A stretch of DNA of 59,687 bases, counting the filler, from Bonamia ostreae (lineage: Eukaryota), in assembly GCA_040357525.1 (NCBI GenBank). It is 5 parts of 5 records of this genome, joined end to end, with 100 filler letters (N's around TTAATTAATTAA, not from the genome) between each part and the next. Parts side by side here need not be neighbours in the genome. Positions count along the whole stretch, not along the records: positions 1 to 12,194 come from JBDODL010000018.1; 4 more parts are not named here. One strand, given 5' to 3'. The notes beneath the pieces were generated by a model, which ran no database searches, was not told the origin of the DNA, and was given only the letters and a program-made list of their open reading frames with translations. Below, piece after piece: positions 1 to 59,687 of this stretch. A program made the translations under genes and the position numbers. Position 1 is the first letter of the stretch. Every line of letters begins with the position of its first letter.

Positions 1-354
1 GTTAATTTTTCTTATTAACTTTTCTTGTTAATTTTCGTTATTTTTTGATAATTTAAATCATTTCGCTTTTAATCAAATCTCTCCACTTTCTACACTTGCT
101 TTGGAGTTATGTCGACAGAACACAATTCTAACCATTTCTAGAAATGTAAAATTTCAAGAAATGTCGTTTTAGCATTTTAACCATTTCTTGATCACAACAC
201 AATTTTAGTCTTTAAGGTATCTGCTGATGCGGTCGTTATGCGATGAACAGCCATAATGGCATAAAAGCGCTTTCGCCGCAGAGAGATTTATATTTTGGGC
301 ACAACGGATTTTGCTCCGGAATCGAAAAAAATTTTAAAAAAATTCGAATCGACT

Positions 355-897
355 TTAAATAAAGTCGACATCATACTTTTCACTCAGAAAGGCTCTCGCA
401 TCCTCCGGGGCAATTCTCTGCGAGCAGCCTACTTTGGAGCGACAGCGCTTTCTCTTGGAGACGCGCTTTCCCGCGCGACACAACGCGACGGAGAAATCCA
501 TTCCGAAGATTCCGACCTTCGGGTCGTACTGCAGACCGAGGTCGATGTGCTCGTTCAGGCCGAACCCAAAGTTCCCAGTGTTGTTGAAACAGCCTTTCGG
601 GAGCGAATATTCCTTGACTTTGAGCGCGAGAGCCAAAAGTCTTTCCGCGTTTTTCCCGCGGACCGTGACAAAAGTGGCGATTTTCTGGTTGCGGCGGATT
701 CCGAATGTTCTGATGGTCAGACGAGCCTTGGAAAACACGGGTTGTTGTTTGGTGAGCGTCTCCAGGACTCGCCCTGCGTGCGTCACTCTGTCGGTCGACT
801 TCCCGACGCAAATGTTAATGACGATTTTCTCGATTCGGATGTCTCGCATGGGGTTCGTCTTTTTAGCCAGCTTAGTGTCTTTGGAAATCGCTGCCAT
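355..897 (-). CDS. RPL11: 60S ribosomal protein L11 (uL5), intronless
   Basis: NPMRDIRIEKIVINICVG, QQPVFSKARLTIRTFGIRRN, GNFGFGLNEHIDLGLQYDP and GIFGMDF match eukaryotic uL5. Confidence 0.98.
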   Translation of the reverse strand: MAAISKDTKLAKKTNPMRDIRIEKIVINICVGKSTDRVTHAGRVLETLTKQQPVFSKARLTIRTFGIRRNQKIATFVTVRGKNAERLLALALKVKEYSLPKGCFNNTGNFGFGLNEHIDLGLQYDPKVGIFGMDFSVALCRAGKRVSKRKRCRSKVGCSQRIAPEDARAFLSEKYDVDFI

Positions 898-1006
898 TTA
901 ACCTAATTAAAAAATAGTAATTTGTTAGAACTGAGAATATATAAGACTTCTGTAGATTCGGTTTAAACTTTAGCTGCTAAAAGTTTACTGCAGAAAGCGT
1001 TCTATA

Positions 1007-1399
1007 ATGGATTCGTTATACGAGCTAAAAACTTACATAGAAGATCTCTTCGGAACGGAAAACGGTTTTCTTATAAAAGCTTTAGCGACGCATTGGCTCT
1101 TCATTTTCGCGTTCGCGTTTCTTATCCAAATAGCCGTTTCTTACTTTTTCAGCAATCGCGCGCCTCTCGAGAGAGCCGAGAGCGCAAAAGAAAAGTCTTC
1201 TGGCGAAACGGAAAGCGCCTCGCTTAGTGGCGAAAGCAGCGAAGATTTGAGCGTCGATGATTCCGAAAGCGCTGATTCTACCAAAAAATCGAGCGAAGAC
1301 TTGAAAGGAGAGGAAGAAAAGTCAGAAAAAACAGTCCAAAAAGAAAATCAGAAAGCTGAAAATCGAGTAAGAGCTCGAAGAACAAGAAGGGCCGATTAA
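1007..1399 (+). CDS. hypothetical small membrane protein (one TM, charged Ser/Glu-rich tail)
   Basis: 130-aa ATG-initiated ORF with hydrophobic WLFIFAFAFLIQIAVSYFF; divergent from RPL11. Confidence 0.6.
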   Translation: MDSLYELKTYIEDLFGTENGFLIKALATHWLFIFAFAFLIQIAVSYFFSNRAPLERAESAKEKSSGETESASLSGESSEDLSVDDSESADSTKKSSEDLKGEEEKSEKTVQKENQKAENRVRARRTRRAD

Positions 1400-1423
1400 A
1401 TTTTATATTGGTGTTTTTAATTT

Positions 1424-1613
1424 GAAAAGTAAATTGCAATAATTTGCTTTAAAAATTGAAATAAAACGAAAAGTAATTGCAATAATTTGCTTTAAAAATT
1501 GAAATAAAACGAAAAGTAAATTGCAATAATTTGTTTTAAAAATTGAAATTAAACAAAAAATAAATTGCAACAATTTGTTTTAAAAATTGAAATAAAACGA
1601 ATTAAATTGCAAT
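1424..1613. repeat. intergenic tandem repeat, 43-44 bp unit, about 4.5 copies
   Basis: AAAGTAAATTGCAATAATTTGCTTTAAAAATTGAAATAAAACG repeated. Confidence 0.9.
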
Positions 1614-1722
1614 ATTTTCCAAACAGTTTTACAAAAATTTCTTATGTTTGGCAAAATTTGATAATTACTAATTTTTATCGAAATTTATTTTTTGAGAGAT
1701 AATCTTACATTAAATTTACTTT

Positions 1723-3088
1723 TTATTGAATAGATATCACGACAAAAGCAAAGATCAGACAAAAAGCGGAGAAAACGAAAATTTTCAAACTTTTTGAAAA
1801 ATTTTTCACCGAAGAAAGTTTTTCATCGGCAAAAATTTTCGAAAGCTCCGACTTAAATCTTTCTTCCGAGAATTTTAGCTCTACGTGTTTTTGCCCTTCA
1901 ATGCCCATTTTCTCGCAAAGAGAATCAGATTTTACTATTTTCAGTACCGCTTGTGCAAAATCTTCCGCATTTTGATTGCAGAGAAACCCCGTTTTGCGGT
2001 CTACCACTGTTTCCAGTAATCCACCCGTGTTTGTTGCTATCACTGGTACTCTGTTTTGCATTGCTTTGGGTTAATAATGAAACCTTCGATCGGCGCTATT
2101 CCGAAATGTTCGTTTAATGGAGTGTAGATCAAACAACGCGCGATTTTGAACAAAAATTGCTTTTGTTTTTCTGAGAAATTTCGCAAGAAGACGACATCTC
2201 CTTCCAAATCGGGAAAGTGTGAGATTTTTAAGTCCATTTTGCTTTCAGTCAGCCGAACCAATTCTTCAAAATAAAGTTTGTTGTTTTCGCTGAACCCGCC
2301 GGCGAGAACGACTTTGACGTTTTTAGACTCTTCAAAATGGCGTTTCCGCAAAAGAAAAAGTGTTTCGATCGCCAGAAAAAGGTTTTTTGCTTTATCGAAG
2401 CGATTTATCGAAACCAAAAACGACCAGTTTTTACGCAAATCGATTTCCGAACTCTCGTTTTGCTTTTTGCTTTTAACGCTGACGGGGTACAATATTTGCG
2501 GGGTCGCTATTCCCGGGAAACAGTCTCTGAAGACATTTCTGGTAAATTCAGAGTTAACAACGACTTTGTCTGCGAATTCGATCGATCTGCTTTCGATCGG
2601 ATCGAGCAGTTTCCTGTACAGTCTGTGCAAAAAGCCCCTTTTTTTCGTCAACAATCTGTCTGGAAAGTGGCCATAGAAGAAAAATCTTTTTCTTGGTTTT
2701 TCATTTACGCTGAGACATCTCAAGCAGTTCTTAGCTTTGAGCACAGAAAGCGGAATTGGATGGATATCGACTAAAAAGACGTCGTGCGAATTAAGAGGGA
2801 CGAAGACAGAAACAATGATTAATTTGACGAGCGTAAGAAAGACGGTAAATTTTCCGTAAATGTTCAGCGGAATTTTTTCGGCGAGAGGAATTACTTTAAT
2901 GGCGAGTTTGGGATTTTTCGATTCTTCGAAACTCCTGTTCTTCTTGTAAAAAGTTGTGTAGATCGTCACTTGGTGCCCCATCTCGATTAATGAAATGGCG
3001 ACCAGCAAAATTAGTTTCTCTGCGCCCCCTTTTACAAATTGGAAAGCAAACCTATGCCTAGGTTGTAGTGTATTATTGCGATCCTCAT
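1723..3088 (-). CDS. ALG2: alpha-1,3/1,6-mannosyltransferase ALG2 (GT4), 3 exons
   Basis: Spliced MRIAIIHYNLGIGGAEKL, FYGHFPD, SINRFDKAKNL and YTPLNEHFGIAPIEAM..PVIATNTGG; introns 3029-3051 (23 nt) and 2064-2083 (20 nt). Confidence 0.95.
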
Positions 3089-3488
3089 TTTTTGAACTTT
3101 TATCAAATTTGAATAAAATGAAATAAAAATATTAGTGTTTTCGTATGGTCGTCCAAATATTTTTAATTATTTCCAAACTATTTTTTCTTTTTTCTGGTGG
3201 TTGCTTATCTTCATTTGAAAGTACTTTTAAGTCATCTTTTCTATTTTCTTAAATCTGTAAAATCTTTTAAGTTCTTTTAGAAAGTGTTCATTTGTCTCTC
3301 TCATTTGTCTTTCGTGTTATTAAAATTTTGTGGTCGTTCTAAGAGGATTTTCTTTAACTTTTTTTCTGATTTTTTGCAATTATTATTTTTCTGATTTAAC
3401 TTTCCTTTATCAGCTCGATTTTTCTTTTTTAGATGGGCTTTGAATAACTTAATTTATAATCCTCCTATCGCGTGACAACAATTTTGAA

Positions 3489-3991
3489 ATGGCGGAACCA
3501 GTTTTGTTCTGATTCAACAAAATTAATTTTGCTGCTTTATAATATTGTTCATAATAATTTGGGACGGTAAAACAGCTAAATGAAAAATGGTGTCTACAAA
3601 TAAATTACTTTATCCATAAAAACAAATAAACTAAAAAAATTTCTTGAAGTGTTAAATGCTCAAAACCGCAAGCGGGCGTCGGCTGTAAATTAAATATCGC
3701 AAAGCTACATTAAATTTGTGCAGAAACAGAACATCCAGAAGAAAATTTCTGCGTACATGGACGAAGAGCGAACTTTTGAATTGATGGAGGTCACCATTGA
3801 ATCGTCCAACAGAACAACTTTCAAAAGTTAGCAAAATCATAGAAGAAGAACATTTAAATATCAAATATTAATTATGGGAGATCTGAACGAACATCATAAA
3901 AATGGCGCAAATGAAGGGAGAAAAAGATGGGTTATCTAGTCCTTTTTCAAAATGTTTCTTGTGCTTCCAAAGAAAGGAGCAACAACGATAG
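3489..3991 (+). CDS. possible small multi-exon hypothetical gene
   Basis: Coding-like segments (YIKFVQKQNIQKKISAYMDEERTFELMEVTIES) separated by about 20-nt GT-AG stretches; full frame not resolved. Confidence 0.25.
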
Positions 3992-4016
3992 AAATCAATA
4001 AAAAGCAGTTAAAAAT

Positions 4017-4619
4017 TTAATAAATTCTGCCCAAATACAAAGCATTTCTATATTTCGCCTTCAATTCCCTCCATTGCACATAGAACTTATCACAACCGCA
4101 AAAATACAGAATTTTCCCCGTTAGCGACAAAGTCTTCACTCTGCAGATACTTTCGACAAAAACAAATTTAGTGTTCCTGCAAAGAAACGAATTCAATATT
4201 CTGACCGCCAAATAAATCAAGACCGTTGTGCCGGGTCCGTTCGTTACCACCATTTTGGGGTTTGCGTGAAACAATTTTTTTGTAGCTATCACTAAACAGA
4301 AAACTGAGCTAAAAATAGTCGTTAACCACGACTGCCCCACTCTTCTGGCCCGCGGAAGTTTAATGGAAACGCGATCAATCCTCTTAAAGCGCTTTTCCGC
4401 TTTTTTGCGACTGAGGGTGTCTTCGAAAGATGTCATAACGCCTAACCGAGCATATTTGTGAAGATCCAAATCTTCAAAGAGCCTAATCATTTCGGAAGTG
4501 TGTCCGCCCGAACCCAAAAATATTAAAGTTTCACATTTCGGATCATTTTTTGTCGAGCACAAATAGATGATCAGCGGCAACGTAAATATGACTAAAGAGA
4601 TCGCGAACATTATCACCAT
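4017..4619 (-). CDS. ALG14: UDP-GlcNAc transferase subunit ALG14
   Basis: N-terminal TM, LGSGGHTSEM, PRARRVGQSW, NGPGT, FVESICRVKTLSLTGKILY and VQWREL motifs. Confidence 0.96.
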   Translation of the reverse strand: MVIMFAISLVIFTLPLIIYLCSTKNDPKCETLIFLGSGGHTSEMIRLFEDLDLHKYARLGVMTSFEDTLSRKKAEKRFKRIDRVSIKLPRARRVGQSWLTTIFSSVFCLVIATKKLFHANPKMVVTNGPGTTVLIYLAVRILNSFLCRNTKFVFVESICRVKTLSLTGKILYFCGCDKFYVQWRELKAKYRNALYLGRIY

Positions 4620-4830
4620 TTCTATAAATGTGCTAAAAATTAGCAGAAGTTTTTAGACAGTTAAATTTCTCCACTTAACATTTCGCCATTATTAAATTTT
4701 ATGACAGTAAAGAATCTTTAATTCTGTCGTTTTTACATTAAGATGATTTTGCAGCGAGTTTATGACAATTTCAAAATTGAAGTTTTGTGTTTTTAGCTAA
4801 AACAAGACATTTGACAACTTGAATTTAATT

Positions 4831-7341
4831 TCATACGTCGGACGAGCCAACAACAAAACTGTCGATAACGCCGCTACCACTTGCCACGCCTCCTTCTACA
4901 GATTCCTTCGGCTTCGTGCGAAGAAGCCATCCGTCAAACTTGTTGTTGAGCACTCTGTCGCCTATCCTAAAAATAGATTTTGATTTTAGCCATTAAAACA
5001 CCTTTTTGAAATAAGTCAGCAGCGACGAGCCATTTTTGGCAGACTAAACACAAAAATATTAAAATGCCTTAAAAAGGTCCCGAAAACGCCAACTTCGCTA
5101 ACAGACCGCGCCCCGAAAATAACGCCATTTTTAGAAAAAACAGTGGAACTTTCGACCGGCCATATTTTCTTCATAGCTATGAGCCCTTTCAGCTCTTTAT
5201 CTTCTCTTAAAATCTTGCACATGTTTTCACCTTCTATAATGTTGCCCCCTCCCTCTCTTTGTGGCTTCAAAAGCCATTCCACCGGGTCGGCCAAAATCTT
5301 GTCTATAATTTGTGCTTTGTTTTCGCCTTCGAAGTTATGGCTTTCGTTAAAGTACTTCGCCAGAATATCGGCTTCGGCGGCATTCAAATATTTCGACAAG
5401 ACGCCCGGACGCGAAAACGCCTGTTGCAATCGCTTGCAACCAGCCAATTGGTACCCAACAGTCGGCGCCTTCAAACAATTGGAGGTCTCTATCATTTTTC
5501 TCGCTTTCCATTCCTTTTCGCTCGGATAGTCTTGCGGACTGTATCCCGCGCGGAAGTAAACGACGTCGATTTGAATGTCTCGCGCACTGTATTAAAATGA
5601 AAAGAACTTGTGTTTTAGGTTCAAAGTTGAATCTTTCAATGAGCACTCTTCAAAAACTTGTTTTAAGGTCATTTTGATAAATTTGACGTTTCTTTGCAAT
5701 TGTTATTTCAATTTAAACCTTTTTTTTAATTGATTTTCTATTATGTCGTGGTCGAGCATTCCGGTTTCTTCATTTTCTCTGACGATCATCAGAACGCTGT
5801 GGCCATTACAAATTTGTCTTTTGGAATATTTTTAAATTGGGAGAGCTAAATTAATATTCAGAAAAAACAATTTTCATTGTTTGAACTTTTTGTACAAAAG
5901 CGAAAATTAATCGTTTGGAAAGTATTAATATTTTTGCATTTTTGTAATCAAATTTTTCAACAATGCGAGAATATTTTTGCAGTCAAATTTTTAACAAAGC
6001 GACAATATTTTTGCAGTTTAACAAAGCGACAATATTTTTGCAGTCAAATTTTTAACAAAGCGACAATATTTTTGCAGTCAAATTTTTAACAAAGCGACAA
6101 TATTTNNNNNNNNNNNNNNNNNNNNNNNNNNNNNNNNNNNNNNNNNNNNNNNNNNNNNNNNNNNNNNNNNNNNNNNNNNNNNNNNNNNNNNNNNNNNNNN
6201 NNNNNTTGTGTTTTTGGTCAATTTGGAAAATTTTAATAAAGCAAAAATTTCAAAGAATATCAAAGTAATAAACGAATAAAAATCTTTCTTCTTTTTGTCC
6301 AAAAATCGCTCCAAAAAGCCATTTTTATTGTTTTCTCGTTTCCTTTTCTTTTTGCTTATTTCTTCGCATTCTTTATCGAACCAAACGTCTTTTGGCAATT
6401 CTCTTAATTGTAAATTTTAAAAACTTTGTTAATATTTCCCCCAAACCCAGAAGCAATAAATCTGACACCGCTTTAATACTGTGTTTGGGCATCGACTTAA
6501 ATTTGACCGTTTCCGAAAAATTCTCTCTCAGCAGATCTCTGTTTTGATTGAACATTTAAAATTAATACTTTTATAATTAATCGTTTCCGAACATTTATTC
6601 GCGTTACAAATTTTAATTTTGCAATCGGTTTTATTTAAACGCGTGGAAATCGACCATGTGCGCGGAAATGCCTGAATATCCGCATGAAATCGTGTTGATT
6701 TCGACGAGAAAATAACTTTGCGCTTTTTCGTCGAAGAAGAAATCAGCTCTGTTGATATTAATGGCGGGATGACCTCTCATTAAATCCATTTCGAAGGTAT
6801 CGCTGTAAATCCCAAAAAGTCGTTCTACAAAAGAATCCTCTTTGATGACTTCTCTGAGTTCATCCCTCAAAAACTCAAAATCTCTGCTGACAGAATCGAC
6901 GAGTTTGTTAATGATTGAGATGTCTTTTTCCAAATTTTCTATTTTTATTTTCTTCGGTAACAGCGAAAACGGGAAATTTGGGAGTTTTTTGTTGTTTTCT
7001 GGATTTGATGTGCTTGTTTCTAAAAGTTTTGATAATTTTTCATCCAAAATCTCTTTTTTAATGGTCGAATGCAAAGTTTTTATTGCTGTTTCCAAACATT
7101 CGTTTATTTTTTCATTTTCTTTATCGGGTTTTTCCGAATTTTGCTCGTTTTTGACTAAATTTTGATCATTTTTGTCGACATTTTCAAAATTTTGTTCGTT
7201 TTTGTCTAAATTTTGATCATTTTTGTCGACATTTTCAAAATTTTGTTCGTTTTTGTCTAAATTTTGATCATTTTTGTCGACATTTTCAAAATTTTGCTCG
7301 TTTTTTAAATTATTTTCGATTTTTGTATTTTGTGAAGACAT
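4831..7341 (-). CDS. GSS: glutathione synthetase (eukaryotic type), about 7 exons
   Basis: INRADF, VEINTIS, VVYFRAGYSP, QLAGCKRLQQ, LKPQREGGGN, SEVGVFG and GWLLRTK..EGGVASG motifs; one intron spans an assembly gap. Confidence 0.95.
5970..6105. repeat. intronic tandem repeat, about 34 bp unit, runs into N gap
   Basis: CAATATTTTTGCAGTCAAATTTTTAACAAAGCGA repeated. Confidence 0.85.
7137..7306 (-). repeat. coding 51-bp (17 aa) tandem repeat in the GSS N-terminus
   Basis: KNEQNFENVDKNDQNLD x3. Confidence 0.9.
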
Positions 7342-7374
7342 TTTTGGTTTGCTCGATAATTTTATAACAAAACG

Positions 7375-8363
7375 CTATGAAAATGGAGAACTGTGTAGTA
7401 ATTTAATTGTGTAAATCATCTTTTGCTCATTCCCCTTTTTCTTTCCGACATACGCGAGATTAGCCGGCACTACCAATTTTCTTTTACCTCCATAACGCAT
7501 CCCGCCCATTCCTAAATCCCAGCCTTTCGTAACTTCACCATTTCCTAAATAAATACATATATTAAAAAAACCGAATTTGAAACCGAAAGCTTTTTTCTCG
7601 TCAATGGCTGATTCAGTGATTTTGCCGTTTATATCTTTGGCGGCAAACAGGATTCTAACGAAATCGCCTTTGCTTATTTTCTAACAAAGTTTTTTGATTG
7701 ACAAAACCTTTCCTTCGCCTTTTTCTAAATCAAAAATTTTCACTCCGTTCTTTTCAACCCATTTTTTCTTCGACTTTTTGTTCTTCGATTTTTTTGATTT
7801 CTTGCTCGACTTCTTCGGCTTCTCAATCTTAACTTTGTCTATGTTCGAATTTTTAGAGATTTTTTCGGTTTTGGGATTTTTGTCAGATTCGCCATTATTT
7901 TTGGTTCTTGCCGAAATCGGTTTTTTATGGACTACTCCATTCAAAGACGAAATATTTGTTTTTGCCTCCTTCGGAAAATCGTCTTCAATGATGTTCAAAG
8001 ATTGAAAATAGCCAGAAATGTTAACACCCAAATTCCCTTTATTGAAGATCGTAACAGGAACTTGAGCTTAAAAATTAAATTTCAAGGATAACGAGGGAGG
8101 ACTAAATTCAAATTAAAATTTTCGCAATATTTTTCACGCAAATTGCAGACTATCACACTTTATCTTTTAGTTGAAAATAACGATTTCCCCGCGGTGAGAA
8201 TGGAGATTGAAGCGGACTCTGTCGATTTTTCTCCCGAAGTCGGATCTCCGTTCTCTGGAATAAGGGCGGCCGTACAAACATTCAAGACGTTATCTTCTGG
8301 GACAAAAACTTGAACTTTTGTTTTTGGGTTGATGTCTACTCCCCAAAAAGAAAAAGTGGCCAT
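7375..8363 (-). CDS. nucleoplasmin-like domain FKBP (FKBP39/Fpr3-Fpr4 type), 5 exons
   Basis: N-terminal [23 protein letters not shown] fold, Lys-rich linker, C-terminal FKBP ([45 protein letters not shown]). Confidence 0.85.
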
Positions 8364-8588
8364 TTGTGTAGATTTGTAAGAAGTAGCGGTTTATCAGGAA
8401 AATGTAAAATGGTTTATTAAGACTAAACTTTAAGGCTTTAGCCAAATGATAAATGTTTGTAATTATGTTTAACAATTTTTTCCATTTTTTGTTATTTTTT
8501 AAAGCCACAATTTTTTGTATATTTTAAAAACGACAATTTTATTTTTTTTCAATTTTAGAAATTGACAAATCATTTAATGTAGCAATAT

Positions 8589-9228
8589 TTATTGCTTCTC
8601 CTTAAATCTCCAGTGATTATTTTTTTGAAATTTGATAAGTGGGAACTTTTCGTTGCCTTCATGTGTGTCATTAATCCCAAAAGCGTTTTCCTTTCTCTTC
8701 TGGTTGATGAAGCTAAATTTTATTGTTTTTTAAACTTAATGGAATTCGTCCGAAAGAGAAAATGGTAAGAGAACACTGATGCAACGAAGAAGCCCAACGA
8801 AACAAACAATTTTGCTCCGAAAACGGGCGGTCCAATATAATTTTTGAGGCCGTTTATTTCTTTCATGAAATGTTCATTCTTTTCATTTTAAATATAAATG
8901 AACTAACATAAAAAATATAACAAATTTTTGTTGCAAATCAAAACTGAGATTTGGCCATTTTTTAAATTTTTGTTGCAAATCAAAACTGAGATTTGGCCAT
9001 TTTTTAAATTATGTTATAAAAAAATTAAATTACGAAAAAAATCTATCCAATTAAAAAAACCCGTTTAATTATATCGTAAAAAATATCATGTTCAATATAA
9101 GGTAGCTTATAACGATGTCCTAAATAACATTTATATTTCTCCAATTTGATCTGCTCTTTTAACGACAGCCTTGTCGGCACCATCTTTACCGAAGATGCAT
9201 TTTTAACCAGTTTCGAGATTAGAGCCAT
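8589..9228 (-). CDS. hypothetical basic single-TM protein, possibly mitochondrial, 3 exons
   Basis: Spliced MALISKLVKNASSVKMVPTRLS...KR|NEHFMKEINGLKNYIGPPVFGAKLFVSLGFFVASVFSYHFLFR...; open after removing two GT-AG introns. Confidence 0.5.
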
Positions 9229-9300
9229 ATATTAATATTTAGTTATATAATAAACTAAGAAATTTAGCCAAAAATTAGCAAAATAGGAAGTGCAATTTAA

Positions 9301-9685
9301 TCACAAATGACTGGACAAAAAGTTACCAAATTTGTTGCCCACCGAAGGCTTCTTGGCTCCAGTCTCTTTATTGCATTTGTGCTCTTTTAAAGAACAGTCG
9401 TAACAACTTTGGATGTTCGCCCCAACTTCTTCCAACTCTTTGCAGTCGTGATTTCTGCACAAAGAGACGCAATCTGAAAAAATTTTAAAATAAAGAACTG
9501 TAATAATCGTCTGCTTTGGGATTGCATTCATCATCTGAATCGCAGAGTCGGCATTTGCTGTGAACATTAATCGTTTGTCCTTTCAAGTTTTCACAGGAAT
9601 TCTTTTTGCAAATCGGGGAACATTCCGTCTGCTTTTTGCATGAGATTGTTAATAGATAAGTTGCGAGAATTATGAGAATAGACAT
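9301..9685 (-). CDS. small secreted cysteine-rich protein with two 6-Cys repeats, 2 exons
   Basis: Signal peptide MSILIILATYLLTISC; a 24-nt GT-AG intron joins the two ORF-track frames; C-x3-C-x4-C...C-x2-C...C occurs twice. Confidence 0.7.
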
Positions 9686-10001
9686 TAGTGCTTTTGGTTA
9701 TAATTGGATTGTTTGTTTTTAACGTTTTGGAATATAATTGTTTGCATTCGATATTTATAAAATTTGTATATAAAAAATTTAACAAGCTTTTTTAATTGAG
9801 CTTTAAATTAGTTTTTAGATTATATGTCGAGAATAGTTAATATATTTTATAGTTAAAAAATTTACTTTATAATTGAAATAAAACGAAAATATTTTTTTAT
9901 TTTAATATTTTGTCGCAATTTTGACAGATTAAATCTTAAACTGAAAATTGCTGTTTTTGTTATTAACACATTTTGTCATTGAATTATAAAAACTGAAAAA
10001 A

Positions 10002-12144
10002 TCAATTTTGTTTACTCTTTTTCCACTTGTGCGCCATCGAGAGCAATTTCAAATTAGCCGTCTGCGCATCTTTGGCGTCCGGGAAAATATAATCGACGTA
10101 ATCTTCGTGCCCCGCTTCGTTCCTCGCGGGGTCAATTAAAGCTTTTCGACGACGGACTTCTCTCGGTTGCTTTCTCTCCAATTCTTCAACCCGCTCTCTC
10201 TGTTTGTTCGTGTCCGCTCGAACCATTCCGTCCCCGAATTTTTGCAAATTTCCAAGCTCGTTTCTTTCGAAATCCAACCATTTTCTCAACAACTCGGCGC
10301 GAGGAATGTTCGAAACCGCTCCTTCGCTCTTAAACCACTCGTCCGCCCTTCCGAAAACCGATCTGGTTTTCGCCAGATCGCCCAATTTTCGGAACGTCTC
10401 CGCAAAATTTAACCAAACTTTTATGTTTTTCGTCTTCTTTAACAATCTTTCAAACAGTTCTGATATTCTTTTCTTCCCTTTTTCGACTCCATTTTTATTA
10501 AGCTCATTTTCGCCATTTTTAATTTTATTGTTTTTGTTAATAAGTTCGTTTTCGCCATTTTTAATTTTATTGTTTTTGTTAATAAGTTCGTTTTCGCCAT
10601 TTTNNNNNNNNNNNNNNNNNNNNNNNNNNNNNNNNNNNNNNNNNNNNNNNNNNNNNNNNNNNNNNNNNNNNNNNNNNNNNNNNNNNNNNNNNNNNNNNNN
10701 NNNTAGTTTTATTGTTTTCGCGCTCATTTTCGCCATTTTTAGTTTTATTGTTTTTGTTAAAAAGCTCATTATTGCTTTCATTATTGTTTTCGCAAATAAT
10801 GTTTTTTAACTCATTTTTCTCATTAATGTTATTAAGCTCGTTTTTAGTCAAATCGACTTCAAAATCGACATAATGCGCCCAAAGCCGTTCCGGCATATCG
10901 AGCGCGTCCTGGTTGACGCCGAGCTCATAAATAGCGCGCGCCCGGTCGATCTCGCCCAGAGCGCTCTCCATCGCCGCGTAGCTGTGCCACGCTTCACAGT
11001 TTTCGGGAGCGAACCGGAGCATCGCCTCGTACAACTTGCGACACCTTTTTATCGCGAACAGTTTTGTCTCGATCTCGATATAGCCCCGGAACAACTTCAA
11101 CTTCGGACAACGCCCTATCGCCTCTCCCAGCATTTTCCTCGTTCCCGCCAAAACCGCCTCCGACTTTCGCGCGCGCGAAAACCGGATTTCGAACTGAGCG
11201 GCCAAAAGCCACAATTTGGCGAAAGTGAACTTTTCGTGTGGAACGACTCGCAGCGCTTTTCTGTAGACGGCGCGGGCGCGTTCCAAGTCGTTTAGTTTCA
11301 GCTCGCAGAAAATGGCGTAGCGGATCCAGACGAAAATGTAGCGGCTCCAAAGCCGTTTTTCGTCCGCGGGCGGAACGGCCGCGACCGCTCGTTCGTAAAT
11401 TTCGATCGCTTCCAATTTTATCTTTTCGCGCGATTTTTCTTCTTCGTCTGAAAATTGCTCAGAAATTTTCTGTGATTTGTTTTTCGGACTTTTTTCTGAA
11501 ATTATATGTGATTTGTTTTTCGGACTTTGGTTGCTATACGGAGAATCGGCGTTGCTTTCGAAGAGTTTGATGAGGTCGAACCACGCGTCGTAGTCTTGCG
11601 GCCGTTCTTTCAACTTGTTTTCGATTTCGAAGCGTCTCTTCTGGAAAACCAAGTCGTCCACGTCTTTTCTAGAGCCGCGCTGCTTTTCGAACTTGTCAAA
11701 GTTCGCAAACAGCTCGGCTGCGGCGGCTTGCGACATTTGCAGTTTTTCGAGAGCGAAGCGGTAGATTTTGCGCGCTTTTTCAGTTTCTCCGGCGCGCGCT
11801 TCCAACGCCGCGAATTCGCTGAAGAAATGGACGTCGAAGGCTTTTTCGCCGAGCATTTCCAGAGCGGAAGCGAAAGCGGCGCGGGCGTGTTCGAGTTGTC
11901 CGAACTTGGATTCGAACTTGGCCCATTTCAGGAAAGAGTCGACGGACGGCCGCGCGGCGCAGAACTTGGTCCAAATCTTGCGGGCGCGGGCAGTGCGGTT
12001 TTTGAGGTTGCCGCCGCAACGCATTTCGAGTTTGATGTAGGACTCCCAGGCGGAGGGAGGTGGATTCCATTTCATCCACCTCTCGAAAATTTGGCGCGAT
12101 TTGTCGATGTTTTTCAGCTTTTCTTCCATTAAAGCGTATTTGTC
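10002..12144 (-). CDS. CRNKL1: Crooked neck / Clf1 HAT-repeat splicing factor, 5' truncated by scaffold end
   Basis: RQIFERWMKW, YERAVAAVPP..EKRLWSRYIFVWIRYA, FTFAKLWLLAAQFEIR, LDMPERLW and YIFPD...NLKLLSMAHKWK. Confidence 0.96.
10499..10770 (-). repeat. coding 42-bp (14 aa) Asn/Lys-rich repeat in Crooked neck, spans N gap
   Basis: NGENELINKNNKIK units on both sides of the gap. Confidence 0.8.
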
Positions 12145-12194
12145 TTTTTTAAAAGTGAAAATATTTTCAAATTTTTTAAAAGAGAAATTAATAA

Positions 12195-12294
12195 NNNNNN
12201 NNNNNNNNNNNNNNNNNNNNNNNNNNNNNNNNNNNNNNTTAATTAATTAANNNNNNNNNNNNNNNNNNNNNNNNNNNNNNNNNNNNNNNNNNNN
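12195..12294. other. artificial scaffold-joining spacer
   Basis: N44-TTAATTAATTAA-N44, with stops in all six frames. Confidence 0.97.
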
Positions 12295-12438
12295 AACGTT
12301 TGGTCGTCAATTCTATCGACGACAAAAAAATGTGAACACGAGAAAAGAAGCTCAATGCCAAATTTATCGCCTAAAATGATCGTTTACGTCAATTTCAAAC
12401 AATCGAATATTGTTTAAATTCGAAAGTTATATAGTAAA

Positions 12439-12994
12439 ATGTTAAATCCTTCCGACTCAAATCCTAGCAACTTTATGACAGACGAATCTTTTCAAAGATA
12501 CAAAGAACGGTTGATAAAGAACGAAAACCTCATCATCGGTTAATAAACTAATTTCCATAGATGAGAAAAATCCGGACAGCTTTATTTTAAAGAAAATCAC
12601 AATAATAGTCGAAGACGAAGAAAAGTTCAATTTTGAACCGAGCCAAAAAATCCATTTCATTTTAAAAGAAAAATCGGTTTACAGAATTAAAATCCATTAT
12701 AACGTCCAACGCCAGATTATTGACGCTCTCTGTATGGAAACCAAAATCTACCGCAAGGGAATCAAAGTTTTGACCAATGAGGATATGATCGGAAGTTATG
12801 CTCCTTCCGAAAAAACTTATGTCGTTTTATCGTAAATCTTAGTGGGAATCGGAAAAAGAAGAAACGCCTTCTGGACTGATCAACAGAGGCAAATACAAAT
12901 GCAAAGCGCGATTTAAGGACGAAAAAAAGAAAGTTCATTTCAGAATCGACTACACATTTGGTAACTTTTTATATTTCCAGAAATCAAGAAATAA
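12439..12994 (+). CDS. ARHGDIA: Rho GDP-dissociation inhibitor, 4 exons (absent from the ORF track)
   Basis: Spliced DESFQRYKERL, FILKEKSVYRIKI, IYRKGIKV..MIGSYAP, EETPSGLINRGKY; introns 12539-12560, 12824-12842, 12961-12980. Confidence 0.92.
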
Positions 12995-13027
12995 TAAAAA
13001 TGAGTTAAATGAGCTTATAATATTTTT

Positions 13028-14031
13028 TTATTGTATTTTTTTGACGGTCGGTCGGTTGATTTTTTCTTCGCCGGAAGTTGATTTTTTGCGTTTTAGAGGT
13101 TTGTTTTCTTTGTCGTTTTTGCGGATACTGTCGATTTTGGATAAAATCCTTTTTTTCGTTTTAGCGCTTTCGTCGCTTTGCGGGCTTATCTGAATTATAT
13201 TTTCCGCCTTTCTGAGACTATCGATAGCGAGTTCTGGTTTCTTGAACAATGTATAAGCTTCCGCCATTTTTTCACAGCTTTAACGTTTTTTTAGTTCGAA
13301 ATTGCAAAACAAAACGTCGACATTGAGCAAAAATTATAAAAATGTCATTAATTACAAAAAATTACAAAAACTTAACATGTTTACATAAATTACAAACTGC
13401 TGTAAAAAATCCGAAAGCTCGAAATGTCTAAAAACAGTTTTATCACTTCAAAGGATTTAGTTTTACCACAATCTTTTGACAAATCGATAGCAATGTTCAT
13501 TTCCTTTCCGAACAAGTCAATATCGTCAGTTTCTAAATAAGCGTCGGCGAGAAGAGAATGAAGTTTTATTCTCTCTTCAATTTTATCAGAACTTTTGTCG
13601 AGAACGATTTTGGATTCCTCTAAGCTTAACAAACAAGTTTCGATTTCATCTTCGGCGTCTTTAAATTTTTCGAGCATCGTCTTTTTTTGCTCATCCGATC
13701 TTTTGGTTTTGAAGTGATTGAAAACGGATATCGAGACCGAAAAATGATTGAAGAAAAAATAACTTTGAAGATTCAGAATTGAGAATATCGAGACCGAATA
13801 TTTTGCTTTTTCGGCGGTACATTTCTAAAGTAGCTTCGCCGTATTGTAGCAACAAGATGGCTCTTTCGTTATTACTTTCTTTTCTAAAATTTTAAAAATT
13901 CACATCGATTCAATTCTATCGGAAAAATTGGCTATAATCTGTTCTAATTTAGCCATTTCCGTTTTCGAATACAAATCACTTAAATCATCAGATTTTCTGT
14001 CGCTTTTTTCCGATAACATTTCAGATGCCAT
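13028..14031 (-). CDS. NASP/Sim3/Hif1-like TPR histone chaperone (putative), multi-exon
   Basis: YGEATLEMYRRKSKIFG, IETCLLSLEESKIVL and LADAYLETDD resemble SHNi-TPR motifs; C-terminal basic NLS. Confidence 0.5.
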
Positions 14032-14142
14032 TTTTAGATTAAATTACAAAAGTATATAGTAAACAACTAAAATATTGCTTTAAGTTTGTTTTGTTAAATA
14101 ATTTTGTACAAATATACAAAAAGACTAAAAACAAATTTAGCA

Positions 14143-16777
14143 ATGGAGGACAAAGACCAACCATTCCAATATTTGGTTAATTTTGATAAAAATTAGAGAA
14201 ACAGAAAAGCGCAAAGCAATCCAACGGCGATGATTTTCAATTTGAACGAAGGCGCCAAAAGAGATTTCTCAATGGGAGTAAGTGATGTTTTCAAAGACAG
14301 AAAACCATTTTTCTCTCGAAAACGATTATTTTCTTCAATTTTCATTTTTTTGGTCACAGTCGTTCTCCTGTGTCTTCTTTTGAACTCTTTTAAAACAACG
14401 AGTTATAAACAAAGTGGCTCCAAAGTGAACTCAAATAACTCCAAGTCACAAATTTTAAATCACAAAACGACCAAAAACTTTAATCAAAACCGCGAAAGGG
14501 ATCTTAAAAACATTAAGAATTTTGCCGAAAAACCGTTTAGAAAAGAGAATATTGTTCCCAAAAAACTATTCTCCGAAAATAAGATGAACATTTTTACAGA
14601 CCAATTAAGTTCTTTATTGCAAAACGGGATTGAGTTTAACAACAACATATCCAAATTTGACTTTAATTTTGATGACATTCCATCAATCGCAAAAGAGTCC
14701 TTTTTTACGATATCTAGATTTTGCCAATTTTAATTTTTTTTTGGGAATTCAAATTTATCTAAATTTAAAAATAGCGCAAAAAGCATGAAAGAAATATCAA
14801 ATAAACTTTATGCTATGTCAGAAACGGTTTTAAGACAAAGCAATGATATTGAAGCCCAAGGCGCATCAATAAAATCTTCAAAGCAAACATTAAACGATTT
14901 GCAAACAAAAATCGAAAATGACAAAAAAGTAATAAAAAAGGACATTGAAACGATTTTGCGTTTCAAAGAAGAACGCAATATTTTGATGGAACTAATTTCT
15001 GACGTTTTTATGAATTTTTGATTTATGTAATTTTTATTTTTTGCCGTCTAAAAGCGTTCAAATAATTTTCAATATTTTTTTCGTTTAAAAATGTTGAAAA
15101 ATATTCAAAATTTAATTTATATCATTAACAAAAAATGATCAAGATAAGAATCCAAATAGAAAATTCAAATAAAAACATTCACAAAAACAACGAAATAAAA
15201 GAAACTTTAAATTTGGAAATGCAAATAATCAAAAGAAATTTAGAAAAAAGAGAATACGACTCAAATTTGCAAGAAAAAACTTTGTCAAAACTTAGAAACC
15301 AAATTTTGGTTGTAGCTAATGAAATTGGAAAAGCCAAACAACGAAATTTTGACAATGCGGAAAGAAGAAAATTTTTGAAACAGAAAAAAATTGAAATTGA
15401 ACCGATCTTGAACAAAATTGAAATGTCAATAAAAGAAATTCAACAAAAACTATATAAAATTGATTTTCGAGTCTTTTGGCTATTTTGATTTGAACATTTT
15501 AACCTATTCTCAAAATTTCTAAAAAACATCAAAAATTTTAATTTTGAAAAATTTCAGAAAAACAAGATCTCAAAAGCGCTGAAAAGACTAGAAAGCATCG
15601 AAGAATTATTAGAGAGTCTTCAAAATGAGTTCAACAAATACGCTGAAGAAACCAAAAACAAAAACAATACAAATCGTGAAAAAAAAACAAAATACCCAAA
15701 AAAGAAAAGAAGACGTTTCCAGAAAAATAAAAGATCTCCGAGAAATCTCTATTCGAACTTTAAACGACGTTCTTCCGAACAAAATAGATCAATTTGACGA
15801 TTACAAGTTTTTGGATTAATTTTAATCACAAAAATTTACCGATTCAAAATTTAGACTAAAAAATCATCGAAAAAATTTTACTTAAAGAATCGCCTTGAAA
15901 AACGAACTTGATAAATTGAACGCAGAAAAAACAACTTTAAGGAATTTACTTAAGACAGAAAAAGAAGAACAGATTAATATGATGTCCAAATATAAAAATA
16001 TAGAAAAGGAATGTTTGGCTCTTTCAGGCAAAAAATTTAACGAAATTCAAATTTAAAAAATTTAAATTGTAAAATTTAGAAGAAAAATCGATGAAAAGAA
16101 AAGAAAACGAAATTGAAAACAAAAAAGGCGAAATCGAAATTTCGGAAAGACTGAAAATGGAAAACGAAGAGCAAACTGAAAATTTGAAGAAAAAACTAAT
16201 TTTGCAAAAGCAAATCGTTGATGATCAAGAAACAAAACTTTCTGAACAAATTAATGTTTTAAAATTTGGATAAAACAAATGTAATTTCGGTTTTAGAAGG
16301 CAATTTAAATAAAAATGTCATTTCGATTTCTTTCCAAAAAATCAATTTGAAAACAAAAATGTCATTTCGATTTCTTTCCAAAAAATCAATTTGAAAACAA
16401 AAATGTCATTTCGATTTGTTTCCAAAAAATCAATTTGAAAACAAAAATGTCATTTCGATTTGTTTCCAAAAATCAAAATTAATTTAAAGAACAAAGAAAA
16501 TTTGGAAAAAAAATTAAAAGCGAAAGACAAAGAATTGTCAAGAATAGAAAAAGAAGTCGCAAGTTTTATCGTTAATAAACGTCATTCGATAAACGAAAAA
16601 AAGTCTAAAATAGACAATTTCGCCAAAATTGCAAAATCGATTCAATCGAAAACAAAATTAGTTTTCGACATGAACGACAATTTAAAAGAGCAATTGCGAA
16701 CCATTCAAAAATTAAAAAAACACTTGGAAAAAACGGTGTGCTATTCAAATTCCGTTACAAACAATCGATTGGAATGA
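14143..16777 (+). CDS. type II membrane long coiled-coil protein, multi-exon
   Basis: N-terminal TM (IFIFLVTVVLLCLLL) followed by successive heptad-rich E/K exons. Confidence 0.6.
16305..16475. repeat. intronic tandem repeat, 44 bp unit, about 4 copies
   Basis: ATTTGAAAACAAAAATGTCATTTCGATTTCTTTCCAAAAAATCA repeated. Confidence 0.9.
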
Positions 16778-16974
16778 TTTTTAAAAATAAACAACGATGT
16801 TTTAAAGCCTTTTCGGGTTTTATGTATTTTTAAGTTGTACCTATATTTTACATTTTTCAATCTGCGTTATCGTCGGTTTTCACCAATTAATAAAACTTGC
16901 AAAAAATTCAAAATGAAACTTTAACGGATTAAAACGACTAATCTTCGAAAACATCAAATTTTAATTTGGAATTT

Positions 16975-17084
16975 GGGGGATCACGACCCGACCTGACCGT
17001 CCATCGTCTAGCGCAGACATTCATGGTCGGTCCCAACTTTAAGGGGCAACCTCAGTCACATAAGGAGTTCGGATAAACCTACGT
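16975..17084 (-). repeat. GC-rich dispersed repeat; putative 5'-truncated SINE copy or structured RNA
   Basis: Reverse complement of 16994-17084 aligns with 31261-31347; can fold into a long hairpin. Confidence 0.65.
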
Positions 17085-17435
17085 TAAATAATTTTGAGTT
17101 GGAAAGAGCATTTAAATACATCAAAATAATTTTATAAAGTTCAAAATGTTGCTTCGCATTTTCAATAACTAAACTTAAACGTCAAAATGTTAAAATGAAG
17201 AAGAGTAATGGATAAATATTTTTTCACAGTAATGGTCAGAACGGTTGATGCAGAAANNNNNNNNNNNNNNNNNNNNNNNNNNNNNNNNNNNNNNNNNNNN
17301 NNNNNNNNNNNNNNNNNNNNNNNNNNNNNNNNNNNNNNNNNNNNNNNNNNNNNNNNAACAAAATGTTTTCTAAAATAAACAAATTTTATTTATTTTTAAA
17401 AAATTCAAATAAACTAATATCAGACAGCTTTCAAA

Positions 17436-18679
17436 ATGCCAAAAACATTAATGGATATTCAAGATTTACTCCCAGATGTTATTAGAGCAATGAATGATCT
17501 ACAAACTGAATTTACTTACGAAAACATGGTCAATCTGTTAAATAAATTGGAAAAAATTCCAGATATACATTTATTACATCAGAGGGACATTCTTGCAACA
17601 CTAAGATGTTTTACAGATTTATTGGCGGGCGATATTACTGTTGAAAAACTCGAGAAAACTTTATATATTTCCGACGAAGATTTGAAGCGCGCGCTCGACA
17701 GACTTATTTCCTGCATAAATGTTGGTACAAGCGAAGCCATACTGGTAAAGGTTATTTTCGTTTAGACTTTCTAGTCATAAAATTTACAAATCTATTCTCA
17801 ATCCAAATTTGCAAAAAGGCTTTAAAGAGCGCAATTTATCTGCTAAAATATTCGATACTTTCATTGTTACAATCAGATAAGATTATTATCAAGATTAAAT
17901 TCGGTATAATACCGGGATGTCCTAAAACTATAGTAAAATGTAAACTTCGAGAACTAAAAAAATACGCGCAAAAATTACCAGGAACATGCACTTTTGAACT
18001 CATCCTTCTGCTTCTAAAACAAGTAGATTCACCTCCTGTTTGTAAAACAGCCAAAGAAGAATTAGTCACTGTTGTTGAGTCCCTTAGAGATGTATATCCA
18101 TTTGATAAAGATGATGGATTTACTAAGAAAAAGTTGGAGTATGCAAAAAATCATGTATCCGATTCTTCTATCCAAGATTCCTTGAAGGACTTATTAGATA
18201 AAAAGTTCCCCGCATCGGCCGGAATAGCTGTAACATCGAGTATATGGCATTTTTTGGAAAAAAGTATCTGCCAATTATTTGATTCAAGCCCTGTGTACTT
18301 AAAGCGAGGGATCGTAGATAATTTAATCGATGTGGTCGTTGTTGATACCACTGCATTTCTCGACAAAGTTGTCAGAATGACAAAGGAGTTATCTAATTTT
18401 GGTTACGAGCTATCAAGTATTGTAGAGCGGTTTCAACTTCTTGTTTCTGCAAATAACAATAATAATCTAAATTTTATTTTAGATGTGTTGGCTTTAGATT
18501 ATCATAAAAGACAAATGAAAGAAAAAAAATCCACAAAAATTGATTATTATAAAGATACTAGATATTTTAAAAGGGTTCATTCCGAATTGGATGGAAAAGC
18601 TTTCGAACCACTTATAACAACTGCGATTATTATTGTTGAAAAAATTCGTATAAGGGGCGCGTTTATAATGTTCTTCTGA
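17436..18679 (+). CDS. hypothetical protein (two ORFs, probably joined by an intron)
   Basis: 109-aa and 271-aa helical ORFs on the same strand; no family recognised. Confidence 0.5.
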
Positions 18680-19135
18680 ACAATTAAATGACTTATTGAA
18701 ATGAATTTGTACTTTAAAATCTCCTTTTTATCAGAGACAAAACATATTTCACTGATAACGTTTCAATTCAAGGCGTCGGATTCTGGAATTTAAATTTGTC
18801 GTCATTTAATAATAAACGTCAGTCAATGAAATTTTTATGGAATACATTTTTCCTAGTTTTCTTAAATTTATGTACTCATTCACAATTTTATGTTCAGAAT
18901 TTATAGTTGATCTACTCTTAAAACACATTCTCCGATAACGCACAAAAATATGTTAACAATAAAAACGCATTCAAAACTCGCTTTTATCAAAAACTATCAT
19001 TTTTATTCGATATTATAAATATATTTACAACGATATAAACCAATAAATAAAATTCGACATTATACCAAAAACGCTAAACTAGTTACATATTCCAACATTA
19101 TCAAAATTTAATATAATCTGCTTGAGGCAACTATA

Positions 19136-22100
19136 TACAAAGACTATAAAAACAATGGACAAAAAGCTTCACACAAAACTTATCGGTCCTCAACAATTCC
19201 TGAGAAACAGAAAAAATCCCGATGACTGGCAAACTGAAGGTACCATCAAAAACGACAATCAACCATTTTCGGAGATTGATCAGATTTCCAAATTACATGA
19301 TGAAACAGATCGAAACGATCTCAACGTAAACATTTCAGATACCAGAAAAGAAACAGAAATGAAAGCAACTGAAATGAAAGTAACAGAAACAAAGTCCCCA
19401 GAAGACAACTCGATCCCAACTTATCCCAATCTCAAAAAAGACGAAAAAATCGAAACGATTTTAAGAAATGTCGCGATTAACCATCCGAAATTAAACACAT
19501 CGTGGACAAAATTAGTTACCGAAAAAACGGAGAAAGTTGATAAAGAAGAAGTTCCGAGAAAGAAAATACAATTTCGAAACGGATTTTTGGTCTCAATCGG
19601 TTTAATAATCGATTTGGCGATTTGCGCTTTCGTTTCGACAATGGTCGCTCTCGTCTTGTTCAGATTGATTTATCAAATGTTTCAACTTTTGGATTGCTCC
19701 TTTACTCAAATCCCCAATTACGCTAGCGGCAAAGTCGACTGGTCATTATTTTTTAGAATTGCCAAAATTCGTTTTTTGTGAAAGTTCACAGAAAAACGTT
19801 AATGGCGAAAAATTTTTTTCCGGAAATTTTGCAAAACTAATTTTTTTTAAATTCAGCAACGATTCATGGTCGGATAAAGGGATTAAAGTGATGAATCTGA
19901 TAATGACAGCGATGGTTGGTTTGTTAACAGCTGTGGACATAATTCCGCACGGAAAGAAGATAATTGGAATGAACGGAAAAGGAGATCGGATCTCTTTGTT
20001 AGCGATTATTTTGCACAAATTTGATTCGCACGAAAACTTATGGATCACTAATTTTAGAATTTTCTGTAGCGCTGCTTTTTTGGTTTTCAAATTTCAAAAC
20101 AGTTTGCAATTTTGGCAAATTTTAAAACGACAAATTTTTAAAAATATTTGCAATTTTGACAAATTTTAAAACGACAAATTTTTAAAAATATTTGCAATTT
20201 TGACAAATCTAAAACGACAAAATTTCAAAACAGTTTGCACTTTTGACGAATTTAAATAAATTTCCAACAAAAATTTGAAAAACATCTTGAACTGTTTTAA
20301 AAATTTGAAGGGAATAGCGAGACATTTGCCGGAATACAACGATTATGTATATTTTACATCGCTTTTGATGTTGTTATATTTTACGATCGGATCTTCTCTA
20401 AAAATGGCATTTGACAGTTTACTCAATTAAAGTTTAGTTTGCGATATTTCGAAGCCGACAATTCCAAGATTCGAAGTTAAAGAACAGAAAGAATCCAGAT
20501 CGCCTTTCGGTTCTTATAAAACAAATTTGATTTTTCTTTATAAATCAATTACAAATTTAAAAAAATCGATTGTAAAATTTTAAACAAAAGAACACGGAGA
20601 AGTTGATCAGAAAAAAGATTTTTTGCCAAATTTAATACAAACGTTGTATATTCTGATTTCATCCGTGCTTTATATCATTTTCGCAGCATTGTCGCCACCA
20701 AAAAATGTTTTAAAAATTTAAAATTATTAAAAATATCGAAAATCGATCGTTAAAAAAATAATCAATTAAATATCGAAAATCGATCATTAAAAAAGATAAC
20801 AGAAACAAATGTCTCGTTTGTANNNNNNNNNNNNNNNNNNNNNNNNNNNNNNNNNNNNNNNNNNNNNNNNNNNNNNNNNNNNNNNNNNNNNNNNNNNNNN
20901 NNNNNNNNNNNNNNNNNNNNNNAAATATCGAAAATCGATCATTAAAAAAGATAACAGAAACAAATGTCTCGTTTGTAGTGATTTTCTTCATTTTATGCTA
21001 CACTCTCGCAAACACAGTCGCCATTAAAAAGAAGAGCAAATTTTTGATCAACAAAGACATTTCGATTTTTCTCTCTTTCTTTGCAACTGTCTTTCTGGTC
21101 AAACTATCTATCCTCGCCCCTTCAATCGTTTTTAGATATTTTCATTTACTTGTTCCAATCTTTTGTATCGTCTTTTTATTGTTGCCAATTTGCTCATCTT
21201 TTTACGAAAAGGTCGGATTCGCAATGGCGATAATTCACATTTTGGCATTTTTGTTTACACTAATTTTGCGTTTATCGGAACTGGATTGGAAAGCCATTTT
21301 AATGGAAAAAAACCAAACGGTTGTAAAAGACGAAAAGCAAATTTTGAAGATCAATTATTTGCTCACTTTCGGATTCAGTTTGCTCATAATAACAGCGTTT
21401 ACAAATCTTATTGTGGTTCAGAACATTTTTACGAATGAGTCTATTCAACATTTTGTCTATTTTTGCAGAGAAAATTTGACACGTTTTTAAAATATTTTCA
21501 ACGATTAAATTTTAACTAAAATAGAGAGGGACAAACAATTATATTACAATTTGAACATAACCGGAAATGAGGCAATGTTGAATATGTTGCTTTACGGTTT
21601 TGCATTTCCGGGGATTTTAATGGTCGTCCTTTCTTTCTACTATATCATCGCCGTTTTTATTTGGATTAACTTTTTATAAATTCAAAATGACAAATTTATC
21701 AAAATTTTTTATTTTCAAAATGCCAAATTTTCGACTAAATTTTGTTTCGATTTTTAAAAACGAAAAAATTTCAAAAATTTTATAAAAAATTGGAAATTAT
21801 AAAAAAAATTAGGAAAGAAGAAACAGTTTCGATCATAAACAATTGAATCATTACCCAGCCATCTTTCTTTTGTTTGTAATTCTCTTCGTCATTTGCTCAA
21901 AAATACTGAGGAATCTTTTGGTCAATGATTTCAGTTGGAATGGAGTGGCTGAAAGCAAAATAGCGCTCACCACTTTGGACAATCTTCAAAAAGACTTTGA
22001 TCTTTTGTTTTTGTGCTGCATCAATATTTTCGCTATTGTTCTTGAAGGACAATTTGACGATGTCTCAGATTCCAAAGATGAGCACATTCCACAATCAAAA

Positions 22101-23036
22101 GAAGGTTTTTCAGTCAAAATTTTTCGTTTTTTGTTGCAAAAATTTTCTTCTTTTTCATTTTTTTAAAATCATCATCTTCAAAGTATCTTTAAATACCACA
22201 AATTCCTGTTGCGATTGTAAACAATTTGCTAAACGTGCTTTGTCGACGGGAATAGCGCTTTTGGCGCTCAGTTTCGTCTTTTTCAAAGTTTACCTAAACG
22301 AAGATTCTGGTCCTTTTATGGTTCTAATGCCAAACGATTTTAAGAGCGAAGTCGTTTTTATTTTTACGAAAATTTCGTTTTTAAATAAATCTCATCGAAA
22401 AAATTTTTAGCCAAATTTCGATTCTTTGGATGCCGATTTGTGTAACAACGACGCCGCTTTAAAGATAAAAGAACTTGTAACAAGTTTTATAATTTGGAAC
22501 TGAAAAAATTATTTGCAATTCCGACTAAAATTTATCAATTTGCTAAATTTGAAGACGTCAAGACAGATTTAACGACGATCAAAAATTACAACAGCAAAAT
22601 CAAGCCCATCCCATTGCTCTCTTCGTTTGGAAACAAACTCCTCTTTGTCCTTCCTTCTCTCCTCTGTTCTATAGCTATATCCGCCTTCAATCTCCTCTCC
22701 ATCTTCTTCCAATTTGCAAGAGATGACTCTCCCACCGTTATCGTGTACGTCTTCGCAGCGAGTCTGACTGCCCTCTTCTTCGGGCCCTTTTTATTCATCG
22801 CCGTCAGATATTTCTCCTTCGCGTTGATTTTCCCCTTCTACGAGTTAGTGATGTCGGAAGCCTTTTTGCGAGCGATGCAGTTCCACGGTTTGGCGTTTTT
22901 CGCGCCGTTGTTGGCGATGTTGGAAGCAAATCTAGAGCCCTTCGCAACGTACACTCCGAGAGCAGCAAGTGTTGTTTCCGACAAAGAGTTGAAAGCTGCG
23001 AAAGATGAAGCAAAAGATATTGTGGTGTTTTATTAA
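19136..23036 (+). CDS. large multi-pass membrane protein of unknown family, many exons (may be more than one gene)
   Basis: Series of hydrophobic exons separated by AT-rich GT-AG introns; spans an N gap. Confidence 0.5.
20090..20250. repeat. intronic tandem repeat, 43-44 bp unit
   Basis: AAAACGACAAATTTTTAAAAATATTTGCAATTTTGACAAATTT units; ACGAC at 20127, 20171 and 20214. Confidence 0.85.
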
Positions 23037-23125
23037 AGAAATTGACTTATTTTTATTTGGAAATTTTGTAAAAGGATTCAATTTTATTAAAATTTGGACA
23101 TAACAATTTGCCAAGCAAACTTGGA

Positions 23126-23555
23126 ATGGGGATTTTAAAAATAAATTATCTTTTTGACGACAAAGTTTATATTTGCGCAAAATGTGGAATCCACATTACT
23201 TCGAAAAAATATCTTTTTTCGACGAAAGTTTTTTTTTATTTTTGACAAATTTTTAAAGACAAATTTTTGTATTTTTGGCAAATTTAAAGACAAATTTTTA
23301 AAGACTTTTAAGTTCAAGGGAAGATTTGGCCCAGCGTTTTTATTCAATCGCGTTTTCAATGTCGATTTGGGTCCAGAAGAAAAAAGAACTTTTTTGAGTG
23401 GCGATCATATCGTCAAAGACGTTTTCTGTCTCAATTGTGGATTGATCGTCGGATGGTTCTACACAAAAGCGTTCGAAAATAGTCAATTTTACAAATTGGG
23501 AAAATGTTGCATTGAAAGAAATTTGGTTGTTAAGAAACGTAAAAATTATTTTTGA
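23126..23555 (+). CDS. YPEL: Yippee-like zinc-binding protein, 2 exons
   Basis: YICAKCGIH..STK|FKGRFGPAFLF, GDHIVKDVFCLNC..VGWFY..AFENSQFYKLGK. Confidence 0.92.
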
Positions 23556-24241
23556 AACAAGATTAATTTTGGACAATTTTAAATTCACAAAAAAGCGAAA
23601 ACCCCCCAAAATAACAATAAATTAAATCGTCAAATGCTTCGAAAAGAGGTCTTGACGAGCGAGAGAGAAGCTGACGATTATGTTTAGTAAATCTTTTTCT
23701 CGAAAAAAATTTGTCTCCAAAAATATAACAATTTTGTTCCTCATTTTTTCAATGTTTCTGTTTTGACCAAAAATCTTGTTTTGAAGATATTTCTTTTTTG
23801 AATGTTCTATTCGATTGATCATTGTTTTTAACAAAATAGTCCCAAATGATATTTTAATAAACATTTTAAGTTTAATATTCGTTAAAGACAGGAAATCAAA
23901 TTTTAATATTAAATAGATATCCAAATATGTCTTTATCTATTTTAACAGAGAATGAGACTCAAAACTAAGAAGAGACTCAACAACTAAATCATGCGATTTT
24001 AATTAGAAAAATCATAATTCAATAAAGATAGTCACTATTTTAATATTTCAAATAGTCGTCTCCTTCCTTAGGAGACATTCTGGTCTCATTTAAGAACGCA
24101 AACGACGCTGAAAACTCTTTAAAGTTACAAACCAAGGCAAAAGAAGTTTTGGGACCAGAAAGCAATGGAACAAGATGAATATACAATTTCCCCACTGTGC
24201 TAACAGAACAAGAATTCTTGGTTTCAACAATAATTTCCCCC

Positions 24242-24341
24242 NNNNNNNNNNNNNNNNNNNNNNNNNNNNNNNNNNNNNNNNNNNNTTAATTAATTAANNN
24301 NNNNNNNNNNNNNNNNNNNNNNNNNNNNNNNNNNNNNNNNN
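24242..24341. other. artificial scaffold-joining spacer
   Basis: N44-TTAATTAATTAA-N44. Confidence 0.97.
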
Positions 24342-24397
24342 CTAGATAAGATTTATCGCAAGTTCTCCAATTGCCGATTTAGCCAACAAACGTAAAA

Positions 24398-25552
24398 ATG
24401 AACTCAAAACTAATCGTAAAATCAGCAGAAGGCCATCTCAAATCGTTCTTCGTTGAATCGATAATTTTAAGCAACCCTTCAGCCGCCCAGAAAACGTCTC
24501 CAATCTCTTCGTCCTGTCCTGCCAACGCGCTTGCTACGACAGGCCGCACAGATGGCCATGGTACTACACTAGATACAACCCCCACTTCAAATCGTTCCAA
24601 AACGAAGACCCCTTCGAACTGGCAAAATACTTCGTGCACATCTGCAATCTCCTCAACGAACCTGGTTTCGTTCGCCCAATCAGCAGTAACACACAAGTTT
24701 TGCTCGGAAATGGAGAACTCTCTCAACCGGAAACTGCGGGGCCACATATTATCTAACGACGTCATTCATAAAACGTGGCAAGAAAAGTTGCTCGGATATT
24801 CTTCAAAGAGAAAGAGATATCTGAAGAATCCCTATTTGGACATGGTCGAGTTCTTATCAGGCACAATGCGCGTCCAACACCCGTTTCTGTTTGTGCGAGA
24901 CGCGGCCAGCCAGATTTTCGGAAAGGCCATTCCCAGCGATGCCGCAATTCAGCAAATCGCCAAAATCGCCCCAAAGTTTTTGTTGCGATTTTTCGCAAAA
25001 ATAGAATTGTCGAATGCGGTTATGCGACGAGTGGCTACTGGAGCTACATGCTCAAACAAGTCGGTTGCGACGTAAAATGTTTGACCGTCGGAAAACCTTA
25101 TCTCCAGAAAAGCGTGGAATGGGATCCGATCAAACCAATCGTCGACGTCCGTCCAGGCGATTTCTTCGAACAAACGAATTGCGACGATTATGCTTTGCTT
25201 TTCGTCTGGCCGCACGTTATTTTGGCATAGCCATTTTCGCAAAAATTTAGCAAATTTTAGTGGAGAGGTGTGATAAAAAAAATTTAAGGATCCCGCCGTA
25301 TCCCAAAATCTCTATTGGGACGAAACTAGTTATTTGGCGAAACAAAAAAACTTTGAAGAGCTCGAAAACTGGCGCGGAGATACTGTTATTACGGTAAGTC
25401 AGTCTCAAAACGATATTGTCTTCGACGCAGGGCTCAAATATTTTCCGAGCGCGCGAGAAGAGGATAACTGGAAAATCGTTGAAACCATTGATATACCACA
25501 ATGGATTGGCGCCAATGACAAAATTCGCATTTTTAGAAGGACTGAAAAATAA
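24398..25552 (+). CDS. putative class I SAM-methyltransferase-like protein, multi-exon
   Basis: NPYL, AIPSDAAIQQIA, IVECGYATSGYWSYML..G.DV and LLFVWP resemble an uncharacterised Rossmann MTase family. Confidence 0.5.
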
Positions 25553-25769
25553 ATAATTTTATCATTTTTTAAATTTTGTTTAATTCTTTTGAATATTGAT
25601 TTTTTTAAAAATATTTCCAATTATTATTTTTATTCCTAAACACTTCAAATTTAATTTACAACGACCATTAATCGTAAGACAAATTTTTGGAATAAATTTA
25701 AATTCTCCGCTCGTTCTTGTATGAACCACAAATTTGGAACAAACCTATTACAATAAAAGCATAAAATCG

Positions 25770-27785
25770 ATGGTCGAAAAAATCAAATCGCTGATCGATT
25801 ACCAAAATTTAAATGACACCGAACGGAAAATGATAAAAGTGTTAGAAAAAAGCGCCCAAACCCACCTTTTCGAAGGCTGGAAAAACGGGGAAGACGAATT
25901 ATTAAAAAAGCAATTTTTAGAACAATGCGCTCATTTAAATAACGTACACGACGGAGGATTGGAAGTTAAGATTTGCTAAATGTCAAAGGGGTATTACAAT
26001 AAGTGCAGGGAATTGCTGTCAAAGTCTGCGAAAGGAGAAAATCTGCTCAGAGGATGGGTTCCTTCCGTCCCTAAAAGCCACATGGTTGAATTTGCATCGG
26101 AAAAGTTTTCCAGATTGGAGAAAATGGGCCTCGAGGTTCTTGGGAAAACGGCTTTTGTTTTAGTTGCAGGTGGACTTGGAGAAAGATTGGGCTATTCAGT
26201 TTAAACTTGACGTTTTAGGGGATAAAACTTAATTTGTGTTGCAACCTTTTAAACGAGGATTCTTTTTTCGCGATGTACGCGAAGTACATTCTTGCTTACC
26301 AAAAACACGCGCGGGAAAAAAACGACCCGTCTCTCACGCTTCCTCTCGCCATAATGACATCCGGTTTAGATAGCAAAAAATAGTTTACAATTTGTGCAAA
26401 AATATGTCTTAAAGCGATCACTTCGATTCGACAAAATGACAAAATTTTAAAGACGACACTCATTCAAAAACGATTGAAATGCTGAACAAAAACAACTACT
26501 TTGGACTGTCCAGAGACCAAGTGACTTTGCTCAAACAAGAAAAGGTCCCCGCCGTCACCGTTTCATCCAAAATTTCCGCAGAATTTAAAAGCTGAATTCA
26601 GCAGACGGTCCAAGTACAGAATCGAGACGAAGCCGCATGGCCACGGAGACGTGCACTCCCTCCTATACAAGTCGGTTCTGCGCAAATGGCAGCGTTCGGG
26701 AATAGAAAACGTCCTGTTCTTCCAAGACACGAACATTTTAGTGTTCAAAGCGCTGCCTTGTCTCGCCGGAAACTCGCTGGAGCAATCAATCGACGTCAAT
26801 TTTATGGTTCTGCCGAGAAAGCCGGGTGAAGCAGTGGGGTCGATTTGCCGCCTGAAAAAAGCGGATGGGAAAACAATGACCTGCAATGTCGAGTACAACG
26901 AGTTCGAGTCTCTTCTGCAGAAAACCGGAGTGAAAGACCACAAAAACAAAGTTGAACTTTTCAAAAACAAAGAACGGTTTCTCTTCTTTCCCGGGGAACG
27001 CCAATGTCTTTATTTTGAAAATGGACAAATACCTTGAAACTCTCGCGAAGACGGACGGAAAGATGCCAGAATATATAAATCCGAAGTACGCCAACAAAGA
27101 GAAATCGATCTTCAAAAGCGCGGCGAGGATCGAGTGCGCGATGAGCGATTATTCGATGTTGCTTGAATCCGACGATAATGTCGGGTGCACTCTTTTCGAG
27201 CGCTGGATGAGCTTTTCAGCGGCTAAGAACAATATGGCGGACGCCATCGCGAAGAAGAGACTGGTAAATTTCTCCGAGTCGGCCGCTTCCGCCGAAGCGG
27301 ATTTGTACTTGGCGAATCGCAGGTACCTTCGCCAATGCGGCTGCGACATCGAAGTAACAGCCGGAACAAAAATTTTCAACGGACTGGAGTCGTCAGACGG
27401 CGCGATGGTCTTGTTGGAGCCGTCTTTCGGCTGCATCTTCGAAGAAATAAAAAAGCGGTTCGAGTCGCCGCAAAAAGTCTCCGTCACTAAAAGGTCTTCT
27501 TTGTTGCTCTGTGGAAACGTCCAAATAAGAAAATTGGTTTTGGACGGCTCTTTGTCGATCGCAAGCAGAAAAACCGGGGACGGAATAGACAACGCGGTCA
27601 TTGAAGATTTGTCTGTGAGCAACGAGGGCTACGTCTTTGAAGAAGCGCGGGATTGCGATCCAGAGGAAATCATTCTGAGAGGCTACAAATTGTCGAAAAA
27701 AGCCAATTGTGACATGTTGGTCGACGAAGGAAGGACCTATAAAAACACTAACAAGTTGTTTGTTACAATAGACAATCGGTTTTAA
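25770..27785 (+). CDS. USP: UDP-sugar pyrophosphorylase (USP), 6 exons
   Basis: [63 protein letters not shown] and EYINPKY. Confidence 0.95.
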
Positions 27786-27961
27786 AATAACGAGGCTACA
27801 ACTTTGTGACCAATCCGTTTTCTGTGCAATCTTTGCATTTCGTGGATATTTTTAATGAAACATTTTTGCAATTTAATAATATTTTACGTCGAGATCATTT
27901 TGATACAATAAATTTTATGTCACTGTTTTCACTGTTTAAAAATGTAAATATAAAGAAAATG

Positions 27962-30900
27962 TCAAATCATTTTAATCACTTCACTGTAAGTGTATTTTGA
28001 CCGATAAAGAATGTGATAAGTGGCGAAGATATATATGAACAAGTTACTGTAAATCTGTGAATGATTAAAATCATTAAAAATGATTAAAATTTGAAAAAAA
28101 TTCAAATAAAAATAATTTTTAAAATGATATAAAATCAACCAAAGAACGCACCAAAACAATCCACAGTTTAGATTTTTGTTTTTTCTAAAATGAAAAATAA
28201 AACAATCCCCTCTTTGTTTAAATAAAATTCCCCGTTTCGCTCAAAAATGTACTTTGAAGGATGATCAAATTTTGCTTTAAAACATATCAGTCCTAAAATT
28301 CCAGTAAATACAGGTACCAGATAAAATAACACCATCCAAAAAACAACAAAGTCTTTATTCAAGGGCTTCATAATAAAATGTATTATTGTTACGATTGGAA
28401 GCAAATATATCAAATTCATTAAAAATACTTTAGATTGTGTAACAAAACTCTTTAATTTTCCGGGTGCAAATTTTTTCTCGTAAACTTTATCTAAAGCAGG
28501 ATTAAATTCAGTCTCAATATCTTCTTCGGTTTCATTCGCATGTTTCGTTGCGATTCGTTTCAAATTAGATAAAACATTAATTGATTTTTCTTCTAATTTT
28601 GCGTTTGCTTCAAATCCTTTTGCGCCAAAAATCTCAAAATGGTATAACAATAGATTGATAAAAGGCAGATTGAAGCTTTCTAAACCTAATCGAACATTTC
28701 TTCGCATTATCAACAATATTTGAAATCTAATCGGTTTATTTTTAAAAGTAATTTGAGAATTTTCTGTATCGTATTCTTTATCGATTAACGTCATTATTTT
28801 TGCTTTTTTTTAATTATTGTTACCAGAAATTTCCAAAATGCTCGTTTTGTCTATTTTTGAATAAAAATTTTTCCCCTTATTTCCAACCTTCTCATTTCTC
28901 GACTTAAAATGTACAGATAACCATTTCTTTAACAAGCCATTAACACTCAAAACAATTTTTTCTCTGCTTAAAAATTTGTCTGCTTCAATTTTAAATCCCC
29001 ATTTGAAAATCTGTTTGAAAGAAGCAAAATTGCTTAATGGTCGTTTATATTCTAAAAATATTCAATAAACCTCTTAACGTCGATTGCAAATAATCTGTTC
29101 TCTTATTCATTTTTTTAACAAAATCGACTTCAATTGACTCAATTTTTTCCAATATCATTTTTTCCTGACTCAAAAACACTTTTTCGATGTTCTTGTAACG
29201 CGAAGGCACAGATATTTGAACCAAAACGTTTATTTTTGCGTTTCTGAGCATTTTATAGCATTTCTCAACTTTCAATTCGTCGCATTCTAAATCGATTTGT
29301 AATCTTTTCGCTATGTCATCTCTCATATCTTCCATTGTAACTGAATCGTAATCATCAAGCAAGTCTCCAAATGATATCGAATCTTAATTCTTAATAAAAA
29401 CAATAATCGACGTTAGATTTTGCTTTCCGTACGTAAAGAATATCATTTGAATTAATATCAAATTTTTGCAGTGCGCACGAAAGCTGTTTTCTATAAACTT
29501 CTAAAATTTTGTAGTTTTGATTAAAATTTGTCAAAATTCGCACCAAGTTCTCGATCAAAAGAATAATCGTTGTCAGATCATTTTCATTTGTTTTTACAGT
29601 TAAAGAATGAGTATTTTCTTATTTTTTAATGTAATAAACTGGGAGAAAAGAGCATCGAATTGTTGTAGTTTTCAGATAATTTTTGTAGAAAAGTTTTAAA
29701 ATGACTGACCCAATTAAGAAAAAGTGGATATTTTAAAACTTTCTTTTCTAAAACAAGTTTGTTTAATGTTTCGTCTTTTAATTTAAATAAATTTAAGAAA
29801 TAATTTTTTAGTAAAAATTTGGCTAAAGAAATTTTGATAATTGTTTTAAATTTTAGCAGAGCTAAATAAATTTATGAAACAAATTTGTTCAATATCGCTT
29901 TCTTCAGTGCAACCAGTAAAAATGAACGGTTTTTTATTAAAATCGTTTTTGAGATTCACAAAAGTATAAATTTTGTGCAAAATCGAGATTTTCTTTTTTA
30001 ATGATTTGATTATCAAATCTTCGCCATTTCTAATGTACAGTTTTGTCATCGTTACATTATTAAGCCCCAATTCAGTTTCGATGTTCTCCACGCTTTTACC
30101 GCCATTCAAGTTCTTTATTTTCTTCTCAATTTTCATTTTCAAATATGCCATTTTTGAACGAAATTTCTCGGGAAAAACAAATTTTATCAAAATTTCGCCA
30201 TTATTTCTTTGCTCAAAATCAATTAATCTAATTTTTTTAGCGCTCGAATACAAATTCGCCCTTAAAAAATCTGTGTTTCCATTGTTGACATAATTAATTT
30301 CGGTGCACATCTTTCTTACGAGATTTAAAGAAGACCTGTTGATTTGGATGTTAATAGTTAAATCGTTTTCCATTCTTTCGATATCTAAAATTTCGATAAT
30401 CGCTTCCTTTTGTAAAAAGTACTCTAATCTTTTTTTTAGTTTTGTTTCAAATAAAAAGGGGTTTTGCAGCCAAATTTTGTAGCATTCGTTCATGTATAAG
30501 TTTATAAAAACTATTATAATTGAAAAATGTAAACTGGGAGGTTCTTTTTATTTAAAAATTATAACCTGATAATTGATGATCTATAAAAGTGCACAACAAA
30601 TGGGAGATTAAAAAAGAAATTTCTGGGAAATTTTTCCATTTTTTTAATGTTTTTGTCAATTTGTTTAAAAATAGATTGTGTTTGTCTTTATAAGAAGCTT
30701 TTCCCCATTTCAAATAGATTCCAACTAGTTTATAATTCAAAAGTTTTTCGTTCATTTAAATTGTTAAAAACGAAATTTTATAATTGCTATTGTTCAAATT
30801 TGAATGTTATAATTGTTTGAAGCAATAAATGATTAACAGAAATTAATTAAAACGGCTGAATTTTTTCATCAATTCCCTAATTTTTATTTCTTTTTCAACA

Positions 30901-31066
30901 GAATGCATTTTTTTGAAGACAAGAGAAATCAATAAATGATTAATTTCATCTCTGACAATCTTTTTTGTAAAGGGAATAGCGTTAGCAACTTTTTATAAAA
31001 GCTAATATTACTGTATTGGCAGATTTCTTCTTTAGACGCAATATTGACCAACAAAATTTCACTCAT
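27962..31066 (-). CDS. orphan multi-exon protein with C-terminal TM segments, paralogue A (5' end approximate)
   Basis: Exon-by-exon similarity to 31595-34774 (YLKWG..FLNKL..W..FPEI.FL; M..N..LGL..N.PF; YSNL). Confidence 0.65.
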
Positions 31067-31160
31067 TTTAAAAATTATGAAAAGGTCAACTTTTGTTTTA
31101 AAAACTATTTTTTTAATTTTTTAATGTTAATTTTATTTACAATAACATAAAATACATAAA

Positions 31161-31347
31161 GGTTGCGATGACTCTGTGGTTCAAACTAAATTTGCACATT
31201 TGTGTATGCATCGATTCGAATCTCGGTGTTGCCATTTCCAAACTAATGTCAAGACGAGAGACGTAGCTTTATCTTAATTCCTTATTTGAATGAGGTAGCT
31301 CCTAAAAATTCAGACCTTGAATGTCTGTGCTAGAATATGGACGGTCA
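31161..31347 (+). mobile_element. candidate tRNA-derived SINE (degenerate tRNA head plus conserved core)
   Basis: A-box-like TGACTCTGTGG, B-box-like GATTCGAATC in a 7-bp stem, TTGCAC anticodon-like loop; core 31261-31347 repeated at 16994-17084. Confidence 0.55.
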
Positions 31348-31594
31348 AAATTGTGATAAAAATTCTAGTTAAGGCGAAAATAAATTGAAAAAATTGATAG
31401 AATATTTTATCTAAAAAATTGACTACGTAGTTAAGGCGAAAATTATTAAAAAAGTGATAAAATCACTTTAAGACTAAATGAAGAAAAAGGAGAGAATAAA
31501 TGTTTTTACTTTTATAGTAAAAACCAAGTTAACTGAACAGAAGACACACTTATTTTGTCTCGTTTTTATTTAATAGTAAAGTTATTTAACATGT

Positions 31595-34500
31595 TTATTG
31601 TCCAATATTTCAATAAAAGCAAATTCTGTTATTAAGATTAAATACACACCCGACAGAAAGAGAATTAAATTGCTGTAGAGCTTTAAATTAATGTTTTAAA
31701 ACAAATGTGCGCATTGCAAATTTTGTAATTCTCACTACGTTCAGTATCTTTAAATTGATTATTAATTTAATTTTTGAAAGTACTGAATTTAAAAACTTTT
31801 CCTTTTGTGGTCAAATAATAATTATTGTCCTCTGATTTGCGTATATTTTTTGATGGATCGTCAAACGTTGATTTTACAAAACAGATATTTATCATTTCCA
31901 AAATTAAGGCGAAAGCCCACGCGAGGGAATAAATGAATGGCACAAATTTTTGGATTCTTAGATTCTGAATCACTATCGGGAGCCCTATAGGCAAAAAAGA
32001 TATCAAATTCAAAATGAATCCTTTAAATTTAATAGAATTGCCAAATCTATTTCATAACTTATAATTGACATATCGAAATTTTGAGTTAAATTATTTTTAA
32101 AACTGAATATTAAGTGTATGCCAAATTTTTTTTTCATATCCTTTACTTGTTGTTGAGTTTTGCCGCAATTTTGAGAACCTGTCGCTGCACTTCTATCCGA
32201 TTTTGTTTCATATTGTAATTCAAGGGTTTCAGATTTTCGACGGAATGCCATATAATGCGAATAAACCATTACAAATGGAATATTGTAATCTTTTAATCCC
32301 AATGAAATATTCTTTGCCATTGTTGCCTTGATTAAGGCCTCAACCTCGTTATATTCTATTAATCTTTTCTTTGGTGGAACAGAATGGCTTATGTTCCTCA
32401 TTATGGTTCCTATTTTAAATTTTAATTTTCATTTAAAGGCAAATTATATGTCAAATAAAACTAGAGATGTCAGATATTGAATATTTAGAGATATTTCCGG
32501 CGCCTCCACTAAATAATTTTATAATATCGTCATCTTTGGTAAGCTGCCATTGTTGCTGTTTCAAAACTATCAAATGAAATTTTGAATTTAAAATTTTTAT
32601 CAAAAATAACATGCTTTTTTTGATTTCACGTGTATGTCTTCTCCATATAAAAGTATTTTTAGCAAACTATCAATTCCCATGAATGGTCTCTTCAGAACTT
32701 TAAAATTGATTGAATTTATAAAATTTTAATATAACTCAGATAAGTAAAACATTTTACAGATTCGTTAATATTCACCAAGTTTGCATCGTCATTCGGGATA
32801 AAAAAATTCCCAAATTGCTCAACTAAATTTACTTTGTCTAAAAGAGACCTTTCACTTGTTAAAAGTCTTTCTTCAATATTTCTATTTTTATCTTCTGGTA
32901 CTTTAAACTGCACATCTACAAAAGTTTTTCCGTTGTCAATTCTGCTTGCCCATTTTGTAACCACCAAATGTTCACACTCCAAGTCCCTTTTCATTTTACA
33001 CTCCAAATCATCTTTTACTGTTTTTTGTGATTTGGCACTAACGTCGTATTGGACAAGAGTCATCACAAAAAAAGATTCGCTTTTTTCAGATTCTTTAATA
33101 ACCACAACATCATTTTCGTCATTATCAGATCTGCTTTTTTCCAGTAAACTAAGGATATTATTTAGTTCCGTTAAATATTTCGCTAATTCATTCTCAACAA
33201 GACTTTCATCTCCCAATTTCAATTTTTCCTTAATCGTTGTTTTCACGGCTTCAACAGTGCGTATAAAATGGTAAGAGGCGTGGGGGTGGCTTTTTTCAGG
33301 GTAGTTTTCATTGTTGAGCAAAAAATGGGTAAGACAGTGTACCCATTTTACAAAATTTTCATCTTTTTCTAAAAGGGATATATGTTTCGAAGTCAGTTTT
33401 GCGAGTTTGTCGTCTTTTTGATTGGTATTGCAAAATTGCATTCAATTAACATTTTTTAATTAAAACAGTTTTAATTTCAGTTTAATTATACAAAATTTGA
33501 TTTTTAAATGCAAAAACAAAGTTTAATTGTACTTTTGTTACTTAAAATATAGCAATTAGAAACAAATTTGTCGTAAGATATAATGATTAGTTGAATCATT
33601 ACCATTTTGATTCCCATTAAGATGAGTAAAGGTGTAAACATTGGATAAAATCGATGTTAAACTTTTGATCAGTTCTTCCATTATGTTACTAATATTTAAA
33701 TCGTTTTTTCTAAAATCAATTTGTACTTTTAATTTGTCTTCATCAATCTGAATATGGATTTTATCAATCAGAGGACAAATAGATTGTAACCAATCATGCA
33801 ACTTTTTCAAGATATCATTTTTATCGGCTTTTGTATATTGCACGGAATATACAACAGTTAATGAAAATTCAGTTGCAGTTGATTCCAAAAAACTGATATT
33901 GTTTTTAGCCAGATATTTCTGTAAACCTTTCCTAGCAGGGGTGATAGCCATTTCCAGCTTAGCGAGTCCAGACTTGCCAACAGCTTCTTCAATACCAGAG
34001 ATCTGAACATGCATATGCATGTCGTCTCCTATAGTTCTGTTTGCTTGTAAAATGTCGATTAAGGGTTCCTTTTTAAAGAATCCTGCTAGAAATTCGTTCA
34101 CCCTCATTGAAAAATGCACAGATTCGTTAGCCCAAGCGGAGTAGCAATTTCTCATGTAAATTTTTAAGTACATGGAAGGTGCTTTTTATTGTTGTCACAA
34201 TATTTTTTATATTTTTATTTTTAAATTTACCGTTTAAAATGACAAAATAGATAATAAGAACTTTTGAGGCGATGGTTGATAGAAAGTATGGAAATTTTTG
34301 ACAGAAGAAAGGTGATTTCGGGGAAACCCCTCCATTTCCACATAACGTTGAAAAGTTTGTTTAGAAATGTGTCAAATTCGTCTCGATAGCGCAGCTCTCC
34401 CCATTTTAAATAATTTGCCACTAAATTTAAATATTATATTTCTAATTATTTTGTGCTAATCTAATATCCAATGATAGTCTCAATTAAAACTTGAAAAATT

Positions 34501-34774
34501 GCGGAAAAAATTATGAGCGGCTTCTAATCTTTTCGTAACATTCATCTTCCTAAACCGAAGTTCAATAATACGTCTTGTCAAATCGTCCGTGAATTTCCTT
34601 TTAATAAACGGCAATCCGTTTAGTCCTTAAATATAACCAGATAAAAAACAAACACGAAAATAATTTTAATCCCAAAATTGCCGATAACAAAAAATTACTT
34701 TTTAAAGCATTTGAAAAACCAAATTCAATTAATTCTTCAGAGGAGCAAATACTCTCAGTTAGTTCTGTGTCCAT
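31595..34774 (-). CDS. orphan multi-exon protein with C-terminal TM segments, paralogue B
   Basis: Collinear similarity to paralogue A across at least five exons. Confidence 0.65.
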
Positions 34775-34920
34775 TTTTACGGTTTGCTGTTTTTGGGTTT
34801 GTTTTTTATGATCGTATATGAAAAAAACAAATTAATTTTTCGTTTTATTAATCTTCGTTATTCTTTATTTAATTCTGGATACACAGCAAATACCAATTTA
34901 CAATAAATTGCTCTAACCGA

Positions 34921-35898
34921 TTAAAGGCACTTTTGTTTATATATTGCACAGGGGAAAATTAATAAAAAGATCAATTTACAAGAATATCTTTCCAGAAAGC
35001 CAACAAAACACAAAAACTGTGAAGAGAAAATGAAACTTGTTGTCTCGAATAAAAGTACGGTGTATTTAACGCCAACATTGAAACTCGAAAACGGAATTGA
35101 AGCGATGTACAAAAAATGAAAAAATTGACAAATTTATTTGTTCTTTTTGCCAAAATCGATTCGACTGAACAGATCATTCAGAATATCTTCAAATAAAGGC
35201 TCGACGAGACATCCCTTCGCAGTGTAGATTTCAGTAGCTCTGATTGTTTTCAGCCATTTTTTTCGTTCGTTCCGAGAAAAGGCTCTTATACAAATTTGGT
35301 AAAATATCGAAAATTCTTCAATTTTTGTGTCGATTTTGATTTTTATGCCTTCGCTTACATTTCCCGTTGCTTTTGTCGTCCGCGCACTAACTATGTTGTC
35401 TTTGCCGTAATAATATTCGCATAAGTTGATCAACAGGTTGATGGCCCAATATCTTGGAAATCAGGATAAAAACGTGACGAACGCAGAGACGAGAATATAG
35501 GAATTTTTCGGGAAGGGGGTTTTGTTGTAATGGGCGTACAGCGTCATCGCAACGCAACAGGATAGCATAAAAATCTTGAAGTTTTCCATTTTTCGACTGA
35601 TTTTTACGTTTTTGGTTTTTATCCACTTTCATTTTGTAAAAATTACTTTTAGGACGTAATCGTCGCATGTCGATTTTATTGAAGCGGACGATGTGAGATT
35701 TGCTTTGAATCCTATAGATTCACATAATTAGTCAAAAAACCTTCAGAGGACATTCTGGGAATTTTAATGTTTATGGTATAAATTTTTTTTAATAAAAAAT
35801 GGATTTAAAAAAATAACATTTTCCGATAAATCTTATCGGCAAACGTGGATAATAGCCCCAATCGGCCCTTCCGGGCACAAATAAATGGCCATTTTTCA
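34921..35898 (-). CDS. hypothetical multi-exon protein, possible PH domain (ends approximate)
   Basis: YQICIRAFSRNERKKWLKTI resembles the PH C-terminal strand and helix. Confidence 0.4.
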
Positions 35899-36125
35899 TA
35901 AAATTATTGGAATTTAGAATACAATGTGCAATTTGTCAATTTTTATAAAAAATATTTTACCAATATTTACAAATGAGATTTTAATTTGTAGATATCAATG
36001 ATATAAAAACAAAAAATGAAATTTAATCAAAAAATGAAATTATCAAGAGGAGGCTTCTTTCAAAAGATTGCTTTTGGATAAATAAAAAATTGAACCAAAA
36101 TTAAATATCGTAAAAATTAACTATC

Positions 36126-36225
36126 NNNNNNNNNNNNNNNNNNNNNNNNNNNNNNNNNNNNNNNNNNNNTTAATTAATTAANNNNNNNNNNNNNNNNNNN
36201 NNNNNNNNNNNNNNNNNNNNNNNNN
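36126..36225. other. artificial scaffold-joining spacer
   Basis: N44-TTAATTAATTAA-N44. Confidence 0.97.
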
Positions 36226-36500
36226 AAATCTGCACCAATCAACAACAGTTTTTTTTCGGTTTCTATGTCTCTTGAAATATCCTTCACAGAGCTATTTATT
36301 ATCCATTCGTACATCAAAAGTAATTTGAGCTATAATTCTTCTCAGAGAAAAGAATTGCTAATAAATTAACTTTGAAATGAAAATTCAAACTAGGTCCATG
36401 TGTGGTAGGATATTAAAAAGTCTTCTGGTAGAAATAAAATTGTTGGGACTATTCATCTCTTCGCCAAACGGTTTCCGCTTGCGTATAAAACAAAAAAGCA
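36226..36500 (-). pseudogene. degenerate Merlin/IS1595-like transposase fragment (putative)
   Basis: LKLLLMYEWIINSSVKDISRDIET followed, after a 1-nt shift in an A run, by KTVVDWCRF; stops upstream; cut by scaffold end. Confidence 0.4.
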
Positions 36501-36989
36501 TCCTTTAAAGGAATGCTTTAATTATTCAGTTCTTTCTCAATTTTTTCTATAATTCTGTCTATCTTGTTTAAACGCTTTGGTGATTTGGGTCTAACCTATG
36601 GTGAATGGCTACTCCAATCGCGTACTGTGGTTACATTTCTAGAGTTGTTTTTTCAAACCGTAATAAATAATAAATTTACCCATGCTACTCTTACGAATGT
36701 CTGGGTTAACAAGTGAACACAGAATATCACGGTGAAGGCTTTTGGTGAGACAAATAACTATAAAGATCCACGTCTGTTAATTCGCTTTCTGTGTTCCTCT
36801 TCAAATAAATGTACGTTTTTATAATATTCTGTTTAGTTATGACAAATTGTTTTAATTTTTGTTGCATAAACTGATACTTGTTGATATTACATATTTTAAA
36901 AAGTTCTTAATACTCTACATTAATAGTGTCACGTTTTTATGAGCGGTTATTTGTGTGGCTGAAATTTTTTTTATTAAAGGTAATAATAT

Positions 36990-37873
36990 TTATTCCTCCT
37001 CAATTCCATTGCTTTTACTTTTCAACCTTTCACACAGTTCTTCTGCCATCGTTATCTCTAGTGAGCGGATGTCTTCCATTGACATTCCAAACCACTCATC
37101 TATCAAAAGATAGGCTTCACACTGAGCTATGGTTAAAAATTCTCTAAAATAATCCTGAAAATGAAAATAAAACCCCCATAAACTTTTCTACGATGGTCTG
37201 CAGCCCCCACCACTTAAATTCAAACCGCATTAATTTGTAGCAGCACATTATCGGTCCTTCATAATTGCTCTATAGATTATTTTTTGAACCATCCAATTTT
37301 TCCCGATATTTCTTCCTGTTTTCTTAGATTCAAAATCAGTAGGATGAACATCAACCTTGCCCTTATCCAATTCAGTTATGTCGCAGAGAATAATTTCGAG
37401 ATTCTTTTTATCCTCTTTGTTTAAGTTGAATAGTTTTTCTGGATCGGCATCAATGTGGTCGAGATGCCAAGAAGATAGATTCACATTGAGTTTTTCGTGA
37501 AATGGTTTGGTCTCAAGTTTAAAATAAAACTGTCTTGTACTCCGTGAAACAGTAGGGGTAACAGTTGTATGAGCTCTCAAGAGTGCGTGTAGAATTGAGG
37601 GAAGGAAAAAGTTTTTTTGCGAAACTCGGTATTTTTCTGAGAATTAAAAGAGGAACTTTGAGATGTAGATGCATTTTTCGGTAAATTGGCCTTTTCCATG
37701 TTCCTCGTTTTCGAAAGGTTCGTTTTTAAGAACCTTGACGCCCTCGCCGTCTATTGTGTCTCGTTCGCTTCGCTTTAAAACCATGTAGAGTTGGGCAATG
37801 TTGTATTCGTCGACCGTCATCGGTAACGGAATTTTACTTTAATTGAATTCAAAAACAATAATACTGTCCTCAT
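36990..37873 (-). CDS. phosphatidylinositol transfer protein (class I PITP-like), multi-exon
   Basis: KIPLPMTVDEYNIAQLYM, GEGVKVLKNEPF, F.SKKTGR, MCCYKL..EFKWWGLQTIVE and DEWFGMSMEDIR. Confidence 0.93.
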
Positions 37874-38149
37874 TTTCTATTTGGTTGTTTATTCGATATA
37901 TTAAAGAAAAACTCAATCCAGATTTATTGTTTGTTGTTAAACTAAGAGAATTTGTATTGTTAATTTAACTTTGTTTAAAGCGCTTAATCGATTAGGTTTA
38001 AATTTTTGATTTTTAACTGCAGTTAACATTATCGCGTAAGAACTTAAAAATACTTGAAAGCGATTTTATTGTTTTGGATAAGAATTGTTATTAAAAAATT
38101 TTTGGTCTGCATTAAAAATTGCTCATTTTTGATTATGTAGTTATTTATT

Positions 38150-41100
38150 TCATATCAAATTTCTATCTTCTAGCATTTTTATTTCTTCAACTTCGTCCTT
38201 GCTCGGGTTGACAGCAAAATAAAATCGCAAAAAGCGTTCCAAGACAAAAACGCCAATAAAATCCAGAAAGAGTAGTCCTAGAATCAAAGGAAATTCTTCA
38301 CTATCGGTAAGAGGAACCAACTGCAAATAACCATTCAAAAATGGTAGCACTCCGAGTAACGATGAAAACAGAAAAAAAGCAGCCATAACTAAAACTTTGA
38401 AATAAGGTATGTTTTCTCGCACGCTTTCCATAAAAGGTTGTCCAATGTAATTAGAGTAGAAGGTGCCTAGATTCATGAATCCCGATAAATAGAAAGACAT
38501 TGTGTTCGCTGGACTCATTTCAAAGTTATCTTCCGCGTCATTGGCATCAGGAAGAATCTGTTCGAACGCAATATTTTCTGAAATATTCATCGCAACTCTT
38601 AAAATGGTTAAATGGATCGCCAACTGCCCCGCAATGTTGAAAAAAGAGTACAAAGAGAGAGACGTCTTCTTTGGCTTCTGAGCGCTGATTTTTTCAGAGC
38701 ATTTTGCTGAAGAAACGAAAAGGAACAAAAAAGTTACGACCAATTCTTCCGCGGTGGCTTGTCTGTCGCTCATTTTGATTCCGTGAAGATATTGGTAACT
38801 TTTGATGAAAACAAAACCTGAAGAGAGCAGTGTAAACGAGACAATTGAGCGCTAAGATCTGGTACATCTGGGTGTTCACGGCTAACGTTCTGCGCCCTTC
38901 TTTTATAATGTCCAAAACTCCCTCGAGTTTGCCGAATCGAATTGTGAACGGAGAGGCTACCGACGCCACGTTCATATCGACCAAGTAGTCGTCAGAGTCA
39001 TCAAACAGAGCACTCTGCTTTGCGGGAGAAGGTTTCGCTACTTCGGAGTTCAATCTGTTGCTGCCACTTTCACACAGAGCGACTCCGATGTGAGCCTGTT
39101 TTAGCGCAGAAGCGTCGTTCGTGCCGTCTCCGCACATCAGCACAAATTCGTCCGACCTTTTTAGACTTTTGAGAACGCCCTCTTTTTGCGACGGCGACAT
39201 TCTTGCGAAAACAGAAAAGTGTTTTACGAGCGCGTCGAGTTCTGTTTTTTCCAACTCGCTTTGGAGCAACGCGAACGCCTCCCCGGTGATGCTCAAGTCA
39301 TATTCCAAGTCTTTCCTCTTGATCGCAGACAAGTTCAAATCTGCGATTTGGCTGTCGTCGTTTAAATAAGTCCAGTTCAGAGAACCCGCGTTTTTTGTCA
39401 GAGTCGCGATTCCCTTGTCGCAAATTCCGCATCGCCTCGCCACGTGGTTTGCAGTAAACGCGCTATCGCCCGTTATCATAACAGTTTTGTGCGCAGATCG
39501 GCGCAAAGACTCGAAATTAGAAAAATTACGAAAATGGTGTCGAAAGTTTGGTCTCTCATCTGCGAACTGAAGGCCAGAAAGCCGGAGAACTCGCAGTCGG
39601 AATCCAAGTTTCTAGACGAGAGTCGAAGATTCTTTGACGGCTTCATCCTTTTCAGAGCCGTCGCGATTACGCGGTATCCCTGTTTTGCATCGGAATAAAA
39701 CAAGTTTGGACAAATTGGCGCAAGTGCTGTCGTAGTCGCGGGGCACTGTCTCGAGGAGTTCCTTGACGCGTTCGCTTGCGCCTTTCACGACATAAAAGGT
39801 TTCCGAGGACCTTCGCGTCTTCAGTTCTACTACGCAAGACATCTTCTTCTCCTCGGAAGTGAAGGGAAAGCGTCTGACGATTCTTAGCGTCGCTTCGCAG
39901 TTGAAGACGTTCTTCAGGTGGATTAGGCCGGAGCGGGACATCTGCGCGTCGAGGGATTCGAACGCGGCTATTTCGAGGGAATCGCCGCTTAGGCGATCGT
40001 CTTCGAGGACGGAGAGCGAGTGGCAGCCGGCCACCACCAGCTGTGTTTTCCGAGAGGAGAGCGCCAGCTGCTTTAGAGTCTCTTCCTCCTTCTTGTGTGG
40101 GAGAGACGCCACGCCCGCCAACTCGTATTGGTCGTTTGTGAGTGTGCCCGTTTTGTCGAAGCAGCAGTATCGCAAAGAGCCGGCGGCCGGGAGACGGTGG
40201 CCCTCCGAGCAAAACACCTTTTTCTTGGAGAGCGATAGCAGCGCGTTGTTGACCGAGAGGGACAAGACCATCGGCAACTCCGTGGGGACGACCATTGTGA
40301 TTATCATGATGCAGTTAAGTAAGAGGTCGCCCGCGTCTGTGCCCGGCCGCTCTATGCTCTTCTTGAAAACGTACGCTGCGCAGCACACAGAAACACTCAA
40401 AAGAACCGCTAGAAACTTCAGCGCGTCTTTGTCGTAACCGAGAGAAGCGCTTTCGGTCGAATGGAGAATGGTGCGAAGCAACTGTCCTTGGCTGGTTGCG
40501 AAAGCTTTGGTTAGAGGGTAAACAAGTTCTCAAAGTGTACACCAACGCCCCGCCGTCAGGAGGGTCCGGAACGAGGGGCGGCACAGCTTCGCTGGGCGAA
40601 CCGATCGACGCGGAAAGAACGAAAGTTCCGCCGTTGACAGCGGAGCTTTTGTGTTTTGCGGATAGATCGAGGACCTGGTCGACTTCGTCGAAGGAGTTGA
40701 TGGCCGTTTTTGTCTGTGGTGTTGACTCGCCTGTCAATAAGGCCTCGTTGACGACGGCGGAGCCTCTTAGCAACACAACGTCGCAAGGGGCCCCGACTGA
40801 CCTTGCTGCGCGGAAAGAAAGAATATCGCCGGGGAAGATTCGGGAGGAATCGATCAGAGTCCATTTGCCGTTTCTAAAGGCGTAAATCGGGAAAGAGGGA
40901 AAGCGCATCCCACGGACATCGGACAAGTTCTTCAAACGACGATAAGCCATCGAAGCTTCGAAGAGCAATAGCATTGCGACTATGAGCAAACTGTATCCGA
41001 TGTACCCGTCCAAGGACCACAAAACGACGACTACCAACTGGAAAACGAAAAAGGGGGCCGAAATGTGCTCGATGAACAACTTTGAAAACGATATGTCGGG

Positions 41101-41684
41101 GATTTCGAACTCGTTTGGACCGTACAAGTTTTCGATCTTAACGTTGCACGAAAAACTTTTGGAATATCTTGGTCTTCGAGGCCTTTGCTTTCTAGATAAC
41201 GCTTAATGGGCATCGAAATCGGAAAAGCAACGGGCTCAAACTTTCCTGAAGACGAATCGAAAAAGTGTTTTGTCTTTTGAAACACAAAAAAAGTTTTCTG
41301 GCCTAAATCTGACAACGGGCAGATTTCTGACGAACCGCAATGAGGCAATGCCTCTACAAACGCGTGAGAAGCGTTCGAAACCGACTTTGTCTCTTGATAC
41401 ATCACAAAGCTCTTAAATTCCAAGCTCCATAAACTGCAAAGCAATGCGAACAGAAAAAGAGCCGAAATGAGTGCGAAGCAGCCCGCGAAAGCGCGAAATG
41501 GTGTGATCTCAAAACTTAAAGAGATTTCTCTCATTTTGAGGGAGAATTTTTGACCCGGAAAAGCGAACAGAAGAACAGTCGACAACAAGGAGCTAACGAT
41601 AAACGGATAGACGTTGTGGTAAAAAAGAACGTTGTTTCGTTTCCTTAACAGTCTGAAAGATTTGAACAGTTGTGTTTGCGTCAT
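38150..41684 (-). CDS. ATP13A1: P5A-type ATPase (ATP13A1/Spf1), 6 exons
   Basis: APFFVFQ, LTGESTPQ, CFDKTGTLT, KGASE, MITGD, MCGDGTND, ALNCL; five 19-22 nt introns restore the frame. Confidence 0.96.
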
Positions 41685-41900
41685 TTTGCAGTTTGATATT
41701 TTTTATGCGCTTTTTTTTAAACTCCGATTTTAAAATAGCGATTAAAAATTTGTTTTTGTGCGCTTTATTGTTTTTGTTGTTTTTATGCGCTTTGTTGTTA
41801 TTTTCGTCGCAGATCGCTTTGTAGAAAACTTATATGGATTAACTAAAGTAAGAAGTTCCACTTTAATAAGAATTATATAAGAAGTTCCCTATTTTAAGCT

Positions 41901-43389
41901 ATGCCGGAGTTAAAAGATTTAAAGATATTAGATTTTCTTCCGTCCGAATCGTAATATTTACACATTTTATTAGATCGAAACGACGGACACTCTATTCTAT
42001 CTTGATGTACCAAGATAGCGTTCTTTCTGTTCTGATCGACATCACAATCTTCGCCATTAACATCGCTTCAATAATCATCGCGATTTTGGCCGATGTCTCT
42101 GACTCGCTCAAGTTTTCTAAAGAACTTGAAGATATGAGAGCATTTACGTCCTTCCCAACGTGATTTCGATTTTGGATCTAATTTTTTTCAGCATCTACGT
42201 AGTCGTGTTCGCGGCGAAAATCGCCACCTGCAACAGCCAAACTTTGCAAGAACTAAAAATGGAACGGCAATTCGTTAACAAGTTGCCCTTCCCGTTCAAA
42301 AAAGTTTTGACTCAAACGCAAAAACTAAAATAGATAATCGCGTTTCTAATGATGCCGCTTCAACTTTTGGAATTGTTCATTCTCTTGGTCTTCGGAATGC
42401 TGTTTTGGCCATTCTCGTTTGTGATAAGAAATTTCAAAGTCTTCTTCTACATCGTTTTAACAGAAACTCTTAGTCGTTTTACATGCGCTGTCTGAAAATG
42501 GTCACGTATTTCAGGGGAGGAAGAATTTTTCTCAAAATATTGTATCGCGGTCGGAGACGTCTCTTGGAATTAGTGTTCATGTTCGTCATTTTGGCTCTTA
42601 TGCTCGGTTGTTCTGCTTTTTTGGCTGAAATGTACACAAATACGTTTTTAGATTTTGTGCTCATTTTAACGTTGTTTTTAAGTCGACTTTTTAACCAAAA
42701 TTTTTCCAAAATTCTTGTTGAGGATTGGATTGTTTTAATCAAAATCGTTTTGACGCTGATTTTTGCTCAAACTAAATATCTCAAAAATGAAAAAAAGACA
42801 AAAGACGCCGATTCCGGAATTCGCGTTTGAAAATCTGACCGATGGGATTTGGTGGGCAATAGTAACGATAACAACAACCGGGTACGGGGACTACGCGCTG
42901 TTCACGCCTGTTGGTCGCTTTATTGGGTCGATCACCATGCTCATCGGAATCCTCTACATCACAATGCCCATCAGCATCATCTCCAGCGTCTTCGAAAGCT
43001 ACGTCGTGGAAGAGGAAAAACGGCGCGAAAAATGGAGGGCCGCCATTCTCGAACGCGTGGACAGCTACGCCGGGAAAAGCACGATCGGCCCGAAGAAGAG
43101 TGTGGATCACAATCCGCGCACCCTGGAAAACATCCTTAGAGGAGATTCAGAAGACCAGTTGGGGGTGAACAGGACCGACAACATTGACTCCGACGAAAAC
43201 CTCCCTTTCAGATTCAATCGTCAAATACTGCTCCAAATCGAAAAGTTGATAGAGCGCCAACAAGGTTCTTACGACCAATTAAAAGAAATGTTGAAAGAGT
43301 CAATGCAACTAAAAACGTTTATTCAGAAGCAGCAAAATAAAAAGAAGAGGAAAAGTCGGATGGATATTCTGTCGAGAGTCAGTGTTTAG
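41901..43389 (+). CDS. 6-TM Kv-like potassium channel, multi-exon
   Basis: WWAIVTITTTGYGD filter, TPVGRFIG, S6 MPISII; upstream hydrophobic S1-S5 exons. Confidence 0.88.
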
Positions 43390-43676
43390 TAAATTTCAAA
43401 TTTGTTAAAATTTCAATTTTGCGATTCTATTTAAATTTGTAAAACAATCCATTTTAATTTTGATAAAAACAATCAATTTAATTTCTTCTATTTAAAAACG
43501 CAATCAATTTCTGGGCTTTAATTGATCGCATAAAAGAGCAAAATTAAAATATTTTCGCATTTAAAAATGCACTAAATTGGCTTCTGAACGACGAACTGCC
43601 GAAGACGGAAAATAATTTTCTCTTTTAAAAATATAATATTTTCCCTTAAAATAGTCGCTTAGACTTATAAACGAAA

Positions 43677-46425
43677 ATGTCTAAAGGAGAAAGAAACAAA
43701 AAGGAACAAATTGGCAAAATTAAAAGCTCTTCCGGAGAATCCTACTATCCGCTCCTTCTTAGATCGAATGCGAAGACAAACGAAAGCAAAAATTTAGACT
43801 TTCCAGCTGCGCAGACTTTTTCTTCCTTCTCAAACGAGCTCTTTCTCACGTCCGGATCTTTCGCCGCCGCATCTCCCCGATTAGCGAGCCCTGCTCAAGA
43901 TCGCGGGGCCAGGGAGAAAGCGAAGCGCCTTTCAGAACGAGCGAACGAGAGTCGCAACCAACTCGACTTTTTGGAAGTTGGAGGTCAAGACGAGAAATAT
44001 GAGGCGGAAGATTGCTTCTCGAAAATACCAAAAGCCTTCTTCGAAAAGGACTTTGACATTTCCAAAAATGAGACGGCTCTGGGTCTCCTCGAGAAAAAAG
44101 GTTTCGATGGCCGTTTTGAAGATTTTGTTGGATTTTTGGGAAAAGTAGACGTTTTTTACTTTTATTTCAGATTTGTCTGTTTGACCAGATTTCGTTAAAG
44201 TCCGAAGAGCTTTTTGATACATTGAATATCATTGAAGTTTTTAATATAAAATTGAAGCATAAATTTGTAAAAAAATTAATAAAAAATCTGTAAAAAACAA
44301 ATAATAAAACGAATCCATTAAAAAGGAGCTGAGCTGCCAAATAGAAAATGTAATCGAAAATTCTTTCGAAGCGAAAAAACGAATCGAAACGTTTTCAAAA
44401 AACTTTGTCCATTTGGTTAAATTTGCCTAATTTTAGAACGAAGAAATAGAAGACGCCGTAAAAAATTTGCTTTTTGCGGAAAAAACTTGCTCAGTTCTGA
44501 AAAGACTAATCGACTTAAAAACGTTTAATTAAATCGAAAAAAGCGATTTGGAAACGGCAGAAAACTTTCTGAACAAAAACAAAACGATCGACGCTTTCGT
44601 CGTTTTGCGGAAAACAATCAACGACAACGTGCTCAATTTCGAAAAAGTCACCATTTTAATAGAAATCGAGAAAAAGGCGCATCTTCTGCTGAAAAGTTCG
44701 CGAGCCAAAGTCGTTGCGAATTTTGAGGACTTTGTCAAAAATGCCAAAATAGGCAAAAATTCGAACGAAAATGAAGACTTCGAATTCATAAAAAGAGCCA
44801 TTTTGTTGTTTACGAAACATTGCGCGCTTGGGCACATAACCGCGGCGATCCAGACGACAGCAACTAAAACTGCAAAATCGTTCGTCAAAAAGGCGATCTC
44901 CACTTTGTCAAAAAAACCGAAAAACAAAAAAAGCTCTAAACTCGGAAAAACGCAAAATCCGTTAAAATCCGAAAACGAATTTGTGTTCGTTTTCGAAAAG
45001 TTTTGCGATTCCTCGCTTTCTCTGTTAAACCGATTGTCCGATTTGCTAAATCTTCTCAAAAACATATACAAAAGCTTTACGGAACAAAAGGAAAAAGAGT
45101 ACTTTGACCATTTTTTCGCTGAAACGAAAACGATTTTGGATGAAATGGCTGAATATGTTCACGGAAAATGTGATAAGCTTCTAAATTTGCATCGACAAAG
45201 CTTATTAGTTTTAAATCCGATAAATATTGGCTATTTTATGGAGAAATCAATCCGTTTTGTTGAATCTTGTGGTTTTTAAATTCGGACTTTTGATTTTTAT
45301 TGGTTTTATTGGATTTTCTGTTAGAAGAAAAACAAAATTTTTGTAAATCGTAAAATTTCAGAATCGCTGACAAATGAACCGCTTTTGAAATTAAGGGAGT
45401 CGCTTCTTTTTGTTGGCCAAGAATTTTTGTCGATTTTATCGAAAAAGCATAAAGAACAAATAGAAAAAGCCATTTTCGAAGAAAATTGGAAACCAGTTTA
45501 AAAAAAAACGTTTTAAAGATGCCATTTCCGTGGCAATATCAAGAATTGGTTGACGGAAAGTACTCGTTGAATAAAAAGACGGCGGAGACCACTTTGAATT
45601 TTGAAAAAGAAGTGCAGAAATTCTCAGTCCGATTAAACAAACAAAACGGAGAACAAAAAAATTTTGCAAAAAGTGTTCATTTTTCGGCTTTTAGGATTGT
45701 CATAATATTGTTCTTCCATTTCACGGAAGAACTGAATTTTGTTAGTTTAAATCCGCTTCTGGCGGTGAATGTTTTGGGCAGTGCGACGGAGTTGTTTTTG
45801 TTCTTCAACAGCGAACTGGTTTAAAAATTTTTCCTGAAACTGATCGCCTTTTTTATTAAATTTTATAAATCCGAAAAAGAAAAAAGCGATATTTTTGGGA
45901 AAACTTTCGTCCGGAACAAGTCAGAAAAATTTGACCGTGCGACATTTGGCCGTCGAACTTCACATTGTTTCCTTTTTGGCCGCAACAATAGACAAAATCT
46001 ATTCGCCATTCAAAGAAACGCTAAAAGGAAACAAGGTCGAAAAATGTTCGAAAATGATTAAAGCGCATTTCGACGAACACAAAAAAGCAGTTTTCGCCAA
46101 AATTGCTTCTGTCGCTGAAGAGACTATCGAATCTGAGGAGAAACAAACTTTTCAAAGTGGACTTGACGGCGATCTCAGTCAGAACATGAAATCGTTTGTA
46201 CGAAAACTGAGATATTTGAAAAAGAACACTTTCGATTATTTAGGCGATTTGGAGCAAAATAATTTACAAGAAGTCGTTCATGGCGCGTTTGAACGCAAAA
46301 TTCAAACTTTAATTCGAAAACACAAAATTGAATGGGGAAGTGCCGACTTAAATTATTTGAAAGAGCACTTTAAAATGATTTGGGGCAGCAACGATGCTTT
46401 AGAAGAAATGTTCGCGGAATTTTAA
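43677..46425 (+). CDS. VPS54: GARP complex subunit Vps54-like, multi-exon
   Basis: IPKAFFEKDFDI, LFDQISLKSEELFDTL and C-terminal KNLTVRHLA...F.EH...FAKI match the Vps54 pattern. Confidence 0.65.
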
Positions 46426-46792
46426 TAAACGAATAATTATTTTTGTGTTCGTTTTTGCCAATAATCAGCCAACTGCTATAAACAAATGGTGGAAAATGCA
46501 ACAATATAAACAAATTGCGGTAAAATAGCTAAATTGGATTACGAAATGTAGTAAAGAAGATTAAACGGTAATGAAAATTGCAGATTAAATTAGTTCTAAA
46601 TTGATATCTTTCAATGGAAATGACCAAAAAATAATAAGTCTGAACAAAAACGATAAAAATGCAATAAAACGGGAAAATGTGAAAATGTTTTATCACAAAA
46701 GTATAACCATTATTTTATCATTAACATTAAAAAGTGTTTAAAATTTCGTGGATAAATTATATGATTTATATGATAAATTCTATGTATAAAAA

Positions 46793-46866
46793 TGGACGAT
46801 ACGGGAATCGAACCCGTGGCCTCGTTGGTGCTGACAACGTGTGATAAACCACTACACCAATCGCCC
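46793..46866 (-). tRNA. tRNA-Ala(AGC)
   Basis: Cloverleaf GGGCGAT/ATCGTCC-A with G3:U70; anticodon arm CGTTG-TCAGCAC-CAACG; T arm ACGGG-TTCGATT-CCCGT. Confidence 0.93.
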
Positions 46867-47382
46867 TAATTACGATGAAAAATTAAAGTATAAATATGTT
46901 TATAATTAAGAATTGGTTAGAAAAATCTTGCGATATTCAAATTTCTATTCAGTACTTTTTTATTAATTGTAAATCATTCTCTTTTTATCTCTCTTTTCTA
47001 ATTAATTGTAATTTCCTTTTTTCTGGCGGAGGTCGATTCTCAATCAGAAGTTTAATTTTTCGTTTCTAAATATATTCTTTACATTCTATATTTTTATTAT
47101 CGCAGAGACGTTTTTATCGTCCACACAAGAGATCCTGTATAAGAAACTTTTTTTGCTTGACCAACTAATATTTTTCAGACATGTGCATCTTTGTTTTTGA
47201 TGGCAGTGTGTTTAATTTGTTAATTTTTTCTATTGTTGATAAAAGATAAATAAATCTGAATTCTTTTTATAATTAGATTTCTGCAATATTCAGATTATTT
47301 TATGGAATAGCGACGAAAAATTAAGCAATTTAGAAGATAAACTTCTACTATGAAAAATAAATTTCTACAATCTATTTACATT

Positions 47383-47951
47383 TCAAACTTTTCTCATTTC
47401 GTTGATTTTCTCTTGGTTGCTTTGAACTTTTTCCTTCGTGAGAGGATAAAGATACAACCAAAATATGCAACATAGAACAGAAAAAAGCGGCAAAACAGAA
47501 GCGCCGTATCGGATAGCGTTGATTATGCTCTTCGGCTGCTCCTTTGCGAAGGATCCATCAGGTTTTTTAGTTACAGTTCCACTCCATTGAATGATTAGCC
47601 CTGTTAACCCATGCGCACAACCGACGGACACTTTCTGAAAGAAGATAAAAATCGAAGAAAAAGCGCCTTCTCGGTTATTTTTCGTCTTAATATAGTCTTC
47701 GACGATGACATCATTGAGCATGCACGAAGAAAGATAGAATCCAGCTGCGGTTCCGAAACCAGAAAGAATGGCGACAAACACTAACACAACTTTGCCTACT
47801 AATCCTTTGGGTACGTAAGCAATCACAATAATGAACGGGATTGCAAAGAAAAACATCGAAGTCATCCAAGTCACTCTTTTTCCAAATTTCGATATCGCGA
47901 ATTTGAGAGGAAACACAAAAAATATTTAAGAAACTATCGCTGTCAACATCG
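47383..47951 (-). CDS. GPH-family MFS transporter (MFSD2/MelB-like), 5' truncated
   Basis: KFGKR, MLNDVIVED..REGAFSSIFIFFQK and YPLT motifs. Confidence 0.85.
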
Positions 47952-48051
47952 NNNNNNNNNNNNNNNNNNNNNNNNNNNNNNNNNNNNNNNNNNNNTTAAT
48001 TAATTAANNNNNNNNNNNNNNNNNNNNNNNNNNNNNNNNNNNNNNNNNNNN
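47952..48051. other. artificial scaffold-joining spacer
   Basis: N44-TTAATTAATTAA-N44. Confidence 0.97.
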
Positions 48052-48127
48052 GCACCAAAACTCTTTTCGAAAGTTGTGTGGAGAAATGTTTTAAGACGCG
48101 TGTGTTTTTGCGCAAAAGAAAGTTCAT
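48052..48127 (-). CDS. 5' fragment of a gene with a mitochondrial-presequence-like N-terminus
   Basis: MNFLLRKNTRVLKHFSTQLSKRVLV: basic, no acidic residues; runs off the scaffold. Confidence 0.45.
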
Positions 48128-48227
48128 GTCGGAATAAAATGAAACTTTGAAATTAGGTTATTTAAATTATAAATGGTTTCTATATAACATATTAAAAATT
48201 TAGAAAGACTAAAAATTTAATCCCGGA

Positions 48228-48562
48228 ATGGTTTATACTAATTTTATTAATTTGTAGAAGCTGACGAAAATTACTCCGATGCTCAATCGCGTCCTCGTGA
48301 AAAAATTGAAGCCGCCTACGAAATCAGCGGGCGGAACAATCATCCCACAAATGGAGCACGCTGAATCTCGAGAAGTTTCATTTCCAAACAAAAGGGTGTT
48401 GTCGTAGCGATGGGGAAATTATCAAAGAAGGAATATGATATCGTAAAAGTCGGCGATATGGTCTTGCTCCCCGAATTTGGAGGCGTTCAGCTAAACATGG
48501 GAGAGCCCAATAGCCATATCTTAGTGCAAATCGAAGATATTCAAGCCAGAATCGATAAATAA
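48228..48562 (+). CDS. HSPE1: chaperonin 10 (Hsp10/Cpn10), 3 exons (absent from the ORF track)
   Basis: M|KLTKITPMLNRVLVK..KSAGGTIIP..|GVVVAMG..VKVGDMVLLPEFGG; introns 48231-48257 and 48375-48394. Confidence 0.92.
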
Positions 48563-48590
48563 TCACTTCATGACCATTTTTATCAAATCT

Positions 48591-48795
48591 TTGCATTTTT
48601 GTTTACGGTTCTGTAACCGACTTTTTGTTTTCGAAGATTTGTCGTTTTTGGATTTCATCCGTAAAAATGCAAATGTTATTTAAAATATGACCGTTTTTGA
48701 GTTTATCGAGATTTGATCAATTTTTGCATTTTTGTTTACGGTTCTGTAACCGACTTTTTGTTTTCGAAGATTTGTCGTTTTTGGATTTCATCCGT
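48591..48795. repeat. local duplication, 133-bp period with about 72 bp identical core
   Basis: TTGCATTTTTGTTTACGGTTCTGTAACCGAC...CATCCGT at 48591 and 48724. Confidence 0.9.
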
Positions 48796-48813
48796 TAAAA
48801 AATAGGAAAAAAA

Positions 48814-49599
48814 TTAAGTAGATTGATATAACAACAACATTGTTGGCCGACCGTGTGCACAATATAGTGGATTATCACAATTTCCGAGATTTCTCAAAAT
48901 TTTTTTCTACATCTCTAAATTTAAAAAAATCAAGGAGCTAATAAGCGCTAATTAGCCATTAAAGCTCTTTTATACAAAATTTTAAACTTTATTGATAACT
49001 TATCTCCAAATTTAACAGCGGATTTACAAGCTTTATTAGCGGCCATTTCAACGAAAATGTTTGGCAAAAATGCATCTATTTTTTTATAAAAGTATTGAAA
49101 ATTTACATTTTTATAAGAAACTTGAATTGATATCTTTTAATAACAGTAAAAGTTTTTGAGGTTTAATAAATCGATCAAACACAAAAGGAACTGCAATAAT
49201 TTGAATATTGTAATTATTTTTAGTAACAAATTTTTGTAATTATTTTTTTTGTACAATTTGACTGATTTAAATTGACTTTCGGTCAATTTTAACATTTTAA
49301 TTTTAATTTTTTTAGAAAGTATTTTAAAATTTCTTAGTAATCGTTCAAAATTTATTCTTTCTGAAGCTGCATGTTGATCAATAACAAAACTTAAATTTAA
49401 AAATTTTGAACATTGATTTGTTGTTTTTAGCCAAAATGAATTTGTCTTCTATTTGGCCGATTCCGAAAACTTCCAAATTTTTAAAATCAGTTTTTTTTTC
49501 TATTTTAGTCAATTTTTCATTGCTTTCAAATTCTATAAAAGGTTTTATGAAATTTGAAGCAATTTCTTTAAGACAAAAACTTGTTCTATTCGATTCCAT
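48814..49599 (-). CDS. MLH3: MLH3-like MutL C-terminal endonuclease domain only (possibly a pseudogene)
   Basis: GQIEDKFIL, IDQHAASERI, KACKSAVKFGD and CAHGRP; no GHKL ATPase region; apparent 1-nt frameshift near 48900-48906. Confidence 0.7.
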
Positions 49600-49849
49600 T
49601 TATAAAATTTTTGTAAATCCAAATTTTTTGCTGCAATAAATTTTTTGCAACATTAAATTTCCAACATAAAACTATTGTAATTTTTAAATCCGAAACAGCT
49701 AAACAAAAGATGCTGCCACAATTATTTCCAGAAATCCAAAACAAAATCAACGAAAAGCAAAAATTCGAACACTTAAAAATGTCTTTATTTTCTGTTAAAA
49801 TATTTTGGGCAAAATAAAAAATTGACAAAATGAATAAGCGATTTAATAT

Positions 49850-50893
49850 TCAAACAAGATAGTAAAAGAAATCTTTATCAAGATTATTGTAAGTCAAAAG
49901 GACTTTTCTATTCATTGGCTCTTCTCTCTCCGTATAGTGATAAATTTGAATAATAAGAGCGACGCCCAAAATAAAAGCAGCCGAGCGCAATAAAAAAATA
50001 GTTCTGTATTTGTCATCCTCTCCGTCTTCGACAATATACTGTTTCATCACAACCTTTTTATCTTCTCCGTCAATCTTTTCAAATTTGGTCTCAGACTTGA
50101 CCAATTTTGCGTTATGTTGCGCAAAAAAATTTTCTTCCGTCGAAATTCCTTTGGCGTTAAGAAGAATGCCAGAAACCATATTTTCGAGGTCGTCTTTGCC
50201 TTCAATGTCATTGTTGTCTTTACTAATATTTTCGGTCGCTTGTACAAAATCATTGTTGCCGAGTACTTCTTTGCCTTTCAGTTTTGGTTTTAGAATTTGA
50301 GGTTCTTTTGCTCTTTTGAGTTTGTTCATTTCTTCTTTCGAGATCGGAGCCATATCGTCTTCTTTAAATGTTTCCTGTTTTTTGTCGTCGACGGCGTCGT
50401 AAATAACTTTTTTGATGTTCTTTTTCTTGTTGTTTGGGCTGTAGCTTTCCATCAAAAATTCTTTGTCGTCGTCTTCTTCAACTTCGTTTTCGCTGTCGTT
50501 TTTGTTTTTGTTTTGGCTGTTGTCATCATCTTCGTTTTCGTCGTCGTCGTCCTCATTTTTATTTTCGTTTTTGTTTTTGTTTTTGTTTTGGCTGTTGTCA
50601 TCATCTTCGTTTTCGTCGTCGTCCTCATTTTTATTTTCGTTTTCGTTTTTGTTATCTTCGACATTGTTTTCGGTGTCATCGTCGTCGTCAGGATCACTAT
50701 TATTATTGGACATTTCAAATTCATCTTCAGTGTAGTCATCATTGTTTTTTACTAGATTTTCTTTGGCGTAACTTCCGTATCCCAGCATATTCTTAATATT
50801 GTTGAAGCGTGCTTCGATCGAATGAGGGTTTTGGTAAGTGAGACGCAAACAAACAAATGACAACAATATAATCAAAACTTTGTTTTTGCTCAT
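49850..50893 (-). CDS. type I membrane protein with Asp/Asn/Glu-rich repeats
   Basis: Signal peptide, repeated NENKNEDDDENEDDDNSQNKNKN, C-terminal TM SAAFILGVALIIQIY. Confidence 0.75.
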   Translation of the reverse strand: MSKNKVLIILLSFVCLRLTYQNPHSIEARFNNIKNMLGYGSYAKENLVKNNDDYTEDEFEMSNNNSDPDDDDDTENNVEDNKNENENKNEDDDENEDDDNSQNKNKNKNENKNEDDDDENEDDDNSQNKNKNDSENEVEEDDDKEFLMESYSPNNKKKNIKKVIYDAVDDKKQETFKEDDMAPISKEEMNKLKRAKEPQILKPKLKGKEVLGNNDFVQATENISKDNNDIEGKDDLENMVSGILLNAKGISTEENFFAQHNAKLVKSETKFEKIDGEDKKVVMKQYIVEDGEDDKYRTIFLLRSAAFILGVALIIQIYHYTEREEPMNRKVLLTYNNLDKDFFYYLV

Positions 50894-50991
50894 TAATATT
50901 TTTGTTAATAGTTTTCGATATATTTTTATACCATAGTTTAAAGCTTTTATATATATTTAGAGCTTAAAAATATTAAGTTATTTCAATAAAA

Positions 50992-53900
50992 ATGCGTTTG
51001 AATAGAATTTTGAGCTTTACTTTTTTCCTTTTTCTTTTTAATCTTAGGCAAAGGATGGCGTATTTTCTACCGGGGGTTTTCATTTTTTACAAAATTAGGT
51101 TGCGCCTCGTCTGTACGATCCCAACGAAGAAATTCCTCTAAAAACATTAAAACTGACATCTCATCACACTCAAATGCCATACGATTTTTACTACCTCAAA
51201 TTTTGTCGGCCGGGCACCATTTTGCGTGTTTCCGAAAGTTTGGGCGAACTTCTCAATGGCGACATTATCCAAAACACTCCTTACTCCGTATCTCAATTTT
51301 GCAAATTTTTTGTCATTTTCAAATTAAACCACAAAACGTAAAACTTTGAAAAATAGATAAAAAAGAGCGAACAGAAAAAATGCCAAACAGTCTGCAGAAC
51401 ATCATTAAACAAGGAAGACACACAAAAATTTGCCTATATGATCGATAATGATTACAGAGTTCAATGGCTGCTCGATAATTTGGCAGCCGTTGAAACTTTC
51501 GAAAACGGGCAAAAGAGATATAAAAAAGGATTCCAAATCGGATACAAATTTGTACATTTTTACAAAAACATTTAAAATCCAAAAATTTGAACAAAAATTT
51601 AAAATCCAAAAATGTTCGTCCAAATCAAATTTGTTTAAAAAAATAGCACGACAAATATTATCTGAACAACCACGTCGACATAACCATTCGTTATCATCCC
51701 AAAAAATCCTCCAAAGAGGAAAAGTTTACAATAGTCGGATTCGAAGTTAAACCGGAAAGCCATTCCAATGACAAAAATTGCACATTTGACCAAAACAAAA
51801 AATTTTCTTTTGAACATAACAAACCGACAAATATCACTTTCACTTATTCTGTTCATTTTGAGGTTCTTAAACAATAGTAACCATTAATTCTGTTCATTAA
51901 CGAAAAAGCCATTTTAATCAAAGTCATTTTAATATCAATTTTAAAAGAAATCGGAAACGGAATGGTCCGCCCGTTGGGAGCCCTACGCGCAAATCCCAAA
52001 CCAAAACATCCATTTATTCTCTTTTATCAACTCTATTATCCCAGTCATCACTTTAATGGTCGTAGTCGCTTACATTTTAATGCGCACTCTCAAAAAAGAC
52101 TTTTTCGCGTACAACGTTTTAGCGGAAGACCCGGAAAGCAGGTTAGAAGAAAAAGGGTGGAAATTAGTTCATGGCGACGTGTTTCGACCGCCAAAACACT
52201 CGACAGCGCTTTCTATAGCGATTGGGTCGGGTTTTCAGATCGGAGCAATGCTTTTGCTGATGATATTTTTGTTGGTTACAAAAGTTGTTACGCCGATAAA
52301 AAGAGGGAGTATTGTGAACGCGTTTCTGTTCTTGTTCTTGTTGATGACTTATTTTAGTGGACTGTTTTCGAGTATGATGAACAAAATGTTTGGAAAATCG
52401 AATTATAAGTTGATTGCTTTTTATGTTTTTTGTGTTTTTAAACGCAATTTTTTTGCGATTTTTTTGTTGTAATTTTTTTGCGATATTTTTGTTTTAATTT
52501 TTTTGCGATATTTTTGTTTTAATTTTTTTGCGATTTTTTTGTTGTAATTTTTTTTTTGCGATTTTATTGTTGTAATTTATTTTTGCGATTTTTTTGTTGT
52601 AATTTTTTTGCGATTTTATTGTTGTAATTTTTTTTTGCGATTTTTTTGTTGTAATTTTTTTGCGATTTTTTTGTTGTAATTTTTTTTGCGATTTTTTTGT
52701 TGTAATTTNNNNNNNNNNNNNNNNNNNNNNNNNNNNNNNNNNNNNNNNNNNNNNNNNNNNNNNNNNNNNNNNNNNNNNNNNNNNNNNNNNNNNNNNNNNN
52801 NNNNNNNNATTTTTTTGCGATTTTTTTGTTGTAATTTTTTTTGCGATTTTTTTGTTGTAATTTATTTTTGCGATTTTTTTGTTGTAATTTATTTTTGCGA
52901 TTTTTTTGTTGTAATTTTTTTTGCGATTTTATTGTTGTAATTTTTTTTGCGATTTTTTTTTGCGATTTTTTTGCGATTTTTTTGTTGTAATTTTTTTTGC
53001 GATTTTTTTGTTGTAATTTTTTTTGCGATTTTTGTTGTTGTACTTTTTATGCGATTTTTTGTAAATTTTTTTTGTAATTTTTTTTTTGCTATTTTTGTAA
53101 CTTTTTATGCGAGTTTTTGTTATTTTTTTGTAAATTTATTTTGAATTTTTTTTTGCAATTTAAACGTTTAGTTGTTATCAAATTTTATTATATTAAAAAA
53201 CTCGATTTGTAATCAATTAATTTTGCAAAATATCATTACATTTTTATAAAGTTAAATTTGTTAATTTTGTTTATTAAAGATTTAATTTTGCATTTAAAAA
53301 GCGATTTGAAATTTTTCATATTTTTAAATCACAAAAAGAGTTCATTATTATACCCGGGAATAAATTTCAGCGTCTTTCTAATTTTAGAATTCATTCTTTG
53401 GAGCCAAGGTTCTTCCGGAGCAGTATCCTTTTTTGTTCTTTTCAAACTATTTTTTCTTTGGATTTGCATTTCAGTTCCGTTATCTATTTATGGTGCGTAC
53501 AGAGGCAATCTAGCGACTAAAATCAAAACCGTTACAAAAGTTAATTTGATTCCTAGACAGGTTTTCTCTAAATTTCCAAATCAGTATTTTTGATCAAATA
53601 ACGATTAACGCAAAAAATTATTTTTAAATAAATTATTTCGTACAAAAGCTAAATTTTAATGCTTAGATTCCAAAAAATGCAAACAAAATTTCAAGAACTG
53701 TCAAAATTTTATGCGCTGGAATTCTCCCGTTTCTCGCAGCTTTTGTTGAAATTTACTATTTGATGAACTCGATTTGGTTGGACAGATTTTATTTTATGGT
53801 CGGAGGGTTCATTCTGATTTTTTCTATTCTCACGATTATCAGTTGCGAAATTACTATTATTTTGTGTTATTTGCAACTCTGCAAAGAAGTTCTAAATTTG

Positions 53901-54387
53901 CTTTTTAGTTCAAACTTTATAATTAGACTTTTAAATTATTTGAAAAATTTCAAAAAAAACTGCGAAAATTCAATTAAAAAATTGATAAAAAAAATTCAAA
54001 AAATACCAAAAATTTAATAAAAAAATTCAAAAAATACCGAAAATTTAATAAAAATTGCAAAAAATCGAAAATTTAAAAACTTAAAAATTAGAAATAATCA
54101 TTTTTCAATTTTATAATTTCGTTTATTTGAACTAATCGTTATAAAAGGACTACAATTGGTGGTGGAATGCATTTTTAAGCTCGGGATCGAGTGGAATTTG
54201 TTTATTTTTTTACGGGATTTATTATGGCATTTTCAATTTGCATATAAGCCATTTTGCACCTTTTGTTTTGTATATTGGCTACATGAGCTTGATTTCATTT
54301 ACTCTTTTTCTTTTGACGGGTACTATTGGAGTCGTGGCTGCATTTTTGTTCATCAGCAAGATATATTCGTCGATTAAAATTGATTGA
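50992..54387 (+). CDS. transmembrane 9 superfamily protein (EMP70/TM9SF2-4 type), multi-exon
   Basis: YFLPGVAP, KLTSHHTQMPYDFY, GWKLVHGDVFRPP, GILPF, DYNWWW, C-terminal IYSSIKID. Confidence 0.95.
52446..53060. repeat. intronic satellite, about 26-27 bp unit, spans N gap
   Basis: TTTTTGCGATTTTTTTGTTGTAAT repeated more than 15 times. Confidence 0.95.
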
Positions 54388-54706
54388 TTTTTTATTCAAA
54401 ATTTTTCCAATTTAATATTCAAAAAAAATTTGTTTAGATAAAAAAAATTGCAAAACTTTATCCAAAAAATTCCATTAAAAAACTTTAACCTAAAAGAATC
54501 AAAATTCTAGAAATAAATATCTAAAATCAATTAAAAATTGACTAAAGAATATTTTTATGTAATTTTAAAGTATATTTGCAATAGTTTATCGATTAAAAGT
54601 AAAATTACAAAAATTAATCGATTAAAATTTTTGTATGTTTTAAGACAAAAAATTTTAATCGAAACACATTTTTCGTTTCAAAAGTAAAACTTGTTTTTCA
54701 GATAAT

Positions 54707-56295
54707 ATGGAGATTCCACCGGTTACAAAAACAGGAAAAGCAAAGTAATTATTTGCAAACGTTAAAAGTTTAAAGTATCTCAAAGAGCAGTTTGCAGACT
54801 TTTCTGGACATCATTTCGTCGTTTACTATAACTATTTAAACGCCAAGAATTGCATAATGGAAGTTGCGATTTTCAACAACAATCCGTATCTTCTTGTCAA
54901 TGGAATTTGTAGCGTTAAATTGATAAGATACATCAAACATTTTGGTACAACCTTTTATATTCCAAAAATTCGTGGTTTTAGCAATTTTAACGAAATTCAT
55001 AATCGCGTTACTCTCTGGTACGATGTTTGCAAAGGAGGAACTTTGATGTTTTTAAATAACAGTCCATTTGTATTCTTAACAAAGAAACGGCGAAATGATT
55101 TGGAAATAAAACTAAAATTTAAAGAGATCATTTGAGTGCATTTAACGATGAAAACCAATTTGATAAACTTTGGTATAGTCTTCAATCGTTAATAAAGTGT
55201 TTTTCCGATAAAGAAATTGTTCTCGACTCTTTGAAAATAGTCGATTTTGGCTTTGATGCTTCTGGGAATTTGTGTTTAACTAATTTGACTGCAATAACAG
55301 AAATCAGAGACGATAATGCTGCAATGAAAAACGATTTAAATTTGATGAGAATGTTAACAAAAATTCTTGAGTTAAACCCAAAATTAAATACTCGCATTAA
55401 AAATATAATTGATGGCTTCCAATACTTTATAGACCATAATCATAATACTGCCGTATTTCTAAATTGTTCTGATCCTCCTTTGCCAACGCTAAATGTTGAA
55501 AAATATACAAAATATGTGTTGGGATGTTCTTTCGGATATGAATTGGATCTCGGTTTGTGGAAAATCGTAGATCAGTTGAAAAGTCTTGAATATTCTAACA
55601 TTTCACAAAACTTGGATTCGACCAACAGAATGGTCGAGTATAATGGAGAGATATTTTTCGTATCTTCAGACAACTCCAATTTGAACACAGAAATAGTTAG
55701 CCTTGTTTTGAATGAGTTGAACCCGTATTTGACTTTGAGTGGCTACAGTTTTAACGAAAGGAAAGAATTGTGTTTATGGCACAAATTTCCCAAAGGAGGA
55801 AAGTTGACAAGTCAGAATTTGGCTAGAGCGGATGTTACAACACTGAAAAAGATAATTTTGTGTATGGCTGAACTGATTTTGATTTTTAGTCAACAAAACA
55901 TTTTTGTCGAAAATTTAAGTATTGGCGATTTTTGTGTGCATCAAGATGGTTATTTGTGTTTTTATAGTGTTTCGAAATTATATACAAGCACAAACATTGG
56001 AAGATTGGCGACATTTGAAAAACTTTCTATGGCTTTGTCGTCTCTAAAGAATCCTTTAAAAACTTTCTTGGGAATGTTGCGTTTGGGGAGAAAACTCATT
56101 TATTTTTGCAAATACATAAAAAATATAATGTTATTGGGCCAAAAATTGAACTTAGTTAAAGGGATTGATATGAAACATTTGAAAACAGGTAAAATGGAAG
56201 TTTTTAAAGAAGTCAAAGATTGTTATAATGATATTTCCAAGAAACCTTCTACAGTCAAAGTATCTATAAGCGATATTAAATATCTGTTATATTGA
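54707..56295 (+). CDS. tandem degenerate protein-kinase-like (pseudokinase) protein; 3' end may splice to 56359
   Basis: Two copies of subdomain V-VII-like blocks; intron 55048-55124 gives CKGGTLIDHL. Confidence 0.55.
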
Positions 56296-56476
56296 CACAT
56301 TTTTAAGACATATACAAAAAAATTTTCGTCTCGCACGGAATATCTTCGCAACTATAAATAATTTCAATGATAATTTGCAATTTTTTAAATTTTTAAAAAC
56401 TTTTGAATATTTTCCTTTAAAAATGAATAAAAAATTTTAGTAAAGTTTATATATAATAATTTTTTCTAAACTTAAA

Positions 56477-56548
56477 CTCACCATAGCTCAGCGGCAGAGC
56501 GGAGGATTGTAGCTCCTTAGGTCGTTGGTTCAAATCCGACTGGTGAGA
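56477..56548 (+). tRNA. tRNA-Tyr(GTA), intronless
   Basis: CTCACCA/TGGTGAG-A (C1:G72, A73); anticodon arm GAGGA-TTGTAGC-TCCTT; followed by a T run (Pol III terminator). Confidence 0.95.
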
Positions 56549-56628
56549 TTTTTTTGAAATTAATAATTTTCATATAACCCAATTTACCATTTTTTCTAAA
56601 GTTTTACAAAGACTAAATTTTGCTTTTA

Positions 56629-59570
56629 ATGGTAGATAATGACTCAAATGGACAAAAAAGCGATAATACAAAAAAAGTCGACATAGCAATCGTTTCCGAT
56701 AAAATTGATCCGGAAACTGAAAAAGACCAAAATCAAAAGGAAAAAACGATCCAATTTCAGAAAAGCACAAACAAACGAAAAAAACCTCTCATTGACGATT
56801 CCATTCAAACAAATAAAAAACTCGCCTTTGAAAGCTCTACTCCAACTCTTTCCGGATTAAAAACAAGCGAACAAAATTCAAACAACGAATCACTAAAAAT
56901 CGATAAAAGCAATAATAACGAACATAAAAACAACAACGAGCCCGACGAAAAAAACCAAAATAAAAATTCGATTGATTTAACCGATTCCAACAAATATGTC
57001 GAGGAACTGGAATCAGAATATCGATCGATCCAAACAGAACAAGAAAATATTCCTGACGACGTTGCCAAAATTTCTGCTTACTTGAATAACGAAAATTTGA
57101 TTGAAGACGTCAACAAAATACAATCGCAAAATTTAGTTCAAGAAAATCCAGTTTTGGCCCAAAATAAGTCTTTAAACTTTGACCAAAACAACGAAACAAT
57201 GGCTTATCAACAAGGTCCCTTCGACCAACAACCATATTTTCAAAACCAAAGCAATTTTCAAAGTGTCCAAAATCAACAGAATTTTCCGCAAAATGTTAAA
57301 TTCAAAATAACAACTAATTAATTTTGAAATAATTCAATTTTAGCAATTGGGAATGCAAGAAACGCCAAACAATTACCAGATTTCCGGAAATGCTCAGAAC
57401 AATGTCTTCAACTCGATGGACCAATTTGAAGCACTAATTGAACAATGTGGACCAGATGAATTCAAAGCTGAAATGGAAGTGCCGTCGCAAATAAAAAATG
57501 AGCCTACGTTAAACTTCGTCGGGATGATGATAGGGCCAGGCGGTTACACACAGAAGCAGATGGAAAAATCTTCTGGTTGTAGCATTACAGTGTTTTTAGT
57601 TGTTACTTTACTTCAAAAGCAAAATGTTCGTTAAAATTTTTAAATTTAAAAACGATTTTTGAATAAAATTTAAAATTAGCAAATTTAAACTAATTTTGAT
57701 TTTTATTTTTTTTAATTTAAACTAATTTTAAAATTGACAAATTTTAATTAACATTTAGTCGAGGAAGTGGTTCAGCTCGCCACAACACCCCTCTCGACTC
57801 TCATCGGCCGATGTACGTTTTGGTAAAATCAAATCATGTCGCCAACGTCCGCACCGGAATTGCCATCGTCAGCGAACTACTTAACGACAAAAGCAAACGC
57901 GACGCCCTCCGCGCACAGCAAATGGCGATGCGAAACGCTAATCTGAACAACTCCGCGCAAAACTACGCAAACCCAGCTTTCTACATGCGACAAGTCGGTC
58001 AAATGAACGGTCCGCCCAGTTTCCCGGCGATGTCACAGCAAACAATGTCGTCAAATCGCTCTCCGTTCCAAAACGCGTTCAAAGTAAGTTATCTCGGCGA
58101 CGGACAAATCGTCGAGTCGATAATAATTCCGGCAGCGAAAGCGGTGTTGTTGTCGGAAAACAATAATGCGATCTGCGAGGAAGTCGGATATTATTCGAGT
58201 GTTCGAATAGAGATAAAGGATGTCCCGGGGAATCAGACTTTGATGGAGCTTATTTTGCAAGGTACGAAAGAACAAGTTTCTATTGCGAGGACAAAGTTGC
58301 AAGCCTATATGGACAATGATGTTTTATTTTTGTTTTTCGACTTATTTTTGTTTTATTTTTTGTTTTTAATTAACAATTTTGAAATTTGACAATTTTTATT
58401 TTTTCAAATTCGACAAATTTAATATTATTTTTCAAATTCGACAAATTTTATTTTATTTTTCAAATTTGTCAAATTTATTTTTGCTCAAAATTTTTATTTT
58501 ATTTTTCAAATTTGTCAAATTTATTTTTGCTCAAAATTTTTATTTTATTTTTCAAATTCGACAAATTTATTTTATTTTTCAAATTCATCAAATTTAATTT
58601 ATTTGTCAAATTTGTCAAAATTTTCAAATTAACATTTGATAACAAAAAGCCAAATGAACTACCTCAAGATTCTTCTGATTTTGTAATGATTCCAAATACA
58701 GTTGTAGGACTACTTATTGGAAAGAACGGAGAGACGATTAAAAAATTCATGTCGGACACTAGTTGCAAAATTAAAGTTGTTCCGGAATATCTGTCGAACC
58801 CGGAAAAGGCTGAAAGAAAAATTTTGCTCGAAGGAAACACAAATCAAGTGGCCAATGCCAAATTTGTCATTAACGATCTTGTCAACGTTTTCGATCTTAA
58901 ATTTCACCAATCGCAAATTCCAACTTTTATTTTTAAAAGAAACATAAAACGTCTAATTACACAACAGCGAATACAGGACAAACGCGAGTAGAAGTTGTTT
59001 CGATTCCTTGTGGATGCATCGGCATTTTAATAGGCAAAGGAGGAGAAACCATTCGGGCACTCGGCCAAAGAACGAGTTGTCGCGTTCAAGTCGTACAATA
59101 TGTTTTCATCACAATTAGTAAAATATTTTACCAAATCGCTGCAAAAAATAAAGGATGAAAATCAGTTATTTCCAGGCGGCGTAATCCAGAACCAGAATCT
59201 GCGACATGTTTCTCTCCGCGGGGACGAGACTTCGCTTAAAAAAGCTAAAATCGAAATTCAAGCGATTATCAATGAACATGCGCATCGCAACAACTACGAA
59301 GCGCCACGACTCGAAAACGACTTCGGAGATCCCCATTTGGGTCTGACTGAAGACCAGTACCAAAAGTACTTGGACCAAATGAAGGCTCATTTCAATATGG
59401 AAAAGGATCAGGTCCATGAATATTACCACAGAGTGATGTCAGAAATAGCTAGAGAGCCGGCTGAATATGCCGCTCAAGTTAGGCAGTACATGCAGCAAAC
59501 TGTGCAGCAGCCCGCGCCGCAATGGGGCGGAACTCAATGGGGTCAACAACCATATGGACAGCAATGGTAG
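56629..59570 (+). CDS. multi-KH-domain RNA-binding protein, multi-exon
   Basis: NFVGMMIGPGGYTQKQMEKSSGC..RGSGS, VGLLIGKNGETIK, IGILIGKGGETIR, plus one degenerate KH; Gln-rich tail. Confidence 0.88.
58385..58625. repeat. intronic AT-rich tandem repeats (about 24-46 bp units)
   Basis: TTTCAAATTCGACAAATTT and TTTCAAATTTGTCAAATTTATTTTTGCTCAAAA recur. Confidence 0.75.
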
Positions 59571-59687
59571 CTGCTTGAATTTGAAAAGATGTTTACCTGT
59601 CACTTTTTTAATCTGATTCTGTTACAGCTATATCAGATTGATGTTCGTTGCTTTTTAAATCATTTCCCGGAGTTAATGTCTTGAGTA

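Follow-up and report, generated by a model that had tools for sequence, protein, structure and literature searches.

Results

Genes and introns of the analyzed region

The window, i.e. the whole stretch of 59,687 nt of Bonamia ostreae DNA that was analyzed (filler between its joined parts included), harbors genes for ALG2, a P5A-ATPase (ATP13A1), EMP70/TM9SF, glutathione synthase, a Vps54-like protein, RhoGDI, Hsp10/Cpn10, PITP, SPC25 and FKBP, besides some unnamed ones. Its multi-intron genes contain two to seven introns each. Altogether, 43 introns were catalogued without use of donor position +3. Simply listing the GT..AG segments that separate open frames gave 1372 candidates and was too noisy, worst in GC-rich genes; a spliced aligner was employed instead, which demands GT..AG only and has no preference at +3. 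For ALG2, 15 homologs drawn from the 120 matches listed were tried. Contigs of run X3, presumed to be RNA (the label is a guess), were compared with those of the DNA runs X1 and X2. The strict set comprises 21 introns supported by RNA-like contigs or homolog alignment and found without length limit:

3029..3051, minus strand: ALG2 intron 1, 23 nt, GTTTGC...AAAAG, phase 1; 14/15 homologs; removal yields P0121
2064..2083, minus strand: ALG2 intron 2, 20 nt, GTTTCA...CAAAG, phase 1; 14/15 homologs; Pfam Glycos_transf_1 positions 111 and 112 at the junction
41137..41156, minus strand: P5A-ATPase intron, 20 nt, GTTTTT; skipped in X3, kept in X1/X2; 14/14 homologs
40505..40523, minus strand: P5A-ATPase intron, 19 nt, GTTTAC; skipped in X3; 14/14 homologs
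39680..39701, minus strand: P5A-ATPase intron, 22 nt, GTTTTA; 14/14 homologs
39510..39529, minus strand: P5A-ATPase intron, 20 nt, GTAATT (GTA donor); skipped in X3; 14/14 homologs
38799..38817, minus strand: P5A-ATPase intron, 19 nt, GTTTTG; 14/14 homologs
45272..45361, plus strand: Vps54-like intron, 90 nt, GTTTTT; X3 joint
45496..45518, plus strand: Vps54-like intron, 23 nt, GTTTAA; skipped in X3, kept in X1/X2
45819..45879, plus strand: Vps54-like intron, 61 nt, GTTTAA; X3 joint
44210..44298, minus strand: intron of an unnamed gene, 89 nt, GTTTTT; X3 joint from 44209 to 44299, CT..AC on the plus strand
47050..47105, plus strand: intron of an unnamed transcript, 56 nt, GTTTAA; X3 joint
51076..51098, plus strand: EMP70/TM9SF intron, 23 nt, GTTTTC, phase 0; 10/13 homologs, the other 3 alignments beginning downstream
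51288..51356, plus strand: EMP70 intron, 69 nt, GTATCT, phase 0; 12/13 homologs
51552..51646, plus strand: EMP70 intron, 95 nt, GTACAT, phase 0; 12/13 homologs
51863..51947, plus strand: EMP70 intron, 85 nt, GTTCTT, phase 0; 12/13 homologs
52425..53338, plus strand: EMP70 intron, 914 nt, GTTTTT, containing tandem repeats and an N run; 13/13 homologs
53561..53666, plus strand: EMP70 intron, 106 nt, GTTTTC; 13/13 homologs
53889..54147, plus strand: EMP70 intron, 259 nt, GTTCTA; 13/13 homologs
5587..5607, minus strand: glutathione synthase intron, 21 nt, GTTCTT; 12/12 homologs
5692..5718, minus strand: glutathione synthase intron, 27 nt, GTTTAA; 11/12 homologs

Some candidates were dropped as ambiguous, namely 41508-41576 in the P5A-ATPase gene (1/14 homologs) and, in the glutathione synthase gene, 4967-5049 (7/12 homologs), a donor at 6640 whose acceptor was unsettled (10/12 homologs) and a long intron ending at 5818.

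The other 22 introns are supported by Pfam coordinates, ORF joining or anchors picked by eye, four of them with low confidence:

12539..12560, plus strand: RhoGDI intron, 22 nt, GTTAAT; sole GT..AG candidate between anchors
12824..12842, plus strand: RhoGDI intron, 19 nt, GTTTTA; one of two candidates, favored by Pfam Rho_GDI over a 22-nt GTCGTT rival
12961..12980, plus strand: RhoGDI last intron (low confidence), 20 nt, GTAACT; sole candidate to a 3-residue anchor, in what we take to be the C-terminus
48231..48257, plus strand: Hsp10 intron directly behind the ATG (low confidence), 27 nt, GTTTAT; by eye
48375..48394, plus strand: Hsp10/Cpn10 intron, 20 nt, GTTTCA; sole candidate; Pfam Cpn10 positions 36 and 37
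37837..37856, minus strand: PITP intron, 20 nt, GTTTTT; sole candidate
37637..37656, minus strand: PITP intron, 20 nt, GTTCCT; sole candidate; Pfam IP_trans positions 66 and 67
37512..37530, minus strand: PITP intron, 19 nt, GTTTTA; sole candidate; frame restored
37270..37289, minus strand: PITP intron, 20 nt, GTTCAA; sole candidate
37155..37173, minus strand: PITP intron, 19 nt, GTTTTA; sole candidate; Pfam position 208 on both sides
35453..35473, minus strand: SPC25 intron, 21 nt, GTTTTT, containing an in-frame TGA; sole candidate
25965..25988, plus strand: "USP" gene intron, 24 nt, GTTAAG; sole candidate
26199..26218, plus strand: "USP" gene intron, 20 nt, GTTTAA; sole candidate
26364..26452, plus strand: "USP" gene intron, 89 nt, GTTTAG; sole candidate
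30544..30565, minus strand: intron of the ORF-chain gene 28171-30755, 22 nt, GTTATA, phase 1; sole candidate joining ORFs of 67 and 233 aa
29862..29880, minus strand: same gene, 19 nt, GTTTCA, phase 1; sole candidate
29618..29639, minus strand: same gene, 22 nt, GTTTAT, phase 1; sole candidate
29383..29401, minus strand: same gene, 19 nt, GTTTTT, phase 1; shorter of two candidates with a common donor
29052..29070, minus strand: same gene, 19 nt, GTTTAT, phase 1; one of two candidates, both GTT
28803..28823, minus strand: same gene, 21 nt, GTAACA, phase 1; shorter of two candidates with a common donor
7545..7571, minus strand: FKBP intron (low confidence), 27 nt, GTTTTT; multiple of three, stop-free, PDB alignment indecisive
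7681..7707, minus strand: FKBP intron (low confidence), 27 nt, GTTTTG; removes an in-frame TAG, 30-nt GTCAAT rival present

Two 1-nt frameshifts in the PITP gene were rejected in favor of two ordinary tiny introns, given the Pfam junction at positions 66 and 67 and the unique GT..AG candidates. In the "USP" gene, the junctions 26554/26560 (two GTC and two GTT candidates) and 26930/26951 (two GTG and one GTT candidate) were dropped as ambiguous, as was 26675-26692, a chance GT..AG within a conserved motif. No ubiquitin-protease motif that would support the identity "USP" was detected by regular expression, and Pfam gave no match at this gene; judged by eye and by its motifs, it resembles a UDP-sugar pyrophosphorylase. 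A search of the metagenome contigs with P0242 as query disclosed no related loci. X3 lacks cover at 37008-37398, 41700-42481 and 43264-43654, and 42112-42131, 42282-42304 and 42454-42473, located upstream of a K-channel exon within the second of these gaps in cover, were left out of the catalogue.

Most donors named in the original prediction reappeared in this catalogue. Both ALG2 donors (GTTTGC and GTTTCA, each with 14/15 homologs) and all four of ATP13A1 (GTTTTT, GTTTAC, GTTTTA and GTTTTG, with 14/14) were recovered, as were GTTAAT and GTTTTA of RhoGDI as candidates between anchors. A fifth P5A-ATPase intron, GTAATT, had been absent from that list. For Hsp10, GTTTCA is backed by the Cpn10 profile, and GTTTAT right behind the ATG is merely plausible. 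Two of the four donors proposed for "USP" (GTTAAG, GTTTAA) are the sole candidates at their junctions; the other two, GTTTCA and GTTGAA, are present, each with GTC or GTG rivals.

Evidence for splicing

Among the gaps listed, eight GT..AG segments are missing from the X3 contigs and retained in X1 and X2, and seven of them start with GTTT. Their GT/AG ends are exact in all eight cases, the remaining 35 introns having been searched with GT..AG as a condition. Over the genes with these segments, the X1 and X2 contigs match the window. The three P5A-ATPase introns skipped in X3 were recovered along with two further ones by the spliced aligner, with 14/14 homologs. Intron removal restored reading frame and homology in the spliced alignments of P5A-ATPase, ALG2, EMP70 and glutathione synthase, and Pfam profile positions are continuous over the junctions. 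The ALG2 gene (minus strand, 2064-3051) without both introns corresponds letter for letter to the 440-aa GenBank protein P0121; P0121 and P0241, both GenBank models of B. ostreae, align over their full length after intron removal. GenBank proteins assigned to Bonamia ostreae are identical to ones encoded in the window. We regard it as nearly certain that these are genuine spliceosomal GT..AG introns with a real GUUU bias. U12-type donors have the consensus RTATCCTT, and none of the 43 introns starts with GTATCC or ATATCC.

It is hardly credible that the gaps reflect misplaced boundaries, assembly errors or deletions in the DNA of the X3 strain. The guessed RNA label of X3 leaves some room for this explanation, and a 30-nt gap at 36305, common to X3 and DNA run X2, is a DNA polymorphism. 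However, neither DNA run shows the eight other gaps, which have exact GT..AG bounds and restore frames and homology.

Donor, acceptor and branch-point sequences

At position +3 the 43 introns exhibited T in 38 cases, A in five, and neither C nor G. The resulting 88% T exceeds all backgrounds of 43-49% (binomial p about 1e-7 to 7e-10), which were 42.9% for the total of 2504 GT..AG segments with 17-27 nt, 46.1% for every GTN of the window and 44-49% for T within introns. The last of these comparisons had been named beforehand as one on which the predicted predominance of GTT could fail. The strict set gave 18/21 (p 7e-5 to 7e-4). Position +4 is T in 31/43 introns (72%) and, given GTT, in 30/38 (background 46.6%, p 5e-5), while G at +5 occurs once; the consensus GTRAGT is thus not that of these donors. 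T was found at +6 in 19/43 introns, this position being A or T, and at +7 in 21/43. The last exon nucleotide (-1) is G in 20/43.

If only GT, AG and length mattered, T at +3 and +4 would simply follow from T-rich introns or a mutation bias. T indeed makes up 44-49% of intron interiors, and no GTN is more frequent in the window than GTT (46%). Against this stand the observed 88%, the complete lack of C and G at +3 (0/43 against approximately 37% expected) and GTA donors, which are not enriched (5/43 against 17-18% background). Furthermore, introns of 56-914 nt carry the same donor, and 20 exonic GTTT..AG decoys of the right length are not spliced. We therefore consider composition alone a very unlikely explanation. 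The donor signal is GUUU-like and selected, not GURAGU.

On the acceptor side, A is present at -3 in 21/43 introns and at -4 in 23/43, and AAG ends are frequent. A pyrimidine tract is absent from the 43 introns, just as the original prediction had stated along with its remarks on the lack of +5 G and the minority of GTA donors, which the counts above bear out. The branch motifs YTRAY, TRAY, CTAAY and TTAAY showed little or no excess in the catalogued introns. Of the 32 tiny introns, 20 contain TNA with its A at -8 to -10 (13.5 +/- 2.7 after shuffling; 32 of 2000 shuffles reach 20), as do 10/21 introns of the strict set, for which 8.6 are expected. Pairing of the U-rich 5' end with an A-rich 3' end within tiny introns was rejected, as the mean stem was 1.875 compared to 1.93 in permuted sequences. 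Intron interiors are variable, and only GTTT and AG stand out.

Length classes and decoys

By length, 32 introns form a class of 19-27 nt and the other 11 a class of 56-914 nt. They had been predicted to be mostly 19-27 nt long, which holds for only 11/21 introns found without length limit, the other ten measuring 56-914 nt. GTT heads nine of the 11 long introns. The donor consensus, G-U-U-U followed by A/U-rich unconserved positions, is common to both classes, and length alone therefore does not determine which site is used. Confirmed exons totaling 6261 nt contain 20 unspliced GTTT..AG segments of 19-27 nt, compared to eight real tiny introns, so that the donor motif accounts for site choice only in part. 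The suggestion that sites are set mainly by length is disfavored by both findings. Since GTTT, AG and length are insufficient, a further feature must mark the real introns.

Discussion

How the donor may be read

The 5' end of canonical U1 is ACUUACCU; its two pseudouridines cannot pair with U at +3 and +4, and with the donors described here about two intron base pairs are left. As U at these positions is unpairable with canonical U1 and +5 and +6 provide no compensation, we infer that an altered RNA pairing may read the 5' splice site. Its most likely form would be a U1 snRNA whose 5' end has A's opposite +3 and +4 (...AAAC..., as in Entamoeba), probably assisted by the ACAGA box of U6, whose A-G-A could pair with +2 to +4 (UUU). 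We give such a compensated U1 in this organism a chance slightly short of even. In the window, Rfam searches at gathering or E<=1 thresholds disclosed two tRNAs and no snRNA, and Pfam found no gene for a U1 snRNP or U2AF protein.

Alternatively, U1 may have been lost or sidelined, site choice then falling directly to U6, whose ACAGA would pair with the UUU of +2 to +4, together with Prp8 and the loop of U5, while +3 to +6, once freed, drifted to GUUU. The lack of constraint at +5 and +6 in the catalogued introns agrees with this. According to sections of Zarsky 2023 (PMC10245619), mikrocytids yielded only U2, U4 and U6 snRNAs together with 17-19 spliceosomal proteins, which favors loss of U1 over a change of it, and passages of Hiltunen Thoren 2024 (PMC11069148) describe splicing-gene losses along ascetosporean branches. 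The latter passages assign gene loss to the ancestor of paramyxids and mikrocytids, however, not to Haplosporida. Moreover, G at exon position -1 in 20/43 introns is a weak trace of U1- or U5-type pairing with the exon end, and the introns are numerous and varied in length, in contrast to the uniform 16-17 nt set described for mikrocytids. On balance, loss of U1 appears rather unlikely to us.

It is also conceivable that canonical U1 was retained and that proteins such as U1C and Luc7 or the exon/intron context offset its weak pairing, GUUU then being a protein preference. The decoys show that information beyond the donor is needed, and standard U1 alongside atypical donors is reported in parts of a preprint for Thecamonas, Mamiellales and 69 Saccharomycotina species (10.1101/2022.06.08.495308); since their atypical +4 donors go along with an unaltered U1, compensation is not the rule. 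Yet those lineages alter a single position (+4), whereas Bonamia has U at +3 as well as +4 and lacks the +5 G. An unchanged U1 seems improbable.

Taken more broadly, haplosporidians such as Bonamia may have changed the 5' end of U1 to one reading GUUU or dispensed with U1, with a further code telling real introns from decoys. We put this forward tentatively and with somewhat more doubt than confidence. If it is true, splice signal and snRNA would have coevolved independently in a rhizarian whose genome is rich in introns, and a further code would separate real introns of 19-27 nt from the more numerous exonic GTTT..AG look-alikes.

Significance

Natural test cases for a joint change of spliceosome and splice signals are few, Entamoeba being the clearest. 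There, massive intron loss accompanied the transformed donor and the matching U1. The Bonamia lineage, unrelated to Entamoeba, kept many introns, yet moved +3 and +4 to U and dropped the +5 G. Near-minimal and ordinary-sized introns sharing one donor separate two questions that are usually confounded, the minimum length and the reading of the 5' end. In practice, gene-finding and read-mapping programs set for GTRAGT and a minimum intron length of 30 nt will overlook these introns or put them in the wrong place in B. ostreae, a notifiable oyster pathogen, and its relatives.

Comparison with known systems

The genome paper of B. ostreae terms the introns "canonical", with a mean of two per mRNA, at an assembly N50 of 1417 bp (Hiltunen Thoren et al. 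2024, PMC11069148); this number, derived from a highly fragmented assembly, may be too low. Its passages on introns, splicing or the species do not mention lengths of 19-27 nt or GTT donors, and its supplements consist of GO tables without a per-species U1 inventory. Among the papers searched, which do not extend to subscription journals, e.g. older work on haplosporidian actin genes, none was found to describe donors with GTT or introns of 19-27 nt for Bonamia or any other haplosporidian. In the GenBank models of B. ostreae, the introns described above for ALG2 and EMP70 are already spliced out.

Heterotrich ciliates and the chlorarachniophyte nucleomorph resemble Bonamia in a narrow length class near the physical minimum; their introns use GTA-type donors, which account for only 5/43 here. 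The lengths cited in parts of Zarsky 2023 (PMC10245619) are 15-16 nt and 18-21 nt, respectively. More closely related are the mikrocytids Mikrocytos mackini and Paramikrocytos canceri, likewise Ascetosporea, parasites of marine invertebrates and equipped with ultra-short spliceosomal introns, all of which, by the same sections, are 16 or 17 nt long and highly conserved in sequence (PMC10245619). The tiny introns of Bonamia differ in measuring 19-27 nt, in being variable behind GTTT and in occurring alongside introns of 56-914 nt.

A further close precedent is Entamoeba, where, as described in parts of the preprint by Roy and Bowser (bioRxiv 10.1101/2022.06.08.495308), GUUUGU donors are read by a U1 with ACAAAC, and positions +2 to +6 of these donors can also pair with U6 ACAGA. 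Both are AT-rich parasite genomes without GURAGU and with U at +3 and +4 (here 88% and 72%), and Entamoeba demonstrates that a U1 (ACAAAC) can match such a donor. In Entamoeba, however, +5 G and +6 U are fixed (88-90% GUUUGU according to the same parts), while in Bonamia +5 is G in 1/43 introns and +6 is A or T; positions +5 to +7 of GUUUGUU thus have counterparts in 1, 19 and 21 of 43 introns only. Entamoeba is also described there as intron-poor, whereas the Bonamia genes studied here have two to seven introns each, many of them 19-27 nt long. As Entamoeba belongs to Amoebozoa and Bonamia to Rhizaria, i.e. to different supergroups, the changed donor is of independent origin.

Identity and gene content of the window

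The window is AT-rich eukaryotic nuclear DNA (G+C 25-47% in 2-kb windows; 852 masked bases) with standard stop codons. Pfam matches in its open frames comprise uL5, ALG2, ALG14, glutathione synthase, FKBP, RhoGDI, SPC25, PITP, a P5A-type ATPase, a K channel, Vps54, an MFS transporter, Cpn10, MutL_C, EMP70 and KH domains. Since the open frame of ALG2 shows 100% identity to the GenBank Bonamia ostreae protein P0121 and 'MHBO_000173 [Bonamia ostreae]' (P0241) is matched from end to end by the EMP70 gene, the DNA is taken, on sequence grounds, to be that of B. ostreae (Haplosporida, Ascetosporea, Rhizaria) or of a strain almost identical to it. For the P5A-ATPase, no relative of >42% identity was found among 120 longer proteins listed. 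The G+C content is 43-47% at 10001-12000, 26001-28000 and 38001-42000 (e.g., the P5A-ATPase and 'USP' genes) versus 25-33% elsewhere; tiny introns (19-27 nt) inside these G+C-richer genes are still AT-rich. The gene at 25725-27782 (+), named 'USP' in the original prediction, looks by eye like a UDP-sugar pyrophosphorylase, which it presumably resembles in motifs such as AGGLGERLG and KPHGHGDVH, and unlike a ubiquitin protease. Pfam searches of the 'USP' frames gave no match at E<=0.001 or 0.01. Short tandem arrays with a period of ~21-52 nt occupy intergenic DNA and also the long introns in the EMP70 and glutathione synthase genes:

52446-53162, tandem array
5938-6105, tandem array
1424-1618, tandem array
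16307-16476, tandem array
20103-20253, tandem array
58377-58619, tandem array

Intron boundaries

Proteins were aligned to the DNA by a spliced aligner written for this analysis, whose sole boundary demand was GT..AG, position +3 being unweighted. For ALG2 the first 15 of 120 listed homologs were used and for the P5A-ATPase 14 of 120. After removal of both ALG2 introns, P0121 aligns along all 440 residues. Each of the five P5A-ATPase introns was recovered with 14/14 homologs, three of them being also skipped by X3 contigs (see below), while EMP70 contains seven introns of 23, 69, 95, 85, 914, 106 and 259 nt (10-13/13 homologs). The remaining glutathione synthase junctions are unsettled and were left out of the catalogue.

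3029-3051, minus strand, ALG2 intron, 23 nt, GTTTGC..AAG, 14/15 homologs
2064-2083, minus strand, ALG2 intron, 20 nt, GTTTCA..AAG, 14/15 homologs, Pfam positions 111|112 across the junction
39680-39701, P5A-ATPase intron beyond the X3 set, 14/14 homologs
38799-38817, P5A-ATPase intron beyond the X3 set, 14/14 homologs
5587-5607, glutathione synthase intron, 12/12 homologs
5692-5718, glutathione synthase intron, 11/12 homologs

Over 36226-47951, contigs of X3, a run whose RNA nature is a guess, were compared with the DNA runs X1 and X2. X3 contigs lack 39510-39529, 40505-40523, 41137-41156 and 45496-45518 and jump 44210-44298, 45272-45361, 45819-45879 and 47050-47105, all of which are retained by both DNA runs. 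The eight segments have exact GT..AG ends on the strand of the gene, with seven GTTT donors and one GTAA. They were found among the indels and contig pieces listed, 6 indels and 140 pieces lying outside this list. X3 being presumed RNA, the boundaries of eight introns are shown at the RNA level. A 30-nt gap of X3 (36305-36334) was rejected as an intron, because it is also absent from X2 and thus a DNA length polymorphism.

Some contigs revealed other features. Neighbouring opposite-strand transcripts at 43660-46241 overlap or were merged in assembly, since one X3 contig crosses the minus-strand intron 44210-44298 and three plus-strand Vps54-like introns. One X3 contig has a T inserted after 37611, where the minus strand of a PITP exon has seven consecutive A (37611-37618); the insertion makes up 618.6 of 5467.5 depth in X3, is absent from X1 and X2, and could be explained as slippage, as an error or as a variant. 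X1 and X2 contigs connect 46382 to 47005 via 31 different letters, displacing a stretch with tRNA-Ala (46793-46866), and a separate X1 contig covers 46528-46872. Either structural variation or a contig originating elsewhere could account for this joint.

The strict set (homologs and X3), selected without length limit or +3 criterion, contains 21 introns (18 GTT, 3 GTA; 11 tiny, 10 long). Twelve further introns, in RhoGDI, Cpn10, PITP (5), SPC25 and 'USP' (3), are all GTT; each either was the sole GT..AG candidate flanked by conserved anchors or gave continuous Pfam positions, the anchors being chosen by eye, partly from known homologs, a possible bias. Six introns (5 GTT, 1 GTA) connect seven open frames of the ORF-chain gene at 28171-30755 (-). 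The catalogue of 43 includes four of low confidence. Its intron phases number 22, 14 and 7; uniformity within a gene, as in EMP70 (51076-54147, +; 7/7 phase 0) and the ORF-chain gene (28803-30565, -; 6/6 phase 1), was unexpected. At 48228-48257 (+) the Hsp10 ATG apparently abuts a 27-nt intron (ATG|GTTTAT..TAG).

Donor composition

Nucleotide counts at intron positions (n=43)
+3: T 38, A 5, C 0, G 0
+4: T 31, A 6, C 6, G 0
+5: T 21, A 14, C 7, G 1
-3: A 21, T 13, C 7, G 2
Exon -1: G 20

The base after GT is T in 42.9% of the 17-27 nt GT..AG segments (n=2504) and in 46.1% of GTN triplets throughout the window; intron interiors contain 44-49% T. With 38/43 introns (strict set 18/21), the predicted GTT donors in place of GTRAGT stand, because T at +3 exceeds intron composition. 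Binomial p values were 7e-10 (against 42.9%), 8e-9 (46.1%) and 1e-7 (50%) for all 43 introns, 7e-5 to 7e-4 for the strict 21 and 0.013-0.035 for the eight X3 introns alone. As also predicted, GTA donors are a minority (5/43), unenriched at 12% versus 17-18% of the background, and +5 G is nearly absent (1/43). GTC and GTG donors account for 0/43 versus ~37% of the background. In a noisy scan of 17-27 nt GT..AG segments bridging two open frames of >=50 codons, GTT (49/1073) surpassed other donors (37/1431; odds ratio 1.8, p 0.008). The introns are real, their GTT bias is more than chance, and the GUUU donor is shown to be under selection.

Length and additional signals

Intron lengths fall into 19-27 nt (n=32) and 56-914 nt (n=11), with none in between. 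The proposal that sites are chosen mainly by length is disfavoured: 9/11 long introns also have GTT donors, and 6261 nt of confirmed exons (three genes) harbor 20 GTTT..AG decoys of 19-27 nt versus eight real tiny introns. The AT content of decoys and real tiny introns overlaps. Since long introns share the donor and decoys outnumber real tiny introns, length is not enough to define an intron, nor is GTTT together with AG, and another feature must mark real introns. The expected lack of a polypyrimidine tract was borne out, positions just before AG being A-rich, and classical branch motifs showed little excess in the catalogued introns. In 20/32 tiny introns there is a TNA whose A lies at -8 to -10, versus 13.5 +/- 2.7 in shuffles (32/2000 reach it); this weak, position-bound signal falls short of significance in the strict set (10/21 versus 8.6 expected). 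Pairing between the two intron ends was not above permutations. Among the 32 tiny introns, eight are a multiple of three in length, of which only 7545-7571 (low confidence) is stop-free if retained.

Reading of the donor and comparison with known systems

The U1 5' end pairs with GURAGU, two U1 pseudouridines lying opposite +3 and +4. We infer that a donor having U at both +3 and +4 and lacking +5 G would leave canonical U1 with about two base pairs inside the intron, so that, judged from the donors, 5' splice site recognition must be altered. The altered or reduced spliceosome originally proposed would be a reasonable explanation. Within the window, Rfam detected tRNA-Ala and tRNA-Tyr only, with no snRNA, and no U1 snRNP genes were found. 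A putative U1 with a compensating change, which would read the GUUU donor, is the leading candidate, though held at somewhat below even chances. In Entamoeba, 88-90% of donors are GUUUGU and U1 reads ACAAAC, and Mastigamoeba has its own, separate compensation (10.1101/2022.06.08.495308). Ranked second, and rather unlikely, is a loss of U1 with recognition centred on U6. Mikrocytids, of the same class as Bonamia, are reported to have 224 introns, 16-17 nt long and conserved in sequence, and U2, U4 and U6 are the only snRNAs found in them (PMC10245619). A canonical U1 that was kept and is aided by proteins, despite its two or so intron pairs, ranks third and would be slightly less probable still; Thecamonas, Mamiellales and 69 yeasts are reported to show no compensation (10.1101/2022.06.08.495308).

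The B. ostreae genome has been described as having 'canonical introns' (mean 2 per mRNA), G+C 33.3% and an N50 of 1417 bp (PMC11069148), and Ascetosporea, in a 2026 paper, as drastically reduced in intron number and size (PMC13746701). The raw fact is already public, because GenBank gene models for ALG2 and EMP70 remove the introns located here; these GTT and tiny introns are apparently undescribed. In the literature covered, to which subscription journals did not belong, we found neither GTT donors nor 19-27 nt introns described for haplosporidians. Transformed U-rich donors and near-minimal introns are known kinds, encountered here in a lineage for which no earlier description was found.
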